64,000 nt of DNA from Escherichia coli (GTDB taxonomy: Bacteria > Pseudomonadota > Gammaproteobacteria > Enterobacterales > Enterobacteriaceae). The DNA lies in assembly GCF_030384885.1 (NCBI RefSeq), contig NZ_CP128613.1; one strand, written 5' to 3'. How positions within the stretch are numbered: position 1 is the stretch's first letter; the number at the start of each line of letters is the position of its first letter. The position numbers were made by a program, and so were the translations under genes. Below the pieces are notes generated by a model. The model saw only the letters and a program-made list of their open reading frames with translations. It did no database searches and was not told where the DNA came from. Positions 1-64,000 of this stretch are shown here, in pieces.

Positions 1-935
1 ACATCCTGAATAGTCGGCAAATTCACTGGAACAATACCGGGCTGGATATGGGCTATGGTGCTGCCTGGGGGCGTTTTGATGGAAATCAGGAAACCCTGCA
101 ACCCTTGTTGGGGCAGTTAAGCTGGCTGGCGGAGCAATCCTGCGCACATCATCATGTGCTGGCGCTGGATAGCAGAGAGGAGATGGTTTCCGGGCAGACC
201 ACTAAACAGGTGCTATTGCTGAATACCATTCGCACGGCGTTAGATCAGGGGGATTTGCTGCTCTACGCCCAGCCAATTCGCAACAAAGAGGGTGAAGGTT
301 ATGATGAGATCCTCGCGCGACTGAAATATGACGGCGGCATTATGACCCCGGATAAGTTTCTGCCCCTTATTGCTCAGTTTAACCTTAGCGCGCGTTTTGA
401 TTTGCAAGTGCTGGAATCCCTGTTGAAGTGGCTGGCAACACACCCCTGCGACAAGAAAGGTCCGCGCTTTTCAGTCAATTTAATGCCGCTCACGCTGCTG
501 CAAAAAAATATTGCCGGGCGGATTATTCGTCTGTTTAAGCGTTATCACATCTCCCCGCAGGCGGTCATTCTTGAGATCACCGAGGAACAGGCGTTTTCTA
601 ACGCAGAAAGCAGTATGTACAACATCGAGCAGCTGCATAAGTTTGGTTTCCGGATTGCGATTGATGATTTTGGCACCGGCTATGCCAACTACGAACGGCT
701 AAAGCGTTTGCAGGCTGATATCATTAAAATTGATGGCGTCTTTGTGAAAGATATCGTCACGAACACGCTGGATGCGATGATTGTGAGATCAATTACCGAT
801 CTGGCGAAAGCGAAGTCATTGAGTGTGGTCGCGGAGTTTGTCGAGACGCCACAGCAGCAGGCGCTATTGCATAAGCTCGGGGTGCAATATCTGCAAGGGT
901 ATTTGATTGGTCGCCCTCAGCCATTAGCTGATTAA
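1..935 (+). CDS. pdeA: EAL-domain c-di-GMP phosphodiesterase, C-terminal part; gene begins upstream of the window (reading frame open from position 3)
   Basis: ORF 48..935 is open back to the window edge; translation contains the EAL-type motif DDFGTGYANYERL...IKIDG. Name (yfeA/pdeA) assigned by position next to nupC, not by search. Confidence 0.6.
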   Translation, partial: ILNSRQIHWNNTGLDMGYGAAWGRFDGNQETLQPLLGQLSWLAEQSCAHHHVLALDSREEMVSGQTTKQVLLLNTIRTALDQGDLLLYAQPIRNKEGEGYDEILARLKYDGGIMTPDKFLPLIAQFNLSARFDLQVLESLLKWLATHPCDKKGPRFSVNLMPLTLLQKNIAGRIIRLFKRYHISPQAVILEITEEQAFSNAESSMYNIEQLHKFGFRIAIDDFGTGYANYERLKRLQADIIKIDGVFVKDIVTNTLDAMIVRSITDLAKAKSLSVVAEFVETPQQQALLHKLGVQYLQGYLIGRPQPLAD

Positions 936-943
936 CAGGCGTA

Positions 944-972
944 AAAAAAGCAGGGAATTATCCCCGGCTTTT
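944..972. terminator. Imperfect GC hairpin with A-run upstream and T-run downstream; likely bidirectional terminator (the T-run on the minus strand fits nupC)
   Basis: aaaaaaagcagggaattatccccggctttt read directly; stem gcaggg/ccccggc with one mismatch. Confidence 0.4.
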
Positions 973-996
973 GTGGCTGATGACAAACAGAAAAAT

Positions 997-1025
997 GCCT
1001 GATGCGCTACGCTTATCAGGCCTAC
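997..1025. repeat. REP (repetitive extragenic palindromic) element
   Basis: gcctgatgcgctacgcttatcaggcctac matches the classic REP motif. Confidence 0.7.
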
Positions 1026-1036
1026 ATGGAATTGAA

Positions 1037-1061
1037 GCCGGGGAATTATCCCCGGCTTTTT
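1037..1061 (+). terminator. Rho-independent terminator-like hairpin downstream of the EAL gene
   Basis: gccggggaattatccccggc followed by ttttt; near-duplicate of the hairpin at 944..972. Confidence 0.5.
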
Positions 1062-1077
1062 AATTAATGAATTGGAC

Positions 1078-2280
1078 TTACAGCACCAGTGCTGCGATTG
1101 ACGCAGACAGCACACTCACCAGAGTAGAGCCGTAAACCAGTTTCAGACCGAAGCGAGAAACCACGTTACCTTGCTCTTCATTCAGGCCTTTAACCGCACC
1201 GGCGATAATCCCGATAGAAGAGAAGTTAGCGAAGGAAACCAGGAACACGGAGATGATGCCTTCAGCACGCGGAGAGAGCGTGGAAGCGATTTTCTGCAGA
1301 TCCATCATCGCAACGAACTCGTTGGAAACCAGTTTGGTCGCCATAATACTGCCCACCTGCAGTGCTTCACTGGAAGGAACACCCATCACCCACGCAACCG
1401 GATAGAAGATGTAGCCCAGGATGCCCTGGAAGGAGATGCTGTAGCCAAACCAGCCAGTCACAGTGGCAAACAGTGCGTTCAGCGCAGCGATCAGGGCGAT
1501 AAAGCCGATCAGCATCGCGGCAACGATAATGGCAACTTTGAAACCTGCCAGAATGTATTCACCCAGCATTTCGAAGAAGCTCTGACCTTCGTGCAGGTTG
1601 GACATCTGAATGTTTTCTTCACTGGCATCAACACGGTAAGGGTTGATCAGCGACAGCACGATAAAGGTGCTGAACATGTTCAGTACCAGCGCCGCAACGA
1701 CGTATTTCGGCTCCAGCATCGTCATGTATGCACCAACGATGGACATCGACACGGTGGACATCGCCGTAGCTGCCATGGTGTACATACGATTGCGGGAGAT
1801 TTTGCCGAGGATATCTTTATAGGCAATAAAGTTTTCAGACTGACCCAGAATCAGAGAGCTGACGGCGTTGAAGGATTCCAGTTTGCCCATACCGTTGACT
1901 TTGGAGAGCAGGAAACCAATTGCGCGGATAATCACCGGCAACACGCGAATGTGCTGGAGAATACCGATCAGCGCAGAGATAAAGACGATTGGGCACAGCA
2001 CTTTCAGGAAGAAGAATGCCAGGCCTTGATCATTCATGCTACCAAAGACGAAGTTAGTCCCTTCGTTGGCAAATCCGAGCAGTTTCTCAAACATTTCGGA
2101 GAAGCCTTTCACGAAGCCCAAACCAACGTCGGAGTTCAGGAAGAACCACGCCAGTAACACTTCGATAACAAGCAGTTGAATAACATAACGGATACGAATT
2201 TTTTTGCGGTCGCTGCTTACCAGCAGTGCGAGAATCGCAACAACGGCAAGTGCCAGTACAAAATGAAGGACGCGGTCCAT
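1078..2280 (-). CDS. nupC: Nucleoside:H+ symporter NupC (400 aa from MDRVLHF...)
   Basis: ORF 1078..2319; translation from the internal Met [37 protein letters not shown] matches NupC as I recall it. The ORF-track start is 13 codons further upstream. Confidence 0.9.
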
Positions 2281-2545
2281 ATTTGCTCCAAATATGAGGC
2301 AGGTTAAATTTCCGTGCACATTCTATGTAACATGGTTAAGGAAAACGAGATCTGACACACACTATAATGACGTCCTGTGACAAGCTTCAAAAATAGTGAG
2401 CTGTCATACATTTCTGCTATGTTGTGTATGGAAGCTGAAAGTTATGTAAATGTGCTAACATTAAACATAATCACAACATTCAAGTCATCAATCTTTTCGT
2501 CGTCATAATTCTGGTCTATCAAAGAAATCATCACAATCCACTTAA

Positions 2546-2566
2546 ATGAATTTGATAATCATTCTC
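2546..2566. promoter_or_regulatory. Fur box-like site in the mntH promoter
   Basis: tgaatttgataatcattctcg resembles the GATAATGATAATCATTATC Fur consensus; about 50-70 bp upstream of the mntH start. Confidence 0.5.
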
Positions 2567-2581
2567 GTTTGTCATAGCATG

Positions 2582-2603
2582 AAACATAGCAAAGGCTATG
2601 TTT
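2582..2603. promoter_or_regulatory. MntR operator-like palindrome upstream of mntH
   Basis: aaacatagcaaaggctatgttt is an inverted repeat (AAACATAGC / GCTATGTTT) just upstream of the mntH start codon. Confidence 0.6.
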
Positions 2604-2606
2604 TAG

Positions 2607-3854
<1,248 letters not shown>

Positions 3855-3883
3855 TTCAACTGGCGTCGTACCAGGCATCACTG

Positions 3884-3971
3884 GCGGATGCGGCGTAAAA
3901 CGCCTCATCCGCCCTACGCGTTAAAGAGACGGTTTGTAGGCCTGATAAGACGCACTAGCGTCGCATCAGGC
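3884..3971. repeat. BIME-like pair of REP elements between mntH and ypeC
   Basis: gcggatgcggcgtaaaacgcctcatccgccctac and gtaggcctgataagacgcactagcgtcgcatcaggc are two inverted REP-type palindromes. Confidence 0.65.
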
Positions 3972-3995
3972 ATTGTGCTCCATTGGCGAATGTGT

Positions 3996-4322
3996 TTAAT
4001 GGCGGTGTCCATGTCCGCGGCCTTTTCCGCGATGATCGTCACGATCGCGCCAGCCTTCACGATAGCCACGCTCATACGCTTTACGCTTATCCCAGCCACG
4101 GTGGTAGCCATTATCATGACGCCACCAGCGGTTTTTACGCCATTCATAATTGCGATGCCAGTAGTCACGGTCGCGCCAGTGACCACCGTCCCAGTAATTA
4201 CCGTAATGATCGCGATCGCCAATTTGTAATTTGATTGATGGCAGTAGGGTGATTTCACCTGCGTTTGCCGCAAGCGGGGTAAATGCCATCAGGGCGGCCG
4301 CCAGAAACAGTGACCTGAACAT
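3996..4322 (-). CDS. ypeC: Small secreted Arg/His/Trp-rich protein YpeC (DUF2502 family)
   Basis: 108-aa ORF with signal-peptide-like N-terminus [21 protein letters not shown] and a highly basic repetitive C-terminus. Confidence 0.75.
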
Positions 4323-4436
4323 TGTTATTCTCCTTCACGATCGAAGCCGTCAGCGGCCTGTTAACGCAATATTACGGGGAGGTAAAGCCCCGTATCATCG
4401 CCATAACTCTTAAATCATAAAGGAGAGCATTTTTTG

Positions 4437-5693
4437 CTAAACGTTATCGTGGGGTGGCTGTTGCTTCGGACGATTGACCATCATCATCGGCTTACCTGCT
4501 AATAACAGCCATGCCGGAAGCATGACGATACAGAGCAGCGGTAGCAATGTGGTATTGGGTACAACGACTGCCGCCATAAAAAGACTTAACCAGCCATCGC
4601 GTGTTACCACCAGCACGATGCCGAGAATAGCGCAGGAAACGGTTATTGCCGCCGGGACAGCGGGAACGTGCTCATGCAGCATCAATCCTAATGCCACGCC
4701 GACAAACACTGCCGGGAATATTCGCCCACCGCGAAAGCCGCTGGCGGCAGCAACCACGAGAGCGGCAAGTTTAATCACCGCCAGCAAAAAGTAATCGCTG
4801 GTGCTGAAAGCCTGATTTGCCACCATCTGCTGCATCTCATCCAGCCCTTTAAATAGCGAAACCGGTCCAGCAATAACCCCCAGAATACCGAGAATAAATC
4901 CGCCAACTCCCAGCATTAGCACCGGATTTTTAATCTGATGCATCATCGCGTGCAACCGTGGCAGACACCATACGGCAACCATCCCTGCTGCGATGGCAAT
5001 CGCCGCCACAATTGCACCGCTGAGAATATCGGTCATCTCCATCTGCCCATAATGCGCAATGGGCAGCGAAAAATGAGGATGGAAAAACAATCCGGTGGTT
5101 AGCGCACCAGCCGCCGCCGCCATTAACGGCGCAAAGAGACGATCCCATAGCGGGACTTCACTACTGCCATTTAAGGTTTGCGAAAATATCAACGCCGCCG
5201 CAACAGGTGTGCCAAACAGCGCGCCGATAGTTCCGGCAGAGGCTAAAATAGTCCATTCCATCCGGTTGACGCGCGGTAACAGACGAGCGCCTATCGCAAC
5301 CGCAAGGGCGATATTGACGGTCATGATCGGATGTTCCGGCCCGAGACTGACGCCGCCAGCAAGACCAAGAATTAATGCTACGATAAGTCCTGGTAGCGCA
5401 GAGGGCGGAACGGGTGCGCCGATCAGCGGTTCACAGGCGGGGTCTGGTCCAGCATGCCCCTGGCTGAAACGGATAACCAACCCCACCGCAATACCTGTTA
5501 GCGTTAATATGGCGATGATCCAGAAAGGTGAATCCTGGGCTATCCCCAGAGTTCCCGGCAGTCGTTGCCAGAGCAAATTCTGTAATACCGAGGCGATTTT
5601 CATCACCACAATCAGAATAAGACTGGACGCAATCCCAATTGCCACGGCGGGGAGTGATAATAACAACATGGTTCTGGCTCGCGGATGGAGCAT
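4437..5693 (-). CDS. yfeO: ClC-like ion channel/transporter family membrane protein YfeO
   Basis: 418-aa polytopic hydrophobic ORF; position between ypeC and glk. Confidence 0.8.
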
Positions 5694-5896
5694 GTTCTAT
5701 TCCTTATGCAGGGTCAGATACTTAGTTTGCCCAGCTTGCTAAAAGGCATCGCTGCAATTGGTGCTGAAACGATAAAGTAATTGTGTGACCCAGATCGATA
5801 TTTACAGGGAGCCTGCCTTTCCGGCGTTGTTGTTATGCCCCCAGGTATTTACAGTGTGAGAAAGAATTATTTTGACTTTAGCGGAGCAGTTGAAGA

Positions 5897-6862
5897 ATGA
5901 CAAAGTATGCATTAGTCGGTGATGTGGGCGGCACCAACGCACGTCTTGCTCTGTGTGATATTGCCAGTGGTGAAATCTCGCAGGCTAAGACCTATTCAGG
6001 GCTTGATTACCCGAGCCTCGAAGCGGTCATTCGCGTTTATCTTGAAGAACATAAGGTCGAGGTGAAAGACGGCTGTATTGCCATCGCTTGCCCCATTACC
6101 GGTGACTGGGTGGCAATGACCAACCATACCTGGGCGTTCTCAATTGCCGAAATGAAAAAGAATCTCGGTTTTAGCCATCTGGAAATTATTAACGATTTTA
6201 CCGCTGTATCGATGGCGATCCCGATGCTGAAAAAAGAGCATCTGATTCAGTTTGGTGGCGCAGAACCAGTCGAAGGTAAGCCTATTGCGGTTTACGGTGC
6301 CGGAACGGGGCTTGGGGTTGCGCATCTGGTTCATGTTGATAAACGCTGGGTAAGCTTGCCAGGCGAAGGCGGTCACGTTGATTTTGCGCCGAATAGTGAA
6401 GAAGAGGCCATTATCCTCGAAATACTGCGTGCAGAAATTGGTCATGTTTCGGCAGAGCGCGTGCTTTCTGGCCCTGGTCTGGTGAATTTGTATCGCGCGA
6501 TTGTGAAAGCCGACAACCGCCTGCCAGAAAATCTCAAGCCAAAAGATATTACCGAACGTGCGCTGGCTGACAGCTGCACCGATTGCCGCCGCGCGTTGTC
6601 GCTGTTTTGCGTCATTATGGGCCGTTTTGGCGGCAATCTGGCGCTCAATCTCGGGACATTTGGCGGCGTGTTTATTGCCGGTGGTATCGTGCCGCGCTTC
6701 CTTGAGTTCTTCAAAGCCTCTGGTTTCCGTGCCGCATTTGAAGATAAAGGGCGCTTTAAAGAATATGTCCATGATATTCCGGTGTATCTCATCGTCCATG
6801 ACAATCCGGGCCTTCTCGGCTCCGGCGCACATTTACGCCAGACCTTAGGCCACATTCTGTAA
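5897..6862 (+). CDS. glk: Glucokinase
   Basis: 321-aa [25 protein letters not shown]-terminal ATP-binding motif of ROK/glucokinase. Confidence 0.93.
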
Positions 6863-6876
6863 ATCCTTCCTGTCAA

Positions 6877-6906
6877 ATCGGGAGATAACTCTCCCGATAA
6901 TCTTTT
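6877..6906 (+). terminator. Intrinsic terminator downstream of glk
   Basis: atcgggagataactctcccgat followed by a T-rich run. Confidence 0.6.
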
Positions 6907-7080
6907 AAATCAAACAGTTAATCCTATTTTTCTTTGTGTCCCCTCACAAGGCCGACCTGCGTCACACTTCCGTACAGCGGGATTAATTCTCCAGTAAATG
7001 CATTATTTGTCTGGTAACGGCGATTTGTTTTGCACGTTCATAATTTCACTCATCAACTATCACTGAACGAGGAATTAACG

Positions 7081-7407
7081 ATGAGTAAGAAACTGATTGC
7101 CTTATGTGCCTGCCCAATGGGCCTGGCTCACACCTTTATGGCCGCTCAGGCGCTGGAAGAAGCGGCGGTAGAAGCCGGTTATGAAGTGAAAATTGAAACC
7201 CAGGGTGCGGACGGCATCCAGAATCGTCTGACCGCGCAGGATATCGCCGAAGCGACCATCATCATCCACTCCGTGGCGGTTACCCCGGAAGATAACGAAC
7301 GTTTCGAATCACGCGACGTTTATGAAATCACTTTGCAGGACGCAATTAAAAACGCTGCGGGCATCATCAAAGAAATCGAAGAGATGATTGCCGCTGAACA
7401 ACAGTAA
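7081..7407 (+). CDS. fryB: PTS fructose-like EIIB component (108 aa)
   Basis: MSKKLIALCACPMGLAHTFMAAQALEEAA with a CxxCP phospho-cysteine loop; start taken at the internal ATG at 7081 rather than the ORF-track start at 7030. Confidence 0.85.
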   Translation: MSKKLIALCACPMGLAHTFMAAQALEEAAVEAGYEVKIETQGADGIQNRLTAQDIAEATIIIHSVAVTPEDNERFESRDVYEITLQDAIKNAAGIIKEIEEMIAAEQQ

Positions 7408-7428
7408 TATTCGACAGGGATAATTGTT

Positions 7429-8676
7429 ATGGCCATTAAAAAACGCAGTGCAACCGTTGTGCCTGGCGCATCCGGTGCGGCAGCGGCAATTAAGAATCCG
7501 CAGGCCTCTAAAACCAGCTTCTGGGGTGAGCTCCCGCAGCATGTGATGTCAGGGATTTCACGCATGGTGCCAACCTTAATTATGGGCGGTGTGATCCTCG
7601 CTTTCAGCCAGTTGATTGCTTATAGCTGGCTTAAAATTCCTGCGGATATCGGCATCATGGATGCTCTTAATAGCGGGAAATTCTCCGGTTTCGACCTCTC
7701 CTTACTGAAGTTTGCCTGGCTGTCACAGTCCTTTGGTGGCGTGCTGTTTGGCTTTGCCATACCGATGTTTGCCGCTTTTGTGGCGAACTCCATCGGCGGC
7801 AAACTGGCATTCCCGGCTGGTTTTATCGGCGGCTTGATGTCTACCCAGCCGACGCAACTGCTGAACTTCGATCCCAGCACGATGCAATGGGCGACCTCTT
7901 CGCCGGTGCCGTCCACCTTCATTGGTGCCCTGATTATTTCTATCGTTGCGGGTTACCTTGTGAAGTGGATGAACCAGAAAATCCAGTTACCGGATTTCCT
8001 GTTAGCGTTCAAAACCACATTTTTGCTACCGATTCTTTCCGCCATTTTTGTCATGCTGGCGATGTACTACGTCATCACCCCATTTGGTGGCTGGATCAAC
8101 GGCGGTATTCGTGCCGTGCTGACTGCCGCAGGTGAGAAGGGCGCGCTAATGTATGCGATGGGTATCGCAGCAGCGACAGCAATCGACCTTGGTGGCCCGA
8201 TCAACAAAGCAGCAGGTTTCGTTGCCTTCAGCTTTACCACTGACCACGTATTACCGGTCACCGCACGTTCTATCGCTATCGTTATTCCACCGATTGGTCT
8301 GGGTCTGGCGACCATTATTGACCGTCGTTTAACCGGCAAACGCCTGTTCAACGCTCAGCTTTATCCGCAGGGTAAAACCGCCATGTTCCTTGCCTTTATG
8401 GGGATCAGTGAGGGTGCGATTCCGTTTGCGCTGGAAAGCCCCATCACCGCTATTCCGTCCTATATGGTTGGCGCGATTGTCGGCTCAACCGCCGCTGTCT
8501 GGCTGGGTGCAGTTCAATGGTTCCCGGAATCTGCTATCTGGGCATGGCCGCTGGTCACTAACCTCGGTGTCTATATGGCGGGGATCGCGCTGGGAGCAAT
8601 CATTACTGCGCTGATGGTGGTGTTCCTGCGTCTGATGATGTTCCGTAAAGGCAAATTGTTAATCGATAGCCTGTAA
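7429..8676 (+). CDS. fryC: PTS fructose-like EIIC permease component
   Basis: 415-aa polytopic membrane ORF directly downstream of fryB. Confidence 0.85.
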
Positions 8677-8690
8677 GAAGGACAATCCAG

Positions 8691-9776
8691 ATGACATTAC
8701 TCGCTTCGCTGCGCGACTGGCTTAAGGCGCAACAACTGGATGCAGTGCTTCTCTCCTCACGGCAGAACAAACAGCCGCATCTGGGGATCTCCACCGGATC
8801 AGGTTATGTGCTGATTAGTCGTGAAAGTGCGCACATTCTGGTGGATTCGCGCTATTACGCGGATGTAGAAGCCCGCACCCAGGGCTACCAGCTGCATTTG
8901 CTTGATGCGACGCACACGCTTACCACTATCGTCAGGCAAATCATTGCCGATGAGCAGTTGCAAACGCTCGGTTTTGAAGGCCAGCAGGTAAGTTGGGAAA
9001 CCGCGCACCGCTGGCAGTCTGAACTCAATGCGAAACTGGTAAGCGCCACGCCGGATGTGCTGCGGCAAATCAAAACGCCAGAGGAGGTGGAGAAAATCCG
9101 CCTCGCCTGTGGGATTGCCGATCGCGGTGCAGAGCATATTCGCCGCTTTATTCAGGCGGGGATGAGCGAATGCGAGATAGCCGCTGAACTGGAGTGGTTT
9201 ATGCGCCAGCAGGGCGCAGAAAAAGCCTCTTTCGATACCATTGTCGCCAGTGGCTGGCGTGGGGCGCTGCCGCACGGCAAAGCCAGCGACAAGATTGTTG
9301 CAGCGGGCGAGTTTGTCACTCTTGATTTTGGTGCGCTGTATCAGGGCTACTGCTCTGATATGACGCGTACCTTGCTGGTGAATGGCGAAGGGGTGAGCGC
9401 CGAATCTCACCCGCTGTTTGATGTGTATAACATTGTCCTGCAGGCACAGCTCGCGGCAATCTCCGCGATTCGCCCCGGCGTGCGCTGCCAACAGGTTGAC
9501 GACGCCGCGCGCCGGATCATTACAGAAGCCGGTTATGGTGACTATTTTGGTCACAACACTGGTCATGCCATCGGCATTGAAGTCCATGAAGAGCCGCGTT
9601 TTTCACCGCAGGACACCACGACGCTACAGCCAGGGATGTTACTGACCGTGGAGCCGGGGATTTATTTGCCAGGGCGAGGTGGCGTGCGCATCGAAGATGT
9701 CGTGCTGGTTACCCCGCAAGGCGCGGAAGTGCTCTACGCCATGCCAAAAACAGTGTTGCTCACGGGAGAGGCATAA
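8691..9776 (+). CDS. ypdF: Xaa-Pro aminopeptidase (M24 family)
   Basis: 361-aa ORF with M24 metal-ligand motifs ([14 protein letters not shown]). Stop overlaps the next start. Confidence 0.85.
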
Positions 9777-10813
9777 TGGATTTATCGCTATTAAAAGCGT
9801 TGAGCGAGGCAGATGCGATCGCCTCCTCGGAACAGGAAGTGCGGCAGATCCTGCTGGATGAAGCGGATCGACTGCAAAAAGAAGTGCGATTTGATGGCCT
9901 GGGATCGGTGCTGATCCGCCTCAATGAATCGACAGGTCCGAAGGTGATGATCTGTGCGCATATGGACGAAGTGGGATTTATGGTGCGTAGCATCTCCCGC
10001 GAAGGGGCGATTGATGTCCTGCCAGTTGGCAATGTGCGCATGGCTGCCCGCCAGCTTCAGCCAGTACGGATCACTACTCGTGAAGAGTGCAAAATTCCCG
10101 GTTTGCTCGATGGCGAACGGCAGGGGAATGACGTCAGCGCCATGCGCGTGGACATTGGTGCGCGCTCGTATGACGAAGTGATGCAGGCAGGTATTCGTCC
10201 GGGCGATCGTGTCACGTTTGATACCACTTTTCAGGTTCTCCCTCACCAGCGAGTGATGGGTAAAGCCTTTGATGACCGCCTCGGTTGCTACCTGCTGGTG
10301 ACGTTACTACGTGAGCTGCACAACGCCGAGCTGCCTGCGGAAGTGTGGCTGGTGGCAAGTTCCAGCGAAGAGGTGGGATTACGCGGCGGGCAAACCGCCA
10401 CCCGCGCGGTGTCGCCGGACATCGCCATTGTGCTTGATACCGCCTGCTGGGCGAAAAACTTTGATTATGGCGCGGCTAACCATCGCCAGATTGGTAACGG
10501 CCCGATGCTGGTGTTAAGCGACAAGTCGCTGATTGCGCCGCCAAAACTTACCGCGTGGATCGAAACCGTCGCGGCAGAAATTGGCGTGCCGTTGCAGGCC
10601 GATATGTTCAGCAACGGCGGAACGGACGGCGGGGCGGTGCATTTAACCGGCACTGGCGTACCCACAGTGGTGATGGGGCCAGCAACCCGCCACGGACATT
10701 GCGCCGCATCGATTGCCGACTGCCGCGACATTTTGCAGATGCAGCAGCTTTTATCTGCCCTTATTCAACGTCTTACCCGTGAGACGGTTGTTCAACTGAC
10801 GGATTTCAGATGA
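9776..10813 (+). CDS. ypdE: M42-family aminopeptidase
   Basis: 345-aa ORF; start codon overlaps the ypdF stop (ATAATGG), suggesting translational coupling. Confidence 0.8.
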
Positions 10814-10837
10814 TCTCCTGATTAACCCGGAGCGGTT

Positions 10838-13333
10838 ATGTTAACGATTCAATTTCTCTGTCCTTTGCCAAACGGCCTGCATGCTCGTCCGGCGTGGGAA
10901 CTTAAAGAGCAGTGCAGCCAGTGGCAAAGCGAAATCATCTTCATTAACCATCGCCAGAACGTAAAGGCCGATGCCAAAAGTTCGCTGGCGCTGATTGGCA
11001 CCGGCACCTTATTTAATGACAGTTGCAGCCTGAACATTAGCGGCAGCGATGAAGAGCAGGCGCGGCGCGTGCTGGAAGAGTACATCCAGGTGCGCTTTAT
11101 CGACAGCGACAGCGTCCAGCCGACGCAGGCAGAACTGACGGCACATCCACTGCCGCGTTCATTAAGCCGCCTGAACCCTGATTTACTGTACGGCAATGTG
11201 CTGGCAAGCGGCGTCGGCGTGGGTACGTTGACCCTGCTACAGAGCAACAGCCTCGACAGTTATCGGGCAATCCCGGCTAGTGCGCAAGACTCCACCTGGC
11301 TGGAACACAGCCTGGCAACGCTTGCCGAGCAACTGAACCAGCAGTTGCGCGAGCGTGACGGCGAAAGCAAAACTATCCTCAGCGCCCATTTATCGCTGAT
11401 TCAGGATGATGAATTTGCAGGGAATATCCGTCGCCTGATGGCAGAACAGCATCAGGGGCTGGGGGCTGCGATCATCAGCAATATGGAGCAGGTTTGCGCC
11501 AAGCTTTCTGCCTCTGCCAGCGATTATCTGCGCGAGCGGGTCAGCGACATTCGTGATATCAGCGAACAATTGCTGCATATCACCTGGCCGGAACTGAAGC
11601 CGCGTAATAATCTGGTGCTCGAAAAACCGACCATTCTGGTGGCTGAAGATTTAACCCCTAGCCAGTTTTTGAGCCTCAATTTAAAAAATCTTGCGGGCAT
11701 GATTCTGGAGAAAACCGGGCGCACCTCGCATACTCTGATTCTGGCCCGCGCCTCGGCGATCCCCGTACTGAGCGGCCTGCCGCTGGATGCCATTGCTCGC
11801 TATGCCGGGCAACCGGCGGTGCTTGACGCCCAGTGCGGCGTGCTGGCTATTAATCCTGATGACGCGGTGGGTGGTTATTATCAGGTTGCGCAGACGCTGG
11901 CGGATAAACGCCAGAAACAACAGGCGCAGGCCGCCGCGCAGCTGGCCTATTCCCGTGATAACAAGCGCATTGATATCGCGGCGAATATTGGCACCGCTCT
12001 GGAAGCGCCTGGCGCGTTTGCCAACGGCGCGGAAGGTGTCGGGCTGTTTCGTACCGAAATGCTCTATATGGAGCGCGACAGTGCGCCGGACGAACAGGAA
12101 CAGTTTGAAGCATACCAACAGGTGCTACTGGCGGCGGGCGACAAGCCGATTATTTTCCGCACGATGGACATCGGCGGCGATAAAAGCATTCCTTACCTCA
12201 ACATTCCCCAGGAAGAGAACCCGTTCCTCGGCTATCGCGCGGTACGAATTTACCCGGAATTTGCTGGCCTGTTCCGCACTCAACTGCGGGCTATTTTGCG
12301 TGCCGCCAGTTTCGGCAACGCCCAGCTGATGATCCCGATGGTTCACAGCCTCGATCAGATCTTATGGGTGAAGGGCGAGATCCAAAAAGCGATCGTTGAG
12401 CTTAAACGCGATGGCCTGCGTCATGCAGAGTCGATTACGCTGGGTATCATGGTGGAAGTACCGTCGGTGTGCTACATCATCGACCACTTCTGCGATGAGG
12501 TCGATTTCTTCAGTATCGGTTCTAACGATATGACCCAGTATCTGTATGCGGTCGATCGTAATAACCCGCGCGTATCGCCGCTGTATAACCCGATTACGCC
12601 ATCGTTCCTGCGCATGTTGCAGCAGATTGTTACCACTGCGCATCAGCGCGGCAAATGGGTAGGTATTTGCGGTGAACTGGGCGGTGAAAGTCGTTATCTG
12701 CCGCTACTGCTTGGACTGGGCCTGGATGAGCTGAGTATGAGTAGCCCGCGTATTCCGGCGGTGAAAAGCCAGCTTCGTCAACTGGATAGCGAGGCGTGTC
12801 GGGAACTGGCGCGTCAGGCATGTGAATGCCGCAGTGCGCAGGAAATTGAAGCGTTACTCACCGCCTTTACGCCGGAAGAAGACGTTCGCCCACTGCTGGC
12901 GCTGGAGAATATCTTTGTTGATCAGGCCTTTAGCAATAAAGAGCAGGCGATCCAGTTCCTGTGCGGCAACCTTGGCGTTAACGGGCGTACTGAACATCCG
13001 TTTGAGCTGGAAGAAGATGTCTGGCAGCGGGAAGAGATTGTCACTACTGGCGTTGGTTTTGGCGTGGCGATCCCGCACACCAAATCTCAGTGGATCCGTC
13101 ATTCCAGTATCAGCATTGCCCGGCTGGTGAAACCGGTTGACTGGCAGTCAGAAATGGGCGAAGTCGAACTGGTGATCATGCTGACGCTGGGCGCTAACGA
13201 AGGGATGAACCATGTGAAAGTCTTCTCGCAGCTGGCGCGCAAACTGGTGAATAAAAACTTCCGCCAGTCGTTGTTTGCCGCGCAAGATGCACAAAGCATC
13301 CTGACGCTGCTGGAAACGGAATTAACCTTCTGA
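10838..13333 (+). CDS. fryA: Multiphosphoryl-transfer PTS protein (HPr-EI-EIIA fusion)
   Basis: 831-aa ORF; translation contains an HPr-like N-terminus (LPNGLHARPA) and an Enzyme I-like core. Confidence 0.85.
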   Translation: MLTIQFLCPLPNGLHARPAWELKEQCSQWQSEIIFINHRQNVKADAKSSLALIGTGTLFNDSCSLNISGSDEEQARRVLEEYIQVRFIDSDSVQPTQAELTAHPLPRSLSRLNPDLLYGNVLASGVGVGTLTLLQSNSLDSYRAIPASAQDSTWLEHSLATLAEQLNQQLRERDGESKTILSAHLSLIQDDEFAGNIRRLMAEQHQGLGAAIISNMEQVCAKLSASASDYLRERVSDIRDISEQLLHITWPELKPRNNLVLEKPTILVAEDLTPSQFLSLNLKNLAGMILEKTGRTSHTLILARASAIPVLSGLPLDAIARYAGQPAVLDAQCGVLAINPDDAVGGYYQVAQTLADKRQKQQAQAAAQLAYSRDNKRIDIAANIGTALEAPGAFANGAEGVGLFRTEMLYMERDSAPDEQEQFEAYQQVLLAAGDKPIIFRTMDIGGDKSIPYLNIPQEENPFLGYRAVRIYPEFAGLFRTQLRAILRAASFGNAQLMIPMVHSLDQILWVKGEIQKAIVELKRDGLRHAESITLGIMVEVPSVCYIIDHFCDEVDFFSIGSNDMTQYLYAVDRNNPRVSPLYNPITPSFLRMLQQIVTTAHQRGKWVGICGELGGESRYLPLLLGLGLDELSMSSPRIPAVKSQLRQLDSEACRELARQACECRSAQEIEALLTAFTPEEDVRPLLALENIFVDQAFSNKEQAIQFLCGNLGVNGRTEHPFELEEDVWQREEIVTTGVGFGVAIPHTKSQWIRHSSISIARLVKPVDWQSEMGEVELVIMLTLGANEGMNHVKVFSQLARKLVNKNFRQSLFAAQDAQSILTLLETELTF

Positions 13334-13335
13334 CG

Positions 13336-14193
13336 TTAGCCCTGAAAACGGGCGCTGTACTCTCCCGGCGTCAGGCCAAACTGACGCCGGAAGACGCGAC
13401 AAAAATAGTCGCTGTCCGGAAAGCCGCAACGCTGCGCCACTTCATGAATCGACAGATGATATTTCTGCAAAATCATCCTCGCCTTCGCCATTCGCACCCA
13501 ACGCACATATTCGATAAAACGCATTGTTCCATGCTGCGCAAACAGTTTTGACAGATGATTGGGCGTGATATTAAAAAACTGCGCCACGTTCTCACGGGTG
13601 AGCGGCTGGGCATAATTATCCTGAACCCAGTTACAAATGCTGTGATAGAGAAAATCGCCGCGCGGCTGCGAATTACCCGGCGGCATATTCACCACGTTGC
13701 GGCAAAGATGCAGCAAACTTAACACCAGCGGCTGAATGATATTCTGCTCCAGCGGCGAACGGCTAAGATGGGTGAGGGCAGTAAGCATTGCTTCACCTTC
13801 GCCGCGTTGCAGGCTGGGAAGTTGGATCTGGCGAACCGGATGCAACAACGACGTGGTGCGGCTATCGTAATACGATAAACCAAGCCAGGTCGGCGCGAAC
13901 ACCAGACTTAACAGCATTACCGGTTTGTTGTTGACCGGTAAATTAGCCGCGCGCGCTGGAATAAACAGCATTTCTCCTTCCACCATACGTTGTTGCTTTG
14001 CTTCCAGCTGATTGCCGTATTCGCCGCGTAGCACGATATCCAGACGGGGAAAATCAATACATAAACTGCCCACTGGCAATGAGGCGGGCTGGCTGGCAAA
14101 CCAGACGCGCCCAAGGAGTTGCGGGTTAAGCACCAGGCCGCTGAACAGATCGGCGAAAAATTGTTGATCGGCGGGCAAGCCTGTTGCTTTCAT
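13336..14193 (-). CDS. ypdC: AraC-family transcriptional regulator
   Basis: 285-aa ORF; C-terminal AraC helix-turn-helix signature (LTPGEYSARFQG-type tail). Confidence 0.8.
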   Translation of the reverse strand: MKATGLPADQQFFADLFSGLVLNPQLLGRVWFASQPASLPVGSLCIDFPRLDIVLRGEYGNQLEAKQQRMVEGEMLFIPARAANLPVNNKPVMLLSLVFAPTWLGLSYYDSRTTSLLHPVRQIQLPSLQRGEGEAMLTALTHLSRSPLEQNIIQPLVLSLLHLCRNVVNMPPGNSQPRGDFLYHSICNWVQDNYAQPLTRENVAQFFNITPNHLSKLFAQHGTMRFIEYVRWVRMAKARMILQKYHLSIHEVAQRCGFPDSDYFCRVFRRQFGLTPGEYSARFQG

Positions 14194-14204
14194 GAAAATC
14201 CCGA

Positions 14205-14957
14205 TTACAGATGCATTAACTGCCTGAATTCTTTTACTTTGCTACGGCTGACCGGCACTTCAAAATCCAGATCTTTCAGTCGCAGAATGTAGGTGTTATT
14301 AAACCACGGTTCGATTTCGCGGATTTTGTTCAGATTGACACAAAATGAGCGATGGCAGCGGAAAAAATGCGACGGCGGCAGCTTGCTGCAAAACTCGGTA
14401 ATGTTCATCGGCATTACGTAGGATTCACGCCGCGTATAGACAAAGGTCATTTTCTCGTGCGCTTCGGCGTAATAGATATCGTTAATTGGCGTGACGATGA
14501 TTCGCTCATCTTTCACCAGATTAATGGTGTCATTCTCACGCGTTACCGTCGCGGCAGGCGTACTGCTGGTCTGCTGTTGTTGCCAGGCTGCTTCCAGTTT
14601 TTGCAGCATCCCGGTAATGCGTGATTCCTGATACGGTTTGAGAATGTAGTCAAACGCTTCCAGTTCAAACGCTTCTACCGCATGTTCTTTCCACGCGGTG
14701 ATGAACACAATAAACGGTTTATGGGCGAACTGGCTGATGTTTTGCGCCAGCAACACACCATCCAGCGACGGAATATTGATATCCAGAAAAATGGCGTCGA
14801 CGCGGTTATGCTGCAAAAACTTCAACACGTCCAGACCGTCGTCAAAGGTGCCGACAATCTCCATCTGGCTGTGCTCTTTAATTAGCCAGCTCAGTTCCTG
14901 TTGTGCCAGGAATTCGTCTTCAACAATGATGACTTTCACAATATCACTCCGGCTCAA
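14205..14957 (-). CDS. ypdB: LytTR-family two-component response regulator
   Basis: N-terminal receiver domain ([15 protein letters not shown]...[10 protein letters not shown]) and C-terminal LytTR domain. Start overlaps the ypdA stop; the true start may be the GTG six codons downstream. Confidence 0.85.
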
Positions 14958-16651
14958 AGCAATAACGTAGCCTGTGAGGCGACAGGGGTGCGTTGGTTAG
15001 GAATGTAAAACGCAATTTCCGTTCCTGGTTCCAGGCGGCGGATATGCAGCCCCTCGCCATACAATAACTTCACGCGATGATGGACATTCAGCAGGCCAAT
15101 TTTATTGCCCGGCATTTCGTTCGCTTCGACCCGCTCAATGACTTTTGGATCGATGCCGTGCCCGGTATCTCGCACCGCAATGCGTACCCGATTACCGCAC
15201 TCTGCAACGCTGATGGTGACAACGCCTTTACCTTTGCAAGGCTGAATACCGTGGACAATGGCGTTCTCCACTAAAGGCTGGATCAGCAGGCTGGGAATGC
15301 AGCAATTCACCTCTTCATCAATATCATAGATAACCGTCAGCTTGTCGCCAAAGCGGGCCTGCTCAATGGCAATATAGTCTTTAATTTGATACAGCTCTTT
15401 TTTGATATCGATTTGCTCATCGTCTTTTAATTCAATGTTATAGCGCAGATAACGCGACAGATTAAAGATCAGCTGGCGAGCGGTATCCGGATTCAGACGG
15501 ATCGACGATGAGATAGCATTCAGAGCATTAAACAGGAAATGGGGATTAATTTTGCTTTGCAGAGCGCGAAGCTCTGCCTTATTTGCCATTTCACGTAGTT
15601 GCTCGGCGCGTGAAACCTCCAGTTGGGTGGAGATGATTTGCGACAGACCGACCGCCATTTCCTGTAATGACGAGGTGATCTGATGTGCGTGGCAGTAGTA
15701 AATTTTCAGCGTCCCGGTCACGACCCCTTTCTCCCAAAGCGGGATCACCAGCATCGAGTGGATTTCCGGTGTACGGTGGGCTTCATCATTGTTTTTAATA
15801 ATGATTTTTCCGTAATTCATTGCCTGACGCGTTGTTGGGCTGATGAAATCATCGCCATTCTGATAGTTGTGTTCACCTACGCCAACATAGGCCAGCACAT
15901 GATCGGTGTTGGTAATCGCTACCGCATCGGCGTGAATATCATCGCGGATAATTTCACAAACTTTGCGTAATGACTCGCTATTGACATGGCGAAACAGCGG
16001 CAGCGTTTTGTTGGCGATATCCAGCGCCAGCTTGGCCTGCCGCGCGGCGCTGGCCTCTTTTTCGCCCTCAACGCTTTGTACCAGCAACACAATAAAGCCG
16101 ATACAAACGCTGCCGAGGATCATCGGAATCCCGATTTTGGAGACGATATCAATCCCCAGTGCAGTGGTGGGTGCCCAGACAATCACCAGGATCATCGTCA
16201 ACGTTTCACATAACATGCCACCGAGAATACCGACGCGCCAGCGCTGTGCTTTGGGGATTTTCAGGTTGATCCAGCCTGATATGCAACCCGCGAGAATACT
16301 GGTGATAAAGCACGGAATTGCCGTCACGCCGCCGATGTCGATTAAATAACGGTGAATACCCGCAATCACACCGGTAATGATGCCTACCCACGGGCCAAAT
16401 AGAATTCCGCCTGACATCACCGCGATAATACGCACATTAACCAGCGAGCCTTCTACGGGCACGCCGGACCAGGTGCTGAACAGGGCGAACAGCGAGAAAA
16501 TGGCGGTAACGGCGAGCAGCTCTTTTGGGGAGTGCGCCGACTTGTGCAACAGTTCGCGAAACAGGCGGATACGGATGAGAAAGAACAGGCAGATAAGCAT
16601 TAACGCTGCCCGATCGAAGACCGCCAGCAGCATGTTGAATATTTCGTGCAC
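14954..16651 (-). CDS. ypdA: Two-component sensor histidine kinase (LytS/5TM-GAF type)
   Basis: 565-aa ORF with N-terminal multi-TM region and C-terminal histidine kinase/ATPase motifs ([16 protein letters not shown]). Confidence 0.85.
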
Positions 16652-17027
16652 GGGTGACTCTGAATAAGGATTAAACCTCTATGATAGGTAACCTGAAGGC
16701 CGATGACCAGCAGGCCGTTTTTGAGGAAAGACCACAATTTTAAAAGGGGATTGAAAGTTAAATGGTGTATTAGCAATGCATCTCTTAATAATGCATATCT
16801 GTTTGGTAAATTTATTGAAATTATAATGTTAATAAATTGAGTGGTAATTTTCTTGTTAGCGTAGATAAATTTCCTGTTTTTAAAGCGGAGTTCCTCATTT
16901 AAGGCTATTAACAAAAATGTTCTAAAACGCTGGACAGACAGAAATTAATCAGGCTATTTTCAAAACAGCCACCATCGTGGCAGCGTCGCTCGGACGGTCC
17001 GGGCGCTCACGTTAATCTGAGGAAATT

Positions 17028-18266
17028 ATGGCTGACACTCGCCCTGAACGTCGCTTTACGCGTATTGATCGTCTCCCACCCTACGTTTTTAACATTACCG
17101 CTGAACTGAAAATGGCTGCGCGTCGGCGCGGCGAAGATATTATCGATTTCAGTATGGGTAACCCGGACGGTGCGACCCCGCCGCATATCGTCGAAAAATT
17201 ATGTACGGTGGCCCAGCGACCGGACACGCATGGTTATTCCACCTCGCGTGGTATTCCGCGGTTACGTCGCGCCATTTCCCGCTGGTATCAGGATCGCTAC
17301 GACGTCGAGATCGACCCGGAATCAGAGGCTATCGTCACCATTGGCTCGAAAGAGGGGCTGGCGCATCTGATGCTGGCGACGCTGGATCACGGTGACACTG
17401 TACTGGTGCCTAATCCAAGCTACCCGATTCATATTTACGGCGCGGTGATTGCCGGGGCGCAGGTACGCTCAGTGCCGCTGGTGGACGGTGTCGATTTCTT
17501 CAACGAACTGGAACGCGCCATTCGCGAAAGTTATCCGAAACCGAAGATGATGATCCTCGGCTTCCCGTCGAACCCAACCGCGCAATGCGTGGAACTGGAA
17601 TTCTTTGAGAAGGTTGTGGCGCTGGCGAAACGCTACGATGTGCTGGTGGTCCATGACCTGGCCTATGCCGATATCGTCTACGATGGCTGGAAAGCGCCGT
17701 CAATTATGCAGGTGCCGGGTGCACGAGACGTGGCGGTCGAGTTCTTTACGCTGTCGAAAAGCTACAACATGGCGGGCTGGCGTATCGGCTTTATGGTCGG
17801 TAACAAAACGCTGGTCAGTGCGTTGGCACGTATTAAAAGCTATCACGATTACGGTACTTTTACGCCGTTGCAGGTGGCGGCGATTGCGGCACTGGAGGGC
17901 GATCAACAGTGCGTGCGCGATATTGCCGAACAGTACAAACGCCGCCGCGATGTACTGGTTAAAGGGCTGCATGAAGCAGGCTGGATGGTCGAAATGCCGA
18001 AGGCTTCGATGTATGTCTGGGCGAAAATCCCGGAACCATATGCGGCCATGGGCTCACTGGAATTTGCCAAGAAACTGCTTAACGAAGCGAAGGTCTGTGT
18101 CTCTCCAGGGATTGGCTTTGGCGACTACGGCGACACCCATGTCCGCTTTGCGCTGATTGAAAACCGCGACCGTATACGCCAGGCGATTCGTGGAATTAAA
18201 GCGATGTTCCGTGCCGACGGTTTACTACCCGCCAGCAGCAAACATATTCACGAAAACGCGGAATAA
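17028..18266 (+). CDS. alaC: PLP-dependent aminotransferase (glutamate-pyruvate aminotransferase AlaC)
   Basis: 412-aa ORF with class I aminotransferase motifs including the lysine region [12 protein letters not shown]. Confidence 0.85.
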
Positions 18267-18288
18267 ACACCATCGCCAGAAATGCAAA

Positions 18289-18314
18289 CAGGAGCCAGAT
18301 GGCTCCTGTTTTTC
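18289..18314 (+). terminator. Intrinsic terminator downstream of alaC
   Basis: caggagccagatggctcctg followed by ttttt. Confidence 0.7.
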
Positions 18315-18339
18315 ATTGCACAGTTTGCTTTTAGATCAT

Positions 18340-18411
18340 CAGGGCAAAAGTACCGGCCCAAACGATGACCATAAAAGAAATGCCCATAAAGAAATATTTC
18401 ACTTTACATCT
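18340..18411 (-). CDS. ypdK: Small membrane protein (23 aa, GTG start)
   Basis: Minus-strand reading VKYFFMGISFMVIVWAGTFALMI then stop; too short to appear in the ORF track; position between alaC and lpxP. Confidence 0.5.
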
Positions 18412-18756
18412 CTCCGCGTAATTACTGTTACGCCTGAATGACTTCATTACACCTGATACAGTGAGTTGACACCGGGCAAAACGACATTGAAAGTCCATAT
18501 TTTACCGTGGGCATCACCCCAGAATTCTGAGCTAAACTGCTCGAGACGGCGCTAATGTACGCCTAAAACTGAAACGAGACAAGAGGCATTTTCTTATTTA
18601 CTTTTAGTAACTTACAGGTGTCTCATATCGGCGACAGTTTAATTTCTGACGGTAATAATTAGAGATTCAGCGAAGGAAAAAACCTTAAGAAAAAAGCCAT
18701 AAAAACCATGAGGTTATTATGGCTGATTTGAGGAGGGAAAGAGTAAGAGCAGTTTG

Positions 18757-19677
18757 TTAAATGTATAACGACGATTCTCCCACCGGGCGCGTTTTAAAGC
18801 GACGGTGGATCCAGAGGTACTGCTCCGGTGCGCGCATAATCTCTTTCTCGATAATCTTGTTCATATAGGCAGCGGCTTGATTTTCATCTGCCGGGTAGCC
18901 TTCCATTTCAGGGGTGATGAACAACCGATATCCGCTGTAATCCGTTTTTCTGACCATCGTTACGGTCAACATGGCTGCGCCAGAGAGACGAGAGAGGACA
19001 TAGGTGCCATTGGTTGTAGCAACATTTTCTACCGCAAAGAACGGTGCGAAGGAGCTACCTTTACGACCATAATCCTGATCGGGAGCAAACCATACGGCTT
19101 CACCTTTCTTCAGCGCACCGACAATACCGCGCAGATTATTTCTGCCGATCATCGCTTTGTTAGAGCGCATGCGACCACGGGTCTGCACCCATTCCATCAG
19201 CTGATTATTATGCGGACGATAGGTGGCCATCATTGGCTGACATAGTCCCATCACGCGGCCGCCCAATTCCAGCGACATAAAATGGACGCCGACAACCATC
19301 ACGCCACGATTCTGCAGTTGTGCGCGTTTGAGGTTATCCAGCCCTTCAACATCAAACCATTTACGTACGCGACTGTCGGGCCAGAACCATGCCATGCCGG
19401 TTTCTACCAGCGCCATGCCGAGTGAACGAAAGTTTTCGGCAATCATCTTCTCGCGCTCTTCAGCAGAATGCTGTGGGAAACAAAGTTCCAGGTTCTTACG
19501 GGCGATAGATTCACGACGTTTCAGGAATGGTCGCGCCATCGTGCCGATACGCGTGCCGAGAAAACAGAGAACAGGGTAAGGAAGCTGTACCCAAAGCCAG
19601 AGTACACCAAGCCCAAACCATGTGAGCCAGTAGCGAGGATGTAGAAACTCGCGGGAAAATTTGCATTTTGGAAACAT
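18757..19677 (-). CDS. lpxP: Lipid A biosynthesis palmitoleoyl acyltransferase (cold-induced)
   Basis: Translation from the internal Met MFPKCKFSREFLHPRYWLTWFGLG (306 aa) matches LpxP; the ORF-track start is 22 codons further upstream. Confidence 0.88.
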   Translation of the reverse strand: MFPKCKFSREFLHPRYWLTWFGLGVLWLWVQLPYPVLCFLGTRIGTMARPFLKRRESIARKNLELCFPQHSAEEREKMIAENFRSLGMALVETGMAWFWPDSRVRKWFDVEGLDNLKRAQLQNRGVMVVGVHFMSLELGGRVMGLCQPMMATYRPHNNQLMEWVQTRGRMRSNKAMIGRNNLRGIVGALKKGEAVWFAPDQDYGRKGSSFAPFFAVENVATTNGTYVLSRLSGAAMLTVTMVRKTDYSGYRLFITPEMEGYPADENQAAAYMNKIIEKEIMRAPEQYLWIHRRFKTRPVGESSLYI

Positions 19678-20030
19678 AGTTACCTTCTGTAGATACGAAT
19701 TGTTGTATCGCAGAAGATTCCATGTCGACAGCGGTACACTCAATTGATTGGGCCATCATGTACGACAATGGTTCCTGTAAAGAGTGTAAAGACTAGTCAG
19801 GACATAACCACGAGGAGCATGAATGCGGTGCTTTTACTTTATCACTGGCTGACTGCTTTCAGCTACTGATTATTTATCGTGCAAAGTAAATATTTTTTTC
19901 GCACATTACAGTCTTGCATTTAACGTGCTGTTTTCATTAATACTTAGCAAAAATTGCCAGAGGTTAAGGATTGTCTTACTATTAAAGTGACTGAAGTTAC
20001 AGGTTTTTTAGCGCGGCAGGAGGTTGAGCT

Positions 20031-20273
20031 ATGATTTATTTATGGATGTTTCTCGCCCTGTGTATTGTCTGCGTAAGCGGATACATCGGTCAGGTACTGA
20101 ACGTGGTCTCGGCGGTCTCTTCTTTCTTCGGCATGGTGATCCTCGCTGCACTCATTTACTACTTCACCATGTGGTTAACTGGCGGTAATGAACTAGTGAC
20201 GGGGATATTTATGTTTCTTGCCCCGGCTTGTGGCTTGATGATTCGCTTTATGGTGGGGTATGGCAGGCGGTAG
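20031..20273 (+). CDS. yfdY: Small inner-membrane protein
   Basis: 80-aa hydrophobic ORF MIYLWMFLALCIVCVSGYIGQ. Confidence 0.7.
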   Translation: MIYLWMFLALCIVCVSGYIGQVLNVVSAVSSFFGMVILAALIYYFTMWLTGGNELVTGIFMFLAPACGLMIRFMVGYGRR

Positions 20274-20349
20274 TAGTTCAGGATGGATCATTTGGGCAGG
20301 TGCTCACATCATCAACAGATATGATTGTTCACCTGCCATGTGACAGACG

Positions 20350-20625
20350 CTATCGCACAGGATGAATAAGATAATTCGCCTTTGTCGGAAAAGGGGGCGT
20401 GATGTCTTCTGTGAGATTTAATGGTGGCGCATCTTCTCTCATCTTAAACAAAATCGCCTGTGATGGTTGAAGTTTTGTAGAATGAGTTGTCGTCATCACT
20501 GACGTTTTTTCTGTCTCTTTATAGCTCGTCTCACTTCCACCACCAGAAATGGAAAATGCAAAAACATTGCATGCCATAATAGAGACCAATAAAAATAAGC
20601 TAAAAAGCATTAAGTTTACTTTCAT
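20350..20625 (-). CDS. ypdI: Small predicted lipoprotein / secreted protein
   Basis: 91-aa ORF with signal peptide and a cysteine in lipobox-like context (LLVSIMACN). Confidence 0.65.
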   Translation of the reverse strand: MKVNLMLFSLFLLVSIMACNVFAFSISGGGSETSYKETEKTSVMTTTHSTKLQPSQAILFKMREDAPPLNLTEDITPPFPTKANYLIHPVR

Positions 20626-20767
20626 AGAAAGTTATCCTGAGAATGGCTCACTGAGAACCTACGATGTTATGGCTGTATTTACATTTAATTAATCAGTATT
20701 TACATCGATATAATAAATGACATCTCTTTGTGGTATATAAGAATAGTTCTCTGCGACAGGAAGCATA

Positions 20768-20785
20768 TTCCTACAATTGTAAGAC
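20768..20785. promoter_or_regulatory. EvgA box (18-bp inverted repeat) upstream of yfdX
   Basis: ttcctacaattgtaagac matches the TTCYTACA-N2-TGTARGAA EvgA motif. Confidence 0.65.
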
Positions 20786-20807
20786 TAAAATACTTCTTGC
20801 GATAATA

Positions 20808-20823
20808 ACTACAACTGTAAGAT
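20808..20823. promoter_or_regulatory. Second, weaker EvgA box-like site upstream of yfdX
   Basis: actacaactgtaagat shares the CTACA-N-TGTAAGA core. Confidence 0.4.
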
Positions 20824-20920
20824 AACCCTTTCAAAATGACCGTTGCTCTCTGATTTCTCATTTCATGCTCACCCAATATGATGGCGGCGTTTTCTAAAAC
20901 TGTTAAAGAATGAGGTAAGT

Positions 20921-21553
20921 ATGAAACGTTTAATTATGGCTACGATGGTCACAGCGATTTTGGCATCATCAACTGTATGGGCTGCTGATAATGCACCGGT
21001 AGCAGCACAACAGCAAACTCAGCAAGTTCAGCAAACCCAGAAAACTGTAGCAGCAGAGCGTATCTCTGAACAGGGTTTATATGCGATGCGTGACGTGCAG
21101 GTAGCGCGCCTGGCTCTGTTTCATGGCGATCCGGAAAAGGCAAAAGAACTGACCAATGAAGCTTCAGCTTTGCTGTCAGATGACAGTACTGAATGGGCAA
21201 AGTTCGCTAAGCCAGGTAAAAAGACCAATATCAATGATGACCAATATATTGTCATTAATGCATCTGTCGGAATTTCTGAGAGTTATGTAGCGACACCAGA
21301 AAAAGAAGCAGCGATAAAAATTGCGAATGAAAAAATGGCGAAAGGAGATAAAAAGGGCGCAATGGAAGAGCTTCGCCTGGCCGGTGTTGGCGTAATGGAA
21401 AACCAATATCTGATGCCGCTTAAACAGACTCGTAATGCACTTGCTGATGCGCAGAAACTGCTTGATAAAAAGCAATACTACGAGGCAAACCTGGCGCTTA
21501 AAGGTGCGGAAGATGGAATCATCGTCGATAGCGAAGCACTGTTTGTGAACTAA
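20921..21553 (+). CDS. yfdX: Periplasmic YfdX-family protein (EvgA-regulated)
   Basis: 210-aa ORF with signal peptide [21 protein letters not shown]. Confidence 0.85.
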
Positions 21554-21611
21554 TGCTGACAGGCAGCATATTGAAGTAAAAGATTTTACTCCCTCCAGGC
21601 GACAATTTTTT

Positions 21612-21640
21612 ATGACCACAATACGACCGATTGTGGTCAT
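21612..21640. terminator. Perfect 11-bp inverted-repeat hairpin downstream of yfdX, likely a terminator
   Basis: atgaccacaat acgaccg attgtggtcat flanked by T/A runs on both strands. Confidence 0.55.
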
Positions 21641-21797
21641 AAAATTATTTGGCGCTCGCGGTTCTATAAACACGCATTTTCTATTCCTCAAAGTAAACAT
21701 TAATAATCCCGTGTCATCACGAAATCATTGTTTATGTTATGTTTTATGGTACGATTTAAAAATCGTAATCATTTCCCTAACTGTAAATCACAATCGC

Positions 21798-21815
21798 TTC
21801 TTACAGTTGTAAGAA
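21798..21815. promoter_or_regulatory. EvgA box upstream of frc
   Basis: ttcttacagttgtaagaa is a perfect palindrome matching the EvgA motif, about 250 bp upstream of frc. Confidence 0.7.
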
Positions 21816-22066
21816 TAACATCACAAATGTCGCGGCTCTCTCTGATTACCGCAAACCAATATTTATCATATTCTTCTTTTCGTCCTCACTACTTACCATG
21901 CAAAAAGGAATTGGAAGTGGCGATGAAATGATTTCCAGCACTTGATACAGGAATTTAAAAATATCGAGTGCAGCTACGACGATATTTTGCGGATTATTTA
22001 TAGAGGGCGTTATGCCTTAAATAAACGCTAAATTAACATATATTTAATTAACTAATAGGTATTGCT

Positions 22067-23317
22067 ATGTCAACTCCACTTCAAGGAATTAAAGTTCTCG
22101 ATTTCACCGGTGTGCAATCTGGCCCATCTTGTACTCAGATGCTGGCGTGGTTTGGCGCTGACGTCATTAAAATTGAACGTCCCGGCGTTGGTGACGTAAC
22201 GCGTCGCCAGCTGCGAGATATTCCTGATATCGATGCACTTTACTTCACCATGCTTAACAGCAACAAACGTTCTATTGAATTAAATACCAAAACAACGGAA
22301 GGCAAAGAGGTAATGGAAAAGCTGATCCGCGAAGCTGATATCTTGGTCGAGAACTTTCATCCAGGGGCTATTGATCACATGGGCTTCACCTGGGAGCATA
22401 TTCAGGAAATCAACCCACGTCTGATTTTTGGTTCGATCAAAGGGTTTGATGAGTGTTCGCCTTATGTGAATGTAAAAGCCTATGAAAACGTTGCTCAGGC
22501 AGCGGGTGGCGCGGCATCCACTACGGGTTTTTGGGACGGCCCGCCGCTGGTAAGCGCTGCAGCGTTGGGTGACAGCAACACCGGAATGCATTTGCTGATC
22601 GGTTTACTTGCTGCTTTGCTGCATCGCGAAAAAACGGGGCGTGGGCAACGAGTTACCATGTCAATGCAGGATGCCGTGTTGAACCTTTGCCGCGTGAAAT
22701 TACGTGACCAGCAGCGCCTCGATAAGCTGGGTTATCTGGAAGAATACCCGCAGTATCCGAATGGCACATTTGGCGACGCAGTACCACGCGGTGGTAATGC
22801 GGGTGGTGGCGGTCAGCCTGGCTGGATCCTGAAATGTAAAGGCTGGGAAACCGATCCTAACGCCTATATTTATTTCACTATTCAGGAGCAAAACTGGGAA
22901 AACACCTGTAAAGCTATCGGCAAACCAGAATGGATTACCGATCCGGCATACAGTACAGCTCATGCCCGACAGCCACATATTTTCGATATTTTTGCTGAAA
23001 TCGAAAAATACACTGTCACTATTGATAAACATGAAGCGGTGGCCTATTTGACTCAGTTTGATATTCCTTGTGCACCGGTTTTAAGTATGAAAGAAATTTC
23101 ACTTGATCCCTCTTTGCGCCAAAGTGGCAGTGTTGTCGAAGTGGAGCAACCGTTGCGTGGAAAATATCTGACAGTTGGTTGTCCAATGAAATTCTCTGCC
23201 TTTACGCCGGATATTAAAGCTGCGCCGCTATTAGGTGAACATACCGCTGCTGTATTGCAGGAGCTGGGTTATAGCGACGATGAAATTGCTGCAATGAAGC
23301 AAAACCACGCCATCTGA
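22067..23317 (+). CDS. frc: Formyl-CoA:oxalate CoA-transferase (family III CoA-transferase)
   Basis: 416-aa ORF; N-terminus [43 protein letters not shown] typical of family III CoA-transferases. Confidence 0.9.
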
Positions 23318-23370
23318 TATTAACGGGGGCTTCTGGCTCCCAATTTATAAAAATTTCGAGGTTATTAATC

Positions 23371-25065
23371 ATGTCAGATCAACTTCAAATGACAGATGGT
23401 ATGCATATCATCGTTGAAGCATTAAAACAGAATAATATTGACACTATTTATGGTGTTGTAGGTATTCCTGTGACGGATATGGCGCGCCATGCCCAGGCGG
23501 AAGGCATTCGTTATATTGGTTTTCGTCATGAGCAATCTGCAGGCTATGCGGCTGCGGCAAGCGGTTTTCTTACCCAAAAGCCAGGGATCTGCCTGACCGT
23601 TTCTGCGCCAGGATTCCTCAATGGTTTGACCGCATTGGCCAACGCAACAGTAAATGGTTTTCCGATGATCATGATCAGCGGCTCCAGCGATCGCGCGATC
23701 GTTGATCTCCAGCAAGGTGATTATGAAGAGCTGGACCAAATGAATGCGGCAAAACCCTATGCCAAAGCGGCATTCCGCGTTAACCAGCCGCAGGATCTTG
23801 GCATTGCGTTGGCACGCGCTATCCGGGTCTCCGTTTCGGGTCGCCCTGGCGGTGTTTATCTTGATTTGCCAGCAAATGTCCTGGCTGCGACGATGGAAAA
23901 GGACGAGGCATTAGCCACTATTGTTAAAGTTGAAAACCCATCGCCAGCGTTATTGCCATGCCCGAAGTCAGTCACTAGTGCAATTTCGCTGTTAGCAAAA
24001 GCAGAACGGCCATTAATTATCCTTGGTAAAGGCGCGGCGTATTCACAAGCTGATGAGCAGCTTCGTGAGTTTATTGAAAGTACCCAGATTCCATTCCTGC
24101 CAATGTCTATGGCGAAAGGGATCCTGGAAGATACGCATCCACTTTCTGCGGCGGCTGCGCGTTCGTTTGCGCTGGCAAATGCTGATGTTGTCATGCTTGT
24201 TGGGGCGCGACTGAATTGGTTACTGGCGCACGGTAAAAAAGGATGGGCGGCAGATACACAGTTTATTCAACTGGATATAGAACCGCAGGAAATTGACAGC
24301 AATCGACCCATTACTGTGCCAGTCGTTGGCGATATTGCATCCAGTATGCAAGGTATGCTGGCAGAACTGAAACAAAACACATTTACGACTCCACTGGTGT
24401 GGCGCGATATTTTAAATATCCACAAGCAGCAAAATGCGCAAAAAATGCATGAAAAGTTAAGTACAGATACCCAACCATTAAATTACTTTAATGCATTGAG
24501 TGCGGTGCGCGATGTATTGCGCGAGAACCAGGATATTTATTTAGTTAATGAAGGGGCAAATACCCTGGATAATGCACGAAATATTATTGATATGTATAAA
24601 CCACGTCGTCGTCTGGATTGTGGCACCTGGGGTGTCATGGGCATCGGTATGGGCTATGCCATCGGTGCTAGCGTGACCTCTGGTTCTCCGGTTGTCGCCA
24701 TTGAAGGTGATAGTGCTTTTGGTTTCAGTGGGATGGAGATTGAAACGATTTGTCGATATAACCTGCCGGTGACAATCGTTATTTTTAATAATGGCGGCAT
24801 CTACAGAGGAGACGGTGTTGATCTCAGTGGCGCTGGTGCACCATCACCAACAGATCTATTGCACCATGCAAGGTATGACAAATTAATGGATGCATTTCGT
24901 GGCGTTGGATATAACGTCACCACGACAGATGAACTTCGTCATGCTTTAACCACCGGTATTCAGTCGCGCAAACCGACCATTATTAATGTGGTCATCGACC
25001 CAGCAGCAGGAACTGAAAGTGGCCATATTACCAAACTTAACCCAAAACAAGTCGCTGGTAATTAA
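23371..25065 (+). CDS. oxc: Oxalyl-CoA decarboxylase (ThDP-dependent)
   Basis: 564-aa ORF with thiamine-diphosphate binding motif ([15 protein letters not shown]...N). Confidence 0.9.
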
Positions 25066-25133
25066 ATACTGACATCGTCTCCTCTTGCCAACTCATTATC
25101 GATGGTGAGGGGACCCTTATCGGAAATACTATT

Positions 25134-26078
25134 ATGCTAACATTTTTTATTGGCGATTTATTGCCTATTATCGTAATCATGCTGTTGGGTTATTTTAGCG
25201 GCAGACGAGAAACTTTTTCAGAAGATCAAGCCCGGGCATTTAATAAACTGGTATTAAACTACGCTCTTCCTGCGGCCCTATTTGTTTCTATTACCCGGGC
25301 AAACAGGGAAATGATTTTTGCGGACACTCGCCTGACCCTTGTATCACTTGTGGTTATTGTCGGATGTTTCTTTTTCTCCTGGTTTGGTTGCTACAAATTT
25401 TTTAAACGTACCCATGCAGAAGCAGCAGTATGTGCATTAATTGCAGGTTCACCTACCATTGGATTCCTGGGGTTTGCAGTTCTCGACCCTATTTATGGTG
25501 ATTCCGTATCAACAGGTTTAGTGGTAGCAATTATTTCTATTATTGTTAACGCAATTACTATTCCTATTGGTCTGTATTTGCTGAATCCCTCCTCAGGAGC
25601 GGATGGTAAGAAGAATAGCAATCTGAGCGCGTTAATCTCTGCGGCAAAGGAGCCAGTCGTATGGGCACCTGTTCTGGCAACGATCTTGGTGTTGGTTGGG
25701 GTAAAAATTCCGGCAGCATGGGATCCAACCTTTAATCTGATTGCGAAGGCTAACTCAGGGGTAGCGGTATTCGCTGCGGGGTTGACTCTGGCTGCACATA
25801 AATTCGAGTTCAGTGCTGAAATTGCTTATAACACCTTCCTGAAGCTGATTCTGATGCCACTGGCACTGCTTCTCGTTGGTATGGCATGTCATTTGAACAG
25901 CGAACATCTGCAGATGATGGTACTGGCAGGCGCATTACCGCCGGCATTCTCCGGAATCATTATTGCCAGCCGGTTTAATGTCTACACCCGCACTGGTACA
26001 GCGTCATTGGCTGTTAGCGTGCTGGGTTTTGTCGTCACGGCTCCCTTGTGGATTTATGTCAGTCGACTGGTTTCATAA
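25134..26078 (+). CDS. yfdV: AEC-family (auxin efflux carrier-like) membrane transporter
   Basis: 314-aa polytopic ORF directly downstream of oxc. Confidence 0.8.
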
Positions 26079-26151
26079 TTAATCATGTTATTAATTTTCA
26101 TAAATGCCGAAGAGTCTTTTCACCTTCGGCTTTTTTTCAAGGCATAAGCAA

Positions 26152-27297
26152 ATGACCAATAATGAATGCAAAGGGCCGTTTGAAGGCTTATTAGTTATCG
26201 ATATGACGCATGTCCTTAATGGGCCTTTCGGAACTCAACTTCTTTGTAATATGGGCGCAAGGGTAATTAAAGTTGAGCCGCCAGGTCATGGTGATGATAC
26301 CCGCACATTTGGTCCCTATGTGGATGGACAGTCACTCTATTACAGTTTTATTAATCATGGCAAAGAGAGTGTGGTTCTTGATTTAAAGAATGATCACGAT
26401 AAAAGCATATTTATAAATATGCTTAAACAAGCGGATGTATTAGCTGAGAATTTTCGCCCAGGTACAATGGAAAAACTGGGGTTTTCATGGGAAACGCTAC
26501 AAGAAATCAACCCGCGTCTCATCTATGCTTCATCGTCAGGTTTTGGGCATACTGGCCCGCTAAAAGATGCTCCTGCCTACGATACCATCATTCAGGCAAT
26601 GAGCGGGATAATGATGGAAACGGGATACCCTGATGCTCCGCCTGTGCGCGTGGGTACCTCTCTTGCGGATTTATGTGGCGGTGTCTATTTATTCAGTGGA
26701 ATCGTGAGTGCGCTTTATGGCCGCGAAAAAAGCCAGCGAGGGGCGCATGTCGATATCGCGATGTTTGATGCCACTCTGAGTTTTCTGGAGCATGGACTGA
26801 TGGCATATATCGCGACAGGGAAGTCACCACAACGTCTGGGAAATCGTCACCCCTACATGGCACCTTTTGATGTTTTCGATACTCAGGATAAACCAATTAC
26901 GATTTGTTGTGGTAATGACAAGCTTTTTTCTGCGTTATGCCAGGCACTGGATCTGACGGAACTTGTTGATGATCCCCGATTTATCAGCAATATTTTACGC
27001 GTACAAAACCAGGCTATTCTTAAACAATATATTGAGCGGACGTTAAAAACGCAGGCAGCTGAAGTTTGGTTAGCCAGAATACATGAAGTTGGTGTACCCG
27101 TAGCGCCGTTATTAAGTGTGGCTGAGGCCATTAATTTGCCACAAACTCAGGCGAGAAATATGTTGATTGAAGCCGGGGGAATAATGATGCCGGGTAATCC
27201 GATAAAAATCAGCGGCTGCGCGGACCCGCATGTTATGCCGGGAGCGGCAACGCTCGACCAGCATGGGGAACAAATTCGCCAGGAATTCTCATCGTAA
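26152..27297 (+). CDS. yfdE: Family III CoA-transferase (acetyl-CoA:oxalate CoA-transferase)
   Basis: Translation from MTNNECKGPFEGLLVIDMTHVLNGPFG (381 aa); paralogous to frc. The ORF-track start at 26104 is 16 codons upstream. Confidence 0.85.
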   Translation: MTNNECKGPFEGLLVIDMTHVLNGPFGTQLLCNMGARVIKVEPPGHGDDTRTFGPYVDGQSLYYSFINHGKESVVLDLKNDHDKSIFINMLKQADVLAENFRPGTMEKLGFSWETLQEINPRLIYASSSGFGHTGPLKDAPAYDTIIQAMSGIMMETGYPDAPPVRVGTSLADLCGGVYLFSGIVSALYGREKSQRGAHVDIAMFDATLSFLEHGLMAYIATGKSPQRLGNRHPYMAPFDVFDTQDKPITICCGNDKLFSALCQALDLTELVDDPRFISNILRVQNQAILKQYIERTLKTQAAEVWLARIHEVGVPVAPLLSVAEAINLPQTQARNMLIEAGGIMMPGNPIKISGCADPHVMPGAATLDQHGEQIRQEFSS

Positions 27298-27315
27298 ATG
27301 TTAGATGTGCTGGTA

Positions 27316-27355
27316 AATAGCTCCCACATTTGAACATTGTGGGAGCCGCTATTTA
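27316..27355. terminator. Bidirectional hairpin between convergent yfdE and evgS
   Basis: aaatagctcccacatttgaacattgtgggagccgctattt, stem gctcccaca/tgtgggagc. Confidence 0.6.
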
Positions 27356-30300
27356 GTCATTTTGTTGACAGAAAACCGCAATCTCCTGGTCTAACTCTGC
27401 AATGTGTTCTTTAACAGAGTTCAGCAACTTAAGAATTTCAGGCTTGCTGTCATCTGAAACGGGCGTTATTTCTAACTGGTGGCTAAGATTAATCAACTTT
27501 TGCAAATTCAGGATGTTAGCCGCACCGTGGATGCGATGAATACACTGATGGAAAGTTCTGTTATCGCCAGCTTCTAACGCATGAAACGCAGCGGGTAGAT
27601 CTTTATGCGTTTCATGCTGGAAAGTCATGAGAATCTCCTGCATCAGTTGTAGATCGTTCGCCGTATTATTTTTCAGGGCCTCGATATCAAGGTGGCGATA
27701 CTGAGGTGCAATATGCGCAACCTGGTGTAACTGACTTAAATGTGTTTTCAGTACATCCAGGGTTAACGGTTTGAACAAACATAAGTTCATGCCGCAATTT
27801 AACCCTTTGTCGCGTTCATTAGCCTGTGCGTTGGCCGTAAGCCCCCAGACGGGTAAAGAATAATGTTGCTCACGGAGTTTGCGGGTCAACTCAAAACCAT
27901 CCATATTCGGCATATTAACGTCAGTAATAAACAGATCATAATGCTGCATACTGACTTTGTGTAGCGCCTGTACACCATCAGAGGCTTCATCAACATCATA
28001 CCCTAATAGGTTTAGCTGGCGTTTGAGTAAAAGTCTGTTTGTCGGATGATCATCCGCGATTAATATGTTTAATTTTTCAGGCAGTGTGACGGGTTGTTCT
28101 GGTTTTGCCTCGACAGTCGCCACTTGCTGGGTAATTTCTACCGGGATTGTGATTGTAAAAGTCGTTCCTATGCCGGGATGACTTTCTAATGACAAATCGC
28201 CCTGCATGTTTTTGATTAATTCTTTGCAGATCATGAGGCCTAAACCAGAACCTGTTTGCTGACGACCTGCTGTTGTTTGGCTATAGCGTTTAAACAGTTG
28301 TTGTTGTTCTTCCTGCGATAATCCGCTTCCGGTGTCCATAATCGTCATTTTGATAACAGCGTGGTAGTCATCAATATGAACCAGGGAAGTCGTAATTTTT
28401 ACTGCCCCCTCGGTGGTAAATTTAAGGGCATTACTCAGTAAATTAGACAGCACCTGCTTAAATGCTTGAGGGTCGATTTTAACCAGGTAGCGTTCAGGAA
28501 GCGTACTGCTGCAATTTAATGCGATGGATTTGCTTGCAGCAATCGCACCGAAAGAATGACAAGTGTTCTGGACTAAAGCAGGGATATCGACCCATTGTGG
28601 TTGAAGTTGATAGTTACCCGATTCAATTTTGTCGACATCAAGGATTTCACCAATTAAGCCGAGGAGCGACTGTCCGGTGGCGTAAGCAAGTGAAATCGCC
28701 TCCACACGTTGCTCCTTGCTAAGACCTGAACCCGACAGAAGTTCCAGGAAGCCCATAATGGAGCTTATTGGTGTTCTTATTTCGTGACTCATTGTTGCCA
28801 GGAACTGGCTTTTTGCGACAGTTGCATTGATAGCTTTATTTCTTTCTACTTCGAGTGCATGAATTAAATCACGCGTCTCGGTAATATCTTGCCAACCACA
28901 AATATATACTGCATTGTCACTTGCAGGTAAATTGCATAATGTATGCCAATGATTAATGCATCTTTTTTCAATACCATTATTAATTTCAAAAACTTGGCTA
29001 TATATTGTTCTGTTTTCTTTTGTTTCTGCTGTGACTTCATGCACATTAGAAAAAACATCTTTAAAGGGGGAGTCACTGTTTTCTAATGGTAACATTGCAT
29101 TTTTGTAGTAATCAGCAGTGAAATAATGTTCAAATGCACTATTGTGACTAATGACATTACCTTGCCAGTTTACAACATAAGTTGGATTCGGTAAGGAATC
29201 CGAGAGTGCTTTCCGGAATGATATTTGGTTTTCTAAATCACCCTGAATTACCTTACGACGACGAACTGAGCGTAACAGGTAGAATCCCCATAAAAGGCTA
29301 CTGCCAACTAATAAAACGGATAAAGTCGTAACAATGTAAAATTGCTCACTATAGAGGTCCCATGTGTCAATGGTCACATTGGGCATTTTGATCCATTTTT
29401 CCGTCAGGCGCAGAACTTCGCTTGGGGGAATTGCATTCAATGCTTTATTAATAATATCCTTAAGTTCTGGTTCTCCGCGAGGAAAAGCGAACGAAAGCGA
29501 TGCATTCTCAACGCCGGGAATAAGAAAATGATAAAGCTCATTAGGATAGTAATGGTCGATCATGTAACGCGAATTTAGCTGTGTCGCGACCAGGGCATCA
29601 AGTTCACCTTCCTTAACCTTGTGAAATGCAGCGCTAGCATTATCGACTTGTATCCACTCAACCTCCGGATACATCTCTTTCAATTGCGAATGAAGCTCAT
29701 AATAATATGGAATGGCAACTTTCATTCCTTTTTTTAAAGTTTGTTCACTATCAGGCGCTTTTTGCATGACGAAAACGTAAGGCGTTGTTATGAATGCTTC
29801 AGCAAATAAAACATTATTTTCTCGATCTTCACTATAAATAGCACCAGGTAAGATATCCCATCCATCGGGATTAAGCTGTGTTCCGGCATGGATATTGTGT
29901 GAAACGGTGATCGGAGAAAATTTTAAACCTGTTTGCAATGTAATAATATTAAGAATATCCCCCATAACGCCCCGAACCGAGCCATTTTCATCAGTCATAG
30001 AATAGGGGGGCGAGTAAGGATTTTCCAGCACCCTTAATTCGGGATGCTGCTTAATCCACAGTTTTTCATGTTCAGTGAGTTCTAATGGTTTGTTCAGAAA
30101 GGCCAGGTTCCCTGTATCAAGCCAATTTTGTGATACTTCATAGCGAACTTCATTTGTTAAAGCATCGACAAATCGATTGAGTACTTCATTAAGAACAACT
30201 GATTCTTTTCTGGTTAAGAAGAAATTATATTGGCGCGGTGTACTATAATAATTTACTACATTTAAGGAGTGAGTAAAATATCGGGAAATCATACTACTGG

Positions 30301-30946
30301 TAATGATGTTACTACCCATAAAGTAATCATTATGTCCGGTAGAAACGGATGCCAATGCCTGATATAAATTTGTAAAAGAGATAATTGTTGCTTTGGGAAA
30401 TGATTGGTGAATTACCTCGTCGGGGGGGTAATTTGCTACTCGCGCAATATTCACTGGTTTCGGCGAGGTTAGCGGTCGCATTGAATCGTGGAGGGTGGTG
30501 ACCAGCGCCGGAAAGGTAATTATCAATGGTTTGGTTGCAGCAATGTCCTCATTAACAGGCGGCGAAGCAACTAAATGTGATAACACGATATCGACTTCAC
30601 CTTCTTCCAGCGCGTCCATTGCTTTTTGATGATTAGGGTATTCCCGGAGTGTTAATTTGATATTTAATGCTTTTTTTAAAAGATTTAAATAATCAGCATT
30701 AATACCACGAACCCGTTGCTGCGAATCGGTATGCAATAATGTCGCTGTTTTTGACTTGTGTACTGCAATCACAAGATTTTTTTTGCTTGCCAGCCAACGC
30801 AACTCCTTGTTGCTCAGACGCAGTGGATCAAGTGTGACACGATTGTTACTACTGATGCCACGATATTCAATGTAATCTTCGTCTGCGAAACTTATAGTCG
30901 ACCAAAGACAACAAGAGAGAAGAAAAAAATAGGTTAAAAACTTCAT
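27353..30946 (-). CDS. evgS: Hybrid sensor histidine kinase EvgS (periplasmic solute-binding domains, HK, receiver, HPt)
   Basis: Translation from MKFLTYFFLLSCCLWSTISFA (1197 aa) with histidine kinase, receiver and HPt regions; the ORF track extends 10 codons further upstream. Confidence 0.9.
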   Translation of the reverse strand: MKFLTYFFLLSCCLWSTISFADEDYIEYRGISSNNRVTLDPLRLSNKELRWLASKKNLVIAVHKSKTATLLHTDSQQRVRGINADYLNLLKKALNIKLTLREYPNHQKAMDALEEGEVDIVLSHLVASPPVNEDIAATKPLIITFPALVTTLHDSMRPLTSPKPVNIARVANYPPDEVIHQSFPKATIISFTNLYQALASVSTGHNDYFMGSNIITSSMISRYFTHSLNVVNYYSTPRQYNFFLTRKESVVLNEVLNRFVDALTNEVRYEVSQNWLDTGNLAFLNKPLELTEHEKLWIKQHPELRVLENPYSPPYSMTDENGSVRGVMGDILNIITLQTGLKFSPITVSHNIHAGTQLNPDGWDILPGAIYSEDRENNVLFAEAFITTPYVFVMQKAPDSEQTLKKGMKVAIPYYYELHSQLKEMYPEVEWIQVDNASAAFHKVKEGELDALVATQLNSRYMIDHYYPNELYHFLIPGVENASLSFAFPRGEPELKDIINKALNAIPPSEVLRLTEKWIKMPNVTIDTWDLYSEQFYIVTTLSVLLVGSSLLWGFYLLRSVRRRKVIQGDLENQISFRKALSDSLPNPTYVVNWQGNVISHNSAFEHYFTADYYKNAMLPLENSDSPFKDVFSNVHEVTAETKENRTIYSQVFEINNGIEKRCINHWHTLCNLPASDNAVYICGWQDITETRDLIHALEVERNKAINATVAKSQFLATMSHEIRTPISSIMGFLELLSGSGLSKEQRVEAISLAYATGQSLLGLIGEILDVDKIESGNYQLQPQWVDIPALVQNTCHSFGAIAASKSIALNCSSTLPERYLVKIDPQAFKQVLSNLLSNALKFTTEGAVKITTSLVHIDDYHAVIKMTIMDTGSGLSQEEQQQLFKRYSQTTAGRQQTGSGLGLMICKELIKNMQGDLSLESHPGIGTTFTITIPVEITQQVATVEAKPEQPVTLPEKLNILIADDHPTNRLLLKRQLNLLGYDVDEASDGVQALHKVSMQHYDLFITDVNMPNMDGFELTRKLREQHYSLPVWGLTANAQANERDKGLNCGMNLCLFKPLTLDVLKTHLSQLHQVAHIAPQYRHLDIEALKNNTANDLQLMQEILMTFQHETHKDLPAAFHALEAGDNRTFHQCIHRIHGAANILNLQKLINLSHQLEITPVSDDSKPEILKLLNSVKEHIAELDQEIAVFCQQND

Positions 30947-30950
30947 GTGG

Positions 30951-31565
30951 TTAGCCGATTTTGTTACGTTGCGCAAATGTGTAAAGATCCATCAGTGATT
31001 TACATTCTAATTTTTCCATCAGGCGACTTTTATAAGTGCTGACAGTTTTGTTGCTGATGAACATTTTCTCGGCAATGTCATTGTTATCTTTGCCATCGAG
31101 GATATAGCGCATGACACTAATTTCTTGTTTCGATAAGGAGTCGAGTTTTTGCTGGTCGGACGTTAAACTTCCAACAAATCGATTGAGAGAGAAGGGGAAA
31201 TAGCAGTAGCCATTTTTTGCTGCTTCAATAGCCGCAATGATATTGTTCATGCCCTCTTTTTTACTGACGAATCCATTAGCGCCAGCATCAGCACAATGTT
31301 TCCCGTAAAAATGGTCATTTTTAGCGGAGACGATAATAATAATTCCGCTATATTGGCGCTTCCTCAGTGTTTCTAACACCTGGATACCGTTAACTCCGGG
31401 GATATCGACGTCAATGATGACGATATCAGGCTTAAGTGTTTCCACCCGTTGAACGGCGCTTCCGCCTTCAGTCAACTCGGCTAAGATTTCAATATCGTTT
31501 TTGATCAATAAATTACGAATTGCTGCGATAGCAAGAGGATGGTCATCAATAATTATTGCATTCAT
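30951..31565 (-). CDS. evgA: Response regulator EvgA (NarL/FixJ family)
   Basis: 204-aa ORF MNAIIIDDHPLAIAAIRNLL with C-terminal LuxR-type HTH. Confidence 0.93.
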   Translation of the reverse strand: MNAIIIDDHPLAIAAIRNLLIKNDIEILAELTEGGSAVQRVETLKPDIVIIDVDIPGVNGIQVLETLRKRQYSGIIIIVSAKNDHFYGKHCADAGANGFVSKKEGMNNIIAAIEAAKNGYCYFPFSLNRFVGSLTSDQQKLDSLSKQEISVMRYILDGKDNNDIAEKMFISNKTVSTYKSRLMEKLECKSLMDLYTFAQRNKIG

Positions 31566-31789
31566 AGATTATTCCCTTTGCAATGAAGCATCTCCCTTCT
31601 CCCTGTAGTAATACAGACATAAGGCATCATCTCATTTTCTCAATAAAAATAAGAAAATTTGCGCTTCCTTTAAGATAATTCGGTAAGTATACCATATAAA
31701 TAGTCAGCATAAATAAAATGTCAACAATAAATTCAGGGATAATACCGCTAACTTATAGTTTCAAATGATTACTATAAGGCTTCTCATTA

Positions 31790-31807
31790 ATCCTACAGGC
31801 GTAAGAA
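31790..31807. promoter_or_regulatory. EvgA box in the evgA-emrK divergent promoter region
   Basis: atcctacaggcgtaagaa; same inverted-repeat motif as upstream of yfdX and frc. Confidence 0.65.
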
Positions 31808-32066
31808 TTGTATTGCAAAAGTCACGGTTCAGTCCTCTGTTGTATCTTCTGCAACTCCTTTAAATTAGGCCTCCAACGTTCCTGGGATAATGTGTAACAC
31901 ATGCACTGTGTTTGATATGAAGAATGAATACTCTTTTCATTCAATTCATAAATTTCATCTATGCGAAATGAGAGATAATAGTGGAACAGATTAATTCAAA
32001 TAAAAAACATTCTGACAGAAGAAAATATTTTTCTTTATTAGCGGTAGTTTTATTTATTGCGTTTTC

Positions 32067-32071
32067 AGGAG
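32067..32071. repeat. Target-site duplication (AGGAG), copy 1
   Basis: aggag immediately abuts the IS2 terminus beginning at 32072. Confidence 0.85.
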
Positions 32072-32082
32072 TGGATTTGCCC

Positions 32083-32988
32083 CTATATTTCCAGACACCT
32101 GTTATCACTTAACCCATTACTGGCCTGCTGCCGTAGATATTCCCGTGGCGAGCGATAACCCAGTGCACTATGCGGATGCCATTCGTTATAATGCTCGAAC
32201 GCCTCTGCAAGGTTCTTTGCTGCCGTTAACCCGTCTGGTTTAGGCATGACACTGATGTAGTCACGCTTTATCGTTTTCACGAAGCTCTCTGCTATGCCGT
32301 TACTCTCCGGACTCCGCACCGCCGTGTTCTTCGGTTCAAGCCCCAACATCCGGGCAAACTGCCGTGTTTCATTAGCCCGGTAGCATGAACCATTATCCGT
32401 CAGCCACTCTACTGGAGACGCCGGAAGCTCGTTGCCGAAGCGGCGTTCAACCGCTCCCAGCATGACGTCCTGTACTGTTTCACTGTCGAAGCCGCCCGTA
32501 GTGACCGCCCAGTACAGTGCCTCACGGTCACAGCAGTCCAGCGCGAACGTGACTCGCAGTTTTTCTCCGTTATCACAGCGGAACTCGAACCCGTCAGAGC
32601 ACCATCGTTGATTGCTTTCTTTCACGGCCACTTTGCCAGTATGTGCCCGCTTCGATGGCGGTACAGCGGTTTTTCGCTCAAGCAACAGCGCATTCTGGCG
32701 CATGATCCGGTAAACACGTTTGGCATTGATCGCAGGCATACCATCAAGTTCGGCCTGTCTGCGAAGCAGCGCCCATACCCGACGATAACCATACGTGGGC
32801 AGCTCTCCGATAACATGGTGTATACGGAGAAGTACATCCATATCATCTGAGTGACGGCTGCGGCGACCATCTTTCCAGTCATCGGTTCGTCTGAGAATGA
32901 CGTGCAACTGCGCACGCGACACCCGGAGACAACGGCTGACTAAGCTTACTCCCCATCCCCGGGCAATAAGGGCGCGTGCGCTATCCAC
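32083..32988 (-). CDS. insD: IS2 transposase OrfB (InsD), DDE integrase-like catalytic domain
   Basis: 301-aa ORF; normally expressed as an OrfAB fusion via -1 frameshifting in IS3-family elements. Confidence 0.88.
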
Positions 32989-33311
32989 TTTTTTGCACGC
33001 CCATATTCAACGGCTTCTTTAAGGAGTTCATTTTCCATCGTTTTTTTGCCGAGCAGGCGCTGGAGTTCTTTAATCTGCTTCATGGCAGCAGCAAGTTCAG
33101 AGGCAGGAACGACCTGTTCTCCTGCGGCCACAGCAGTAAGACTTCCCTCCTGGTATTGCTTGCGCCAGAGAAATAGCTGGCTGGCTGCCACACCGTGTTG
33201 CCGGGCAACAAGGGAGACCGTCATTCCCGGTTCAAAACTCTGCTGAACAATAGCGATCTTTTCCTGTGTAGTACGCCGTCTGCGTTTCTCCGGTCCTAAG
33301 ACATCAATCAT
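32946..33311 (-). CDS. insC: IS2 OrfA (InsC), HTH DNA-binding regulator of transposition
   Basis: Translation from [29 protein letters not shown] (121 aa); the ORF track extends 15 codons upstream into the IRL. Confidence 0.88.
32984..32993 (-). other. Slippery A-rich heptamer (A AAA AAG on the coding strand) in the insC/insD overlap; candidate programmed -1 frameshift site
   Basis: Plus strand cttttttg lies in the insC-insD overlap; IS3-family frameshifting is established knowledge, the exact position here is read from sequence. Confidence 0.55.
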
Positions 33312-33402
33312 CTGCTCTCCAATGACTAGTCTAAAAACTAGTATTAAGACTATCACTTATTTAAGTGATATTGGTTGTCTGGAGATTCAGGGGGCCAGTC
33401 TA

Positions 33403-33407
33403 AGGAG
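33403..33407. repeat. Target-site duplication (AGGAG), copy 2
   Basis: aggag immediately follows the IS2 IRL terminus at 33402. Confidence 0.85.

Positions 33408-64000: not shown

Follow-up and report, generated by a model that had tools for sequence, protein, structure and literature searches.

Between the convergent genes pdeA and nupC of Escherichia coli, copies of one hairpin can lie on either side of a REP sequence, an arrangement that raises the question of whether the spacer carries a doubled terminator or the footprint of an inserted repeat. Knowledge of REP and BIME sequences goes back to the 1980s, and E. coli carries hundreds of them. The way in which they disseminate was described as unknown in 2012 and again in 2021 (PMC3333891, PMC8266576). 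We addressed the question with a 64,000-nucleotide stretch of E. coli DNA (the window), comparing its spacer with those of complete genomes and related species and with other BIME-1 sites. We put at about 0.8 the probability that a BIME-1 element inserted between pdeA and nupC with duplication of the stem-loop that it targeted and was later truncated. Taken alone, the locus is of modest interest, being a rare, old and decayed allele (17 of 5,426 genomes); its value lies in exposing a recurrent, hairpin-sized BIME-1 target duplication that bears on the open mechanistic question of REP/BIME spread.

A REP sequence between two copies of a stem-loop

The first 4 kb of the window correspond to the pdeA (yfeA)/nupC/mntH region of E. 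coli. The plus strand carries the 3′ part of pdeA (48 to 935; stop codon TAA at 933-935), the gene for a MASE1-EAL c-di-GMP phosphodiesterase, which we identified from the list of open reading frames, the RefSeq annotation of identical or orthologous DNA and the Pfam MASE1 and EAL domains of homologs. The minus strand carries nupC (1078 to 2280; stop codon at 1078-1080), which the open reading frames and RefSeq annotation identify as a nucleoside permease of 400 aa and whose translation is present verbatim in public assemblies. The two genes thus form a convergent pair, with 142 nt between their stop codons. Within this spacer, the 20-mer GGGAATTATCCCCGGCTTTT occurs twice on the plus strand (953-972 and 1041-1060), 88 nt apart, and these are its only exact matches in the 64-kb window. 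Allowing up to three mismatches still returned two matches against 0.00 expected from 100 shuffles; the absence of any match in the shuffles rules out a chance origin of the repeat. The sequence-only reading from which we started had described two near-identical hairpins (at about 951..972 and 1042..1061) around a canonical REP. The arrangement held up, with coordinates off by only 1-2 nt, and the 20-nt repeat is exact, but the left copy as a whole has a degenerate left arm and a weaker fold.

The left copy of the duplicated stem-loop, AGCAGGGAATTATCCCCGGCTTTT (24 nt, 949 to 972, plus strand), was delimited from the direct repeat, the inverted repeat and the predicted folds, its boundary being taken from a comparison of element termini across sites. 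It is preceded by an A7 tract (943-949), the last A of which is its first base, and its left arm reads GCAGGGA where GCCGGGGA is expected. Folding energies were -13.1 kcal/mol on the plus strand, where the stem has an A x C mismatch and is followed by UUUUG, and -12.7 kcal/mol on the minus strand, where a G.U pair rescues the stem and U7 follows. A terminator consensus scan also matched the minus strand here (966 to 951 plus CTTTTTTT). The right copy, AGCCGGGGAATTATCCCCGGCTTTT (25 nt, 1036 to 1060, plus strand), was recognized from its fold and from a 100% complementary inverted repeat, and forms a perfect 10-bp stem with a 4-nt loop (arms at 1035-1044 and 1049-1058) that folds more stably, at -20.4 kcal/mol on the plus strand and -20.2 kcal/mol on the minus strand. 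On the plus strand it is followed by T and AATTAAT, giving a 10-bp stem plus U5; on the minus strand CAAUUCC follows, without a U tract.

Between the copies lies a Y-type REP, or palindromic unit (TGCCTGATGCGCTACGCTTATCAGGCCTAC, 996 to 1025, plus strand), with CTAC at its 3′ end, in agreement with the REP of the initial reading. REPs are imperfect palindromes of 30-40 nt that carry a conserved GTAG, or CTAC when read on the opposite strand, at one foot. The unit is extragenic, between two stop codons, matches at 30 of 30 positions a Y REP variant also found at yhfZ/trpS, and folds in both transcripts as a stem-loop with an internal mismatch; REP core seeds occur at 14-40 places per E. coli genome. 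The only other REP locus of the window, at 3830-4000, is a REP/BIME cluster just downstream of mntH with Y- and Z-type units on the minus strand. Its Rfam matches to naRNA4, a nucleoid-associated RNA derived from REP325, scored 48 and 38 bits and so stayed below the threshold of 59.5. The one Rfam match at 980-1064, to MicX, reached 24.7 bits against a threshold of 75; we regarded it as hairpin noise and rejected a known RNA family for this segment.

Alleles of the spacer in E. coli and outgroups

We compared the spacer across 5,426 complete E. coli genomes with a 601-bp query, for which 4,458 genomes reached at least 80% coverage. In the great majority the query spanned only about 508 bp (31 of 32 near-full-length matches in an evenly spaced sample). 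These short alleles, carried by about 99.7% of the 5,426 genomes, contain one perfect palindrome of 32 nt (AAAAAAGCCGGGGAATTATCCCCGGCTTTTTT) and no REP. The long allele, with a REP and a second hairpin, was found in 17 genomes, 10 of which are identical to the window, and in 6 of the 17 an IS186 copy lies inside the right hairpin. Two strains with the long allele, EC42405 and R32_14_1F, are ordinary in their right flank and are set apart from the short allele by a clean segment of 88 nt. None of the 5,426 genomes had a REP without a second hairpin or a second hairpin without a REP. The strain alignment that the sequence-only reading had proposed as a check was hence informative: in all 17 genomes with either feature the two are present together, and the same arrangement in every strain, which would have spoken against an insertion, is not what we found, the empty allele being the rule in E. 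coli.

A single bidirectional terminator hairpin without a REP was also found at the orthologous position in Salmonella enterica, a Citrobacter-like genome and a third species, on contigs that encode PdeA homologs and include a genome with a 72%-identical PdeA. When the hairpin core was scanned in one genome per prokaryotic species, two Escherichia genomes matched: Escherichia sp. E1V33, in which the hairpin is single, and E. whittamii, where two perfect copies lie at a distance of 177 nt. Matches of the hairpin 19-mer in Chimaeribacter and other genomes were unrelated and attributed to chance, and PdeA homologs with 88-91% identity, which we had considered as possible other Escherichia species, proved to belong to E. 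coli, with ordinary short alleles and damaged genes. Because Salmonella, the Citrobacter-like genome, the third species and E1V33 all carry one hairpin, the single-hairpin state is ancestral and the double-hairpin state derived. Together with the empty alleles and the co-occurrence of REP and second hairpin, these outgroups bear out the earlier suggestion that the spacer holds the footprint of a REP insertion that duplicated its target hairpin.

In its flanks, the window shares 97-98% identity with common alleles and 99-100% with the other long alleles, as compared to 86-95% with E. whittamii. The haplotype of the E. coli long allele differs by 2-3% from the common alleles and is not whittamii-like, and an import from E. 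whittamii finds no support in these flanks. The long alleles of the two species could go back to one old event followed by a long-lived polymorphism, to the transfer of a small segment, or to a second hit at a hot spot.

Origin of the inserted segment

BIME-1 elements, two-REP mosaics of about 152 nt, are the REP doublets or REPINs of Escherichia, also known as RIP or RIB elements, and their conserved outer tails correspond to the A and B motifs of older nomenclature. They combine a Y REP, a long linker (L) and an inverted Z1-type REP, and occur as single, extragenic copies at gene 3′ ends (PMC3333891). Their presence or absence among isolates is on record (PMC1187871, in a statement citing Bachellier 1997). 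The E. whittamii spacer has this defining make-up: a complete BIME-1 of 152 nt lies at the same site, between two perfect 20-nt copies of the palindrome, and comprises a tail (GAGGCTGATGACAAACAAAAATT), a Y REP, a 35-nt linker, an inverted Z-type REP and a second tail (TAAACAAAACGCACTTTGTCAACAAACTGA). The 63 nt between the stem-loop copies of the window (973 to 1035, plus strand) consist of a 5′ terminal tail, defined by comparison of termini (GTGGCTGATGACAAACAGAAAAA, 973-995, plus strand), the Y REP and 10 nt that end in the terminal TGA, and they match the first 60 nt of the E. whittamii element at 93% identity. The two elements also have unusual tail variants (GGCTGATGACAAACA) and the terminal TGA in common. 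With the 5′ tail GTGGCTGATGACAAAC retained, the 3′ tail reduced to its last 3-4 nt (TGA), and the linker and Z REP absent (about 89 nt in all), the window copy has a Y REP only and is a truncated derivative rather than a full BIME-1 member. The 93% match, the common tail variants and the terminal TGA identify it as the E. whittamii element with about 89 nt deleted from its interior. A 68-nt query with the insert found no identical donor locus in the 5,426 E. coli genomes; the best non-self matches were other REP/BIME loci, at 86-94% identity over 55-60 nt.

The history that we propose would begin with a spacer holding only the 32-nt palindrome, as an intrinsic terminator that served pdeA in one direction and nupC in the other. 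A BIME-1 of about 152 nt would have entered at this stem-loop, and the whole structure (24-25 nt) would have been doubled, one copy ending up on each side of the element. In the rare E. coli lineage of the window, the later deletion of the linker, Z REP and 3′ tail would have left 63 nt with one REP, and the left hairpin copy would have acquired the changes in its left arm.

Stem-loop duplication at other BIME-1 sites

Because the window has only one other REP locus, we collected BIME-1 copies from metagenome contigs with the pattern Y-REP, 25-45 nt, Z-REP, obtaining 120 loci at about 60 distinct sites. Exact flanking direct repeats of at least 12 nt were present at 5 of 61 sites, as compared to 2 of 1500 mismatched pairs of flanks. 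We then scored flank similarity with gapped alignments anchored on the element ends, pairing the left flank of one site with the right flank of another as the null. Of 60 sites, 17 scored above the 99th percentile of this null, where 0.6 were expected, and 8 above its 99.9th percentile; once redundant sites were removed, the 17 represented at least 12 independent loci. At the sites with similar flanks, the left copy ends 0-1 nt from the element start and the right copy begins 0-1 nt from the element end, and the duplication consists of a stem-loop of 18-27 nt that is particular to the site (-8 to -19 kcal/mol). The other 43 of 60 sites had no recognizable flank duplication, and many of these have decayed termini; age may be a sufficient, if unproven, explanation. 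Termini are intact at 23 sites. Of these, 13 have the duplicated stem-loop on both sides, 8 adjoin a strong stem-loop on one side only, and 1 has no stem-loop. Stable stem-loops adjoin 28 of the 46 element ends, versus 16 of 92 control windows taken 90-140 nt further out (p = 6e-7).

Across sites, the ends of the elements are constant (5′-GAGACTGATGACAAACGCAAAA ... TTGTCAACAATCTG(A)-3′) and their length is 151-154 nt. Consensus tails were derived from 14 sites, and the termini (5′-GAGACTGATGACAAA...TTTGTCAACAATCTG(A)-3′) form an imperfect inverted repeat of about 15 bp. The one-sided class, which accounts for 8 of the 23 well-preserved sites, is exemplified by the yhfZ/trpS spacer of the K-12 lineage, in which a full BIME-1 directly follows a terminator hairpin (AAAAAAACCGGGTTTCCCCGGTTT) and no second copy lies beyond the element.

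Filled and empty alleles could be paired at three loci besides pdeA/nupC. Between uspB and pitA, 1,939 genomes, including K-12 MG1655, have a BIME-1 between two copies of AGCGGGCCAG(TAAA)CTGACCCGCTCG, and the empty alleles are 174 bp shorter and have one copy of the stem-loop. Between metE and ysgA, E. coli has the single stem-loop CCGGGTGGTAATACCACCCGG, and a related bacterium has the stem-loop, a BIME-1 and the stem-loop again. Next to fbp, in the spacer shared with a DUF2569 gene, the 23-nt stem-loop is present in two identical copies in a filled allele and in one copy in E. coli SCPM-O-B-9504; the filled contig ends 130 nt past the element, and the empty allele was retrieved separately. 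At all four loci the duplicated hairpin abuts the element ends, is specific to the site and is single in the empty allele, the genes are convergent (4 of 4), and the target is their common terminator, composed of an A tract, a stem-loop and a T tract. These comparisons indicate that bracketing by a duplicated hairpin is a recurrent signature of BIME-1 insertion, not a peculiarity of pdeA/nupC. The fbp/DUF2569 hairpin is also flipped between its alleles, with the loop GCAA in the empty one and TTGC in both copies flanking the BIME-1; the palindrome as a whole is thus inverted, which could reflect a loop-inversion polymorphism that existed beforehand or have come about during the insertion.

Other origins of the duplication

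Palindromes stall replication forks and promote template switching, and a strand stalled at the pdeA/nupC palindrome could have copied a BIME-1 elsewhere through microhomology, re-annealed upstream and copied the hairpin a second time. Terminator arms such as CCCCGG, which lie next to other BIMEs (e.g., at yhfZ/trpS), could provide the microhomology, and the flipped fbp hairpin is a typical product of such switching. We nevertheless consider this route improbable because the element ends are invariant, identical to the nucleotide at no fewer than 13 sites with unrelated targets, which is unexpected if random microhomology sets them. The duplicated unit also follows the boundaries of the stem-loop rather than variable return points, and no donor with the same tails was present in 5,426 genomes.

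A slightly poorer prospect is that the long form is ancestral in Escherichia and that the short allele arose from it by precise deletion between the 20-25-nt repeats, through slippage or recombination. Such a loss is mechanistically easy and may well have occurred secondarily: in E. coli, about 10% of small variable segments lie between direct repeats of less than 30 bp, which are considered a cause of slippage deletions (PMC2884548). The insert is, moreover, about as diverged from the E. whittamii copy (about 93% identity) as the flanks are, which implies that the filled state is old. Against an ancestral long form stand the single hairpins of Salmonella, the Citrobacter-like genome, the third species and Escherichia sp. 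E1V33, and the nature of the insert, a dispersed repeat family with precise ends that requires an insertion at some point. Furthermore, a crossover within the exact 20-nt repeat of the window would retain the GCAGGG left arm, whereas the short alleles have a perfect arm.

That a local tandem duplication gave two terminators under selection and the REP arrived between them independently is very improbable, although the copies are predicted to be functionally asymmetric and would suit one gene each, given that no genome compared has two hairpins without a REP, that the short allele is already predicted to terminate in both directions with a stronger hairpin (-31/-26 kcal/mol, U6 on both strands), and that many unrelated BIME-1 sites are bracketed in the same way, the boundaries coinciding exactly with the element ends.

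A candidate insertion mechanism

Insertion with target duplication remains the reading that we prefer, and the comparison across sites suggests how it might proceed. The target would be recognized as a structure, since the duplication equals the local stem-loop, whatever its length, at 13 or more independent sites while the element ends do not vary. The two strands would be opened at opposite feet of an extruded hairpin or cruciform, so that the stagger corresponds to the length of the palindrome; once the element was joined and the gaps filled, the stem-loop would have been copied. We hold this geometry, a staggered opening at two hairpin feet, to be a little short of an even bet.

The RAYT-type HUH transposase TnpA-REP is a more doubtful, though plausible, candidate for the enzyme. 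It cuts only single-stranded DNA, at C|T and on both strands of BIMEs (PMC3333891, PMC8266576), and both ends of the BIME-1 element contain C|TGA, which includes the C|T that the enzyme requires. Its substrates are limited to single-stranded or hairpin DNA, and its cuts leave 3′-OH ends that can attack. The role of TnpA-REP in BIME dissemination has, however, been called unknown (PMC3333891, PMC8266576), and transposition of the IS200/IS605 type, the HUH model for this enzyme, produces no target duplication (PMC3333891). We therefore rejected a pure single-strand insertion by TnpA-REP as the sole cause, as it yields no duplication by itself. Insertion of a single strand at one foot of the hairpin would be expected to leave the hairpin on one side only, as at 8 of 23 sites, and duplication may be one of two outcomes of insertion or may depend on host repair. 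The target junctions are not always C|T, the one at uspB/pitA being CTCG|T.

More broadly, and with somewhat less than even odds, BIME-1 might be a structure-targeting mobile element that inserts at intrinsic-terminator stem-loops, mostly between convergent genes, opens the strands at both hairpin feet and duplicates 18-27 bp. If so, the duplication would be the missing insertion signature of REP/BIME dissemination, and TnpA-REP, or a host structure-specific nuclease together with it, would differ from its IS200/IS605 relatives in acting on the two strands of a cruciform. The spread of BIME-1 would also systematically turn bidirectional terminators into pairs of one-way terminators separated by a REP.

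IS186 at the same hairpin

The pdeA/nupC hairpin (GGGGAATTATCCCC) is in addition a recurrent target of IS186, annotated as IS421 or IS4-like. K-12 and at least 479 complete genomes have IS186 in the single hairpin at the K-12 junction, and its recurrent targeting of this hairpin accounts for the familiar IS186 copy that K-12 carries between nupC and pdeA. The insertions occur in both orientations and duplicate 10-12 bp (GGAATTATCC); they lie in the only hairpin of short alleles or in the right, perfect copy of long alleles, and were never seen in the degenerate left copy among the genomes examined. The IS186 insertions mark this hairpin as accessible to mobile DNA. They differ from the BIME-1 insertion in that IS186, an autonomous element of the IS4 family, enters inside the stem-loop and duplicates only its center, whereas with BIME-1 the whole structure is duplicated. 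We rejected an IS186 footprint as the source of the long allele because the insert lacks IS186 ends and IS186 duplicates only 10-12 bp.

Predicted consequences for transcription termination

The short-allele hairpin folds at -31.1 kcal/mol on the plus strand and -25.6 kcal/mol on the minus strand, with U6 on both strands, and is a textbook bidirectional intrinsic terminator, its GC-rich stem lying between an A tract and a T tract. In the window, the form of an intrinsic terminator is found for the right copy on the plus strand (10-bp stem and U5) and for the left copy on the minus strand (G.U stem and U7); the right copy on the minus strand and the left copy on the plus strand lack a proper U tract or stem. 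The folds and U tracts suggest that one bidirectional terminator was split into two one-way terminators, its two functions now predicted to reside on separate copies with a REP between them. Transcripts of pdeA are predicted to pass the weak left hairpin (UUUU only) and the REP and to end at the right copy, and those of nupC to pass the right copy (no U tract) and the REP and to end at the left copy. Both mRNAs would, as a result, acquire a 3′ UTR that includes the REP, and the overlap between them would be about 110 nt. REPs downstream of genes affect mRNA 3′ ends (PMC3333891). REP stem-loops are also known to stabilize mRNA from its 3′ side. The initial proposal of a duplicated bidirectional terminator for the EAL gene and nupC thus survives in part: each copy is a predicted terminator for one of the genes, but the copies are one-way, as a consequence of the insertion. 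The left-arm changes of the left copy keep pairing in the nupC transcript and lose it in the pdeA transcript, a pattern consistent with retained selection for nupC termination. Each insertion of this kind would be predicted to turn a common bidirectional terminator into two separate terminators and to provide both convergent mRNAs with overlapping, REP-containing 3′ ends.

Relation to known mobile repeats

Classical MITEs such as Correia/NEMIS, ERIC and RUP resemble BIME-1 in being short and non-coding, in having direct repeats and filled and empty sites, and in affecting neighboring transcripts; the imperfect terminal inverted repeats of BIME-1 (about 15 bp, (G/C)AGAYTGWTGACAAA) are also MITE-like. 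In MITEs, a DDE transposase sets short duplications of fixed length, often TA, whereas the length of the BIME-1 duplication follows the secondary structure of the target. The closest documented analogue is the Yersinia repeat YPAL (RU-2), which is described as about 168 bp long, not AT-rich and without TA ends (De Gregorio et al., 2006, as summarized in PMC2229807). Its target duplications are given there as 3-26 bp, at targets that span or adjoin dyad symmetry (PMC2229807). The likeness, a structure-sized duplication at palindromic targets, is one of behavior only: going by that summary, YPAL belongs to another genus and apparently to another sequence family, and the BIME-1 duplication is consistently the whole terminator stem-loop (18-27 nt). 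In three other phyla, REP dimers have been observed to lie inside target palindromes. In the BIME-1/RAYT system itself, the IS200/IS605 model predicts no duplication, in contrast to the stem-loop-sized duplication seen here at many sites. The literature searched contained no mention of target duplication by BIME, REP, REPIN or RAYT; it did not extend to the early original work (Bachellier 1997, Gilson 1991, De Gregorio 2006), in which an earlier description is possible. A reproducible footprint, with precise ends, a terminator stem-loop as target and a duplication as long as the stem-loop, constrains the mechanism of insertion.

Additional observations on the neighboring genes

The NupC of another species (GCA_014105935.1 and GCA_020002305.1) is identical to that of the window at 400 of 400 residues despite many synonymous differences in the DNA and a diverged pdeA end, a sign that NupC is under very strong purifying selection. 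In RefSeq, the annotation of this region also includes a 14-aa open reading frame (Pfam YpeD-like) that overlaps the start of mntH at about 2570-2615 of the window and may encode a putative leader peptide. In strain Z0117EC0005, the long-allele pdeA/nupC segment is present on the chromosome and also on a separate 50-kb replicon record (NZ_CP098226.1 26206-26322; NZ_CP098223.1), which may reflect a plasmid-borne chromosomal fragment or an assembly artefact. Finally, the pdeA stop codon of the long-allele strain EC42405 has changed from TAA to GAA, and the annotated protein is three codons longer, ending at a TAA right ahead of the left hairpin.

Follow-up and report, generated by a model that had tools for sequence, protein, structure and literature searches.

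The 58 bases from position 2546 to 2603 (ATGAATTTGATAATCATTCTCGTTTGTCATAGCATGAAACATAGCAAAGGCTATGTTT) of the window, by which we mean the whole 64-kb stretch of Escherichia coli DNA that was analyzed, fall in a region that is very probably the sigma-70 promoter and operator of mntH, arranged as has been described for E. coli K-12 and Salmonella. The region combines a cluster of two overlapping Fur sites, a perfect MntR-type palindrome, a predicted core promoter and a candidate OxyR-type site. Both the Fur and the MntR operators of mntH are already known and well described, and their identification here holds no novelty. Reviews and a RegulonDB-derived table state that Fur and MntR repress mntH independently via separate sites and that OxyR activates it, and Mn2+ together with Fe2+ turns the promoter off according to the literature. 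The remark in the original prediction that this is established biology was therefore correct, since the K-12 operators are identical and their dual repression is published. The mntH promoter is among the best-known cases in which two metal signals are integrated, with peroxide as a third. It is also useful as a positive control: both operators were located to within one base from the letters alone, and they are cleanly recovered by simple matrices made from other sites.

The gene downstream encodes an NRAMP-type Mn2+ importer, in agreement with the RefSeq annotation of a strain whose sequence is identical here. Its ATG lies 70 bases downstream of position 2546, and thus both sites fall within about 70 bp of the start codon, as had been proposed. 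The genes pdeA, ypeC, yfeO and glk surround mntH and the divergent nupC, as they do in K-12. The nupC-mntH intergenic bases (2320 to 2615) are present in 5,424 of 5,426 complete E. coli genomes, and strain 2013C-4282 is 100% identical to the window over this interval. The features are collected in Table 1.

Table 1. Features of the mntH control region, in window coordinates. Relative positions count from the predicted mntH transcription start near 2587; information is the mean per alignment column in 81 sequences (maximum 2 bits).
Feature	Positions	Strand	Relative to predicted start	Information (bits per column)	Score or basis
nupC, nucleoside permease, divergent from mntH	1078-2280	-			
Far upstream segment	2466-2504			0.23	
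Candidate OxyR-type activator site, ATAATTCTGGTCTAT-CAAAGAA-ATCATCACAATCCAC	2505-2541	n/a	-82 to -46	1.08	consensus match
Fur operator cluster, 25 bp, two overlapping 19-bp sites 6 bp apart	2545-2569	n/a	-42 to -18	1.79-1.86	matrix scan, published model, consensus, conservation
Second Fur site, 6 bp upstream of the strongest	2545-2563				10.7 bits
ypeD-type small ORF, 25 codons (29 in K-12)	2546-2623	+			K-12 annotation b4819 (L005 3188-3277, -)
Fur 19-mer matching the classical consensus	2548-2566			1.79	
Strongest Fur 19-mer, TTTGATAATCATTCTCGTT; centre 2560, -56 from the mntH ATG	2551-2569				22.1 bits
Predicted -35, TTGATA, inside the Fur cluster	2552-2557	+			promoter scan; invariant in 81 sequences
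Predicted -10, TAGCAT	2575-2580	+		1.68	promoter scan
MntR operator, perfect inverted repeat AAACATAGC-AAAG-GCTATGTTT	2582-2603		about -5 to +17	1.92	repeat finder, matrix, conservation
mntH Shine-Dalgarno, GAGG	2606-2609	+	+20 to +23		read from sequence; conserved in alignment
mntH ATG	2616	+	+30		
mntH, NRAMP-type Mn2+ importer	2616-3854	+			NCBIfam NF001923 MntH, 622.8 bits vs cut-off 430

The Fur and MntR boxes score like genuine operators

The check suggested in the original prediction, motif scoring with Fur and MntR matrices, was carried out, and both boxes score like genuine sites. Our Fur matrix is symmetric, spans 19 bp and derives from 12 K-12 sites proven by footprinting or gel shift, mntH being excluded. 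The training sequences, taken from K-12 DNA at the coordinates in Table 4 of Chen et al. 2007, are those of fepA-fes, fepD-entS, entC, fecI, fecA, gpmA, ryhB, sodA, fhuF, cirA, fhuA and exbB. Among the 63,982 positions of the window, the 19-mer at 2551 to 2569 ranks first with 22.1 bits, a value that falls within the span of the training scores (20.2-28.6 bits) and 9 bits above the next best score (13.2 bits). The published scan of K-12 employed an information-theory model of 24 proven Fur sites and listed mntH, with 19.9 bits, two walkers over 25 bp and the strongest site at -56, among 42 genome-wide clusters above 17 bits (Chen et al. 2007, PMC2189734). Because its row in that table bears no footprint or gel-shift flag, mntH was probably outside the published training set. 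Our own matrix reproduces the published cluster in its 25-bp length, its two sites and its -56 position.

Comparison with consensus sequences points to the same bases. GAATTTGATAATCATTCTC (2548-2566) agrees with the classical Fur consensus GATAATGATAATCATTATC at 15 of 19 positions and is the sole match with no more than four mismatches in the 64-kb window, where shuffled windows yield an expected 0.22 such matches; in shuffles of intergenic bases 2320 to 2615, a match of the same quality has P = 0.0044. With its score of 22.1 bits, the AT-rich, Fur-like box claimed upstream of mntH is thereby confirmed. Likewise, TGATAAT-C-ATTCTCG (2553-2567) shares 12 of 14 positions with the 7-1-7 core TGATAATnATTATCA and is the only match in 64 kb with at most two mismatches, as compared with 0.36 expected and at least one in 33% of shuffles. 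Such consensus-only counts are weak and uninformative at the scale of the window, and matrices were used instead.

The arms of the repeat assigned to MntR, a DtxR-family regulator, (2582-2590 and 2595-2603) are 9 nt each, 100% complementary and separated by a 4-nt spacer. A perfect 9-bp inverted repeat with a spacer of 0 to 12 arises in shuffles of the intergenic bases with P = 0.024, and the exact core ATAGC-N4-GCTAT occurs once in 64 kb. The MntR matrix was made only from the three K-12 palindromes that lie upstream of mntS and mntP, which, in the K-12 DNA around both genes, occur solely in the mntS and mntP regulatory regions, at the places of known MntR action. With this matrix, whose training sites had themselves been found by similarity to the mntH palindrome, the window site scores 27.6 bits and the runner-up in 64 kb scores 14.6. 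The perfect MntR-type repeat that had been claimed is thus present, in a 9-4-9 arrangement. The pattern-only statistics for both boxes are modest, and confirmation therefore rests chiefly on the matrix scores together with the phylogenetic footprint.

Two smaller observations concern the sequence next to the palindrome. CATAGCA is present as a direct repeat at 2573 to 2579 and 2585 to 2591, 12 bp apart, and the more upstream of the two shares bases with the -10 hexamer. An extra TATAGCTAT is likewise found beside the operator in the mntS promoter (L003 1577-1585). The additional CATAGCA copy is possibly an auxiliary half-site or merely the -10 itself.

Both operators are conserved across Enterobacteriaceae

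The footprint set comprises 80 mntH loci from species-representative genomes, with 89-99% protein identity, from about 25 genera (Escherichia, Citrobacter, Salmonella, Enterobacter, Klebsiella, Buttiauxella, Kluyvera, Raoultella, Atlantibacter and others), giving 81 sequences with the window included. The 150 nt located 5′ of the mntH start codon were aligned. Information in the two operators averages 1.8-1.9 bits per column and drops to 0.23 bits about 110 bp upstream. In the Fur region, CTTGATAATCATTC(T/G)CA is all but fixed, and the box contains 17 contiguous near-invariant bases that include spacer positions not read by RNA polymerase. Conservation of the Fur box is nevertheless confounded by the embedded -35 hexamer.

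This confounding bears on whether the box is an AT-rich promoter segment, made of the -35 and its spacer, whose likeness to the Fur consensus is accidental. The presence of TTGATA within the box fits that explanation, and a single 7-1-7 match in 64 kb is not unusual by chance, as noted above. Far more difficult to accommodate are the matrix score, which lies within the range of proven sites and 9 bits over the rest of the window, a partner site displaced by the characteristic 6 bp, and the run of 17 near-invariant bases that extends into the spacer. The P value from composition-matched shuffles of bases 2320 to 2615 is small, and Fur-dependent repression of the mntH promoter is published. We therefore regard a chance resemblance as extremely improbable and treat the box as a Fur operator.

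The palindrome is even more uniform, with only five variants in 81 sequences, all of them in the right arm or the spacer. The left arm AAACATAGC is invariant in every sequence, and the spacer reads AAAG in 80 of 81. The right arm is GCTATGTTT in 22 sequences, from Escherichia, Citrobacter, Salmonella and Kluyvera, and GCTATATTT or GCTATATCT in most of the remainder. A perfect palindrome is thus a lineage feature: the description "perfect" holds for the window, but elsewhere it applies only to those four genera. The near-invariance of the AAAG spacer and left arm stands out, in that the mntS and mntP sites use other spacers and yet the mntH right arm varies. This asymmetry may reflect an overlapping transcription start site. 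In one species, Trabulsiella odontotermitis TbOT1.10 (L033 ~1462-1500), 16 bp of the Shine-Dalgarno region are duplicated in tandem (TATTTCAGAGGCAGAA twice) in the stretch that runs from the MntR operator to the mntH start.

Seven E. coli strains picked to span the range of identity retain an invariant palindrome, and their substitutions fall in the linker (2567 and 2571-2574) or at tolerated Fur positions. The divergent lineages that were aligned differ in the Fur box only at such tolerated positions, and one of them carries C2564A, a change that brings the box nearer to consensus. Relative to K-12, the window has a single difference within 2546 to 2603, a T instead of a G at 2572, between the two sites; the Fur box is identical and the palindrome is the same base for base. 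The rest of the interval from 2496 to 2630 differs by a few upstream substitutions and a single silent substitution in codon 2 of mntH. When 20,395 records from 5,426 genomes were searched for the 58-mer, the window allele was rare (60 records) as compared with the K-12 allele (3,335 records).

Because both operators are identical to those of K-12, the dual repression by Fe-Fur and Mn-MntR known in K-12 would be expected to transfer to the window. The Fe2+-dependent component is taken from the literature, wherein a mntH promoter-lacZ fusion is Fur-repressed, and Mn2+-dependent MntR binding and repression at the window site would likewise follow from K-12 literature. The dual iron and manganese repression put forward in the original prediction is in this way supported by the matrix scores, the 80-species footprint, identity to K-12 and the K-12 literature.

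The predicted core promoter places each regulator in a plausible position

The promoter scan returned TTGATA-17-TAGCAT, a 9/12 match, from which we infer that mntH transcription starts near position 2587. An alternative promoter-like match, ATCACA-18-GATAAT, would start transcription near 2566, and its -35 is not conserved. Relative to the start near 2587, the layout is coherent, comprising an activator site, a site positioned for -35 occlusion and a site positioned for start-site occlusion. Two details of the original prediction, which placed both sites in the leader, are corrected by it: the palindrome spans the predicted start, and the Fur cluster lies in the promoter over the predicted -35 and not in the transcribed leader.

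This layout suggests how each signal could act. When iron is sufficient, Fe2+-Fur dimers would occupy the two overlapping sites and cover the -35 hexamer and most of the spacer, such that RNA polymerase would be kept off. When manganese is sufficient, a Mn2+-MntR dimer would bind the inverted repeat, which begins one base past the -10 and spans the predicted start, and open-complex formation or promoter escape would be blocked. The Fur cluster and the MntR repeat are separated by 12 bp and do not overlap, and thus either repressor could act alone. The exact steric mechanism would follow from the predicted start. The annotated 5′ end of mntS RNA falls in the centre of the mntS MntR palindrome, which supports start-site occlusion as the mode of MntR repression.

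The OxyR-type site would occupy an activator position upstream of the -35. The candidate matches ATAGnTnnnAnCTAT-N7-ATAGnTnnnAnCTAT at 13 of 20 defined positions, which is the best in the intergenic region, though 12 equal matches exist in 64 kb. Orthologous positions in other genera reach 14 to 16 of 20, and conservation is good in the promoter-distal half, AT(A/C)nTT...CTATCA(G/A)AGAAATCA. An OxyR site in the mntH promoter is described in reviews, and the candidate fits the peroxide induction known for mntH.

The predicted start also bears on whether the palindrome works chiefly at the RNA level, as a hairpin in the leader of mntH that serves as a 5′ stabilizer, attenuator or translational element, and not as a DNA operator. 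If fully transcribed, the repeat would form a 9-bp stem; the segment from 2582 to 2630 folds with -10.4 kcal/mol (z = -2.5), and 4 of 200 shuffles are as good. The constancy of AAAG in 80 of 81 sequences is what a conserved loop would show, although MntR sites elsewhere use ACAG, CAAA or TTAG. Covariation is what decides the matter. In 59 of 81 sequences, G2600 is replaced by A opposite an unchanging C2585, which leaves a C·A mismatch, and T2602 is replaced by C in 12 sequences, again uncompensated. Moreover, a start near 2587 lies inside the left arm and would leave a stem of at most 5 bp, and the homologous mntP palindromes sit about 360 to 420 bp upstream of their gene. A terminator scan found no terminator-like site, and Rfam covariance models applied to both strands of 2250 to 2750 produced no match at E ≤ 1, the Mn riboswitch (yybP-ykoY) included. 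We rejected the hairpin interpretation for want of compensatory change and consider it highly unlikely; the palindrome is read here as an MntR operator.

The small ORF ypeD coincides with the operators

A ypeD-type small ORF starts at 2546, the first base of the noted interval and a position within the Fur cluster. From there it runs through the promoter and the MntR operator and across the mntH start. Ribosome profiling detected ypeD and placed it in a group of seven novel small ORFs that have homologues beyond Escherichia and Shigella and were on that basis deemed likely functional (Stringer et al. 2021). In the window strain, PGAP calls only a 14-codon ORF (2579-2623).

Given these reports, the block from 2546 to 2623 could be conserved because it encodes YpeD, wherein the constraint would act on the protein and not on operator function. 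Annotation as b4819 in K-12, the profiling signal, the homologues beyond Escherichia and an ATG shared at the aligned site by 72 of 81 sequences are all in keeping with this proposal. The reading frame itself, however, behaves otherwise. Its length is 8, 11 or 23-31 codons in the 81 sequences, two of which instead read through into mntH, and three different frames are used past the Fur box. Translation would stop at 11 codons in about half of the genera and after 8 amino acids in three representatives of Escherichia-group species. Early stops occur even in E. coli: in the U13A-type allele, identical in 727 of 20,395 records (5,426 genomes), a TAA cuts ypeD to 8 codons, and in the window the synonymous mntH change from ACG to ACT creates the TAA that shortens it to 25. 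Thus, frame, length and peptide are not maintained among relatives, nor is length within E. coli. The sole conserved peptide, M-N/I-L-I-I-I-L, is merely the translation of ATGAAyTTGATAATCATTCTC, which is the Fur box, and the same type of palindrome lies upstream of mntS and mntP without such an ORF.

In addition, the ypeD start codon is at about -41 from the predicted mntH start, 5′ of the predicted -35. The ribosome-profiling signal would therefore require a transcript from another promoter farther upstream, and our promoter scan of the plus strand upstream of 2530 found none scoring at least 9/12. We judge it very improbable that protein constraint accounts for the conserved block. From these sequence comparisons, ypeD is probably not a conserved protein, and its conservation looks best explained by operator constraint. 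A note of caution follows for similar cases, because a small ORF counted as conserved lies wholly on transcription factor binding sites, and such overlap can mimic conservation at the protein level.

It is unlikely, in our estimation, that the mntH control region carries a further layer beyond its three known regulators, be it the reading of ypeD or the nearly invariant spacer and left arm. One hint of such a layer is the detection by ribosome profiling of ypeD, whose frame opens in the Fur cluster and closes at the mntH start codon or shortly beyond it. Were a transcript from farther upstream to carry ypeD, its reading might be coupled to mntH translation or repressor occupancy, or might disturb them. 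Similarly, the nearly invariant AAAG and left arm may mean that a second constraint operates on the initial transcribed sequence or on a short 5′ hairpin.

The region resembles characterized manganese-responsive promoters

The closest counterpart is the mntH promoter of E. coli K-12, which is reportedly subject to dual repression by Fe2+-Fur and Mn2+-MntR. It serves the same gene between the same neighbours (nupC and ypeC), has identical operators and also places its Fur site at -56. It differs from the window at base 2572, a few upstream bases and mntH codon 2, and in a ypeD of 29 instead of 25 codons. The mntH promoter of Salmonella enterica is likewise said to contain OxyR, Fur and MntR elements, and its order of OxyR-like site, Fur site, -10 and MntR palindrome is the same as in the window. 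Salmonella subspecies loci (L015 and L016) have the same perfect palindrome and a Fur box nearer to consensus (ATTATCA), but they diverge from the window in the upstream sequence and in the linker that joins the two sites.

MntR sites are also said to be present at mntS and mntP of E. coli K-12. The site of mntS (rybA), AGATATAGC-ACAG-GCTATATTA, and the two of mntP, GAATTTAGC-CAAA-GCTATGTTT and AGACATAGC-TTAG-GCTATATTA, share with mntH the 9-4-9 arrangement around an ATAGC-N4-GCTAT core. Unlike the mntH repeat, these palindromes are imperfect and have spacers other than AAAG. The mntP sites are far upstream and activating, whereas at mntS the RNA 5′ end coincides with the centre of the site. 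Dual metal repression through separate Fur and MntR operators has reportedly been observed also at the manganese-uptake promoter of Salmonella sitABCD, a different gene that is absent from this window.

Additional features of the window

A second conserved block, at about 2370 to 2450 and nearer to nupC, contains CRP-like TGTGA motifs (cTGTGAc-N-TCAAAAaTAGTGA...ATACATTT), and its conservation reaches from Escherichia as far as Buttiauxella and Klebsiella. This block is presumably the nupC regulatory region. Within it, TGCTATGTT (2415-2423) is an exact 9-nt copy of an MntR operator arm and was considered as an auxiliary MntR half-site. We rejected this candidate because it sits in the separate nupC-proximal block and reads GTTATGTT in most genera, and the 9-nt identity is coincidental.

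Farther along, the window differs from related strains in three places. Relative to the close strain 2013C-4282, a 1,331-bp copy of IS2 (32072-33402) interrupts emrK; it carries TnpA and TnpB ORFs on the minus strand and has 33-nt imperfect terminal inverted repeats. At about 43247 to 43267, beside tRNA-Arg, the window is without about 3.6 kb that 2013C-4282 possesses (L098 41932-45588), a prophage remnant with torI, a PACE transporter gene, a LysR regulator gene and a pseudogenized intS. A sucrose-utilization cluster (cscA, a LacI-family regulator, a kinase and an MFS transporter) adjoins dsdA at about 36600 to 41500, coordinates that come from annotation transferred from L098 and are to be shifted by +1,336 for the IS2 insertion. 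In K-12, dsdC and dsdX are found where the window has this cluster, which constitutes a strain-specific replacement.

Follow-up and report, generated by a model that had tools for sequence, protein, structure and literature searches.

Why should two aminopeptidase genes be embedded in a fructose-family PTS operon, what might that operon act on, and which of the neighboring regulators controls it? These questions are raised by positions 7081-16651 of a stretch of Escherichia coli DNA of 64,000 nucleotides (the window). The region is a known and already annotated part of the E. coli core genome that comprises fryBC-ypdFE-fryA and ypdCBA, whose K-12 equivalents are b2387-b2383 (fryB-fryC-ypdF-ypdE-fryA) and b2382-b2380 (ypdC-ypdB-ypdA). 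RefSeq strain 2013C-4282 of E. coli has this stretch at 100% identity, with these genes annotated, and of the 5426 complete E. coli genomes 5424 contain a match to the locus, which rules out chance as a concern. Here, we use a cross-bacterial comparison to obtain testable leads on the regulator of this locus and on the class of its substrate. The explanation that we favor as a whole, with a probability of roughly 0.6, is that the locus, which is K-12 fry/ypd, would encode an autonomous PTS acting on a glyco-peptide substrate under the control of YpdC.

Gene content and operon architecture

The first-pass annotation named the eight genes (Table 1) and called them all intact, and both statements hold: Pfam domains and the K-12 map agree on the identities, the eight ORFs are unbroken and have K-12 lengths, and dN/dS across them is 0.006-0.13. 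All of the genes are under purifying selection. The K-12 locus has the same genes, order, lengths and junctions, and encodes proteins 96-100% identical to those described here (96% amino-acid identity for YpdF); the differences are allelic only, with dS of 0.09-0.30. RefSeq labels fryA as ‘ptsP’ in the matching strain, where the K-12 name is fryA.

Table 1. Coordinates of genes and sequence elements of the fry/ypd locus, numbered from the first letter of the window.
Feature	Coordinates	Strand	Description	Basis or position
Hairpin after glk	6877..6898	+	Terminator-like, ATCGGGAGATAACTCTCCCGAT plus T-rich tail	Sequence scan
CRP-like site	6951..6966	+	GCCGA-N6-TCACA, predicted	Alignment of 10 sequences
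29-nt box	6990..7018	+	TCCAGTAAATGCATTATTTGTCTGGTAAC, conserved	10 sequences
fryB promoter -10 hexamer	7039..7044	+	CATAAT, predicted	CATA.T invariant in 10/10 sequences
fryB	7081..7407	+	Fructose-family PTS enzyme IIB, 108 aa	Pfam PTS_IIB
fryC	7429..8676	+	PTS enzyme IIC permease, 415 aa	Pfam PTS_EIIC
ypdF	8691..9776	+	M24B (pita-bread) aminopeptidase, 361 aa	Pfam Creatinase_N + Peptidase_M24
ypdE	9776..10813	+	M42 aminopeptidase, 345 aa	Pfam Peptidase_M42
fryA	10838..13333	+	Multiphosphoryl transfer protein HPr + enzyme I + IIA(Fru), 831 aa	Pfam HPr-EI-EIIA_2
ypdC	13336..14193	-	AraC-family regulator, 285 aa	Pfam HTH_18/AraC
Stem-loop	13365..13390	+	CCGGCGTCAGGCCAAACTGACGCCGG, strong, 10-bp stem	32 nt past fryA stop, within ypdC 3' end
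ypdB (pyrR)	14205..14939	-	Response regulator, 244 aa, GTG start	Pfam Response_reg + LytTR
ypdA (pyrS)	14954..16651	-	LytS-type histidine kinase, 565 aa, GTG start	Pfam 5TMR-LYT, GAF, His_kinase, HATPase

The genes fryB-fryC-ypdF-ypdE-fryA are separated by 21, 14, -1 and 24 nt, the negative value reflecting a 1-nt overlap of the ypdF stop and ypdE start codons inside GGCATAATGGAT, a shared junction that had been pointed out before and that suggests translational coupling. Terminator-like and promoter-like matches are no commoner across the region than in shuffled sequence, and a scan of the fry genes found no internal terminator-like site above chance. Gene order is identical in the ten other enterobacterial genomes that we examined and, minus fryA, in Clostridia. 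A published array table gives ‘fryBC ypdF ypdE fryA’ as a single unit (PMC2731931). The earlier description of a co-directional cassette with operon-like architecture thus stands, and the five genes would form one transcription unit.

The orientation of the regulatory genes had been misread: ypdABC was described as divergent, but ypdCBA is convergent with fryA, such that fryA and ypdC run toward each other and 2 nt separate their stop codons (TGAcgTTA). The gene divergent from ypdA is alaC (17028-18266). The stem-loop beyond the fryA stop codon has no U-tract, and the 111-nt region around it has a z-score of -3.8; at a guess, it may act as a 3' stabilizer or pause element.

The PTS-peptidase cassette and its relatives

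The phospho-acceptor motifs of the Fry proteins are all intact, with the phospho-Cys motif CACPMGLAHT (Cys11) in FryB and the motifs GLHARP (His15), GRTSHT (His298), ICGELGG and AIPHT (His747) in FryA. FryC scores 53 bits against Pfam PTS_EIIC (cut-off 30.7), and 157.0 against TIGR01427, slightly below the cut-off of 157.55. In YpdF (NF007310, 812 bits; matching structure PDB 5CNX) the ligands D212, D223, H292, E321 and E335 are invariant, as are H62, D64, D166, E198, E199, D221 and H308 in YpdE (NF007421, 679 bits; matching structure PDB 1YLO). Both peptidases have been characterized biochemically. The substrate of the system had been described as not established, and this was still the position in a 2017 paper (PMC5364489).

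We propose that phosphate from PEP would pass through enzyme I, HPr and IIA of FryA (His298, His15 and His747) to Cys11 of FryB, and that FryC would import and phosphorylate the substrate with the general PTS proteins dispensable. The substrate is probably a glyco-amino acid or glycopeptide, in which a sugar bears an aminoacyl or peptidyl group whose N-terminus is free, and the conjugate would be trimmed by the cytoplasmic metallo-aminopeptidases YpdF (M24B) and YpdE (M42). In relatives, a PatB/MalY-type PLP C-S lyase, presumably lost from the E. coli locus, would complete the cassette. No glycosidase or deglycase is encoded in the cassette, which makes the sugar-release step puzzling where the lyase is absent.

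The IIB-IIC-M24-M42 cassette also occurs in gut Clostridia. Its order is kept in Caproiciproducens, Enterocloster, an uncultured Clostridium and metagenome contigs, and the full clostridial cassette (Caproiciproducens faecalis, Enterocloster lavalensis and others) consists of a PRD regulator, IIA, IIB, IIC, M24, M42 and PatB; one clostridial-type variant is without M42. The four core proteins are orthologous to those of E. coli, with identities of 76% (IIB, to FryB), 63% (IIC, to FryC), 45% (M24) and 47% (M42), and the M24 protein falls in the same clade as YpdF. Unlike the E. coli locus, the clostridial cassette has a separate IIA together with general EI and HPr instead of FryA, a PRD/Mga-type rather than an AraC-type regulator, and a PatB-family C-S lyase.

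A PatB/MalY-type lyase gene is also carried by the cassette of a Sodalis-like genome. In clostridial cassettes the TIGR04350 PatB-family gene comes after the peptidase genes, in the Sodalis-like one after fryA, and both of the lyase proteins scanned (2/2) pass the TIGR04350 family cut-off. E. coli MalY and the Sodalis-like lyase share 65% identity. Lyases of different cassettes share only 27-40% identity with each other, and may have been recruited independently.

Weighed against a dedicated glyco-peptide pathway is the unlikely alternative that YpdE and YpdF are general housekeeping aminopeptidases, co-transcribed with a cryptic PTS but acting on no substrate in common with it. Zheng et al. 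(2005; cited in PMC3511314) reportedly observed that both enzymes hydrolyze ordinary peptides in vitro, meaning that a glyco-substrate is not needed to explain their activity. YpdF has its nearest non-PTS relatives among housekeeping genes that lie in an aroQ-M24-efp context, no other gene of the locus evolves as fast as ypdF (dN/dS 0.13), and decades have brought no substrate to light. However, PTS-linked M24 proteins of both phyla form one clade apart from the aroQ-M24-efp housekeeping type (bootstrap 100/100), the gene order is kept across these two phyla, and YpdE shares more identity with the clostridial cassette M42 (47%) than with the paralogues FrvX (36%) and SgcX (33%). The purifying selection on all genes and the start-stop overlap of ypdF and ypdE also speak against incidental co-transcription, as do three independent M42-PTS pairings in a single genome: the E. 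coli M42 paralogues ypdE, frvX and sgcX all lie inside PTS operons (3/3). The PTS-peptidase pairing is less unusual than the first-pass annotation held, since every E. coli M42 paralogue has such a context and the cassette recurs across phyla.

It is more doubtful still that the Fry proteins serve chiefly as a regulatory phosphorelay of the PtsP-Npr-PtsN kind or are a silent remnant. In that case FryC would carry out no physiologically relevant transport in E. coli, the pathway having been incomplete since loss of the C-S lyase. The E. coli locus is without the PatB/MalY-type gene of the Sodalis-like and clostridial cassettes, its promoter offers no usable -35, no condition is known to induce it, and an in-frame deletion of fryA led to better fitness in prolonged LB culture (PMC5364489). 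Yet every phospho-site is intact, and conservation within the cassette is strongest in fryB and fryC (amino-acid identity to Citrobacter of 94-97%, dN/dS 0.006-0.03). Moreover, the locus is retained at a coverage of at least 80% in 5413 of 5426 complete E. coli genomes, and malY is present elsewhere in the E. coli genome.

The fryB promoter region and its candidate regulator

The terminator-like hairpin after glk would separate that gene from the fry promoter region, where a footprint conserved in 10 sequences comprises the CRP-like site, the 29-nt box and the -10 element. The predicted CRP-like site has its center at about -92 relative to the predicted start of transcription; its right half TCACA and left-half GA are invariant in the 10 aligned sequences, and variants read TGCGA-N6-TCACA in Hafnia and TGTGG-N6-TCACA in the Sodalis-like locus. 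The box, with half-sites CAGTAA and TGGTAA spaced 20 nt, overlaps the -35 position. It is kept in 10 sequences despite three different upstream neighbors (glk, rna and an araC-like gene), and a weight matrix built from it finds no second strong match in any of the loci scanned. Transcription is predicted to start near 7051, followed by a GAGGAA ribosome-binding site and the ATG at 7081; the -35 is poor, and a generic sigma-70 scan missed the -10 because of this weakness. We propose that an activator-dependent promoter near 7039-7051, with the CRP-like site and the 29-nt box, would drive the fry unit, and that the box is a candidate operator for the AraC-family protein YpdC.

All of the enterobacterial genomes examined have a ypdC orthologue (44-82% identity) adjoining the fry cassette, whether or not ypdAB lies beside it. 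The neighbor of fryA is ypdC, with no adjoining ypdAB, in Hafnia, Superficieibacter, Buttiauxella, Enterobacter and Salmonella diarizonae; the cassette of the Sodalis-like locus likewise keeps ypdC and has no adjoining ypdAB. The roles first assigned to these genes (sensor kinase, LytTR regulator and AraC-type regulator) agree with their Pfam domains, but ypdABC, taken earlier as one module, is not one in evolutionary terms, and the company that ypdC keeps makes it likelier to be a fry regulator than a part of the pyruvate system. A ChIP-exo study of YpdC found no peaks under the conditions tested (PMC8464067). YpdA is described as pyruvate-responsive (PMC5552118) and yhjX is reported as the only direct target of YpdB (PMC4847170). 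On this comparative evidence, YpdC rather than YpdAB is likely the dedicated fry regulator, while YpdAB would be a separate pyruvate-sensing system acting on yhjX, whose adjacency to fry is specific to some lineages. Control of fry by YpdAB, with pyruvate sensing, the PTS-peptidase genes and YpdC as one functional unit, is highly improbable: the genes are adjacent, ypdC shares the strand of ypdB and begins 11 nt beyond it, making joint expression with ypdAB possible in E. coli, and a C-S lyase reaction would release pyruvate by general enzymology, but YpdB's one reported target lies elsewhere, the YpdB motif GGCATTTCAT is absent upstream of fryB and below chance in its whole-window count, and six loci, those just listed, keep ypdC without adjoining ypdAB.

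Comparison with other PTS and conjugate-import systems

Two further orphan PTS operons of E. coli, frvABXR and sgcXBCQAER, resemble fry in carrying an embedded M42 peptidase with all metal ligands kept, and their substrates are likewise not established. Unlike fry, they have neither an M24 gene nor a fused HPr-EI-IIA protein, and their regulators, FrvR and SgcR, are not AraC-type; sgc belongs to the galactitol family of PTS, whereas fry belongs to the fructose family. The malX-malY pair of E. coli, like the Sodalis-like fry cassette, joins a PTS permease gene to a PatB/MalY-family C-S lyase, but MalX is of the glucose family and the pair is without peptidases; a functional link between malX-malY and fry is hypothetical.

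Functional analogues of the glyco-amino acid idea are frl in E. coli and fra and gfr in Salmonella, which take up a conjugate of sugar and amino acid and cleave it inside the cytoplasm. These systems encode deglycases and kinases, with gfr using a mannose-family PTS; the fry locus has none of these components, and peptidases are not part of frl, fra or gfr. The E. coli chitobiose operon chbBCARFG has the architecture that we propose for fry: IIB and IIC are encoded by separate genes, cytoplasmic hydrolases are embedded among the PTS genes, and control is exerted by the AraC-family protein ChbR together with CRP. The chb PTS is of the lactose/cellobiose family, and the embedded enzymes are a phospho-glucosidase and a deacetylase instead of peptidases; the regulator gene lies within the operon, whereas ypdC is convergent and lies outside the fry operon.

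Architecture and conservation of the fry-ypd locus

Several orphan PTS of E. coli, including fry, frv and sgc, have to our knowledge had no known substrate since the 1990s; both peptidases of the fry cassette are structurally solved, and the YpdAB two-component system has already been studied. The fry/ypd finding is a correct re-identification of a known locus that is annotated in every E. coli genome (b2380-b2387 in K-12, where ypdA and ypdB are now pyrS and pyrR), so that the sighting itself adds nothing, and the remaining orphan-PTS question is real but modest. Comparison across bacteria makes that question easier to test: it provides a candidate regulator, YpdC, together with a candidate operator, splits ypdC from the pyruvate sensor, and points to a class of substrates with both a sugar and an amino-acid part. 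It also brings out the part played by a C-S lyase in relatives, and names MalY, encoded elsewhere in the E. coli genome, as a possible partner.

Coordinates of the genes and predicted promoter elements of the fry-ypd locus
Feature	Position	Strand	Remarks
Predicted CRP-like site	6951-6966		Upstream of fryB; near-consensus in Hafnia and the Sodalis-like locus
29-nt box	6990-7018		Overlaps the -35 position; its two half-sites are spaced by 20 nt; from alignment
Predicted -10 hexamer	7039-7044		CATAAT; from alignment
fryB	7081-7407	+	
fryC	7429-8676	+	
ypdF	8691-9776	+	
ypdE	9776-10813	+	
fryA	10838-13333	+	
ypdC	13336-14193	-	
ypdB	14205-14939	-	
ypdA	14954-16651	-	

The gene identities proposed in the first-pass annotation hold: the ORF list and our own translation yield the genes that RefSeq annotates in a strain of identical sequence, and every domain assignment is backed by Pfam, with FryA ordered as HPr, enzyme I and EIIA_2. 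The short or overlapping junctions described for the plus-strand genes were likewise found, with gaps of 21, 14, -1 and 24 nt and with the ypdF stop and ypdE start overlapping within ATAATGG. The five genes thus have an operon architecture, lying on one strand with tight junctions and with terminator-like matches at chance level, and they are listed as a single unit (PMC2731931). This listing, the kept gene order and a promoter footprint conserved upstream of fryB only all argue, indirectly, for one predicted fryBC-ypdFE-fryA transcript from the fryB promoter. One detail of the earlier description has to be corrected, as ypdCBA is not divergent from the cassette: it converges with fryA, the two stop codons lying 2 nt apart so that convergent transcripts would overlap, and the divergent neighbour of ypdA is alaC. 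A strong 10-bp stem-loop (13365-13390; z-score -3.8 for the region) lies 32 nt past the fryA stop, within the 3' end of ypdC, and has no U-tract. An Rfam scan of 6500-17500 returned no RNA family.

The 9.6-kb stretch is 100% identical to that of E. coli 2013C-4282, and the locus has a match in 5424 of 5426 complete E. coli genomes, with at least 80% query coverage in 5413. All eight proteins keep their K-12 lengths, and dN/dS values of 0.006-0.13 (against K-12 and against Citrobacter) across all eight bear out the claim that the genes are intact and indicate that none is decaying. Constraint is weakest in ypdF (0.13) and ypdC (0.06-0.085). The ypdF gene evolves much faster than its neighbours, its product being 73% identical to that of Citrobacter werkmanii, versus 94-97% for fryC and fryB and 89% for ypdE. 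YpdF is repeatedly found in shortened form, at 304 aa in Shigella dysenteriae (over 100 contigs) and at 320 aa in Escherichia albertii (proteins P0030-P0037), which suggests lineage-specific truncation. In one assembly of Salmonella enterica subsp. diarizonae fryC is uncalled and a tblastn match begins at FryC residue 25 (7717-9001 of its comparison locus, L095); either an alternative start or a defect at the 5' end may account for this.

Over 7081-16651, identity is at least 99% in only 2 of the 5425 records that match and 95-99% in most of them, and dS against K-12 is 0.09-0.30 per gene; either polymorphism is unusually high at this locus or the source strain comes from a lineage that has diverged. 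GC and GC3 content do not indicate recent horizontal acquisition of the locus in E. coli. Elsewhere in the window, 30000-39500 carries IS3 and IS2 transposase matches between dsdA, emrKY and evgS, with many copies per genome and matches to plasmids as well. That segment is mosaic and variable, and unrelated to the fry locus. A second region of the window, examined as a check on lineage, proved so rich in IS elements as to be uninformative.

A PTS-peptidase cassette in two phyla

FryB and FryA carry the signatures expected of a fructose-family PTS with a multiphosphoryl transfer protein, and FryC is borderline as a Fru-type IIC permease. FryB contains CACPMGLAHT, which fits the active-site cysteine motif of IIB(Fru), A-C-P-x-G-x-A-H-T, and scores 92 bits against TIGR00829 (cut-off 76.85). 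FryC matches Pfam PTS_EIIC (53.1, cut-off 30.7) and falls marginally under the cut-off of TIGR01427 (157.0 against 157.55). FryA comprises HPr (6-84), EI (119-650) and EIIA_2 (687-826) domains, has all of its phospho-histidine motifs intact (GLHARP, GRTSHT and AIPHT), and exceeds the cut-offs of TIGR01417 and TIGR00848. In strain 2013C-4282, RefSeq (PGAP) labels fryA 'ptsP' (7758-10253 of that strain's locus, L001; 10838-13333 here); the symbol is misleading, the protein being the HPr-EI-IIA fusion FryA and not the nitrogen-PTS enzyme I. The substrate of FryABC was described as unknown as of 2017 (PMC5364489).

Both peptidases carry the features expected, YpdF of a family M24B and YpdE of a family M42 enzyme. 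YpdF has full-length Pfam matches to Creatinase_N and the pita-bread domain, invariant metal ligands (D212, D223, H292, E321 and E335), a score of 812 bits against NF007310 (cut-off 393) and a match to PDB 5CNX (E = 6e-232). The Pfam M42 match of YpdE spans 1-292 of 292, its metal and catalytic set (H62, D64, D166, E198, E199, D221 and H308) is invariant, and it scores 679 bits against NF007421 (cut-off 412) and matches PDB 1YLO (E = 6.5e-224). The two enzymes are probably cytoplasmic. YpdE is one of three M42 enzymes in E. coli and has been characterised as a dodecamer (PMC3511314, 2012). All three paralogues lie inside PTS operons, with FrvX embedded in frvA-frvB-frvX-frvR and SgcX in sgcX-sgcB-sgcC-sgcQ-sgcA-sgcE-sgcR.

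We searched 1.84 billion representative proteins with YpdF and read the gene neighbourhoods of its relatives; scanning covered one genome per species, and 80 loci were classified by tblastn. The nearest relatives outside enterobacteria (39-46% identity) occur in two genomic contexts. The commoner is a housekeeping context, aroQ-M24-efp, seen in Bacilli and their relatives; in the second, which is clostridial, the M24 gene stands in the order PRD regulator, IIA, IIB, IIC, M24, M42 and then a PatB-family C-S lyase. The clostridial cassette is carried by Caproiciproducens faecalis, Enterocloster lavalensis, an uncultured Clostridium and several metagenome contigs, and one variant has no M42 gene. 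Between E. coli and the clostridial cassette, identity is 76% for FryB, 63% for FryC, 47% for YpdE and 45% for YpdF. When 85 M24 sequences were compared by neighbour joining, a distance method only, enterobacterial YpdF grouped with every PTS-linked M24 protein of Clostridia in a single clade that has no efp-linked member (bootstrap 100/100). YpdE is nearer to the M42 of the clostridial cassette than to its paralogues FrvX and SgcX. The PTS-peptidase linkage has therefore been passed on as a cassette and did not arise by accident.

YpdC and the fryB promoter

The description of ypdABC as one module does not survive comparison. YpdC has the C-terminal double helix-turn-helix of the AraC family (HTH_18, 73.9 bits; HTH_AraC, 49.6 bits), and a ypdC orthologue adjoins the cassette in every enterobacterial genome examined. 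Six of these have no ypdAB alongside, and since ypdC is kept beside the cassette there, we consider ypdABC a composite. Hafnia and Superficieibacter have the cassette with no adjoining ypdAB; in Buttiauxella and Enterobacter it adjoins rna, not glk, again with ypdAB not alongside. Salmonella enterica subsp. diarizonae retains the E. coli position between glk and alaC, but ypdC is followed directly by alaC, with no ypdAB beside it. The Sodalis-like locus has a co-directional AraC gene upstream, and ypdAB is not alongside.

YpdA (5TMR-LYT, GAF, His_kinase and HATPase domains) and YpdB (receiver and LytTR domains) are about 100% identical to the K-12 proteins. The system responds to pyruvate (PMC5552118), and the sole reported direct target of YpdB is yhjX (PMC4847170). 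Control of fry by YpdB would require its operator, a direct repeat of GGCATTTCAT, at the fry promoter; the repeat was not found in 6863-7080, and one-mismatch matches to the motif in the window number 6, against 8.2 expected by chance.

An alignment of 10 fryB-upstream sequences with three different upstream neighbours reveals three conserved blocks: the CRP-like site, the 29-nt box and the -10 hexamer. Their layout is, on this alignment, that of a predicted activator-dependent promoter of the AraC plus CRP type. A generic sigma-70 scan detected no promoter upstream of fryB, and the conserved -10 is visible solely in alignments. The box is the sole strong match to its own weight matrix in each locus scanned, and we infer that it is bound by YpdC, making it a candidate operator. 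A second match at 54873 was set aside, as it lies inside a long ORF and its 17 bits are estimated to be near chance level. YpdC gave zero ChIP-exo peaks under the conditions tested in an earlier study (PMC8464067).

The C-S lyase, MalY and a possible substrate class

A PatB-family lyase gene is also present in the Sodalis-like locus, following the series AraC, fryB, fryC, M24, M42 and fryA; both cassette lyases scanned clear the TIGR04350 cut-off. The lyase is absent from the fry locus in the Escherichia, Citrobacter, Salmonella, Enterobacter, Buttiauxella and Hafnia genomes examined, and the fryA-ypdC gap in E. coli, just 2 nt, holds no remnant of it. The neighbouring alaC was considered as the missing lyase and rejected: its product is a true alanine transaminase (883 bits against NF006033), which shares only about 23% identity with the cassette lyases and is unrelated to them beyond a common fold. 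MalY of E. coli is 65% identical to the Sodalis-like lyase, 40% to the Enterocloster type and 27% to the Caproiciproducens type.

These comparisons suggest a tentative scheme for the system's action. Phosphate from PEP would enter at FryA, move through its EI, HPr and IIA domains, and reach the substrate at FryC by way of FryB. We propose as substrate a sugar with an aminoacyl or peptidyl group attached, to be trimmed by YpdF and YpdE; in relatives, a PLP lyase may then take the last residue by beta-elimination, yielding pyruvate, ammonium and the sugar part. On a bolder reading, fry-ypdEF could be the E. coli version of a two-phylum PTS/two-peptidase/C-S lyase cassette that catabolises sugars joined to short peptides or to cysteine or serine, is induced by YpdC and CRP through 6990-7018, and relies on unlinked MalY for the missing lyase step. 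We give this reading roughly one chance in five; candidate substrates under it would be S- or O-glycosyl amino acids, glycopeptides and sugar-cysteine adducts. Were it true, the orphan state of the Fry PTS and the unexplained pairing of malX with malY, both long-standing puzzles in E. coli, would be connected.

In the literature searched, no paper gives fry/ypdEF a substrate or describes the cassette. Nor did the searchable literature yield the two-phylum cassette with a C-S lyase, the proposed assignment of ypdC to fry or the similarity to MalY. Each of these three points offers a modest lead, open to testing, on a question that is old and minor.

Several further observations concern the surroundings of the cassette. 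In Caproiciproducens, a type I mannose-6-phosphate isomerase gene immediately follows the cassette lyase (13355-14317 of its locus, L021), and the cassette of another clostridial contig borders a PTS operon of MurNAc type that includes MupG and a SIS-domain protein (9556-13008 of L010). Naming the sugar from such neighbours was rejected as too inconsistent, the isomerase occurring in one species only and the MurNAc-type operon in one contig. Citrobacter sp. FP75 has, at the position of the 2-nt gap of E. coli, a 1.1-kb insert with a 351-aa ORF (14079-15134 of its locus, L018); the insert has no PatB match. In K-12, malX-malY (5356-8130 of comparison locus L093) is a further case in which a PTS gene is paired with one for a C-S lyase, the Sodalis-like lyase gene lying at 12717-13892 of its own locus, L005.

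Follow-up and report, generated by a model that had tools for sequence, protein, structure and literature searches.

The region considered here lies within a 64-kb stretch of Escherichia coli DNA, the whole of which (the window) was analyzed, and carries ypdI on the minus strand, yfdX-frc-oxc-yfdV-yfdE on the plus strand, evgS-evgA on the minus strand and emrK-emrY on the plus strand, in that order (Table 1). Strain 2013C-4282 shows 100% identity over positions 20400-22200, and for most other complete genomes the identity there is 94-97%. The EvgA protein matches that of K-12 at 204 of 204 residues; EvgS, at 1197 aa, is full length and 95% identical to its K-12 counterpart, with 55 substitutions.

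Table 1. Genes, EvgA boxes and predicted promoter elements, with their window coordinates; a dot marks features without strand.
Feature	Coordinates	Strand	Basis or remarks
ypdI CDS, lipoprotein, divergent from yfdX	20350-20625	-	ORF; ypdI annotation in the 100%-identical strain 2013C-4282
ypdI promoter core, predicted	20710-20742	-	TCTTAT 20742-20737; -10 TATTAT 20715-20710; predicted start ~20703
EvgA box 1, ypdI/yfdX	20768-20785	.	TTCCTACAATTGTAAGAC; 1 mismatch; PWM 15.1 bits
EvgA box 2, ypdI/yfdX	20806-20823	.	TAACTACAACTGTAAGAT; 3 mismatches; PWM 12.4 bits; 38 bp from box 1
yfdX promoter core, predicted	20849-20854; 20877-20882	+	TCTGAT; -10 TATGAT; predicted start ~20889
yfdX CDS	20921-21553	+	ORF; annotation
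Hairpin after yfdX, terminator-like, 15-bp stem	21608-21644	+	perfect inverted repeat
frc promoter EvgA box	21798-21815	.	TTCTTACAGTTGTAAGAA; 0 mismatches; PWM 22.1 bits, window maximum
frc promoter core, predicted	21841-21846; 21869-21874	+	TCTGAT; -10 TATTCT; canonical offsets; conserved in Y. vastinensis
frc CDS	22067-23317	+	ORF; annotation
oxc CDS	23371-25065	+	ORF; annotation
yfdV CDS	25134-26078	+	ORF; annotation
yfdE CDS	26152-27297	+	ORF; annotation
evgS	27353-30946	-	full length vs K-12
evgA	30951-31565	-	protein identical to K-12
evgA/emrK EvgA box	31790-31807	.	ATCCTACAGGCGTAAGAA; 2 mismatches; PWM 19.1 bits
emrK-ward elements after evgA/emrK box	31833-31838; 31861-31866	+	TCCTCT; TAAATT; canonical offsets
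IS2 in emrK	32072-33402	-	1331 bp; AGGAG duplication 32067-32071 / 33403-33407

A scan of the 64 kb for the box consensus TTCYTACANNTGTARGAA, allowing up to 3 mismatches, returns four matches, all intergenic, where 0.67 would be expected by chance; none of 100 dinucleotide-preserving shuffles gave four. Two lie between ypdI and yfdX, one between yfdX and frc and one between evgA and emrK, and their half-site arrangement and spacing are those of the safA, ydeP and yegR boxes. A weight matrix (PWM) trained solely on these three K-12 sites, which lie outside the window, was also applied, as a sequence-only reading of the same DNA had suggested; the boxes rank 1, 2, 3 and 5 in the 64 kb. The frc box comes first, outscoring the best match in each of 100 simulated windows; next come the emrK box and, third, box 1, while box 2, in fifth place, is at chance level by score alone. 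A further candidate inside emrK, at 34393-34410, scores 13.3 bits, close to the mean best match of random windows (12.0), and has no promoter layout downstream; we regard it as a chance match.

The sequence-only reading had placed EvgA-type inverted repeats at 20768-20785 and 20808-20823 upstream of yfdX and at 21798-21815 upstream of frc, and a further box in the emrK promoter. All four are found; the first three coordinates are right, the second interval being the inner 16 nt of box 2, and the emrK promoter contains the evgA/emrK box of Table 1. The frc repeat, described there as a perfect palindrome, does have 8-bp arms that are perfectly complementary, but its central GT is not self-complementary, which makes the box palindromic at 16 of 18 positions. 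A documented regulon was in this way recognizable from the letters alone, without tools.

Each of the four boxes has exactly the K-12 MG1655 sequence, although the neighbouring spacers are about 4% divergent. In an alignment of 11 E. coli alleles chosen to span the range of identities, box 1 and the frc box show no change at any of their 16 specified positions. For comparison, variable columns make up 20% and 25% of the two intergenic regions, 40% of the stretch that separates box 1 from box 2, and 35% of the 150 bp preceding the frc box. Differences among these alleles do occur in the central dinucleotides (AT/AC in box 1, AC/GT in box 2 and GT/GC in the frc box). Fixed 8-bp arms with variable centres and flanks characterize the sites across the 11 E. 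coli alleles, Yersinia vastinensis and Buttiauxella, apart from the decayed box 1 of Y. vastinensis; invariant arms around variable centres are the pattern expected of a dimer reading two half-sites. The frc box lies inside an invariant island (~21798-21834) that is the longest invariant stretch of the 513-bp yfdX/frc spacer. The PWM score of box 2 is not significant by itself; the case for this box comes from its position and conservation. A natural three-box allele, in which a 38-bp duplication adds a third box upstream of yfdX, is common in natural isolates.

We conclude that the palindromes in the window are very probably the known EvgA binding sites. They share sequence, relative position and genes with the K-12 EvgA boxes, i.e. 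those of ydeP, safA-ydeO, yegR, yfdX, frc and emrKY/evgAS; the strain differs from K-12 in the IS2 in emrK, the 95%-identical EvgS and the ~4% spacer divergence, and the sites themselves show no difference. The primary papers on the K-12 EvgA box are reportedly those of Masuda and Church (2002/2003) and of Itou, Eguchi and Utsumi (2009). Primary work on this box is cited in PMC3720670, PMC4222967 and PMC8147483. PMC3720670 describes inverted repeats bound by EvgA in front of both yfdX and yfdWUVE, and PMC8147483 names yfdX and frc among the promoters that EvgA binds. Published expression data, the second kind of check that the sequence-only reading had named, agree: a mutation that makes evgS constitutive raises frc more than any other gene (log2 8.37) and yfdX by log2 6.97, and the authors of that study found EvgA sites only at already known targets (PMC4283999). 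By ribosome profiling, yfdX, frc, oxc and yfdV are among the most acid-induced genes (PMC10746267). EvgA control of yfdX and of frc-oxc-yfdV-yfdE, as first read from the letters, is thus a point on which sequence, K-12 identity and literature agree and which is already published; given the base-for-base match to studied K-12 sites, it is a correct rediscovery and not a new result. Modestly new are the promoter layout, part of which Itou et al. (2009) may already describe, the proposal that box 1 serves ypdI, the three-box allele of natural isolates, and the finding that evgAS and its boxes also occur in genera other than Escherichia and Shigella.

That the repeats might be chance palindromes in AT-rich intergenic DNA is suggested by the score of box 2, which is that of the best match of a random 64-kb sequence, and by the equally good match inside emrK. 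Chance is nevertheless refuted for every box except box 2, and as an account of the whole set we give it practically no credence: four matches were never reached by shuffling, and the four sites are intergenic, stand beside known EvgA targets, are identical to K-12 and keep conserved arms amid variable bases. Related regulators of the NarL/FixJ family recognize similar TAAGAA/TTCCTA half-sites, and another member of that family, e.g. RcsB (alone or with GadE), could be the main binder in place of EvgA. RcsB is reported to regulate yfdX in Klebsiella pneumoniae, according to the title of PMC6394985. We find a main binder other than EvgA extremely unlikely, however, since the half-sites are arranged and spaced as in the EvgA boxes of safA, ydeP and yegR, the E. 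coli induction data tie these genes to EvgS/EvgA, and in two further genera the boxes accompany evgAS.

Downstream of yfdX, the terminator-like hairpin has a folding energy of -25.2 kcal/mol (z = -6.25); 4 of its 15 stem pairs are G-C, and its tail, TTATTTGG, is a weak U-run. The hairpin arms are invariant, including in Y. vastinensis, and the loop is variable; a compensatory pair of stem changes, A>G / T>C, is present in strain H9. The frc box lies 260 bp upstream of the frc start codon, and from a predicted start at ~21881 the frc leader would be ~186 nt long. A scan for internal terminators from frc to yfdE found weak hairpins only, 8 against 6.3 expected and none of them convincing; occurring at the rate of chance, these provide no evidence against a frc-oxc-yfdV-yfdE operon. 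An Rfam search of positions 20300-22300, which include the long frc leader, returned no structured RNA above cut-off; a 'drum' match inside yfdX (E = 0.39; 21 bits, where the cut-off is 43) is noise. The conserved hairpin, the separate frc box, the lack of a convincing internal terminator and the stronger induction of frc than of yfdX together support two transcription units, a monocistronic yfdX and a separate frc-oxc-yfdV-yfdE.

A common promoter layout is suggested by comparison of seven EvgA-type promoters (yfdX box 2, frc, emrK, safA, ydeP, yegR and Buttiauxella yfdX), with offsets anchored on the 3' end of the box. The seven promoters carry CA at offsets 9-10, and five of the six from E. 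coli have G at offset 19. The motif TCYKMT is present at offsets 26-31 in 7 of 7, as TCTGAT in yfdX, frc and Buttiauxella yfdX, TCCTAT in safA and yegR, TCCTCT in emrK and TCTTAT in ydeP, and a TAnnnT hexamer starts at offset 53 or 54 in all seven. When the yfdX promoters of E. coli and Buttiauxella are compared, no invariant block is longer than CTCTGAT. The set includes two possible paralogous pairs, yfdX/frc (43% identical over 60 nt) and safA/ydeP (63%); in a test on four promoters that avoids such pairs, circular-shift controls equalled the best 6-nt window in 3-4 cases out of 5000 and the 26-31 window in 12-70 out of 5000. If the TAnnnT hexamer is the -10 element, the box would be centred at about -74.5 and TCYKMT would span roughly -40 to -35. 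The core of the EvgA half-site, TCYTA, recurs here 42 bp, i.e. four helical turns, from the same bases of the distal half-site. A promoter scan at yfdX gives TTCTCA-16-TATGAT. When offsets 3-22, on the way from the primary box to the -35 region, were inspected by eye for another complete EvgA box, about half of the specified positions matched, which is near chance. A fixed layout, if true, would make EvgA targets and their start sites predictable from sequence.

Applied to the ypdI/yfdX region, the layout separates the two boxes. Box 2 is followed toward yfdX by CA, TCTGAT and TATGAT at the canonical offsets, and box 1 has no such yfdX-ward layout; leftward of box 1, in the direction of ypdI, there is TCYKMT at offsets 26-31, TAnnnT at 53 and G at 19. 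The joint chance of TCYKMT and TAnnnT is ~1.7e-4 per orientation in AT-rich sequence, and both elements (ATAAGA and ATAATA as read on the plus strand) are invariant in the 11 E. coli alleles. The canonical elements are absent from the other four orientations, among them the leftward flanks of box 2 and of the frc and emrK boxes; from their absence at the emrK box it follows that evgA would use a different geometry. The second yfdX-upstream repeat had been described as the weaker one. It is the poorer match, with 3 mismatches against 1, but judging by promoter geometry the two probably do not serve one gene as its strong and its weak site: box 2 is probably the yfdX site, and box 1 probably also, or mainly, serves the divergent ypdI. 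The layout would thereby reassign the two boxes upstream of yfdX to two divergent genes. The full proposal, a fixed EvgA promoter layout in which yfdX and ypdI each have a primary site, box 2 and box 1 respectively, placed back to back, and ypdI is a direct EvgA target, is a tentative one, to which we would give somewhat less than an even chance.

Published data place ypdI in the company of EvgA targets. It is up by log2 2.75 in the evgS-constitutive mutant (PMC4283999), and exposure to glutathione raises ypdI 5.5-fold, yfdX 9.8-fold and yegR 11.9-fold, with acid-stress genes also up (PMC5811628). The EvgA iModulon includes b2367-b2368 and b2371-b2376, the last of which is ypdI (PMC10833566 supplement), and the layout would provide a sequence basis for this unexplained membership. 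The literature searched contained no publication that gives ypdI a direct EvgA site. The induction of ypdI is much weaker than that of yfdX, and may have an indirect cause or spill over from the shared region.

Both boxes could instead act on yfdX alone, with box 1 an upstream helper at about -112 and ypdI induced indirectly. If the 122-nt evgA leader used in PMC11210196 applies, the evgA/emrK box is ~111 bp upstream of the evgA start, an indication that a site near -112 can function; the induction of ypdI is modest, and the common 38-bp duplication that creates a third box suggests tolerance to, or selection on, box number. We nonetheless consider an action on yfdX alone rather unlikely, as TCTTAT and TATTAT lie leftward of box 1 exactly at the canonical offsets and are invariant in E. 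coli, ypdI belongs to the EvgA iModulon, and Y. vastinensis, which has no ypdI, has a box 1 decayed to 3 mismatches and no leftward promoter elements. In an older picture, the yfdX promoter alone would transcribe a single yfdXWUVE operon (frc being yfdW and oxc yfdU), and the frc palindrome would be redundant or inert. The operon name is used in the abstract of PMC3720670, and the five genes from yfdX to yfdE are indeed on one strand and co-induced. Against this, yfdX is followed by a stable, conserved hairpin with a compensatory substitution, while the frc box is the best consensus match of the window, sits in the longest invariant stretch of the spacer and has a -10 element of its own at the canonical distance; frc is, moreover, induced more than yfdX. 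A figure legend of PMC3720670 itself separates 'yfdX and yfdWUVE', and PMC8147483 lists frc as an EvgA-bound promoter. A single operon is therefore highly unlikely, and we retain a separate frc-oxc-yfdV-yfdE unit alongside yfdX.

In the most probable mechanism, mildly acidic pH would cause the hybrid kinase EvgS to phosphorylate EvgA, a dimer of which would bind the 18-bp inverted repeat, with one helix-turn-helix per TTCYTAC half-site, and activate the sigma-70 promoter downstream. Four units in the window would respond: yfdX as far as its hairpin, frc-oxc-yfdV-yfdE, the IS2-cut emrKY and, by prediction, ypdI. The frc unit, with its predicted own promoter and long leader, encodes the oxalate to formate CoA cycle, which consumes a proton. 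Activation would plausibly resemble that by BvgA, in which an upstream primary site is combined with promoter-proximal contacts, more than that from a site overlapping the -35 region. The promoter of fhaB in Bordetella is an example of one activated by BvgA. The two regulators are of the same family and use inverted heptad-like half-sites (TTTCCTA for BvgA, TTCYTAC for EvgA), and the EvgA primary site would likewise lie well upstream of -35, with weaker half-site-like sequence reaching -35. The spacing would differ, however, since the predicted EvgA arrangement, with its 42 bp between the distal half-site and the proximal motif and a box centre at about -74.5, contrasts with a 22-bp BvgA repeat. 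The BvgA/BvgS system of Bordetella is the one after which EvgA/EvgS was named (PMC9496106).

Were ypdI a direct EvgA target, YpdI would resemble SafA as a second EvgA-induced small envelope protein able to activate other signalling, and EvgS/EvgA might then have a second link to another signalling system alongside that from SafA to PhoQ; this is speculation. SafA is a small membrane protein that links EvgS/EvgA to PhoQ/PhoP. Overproduction of YpdI activates the Rcs phosphorelay without RcsF (bioRxiv 10.1101/2024.08.29.610257), which makes a link from EvgS/EvgA to Rcs conceivable. YpdI differs from SafA in that its activation of Rcs is known from overproduction.

The insertion in emrK bears on a single output of the regulon. 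IS2 cuts the gene after nt 91 (codon 30), 265 bp downstream of the intact EvgA box, and the transposase genes of the element run in the direction opposite to emrK. The two parts of emrK are nt 1-91, at 31981-32071, and nt 87-1164, at 33403-34480. The IS2 ORFs pass the NCBIfam cut-offs for TnpA/TnpB (NF006918, 700 bits against 597; NF006928, 276 bits against 229). Three strains that are 100% identical in the flanks have no IS2 in emrK, and a query with the junction region was at least 80% covered in 4 of 5426 genomes, at 94-95% identity; given these flank-identical strains and the rarity of the junction, the insertion looks recent and strain-specific. The evgA/emrK box and the predicted emrK promoter are untouched by IS2, so that the strain keeps its K-12 EvgA sites intact while losing emrKY. 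From this arrangement, the likely effect of IS2 is the loss of EvgA-driven emrKY expression. The sequence-only reading had combined the insertion with a regulon that is 'partly rewired'; the insertion that it saw is real, a 1331-bp IS2 with a 5-bp duplication, but it amounts to the loss of one output and not to rewiring. The activity of the regulon is a separate matter: natural EvgS variants differ in low-pH sensing and some are blind to it (PMC5706723), and with 55 substitutions in EvgS the regulon activity of this strain is not readable from the sites alone.

The boxes and evgAS occur together in two further genera, and a published statement that restricts EvgS/EvgA to E. coli and Shigella is thereby corrected. 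In Yersinia vastinensis the complete island, yfdX-frc-oxc-yfdV-yfdE-evgS-evgA, is present with its gene order unchanged, and the box TTCTTACACGCGTAAGAA lies upstream of frc. In Buttiauxella species, gadC-gadB-hdeA/B-hdeD are followed by the box TTCTGACATATGTAAGAC and then by yfdX-evgS-evgA, and an additional box, TTCCTACACATGTAGTCA, is found upstream of evgA. The first Buttiauxella neighbour gene, suspected from its size to be EvgA, is HdeD (DUF308), and the real evgA lies beyond evgS. Buttiauxella EvgA is 71% identical to that of E. coli, and the stretch ISNKTVSTYKSRLMEKL in its C-terminal DNA-binding (GerE) domain is unchanged.

The evgS/evgA pair extends beyond Escherichia and Shigella: Yersinia vastinensis and Buttiauxella carry orthologues of both genes, adjoined by yfdX and EvgA-type boxes. 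In Y. vastinensis the yfdX-frc-oxc-yfdV-yfdE-evgS-evgA island is complete, with ars and type I-F cas genes adjoining it; the Buttiauxella gene order is gadC-gadB-hdeA/B-hdeD-yfdX-evgS-evgA. In the window itself, EvgA is identical to that of K-12 and EvgS differs from its K-12 counterpart at 55 of 1197 residues. Acid sensing varies among natural EvgS alleles (PMC5706723); the acid response of the window's strain is therefore uncertain.

Upstream of yfdX, a sigma-70-like site with an extended -10 spans box 1, the first of two EvgA-type inverted repeats, together with the spacer, and its predicted start falls within box 2; the site may be a promoter that bound EvgA blocks, or it may extend box 2. 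The segment TTGCGATAAT in this region shows no variation across the E. coli alleles compared and Y. vastinensis, and the spacer outside it is the most variable stretch. Some E. coli isolates have a 38-bp tandem duplication between boxes 1 and 2 (20768-20823); in these isolates yfdX is preceded by three EvgA boxes, and the ypdI/yfdX intergenic region measures 333 bp, versus 295 bp without the duplication. A query spanning the duplication junction returned 415 records at ≥99% identity, about 8% of complete genomes, with up to seven matching places per genome in some genomes.

Features at the yfdX, frc and emrK loci and in comparison genomes (comparison loci in their own coordinates)
Feature	Coordinates	Remarks
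Sigma-70-like site	20777-20806	TTGTAA-18-TGcGATAAT
Hairpin after yfdX	21608-21644
15-codon ORF MQKGIGSGDEMISST	21898-21945	in inferred frc leader, ~17 nt past predicted start
evgS	27353-30946
Match TGCTTACACCAGTAAGGC	34393-34410	3' end of emrK, 70 bp upstream of emrY
38-bp duplication	385-480	L017 (strain E47), L026 (strain 504211)
Y. vastinensis island	10001-20615	L027
Buttiauxella noackiae genes	5703-14559	L023

The short ORF in the frc leader has an uninterrupted frame in E. coli alleles, which differ in the amino acids encoded, but its ATG is missing from Y. vastinensis and no obvious ribosome-binding site was seen for it; it is probably not a conserved leader peptide. The weight-matrix match TGCTTACACCAGTAAGGC ranks fourth in the window at 13.3 bits, which is chance level, and an EvgA-type promoter layout is absent downstream of it; it would be of consequence only as the source of an IS2-independent emrY promoter. 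The hairpin after yfdX looks like a two-way terminator because its flanks are A/T-rich; strain H9 (L020) carries a compensatory double change in it, from ATGACC...GGTCAT to ATGGCC...GGCCAT.
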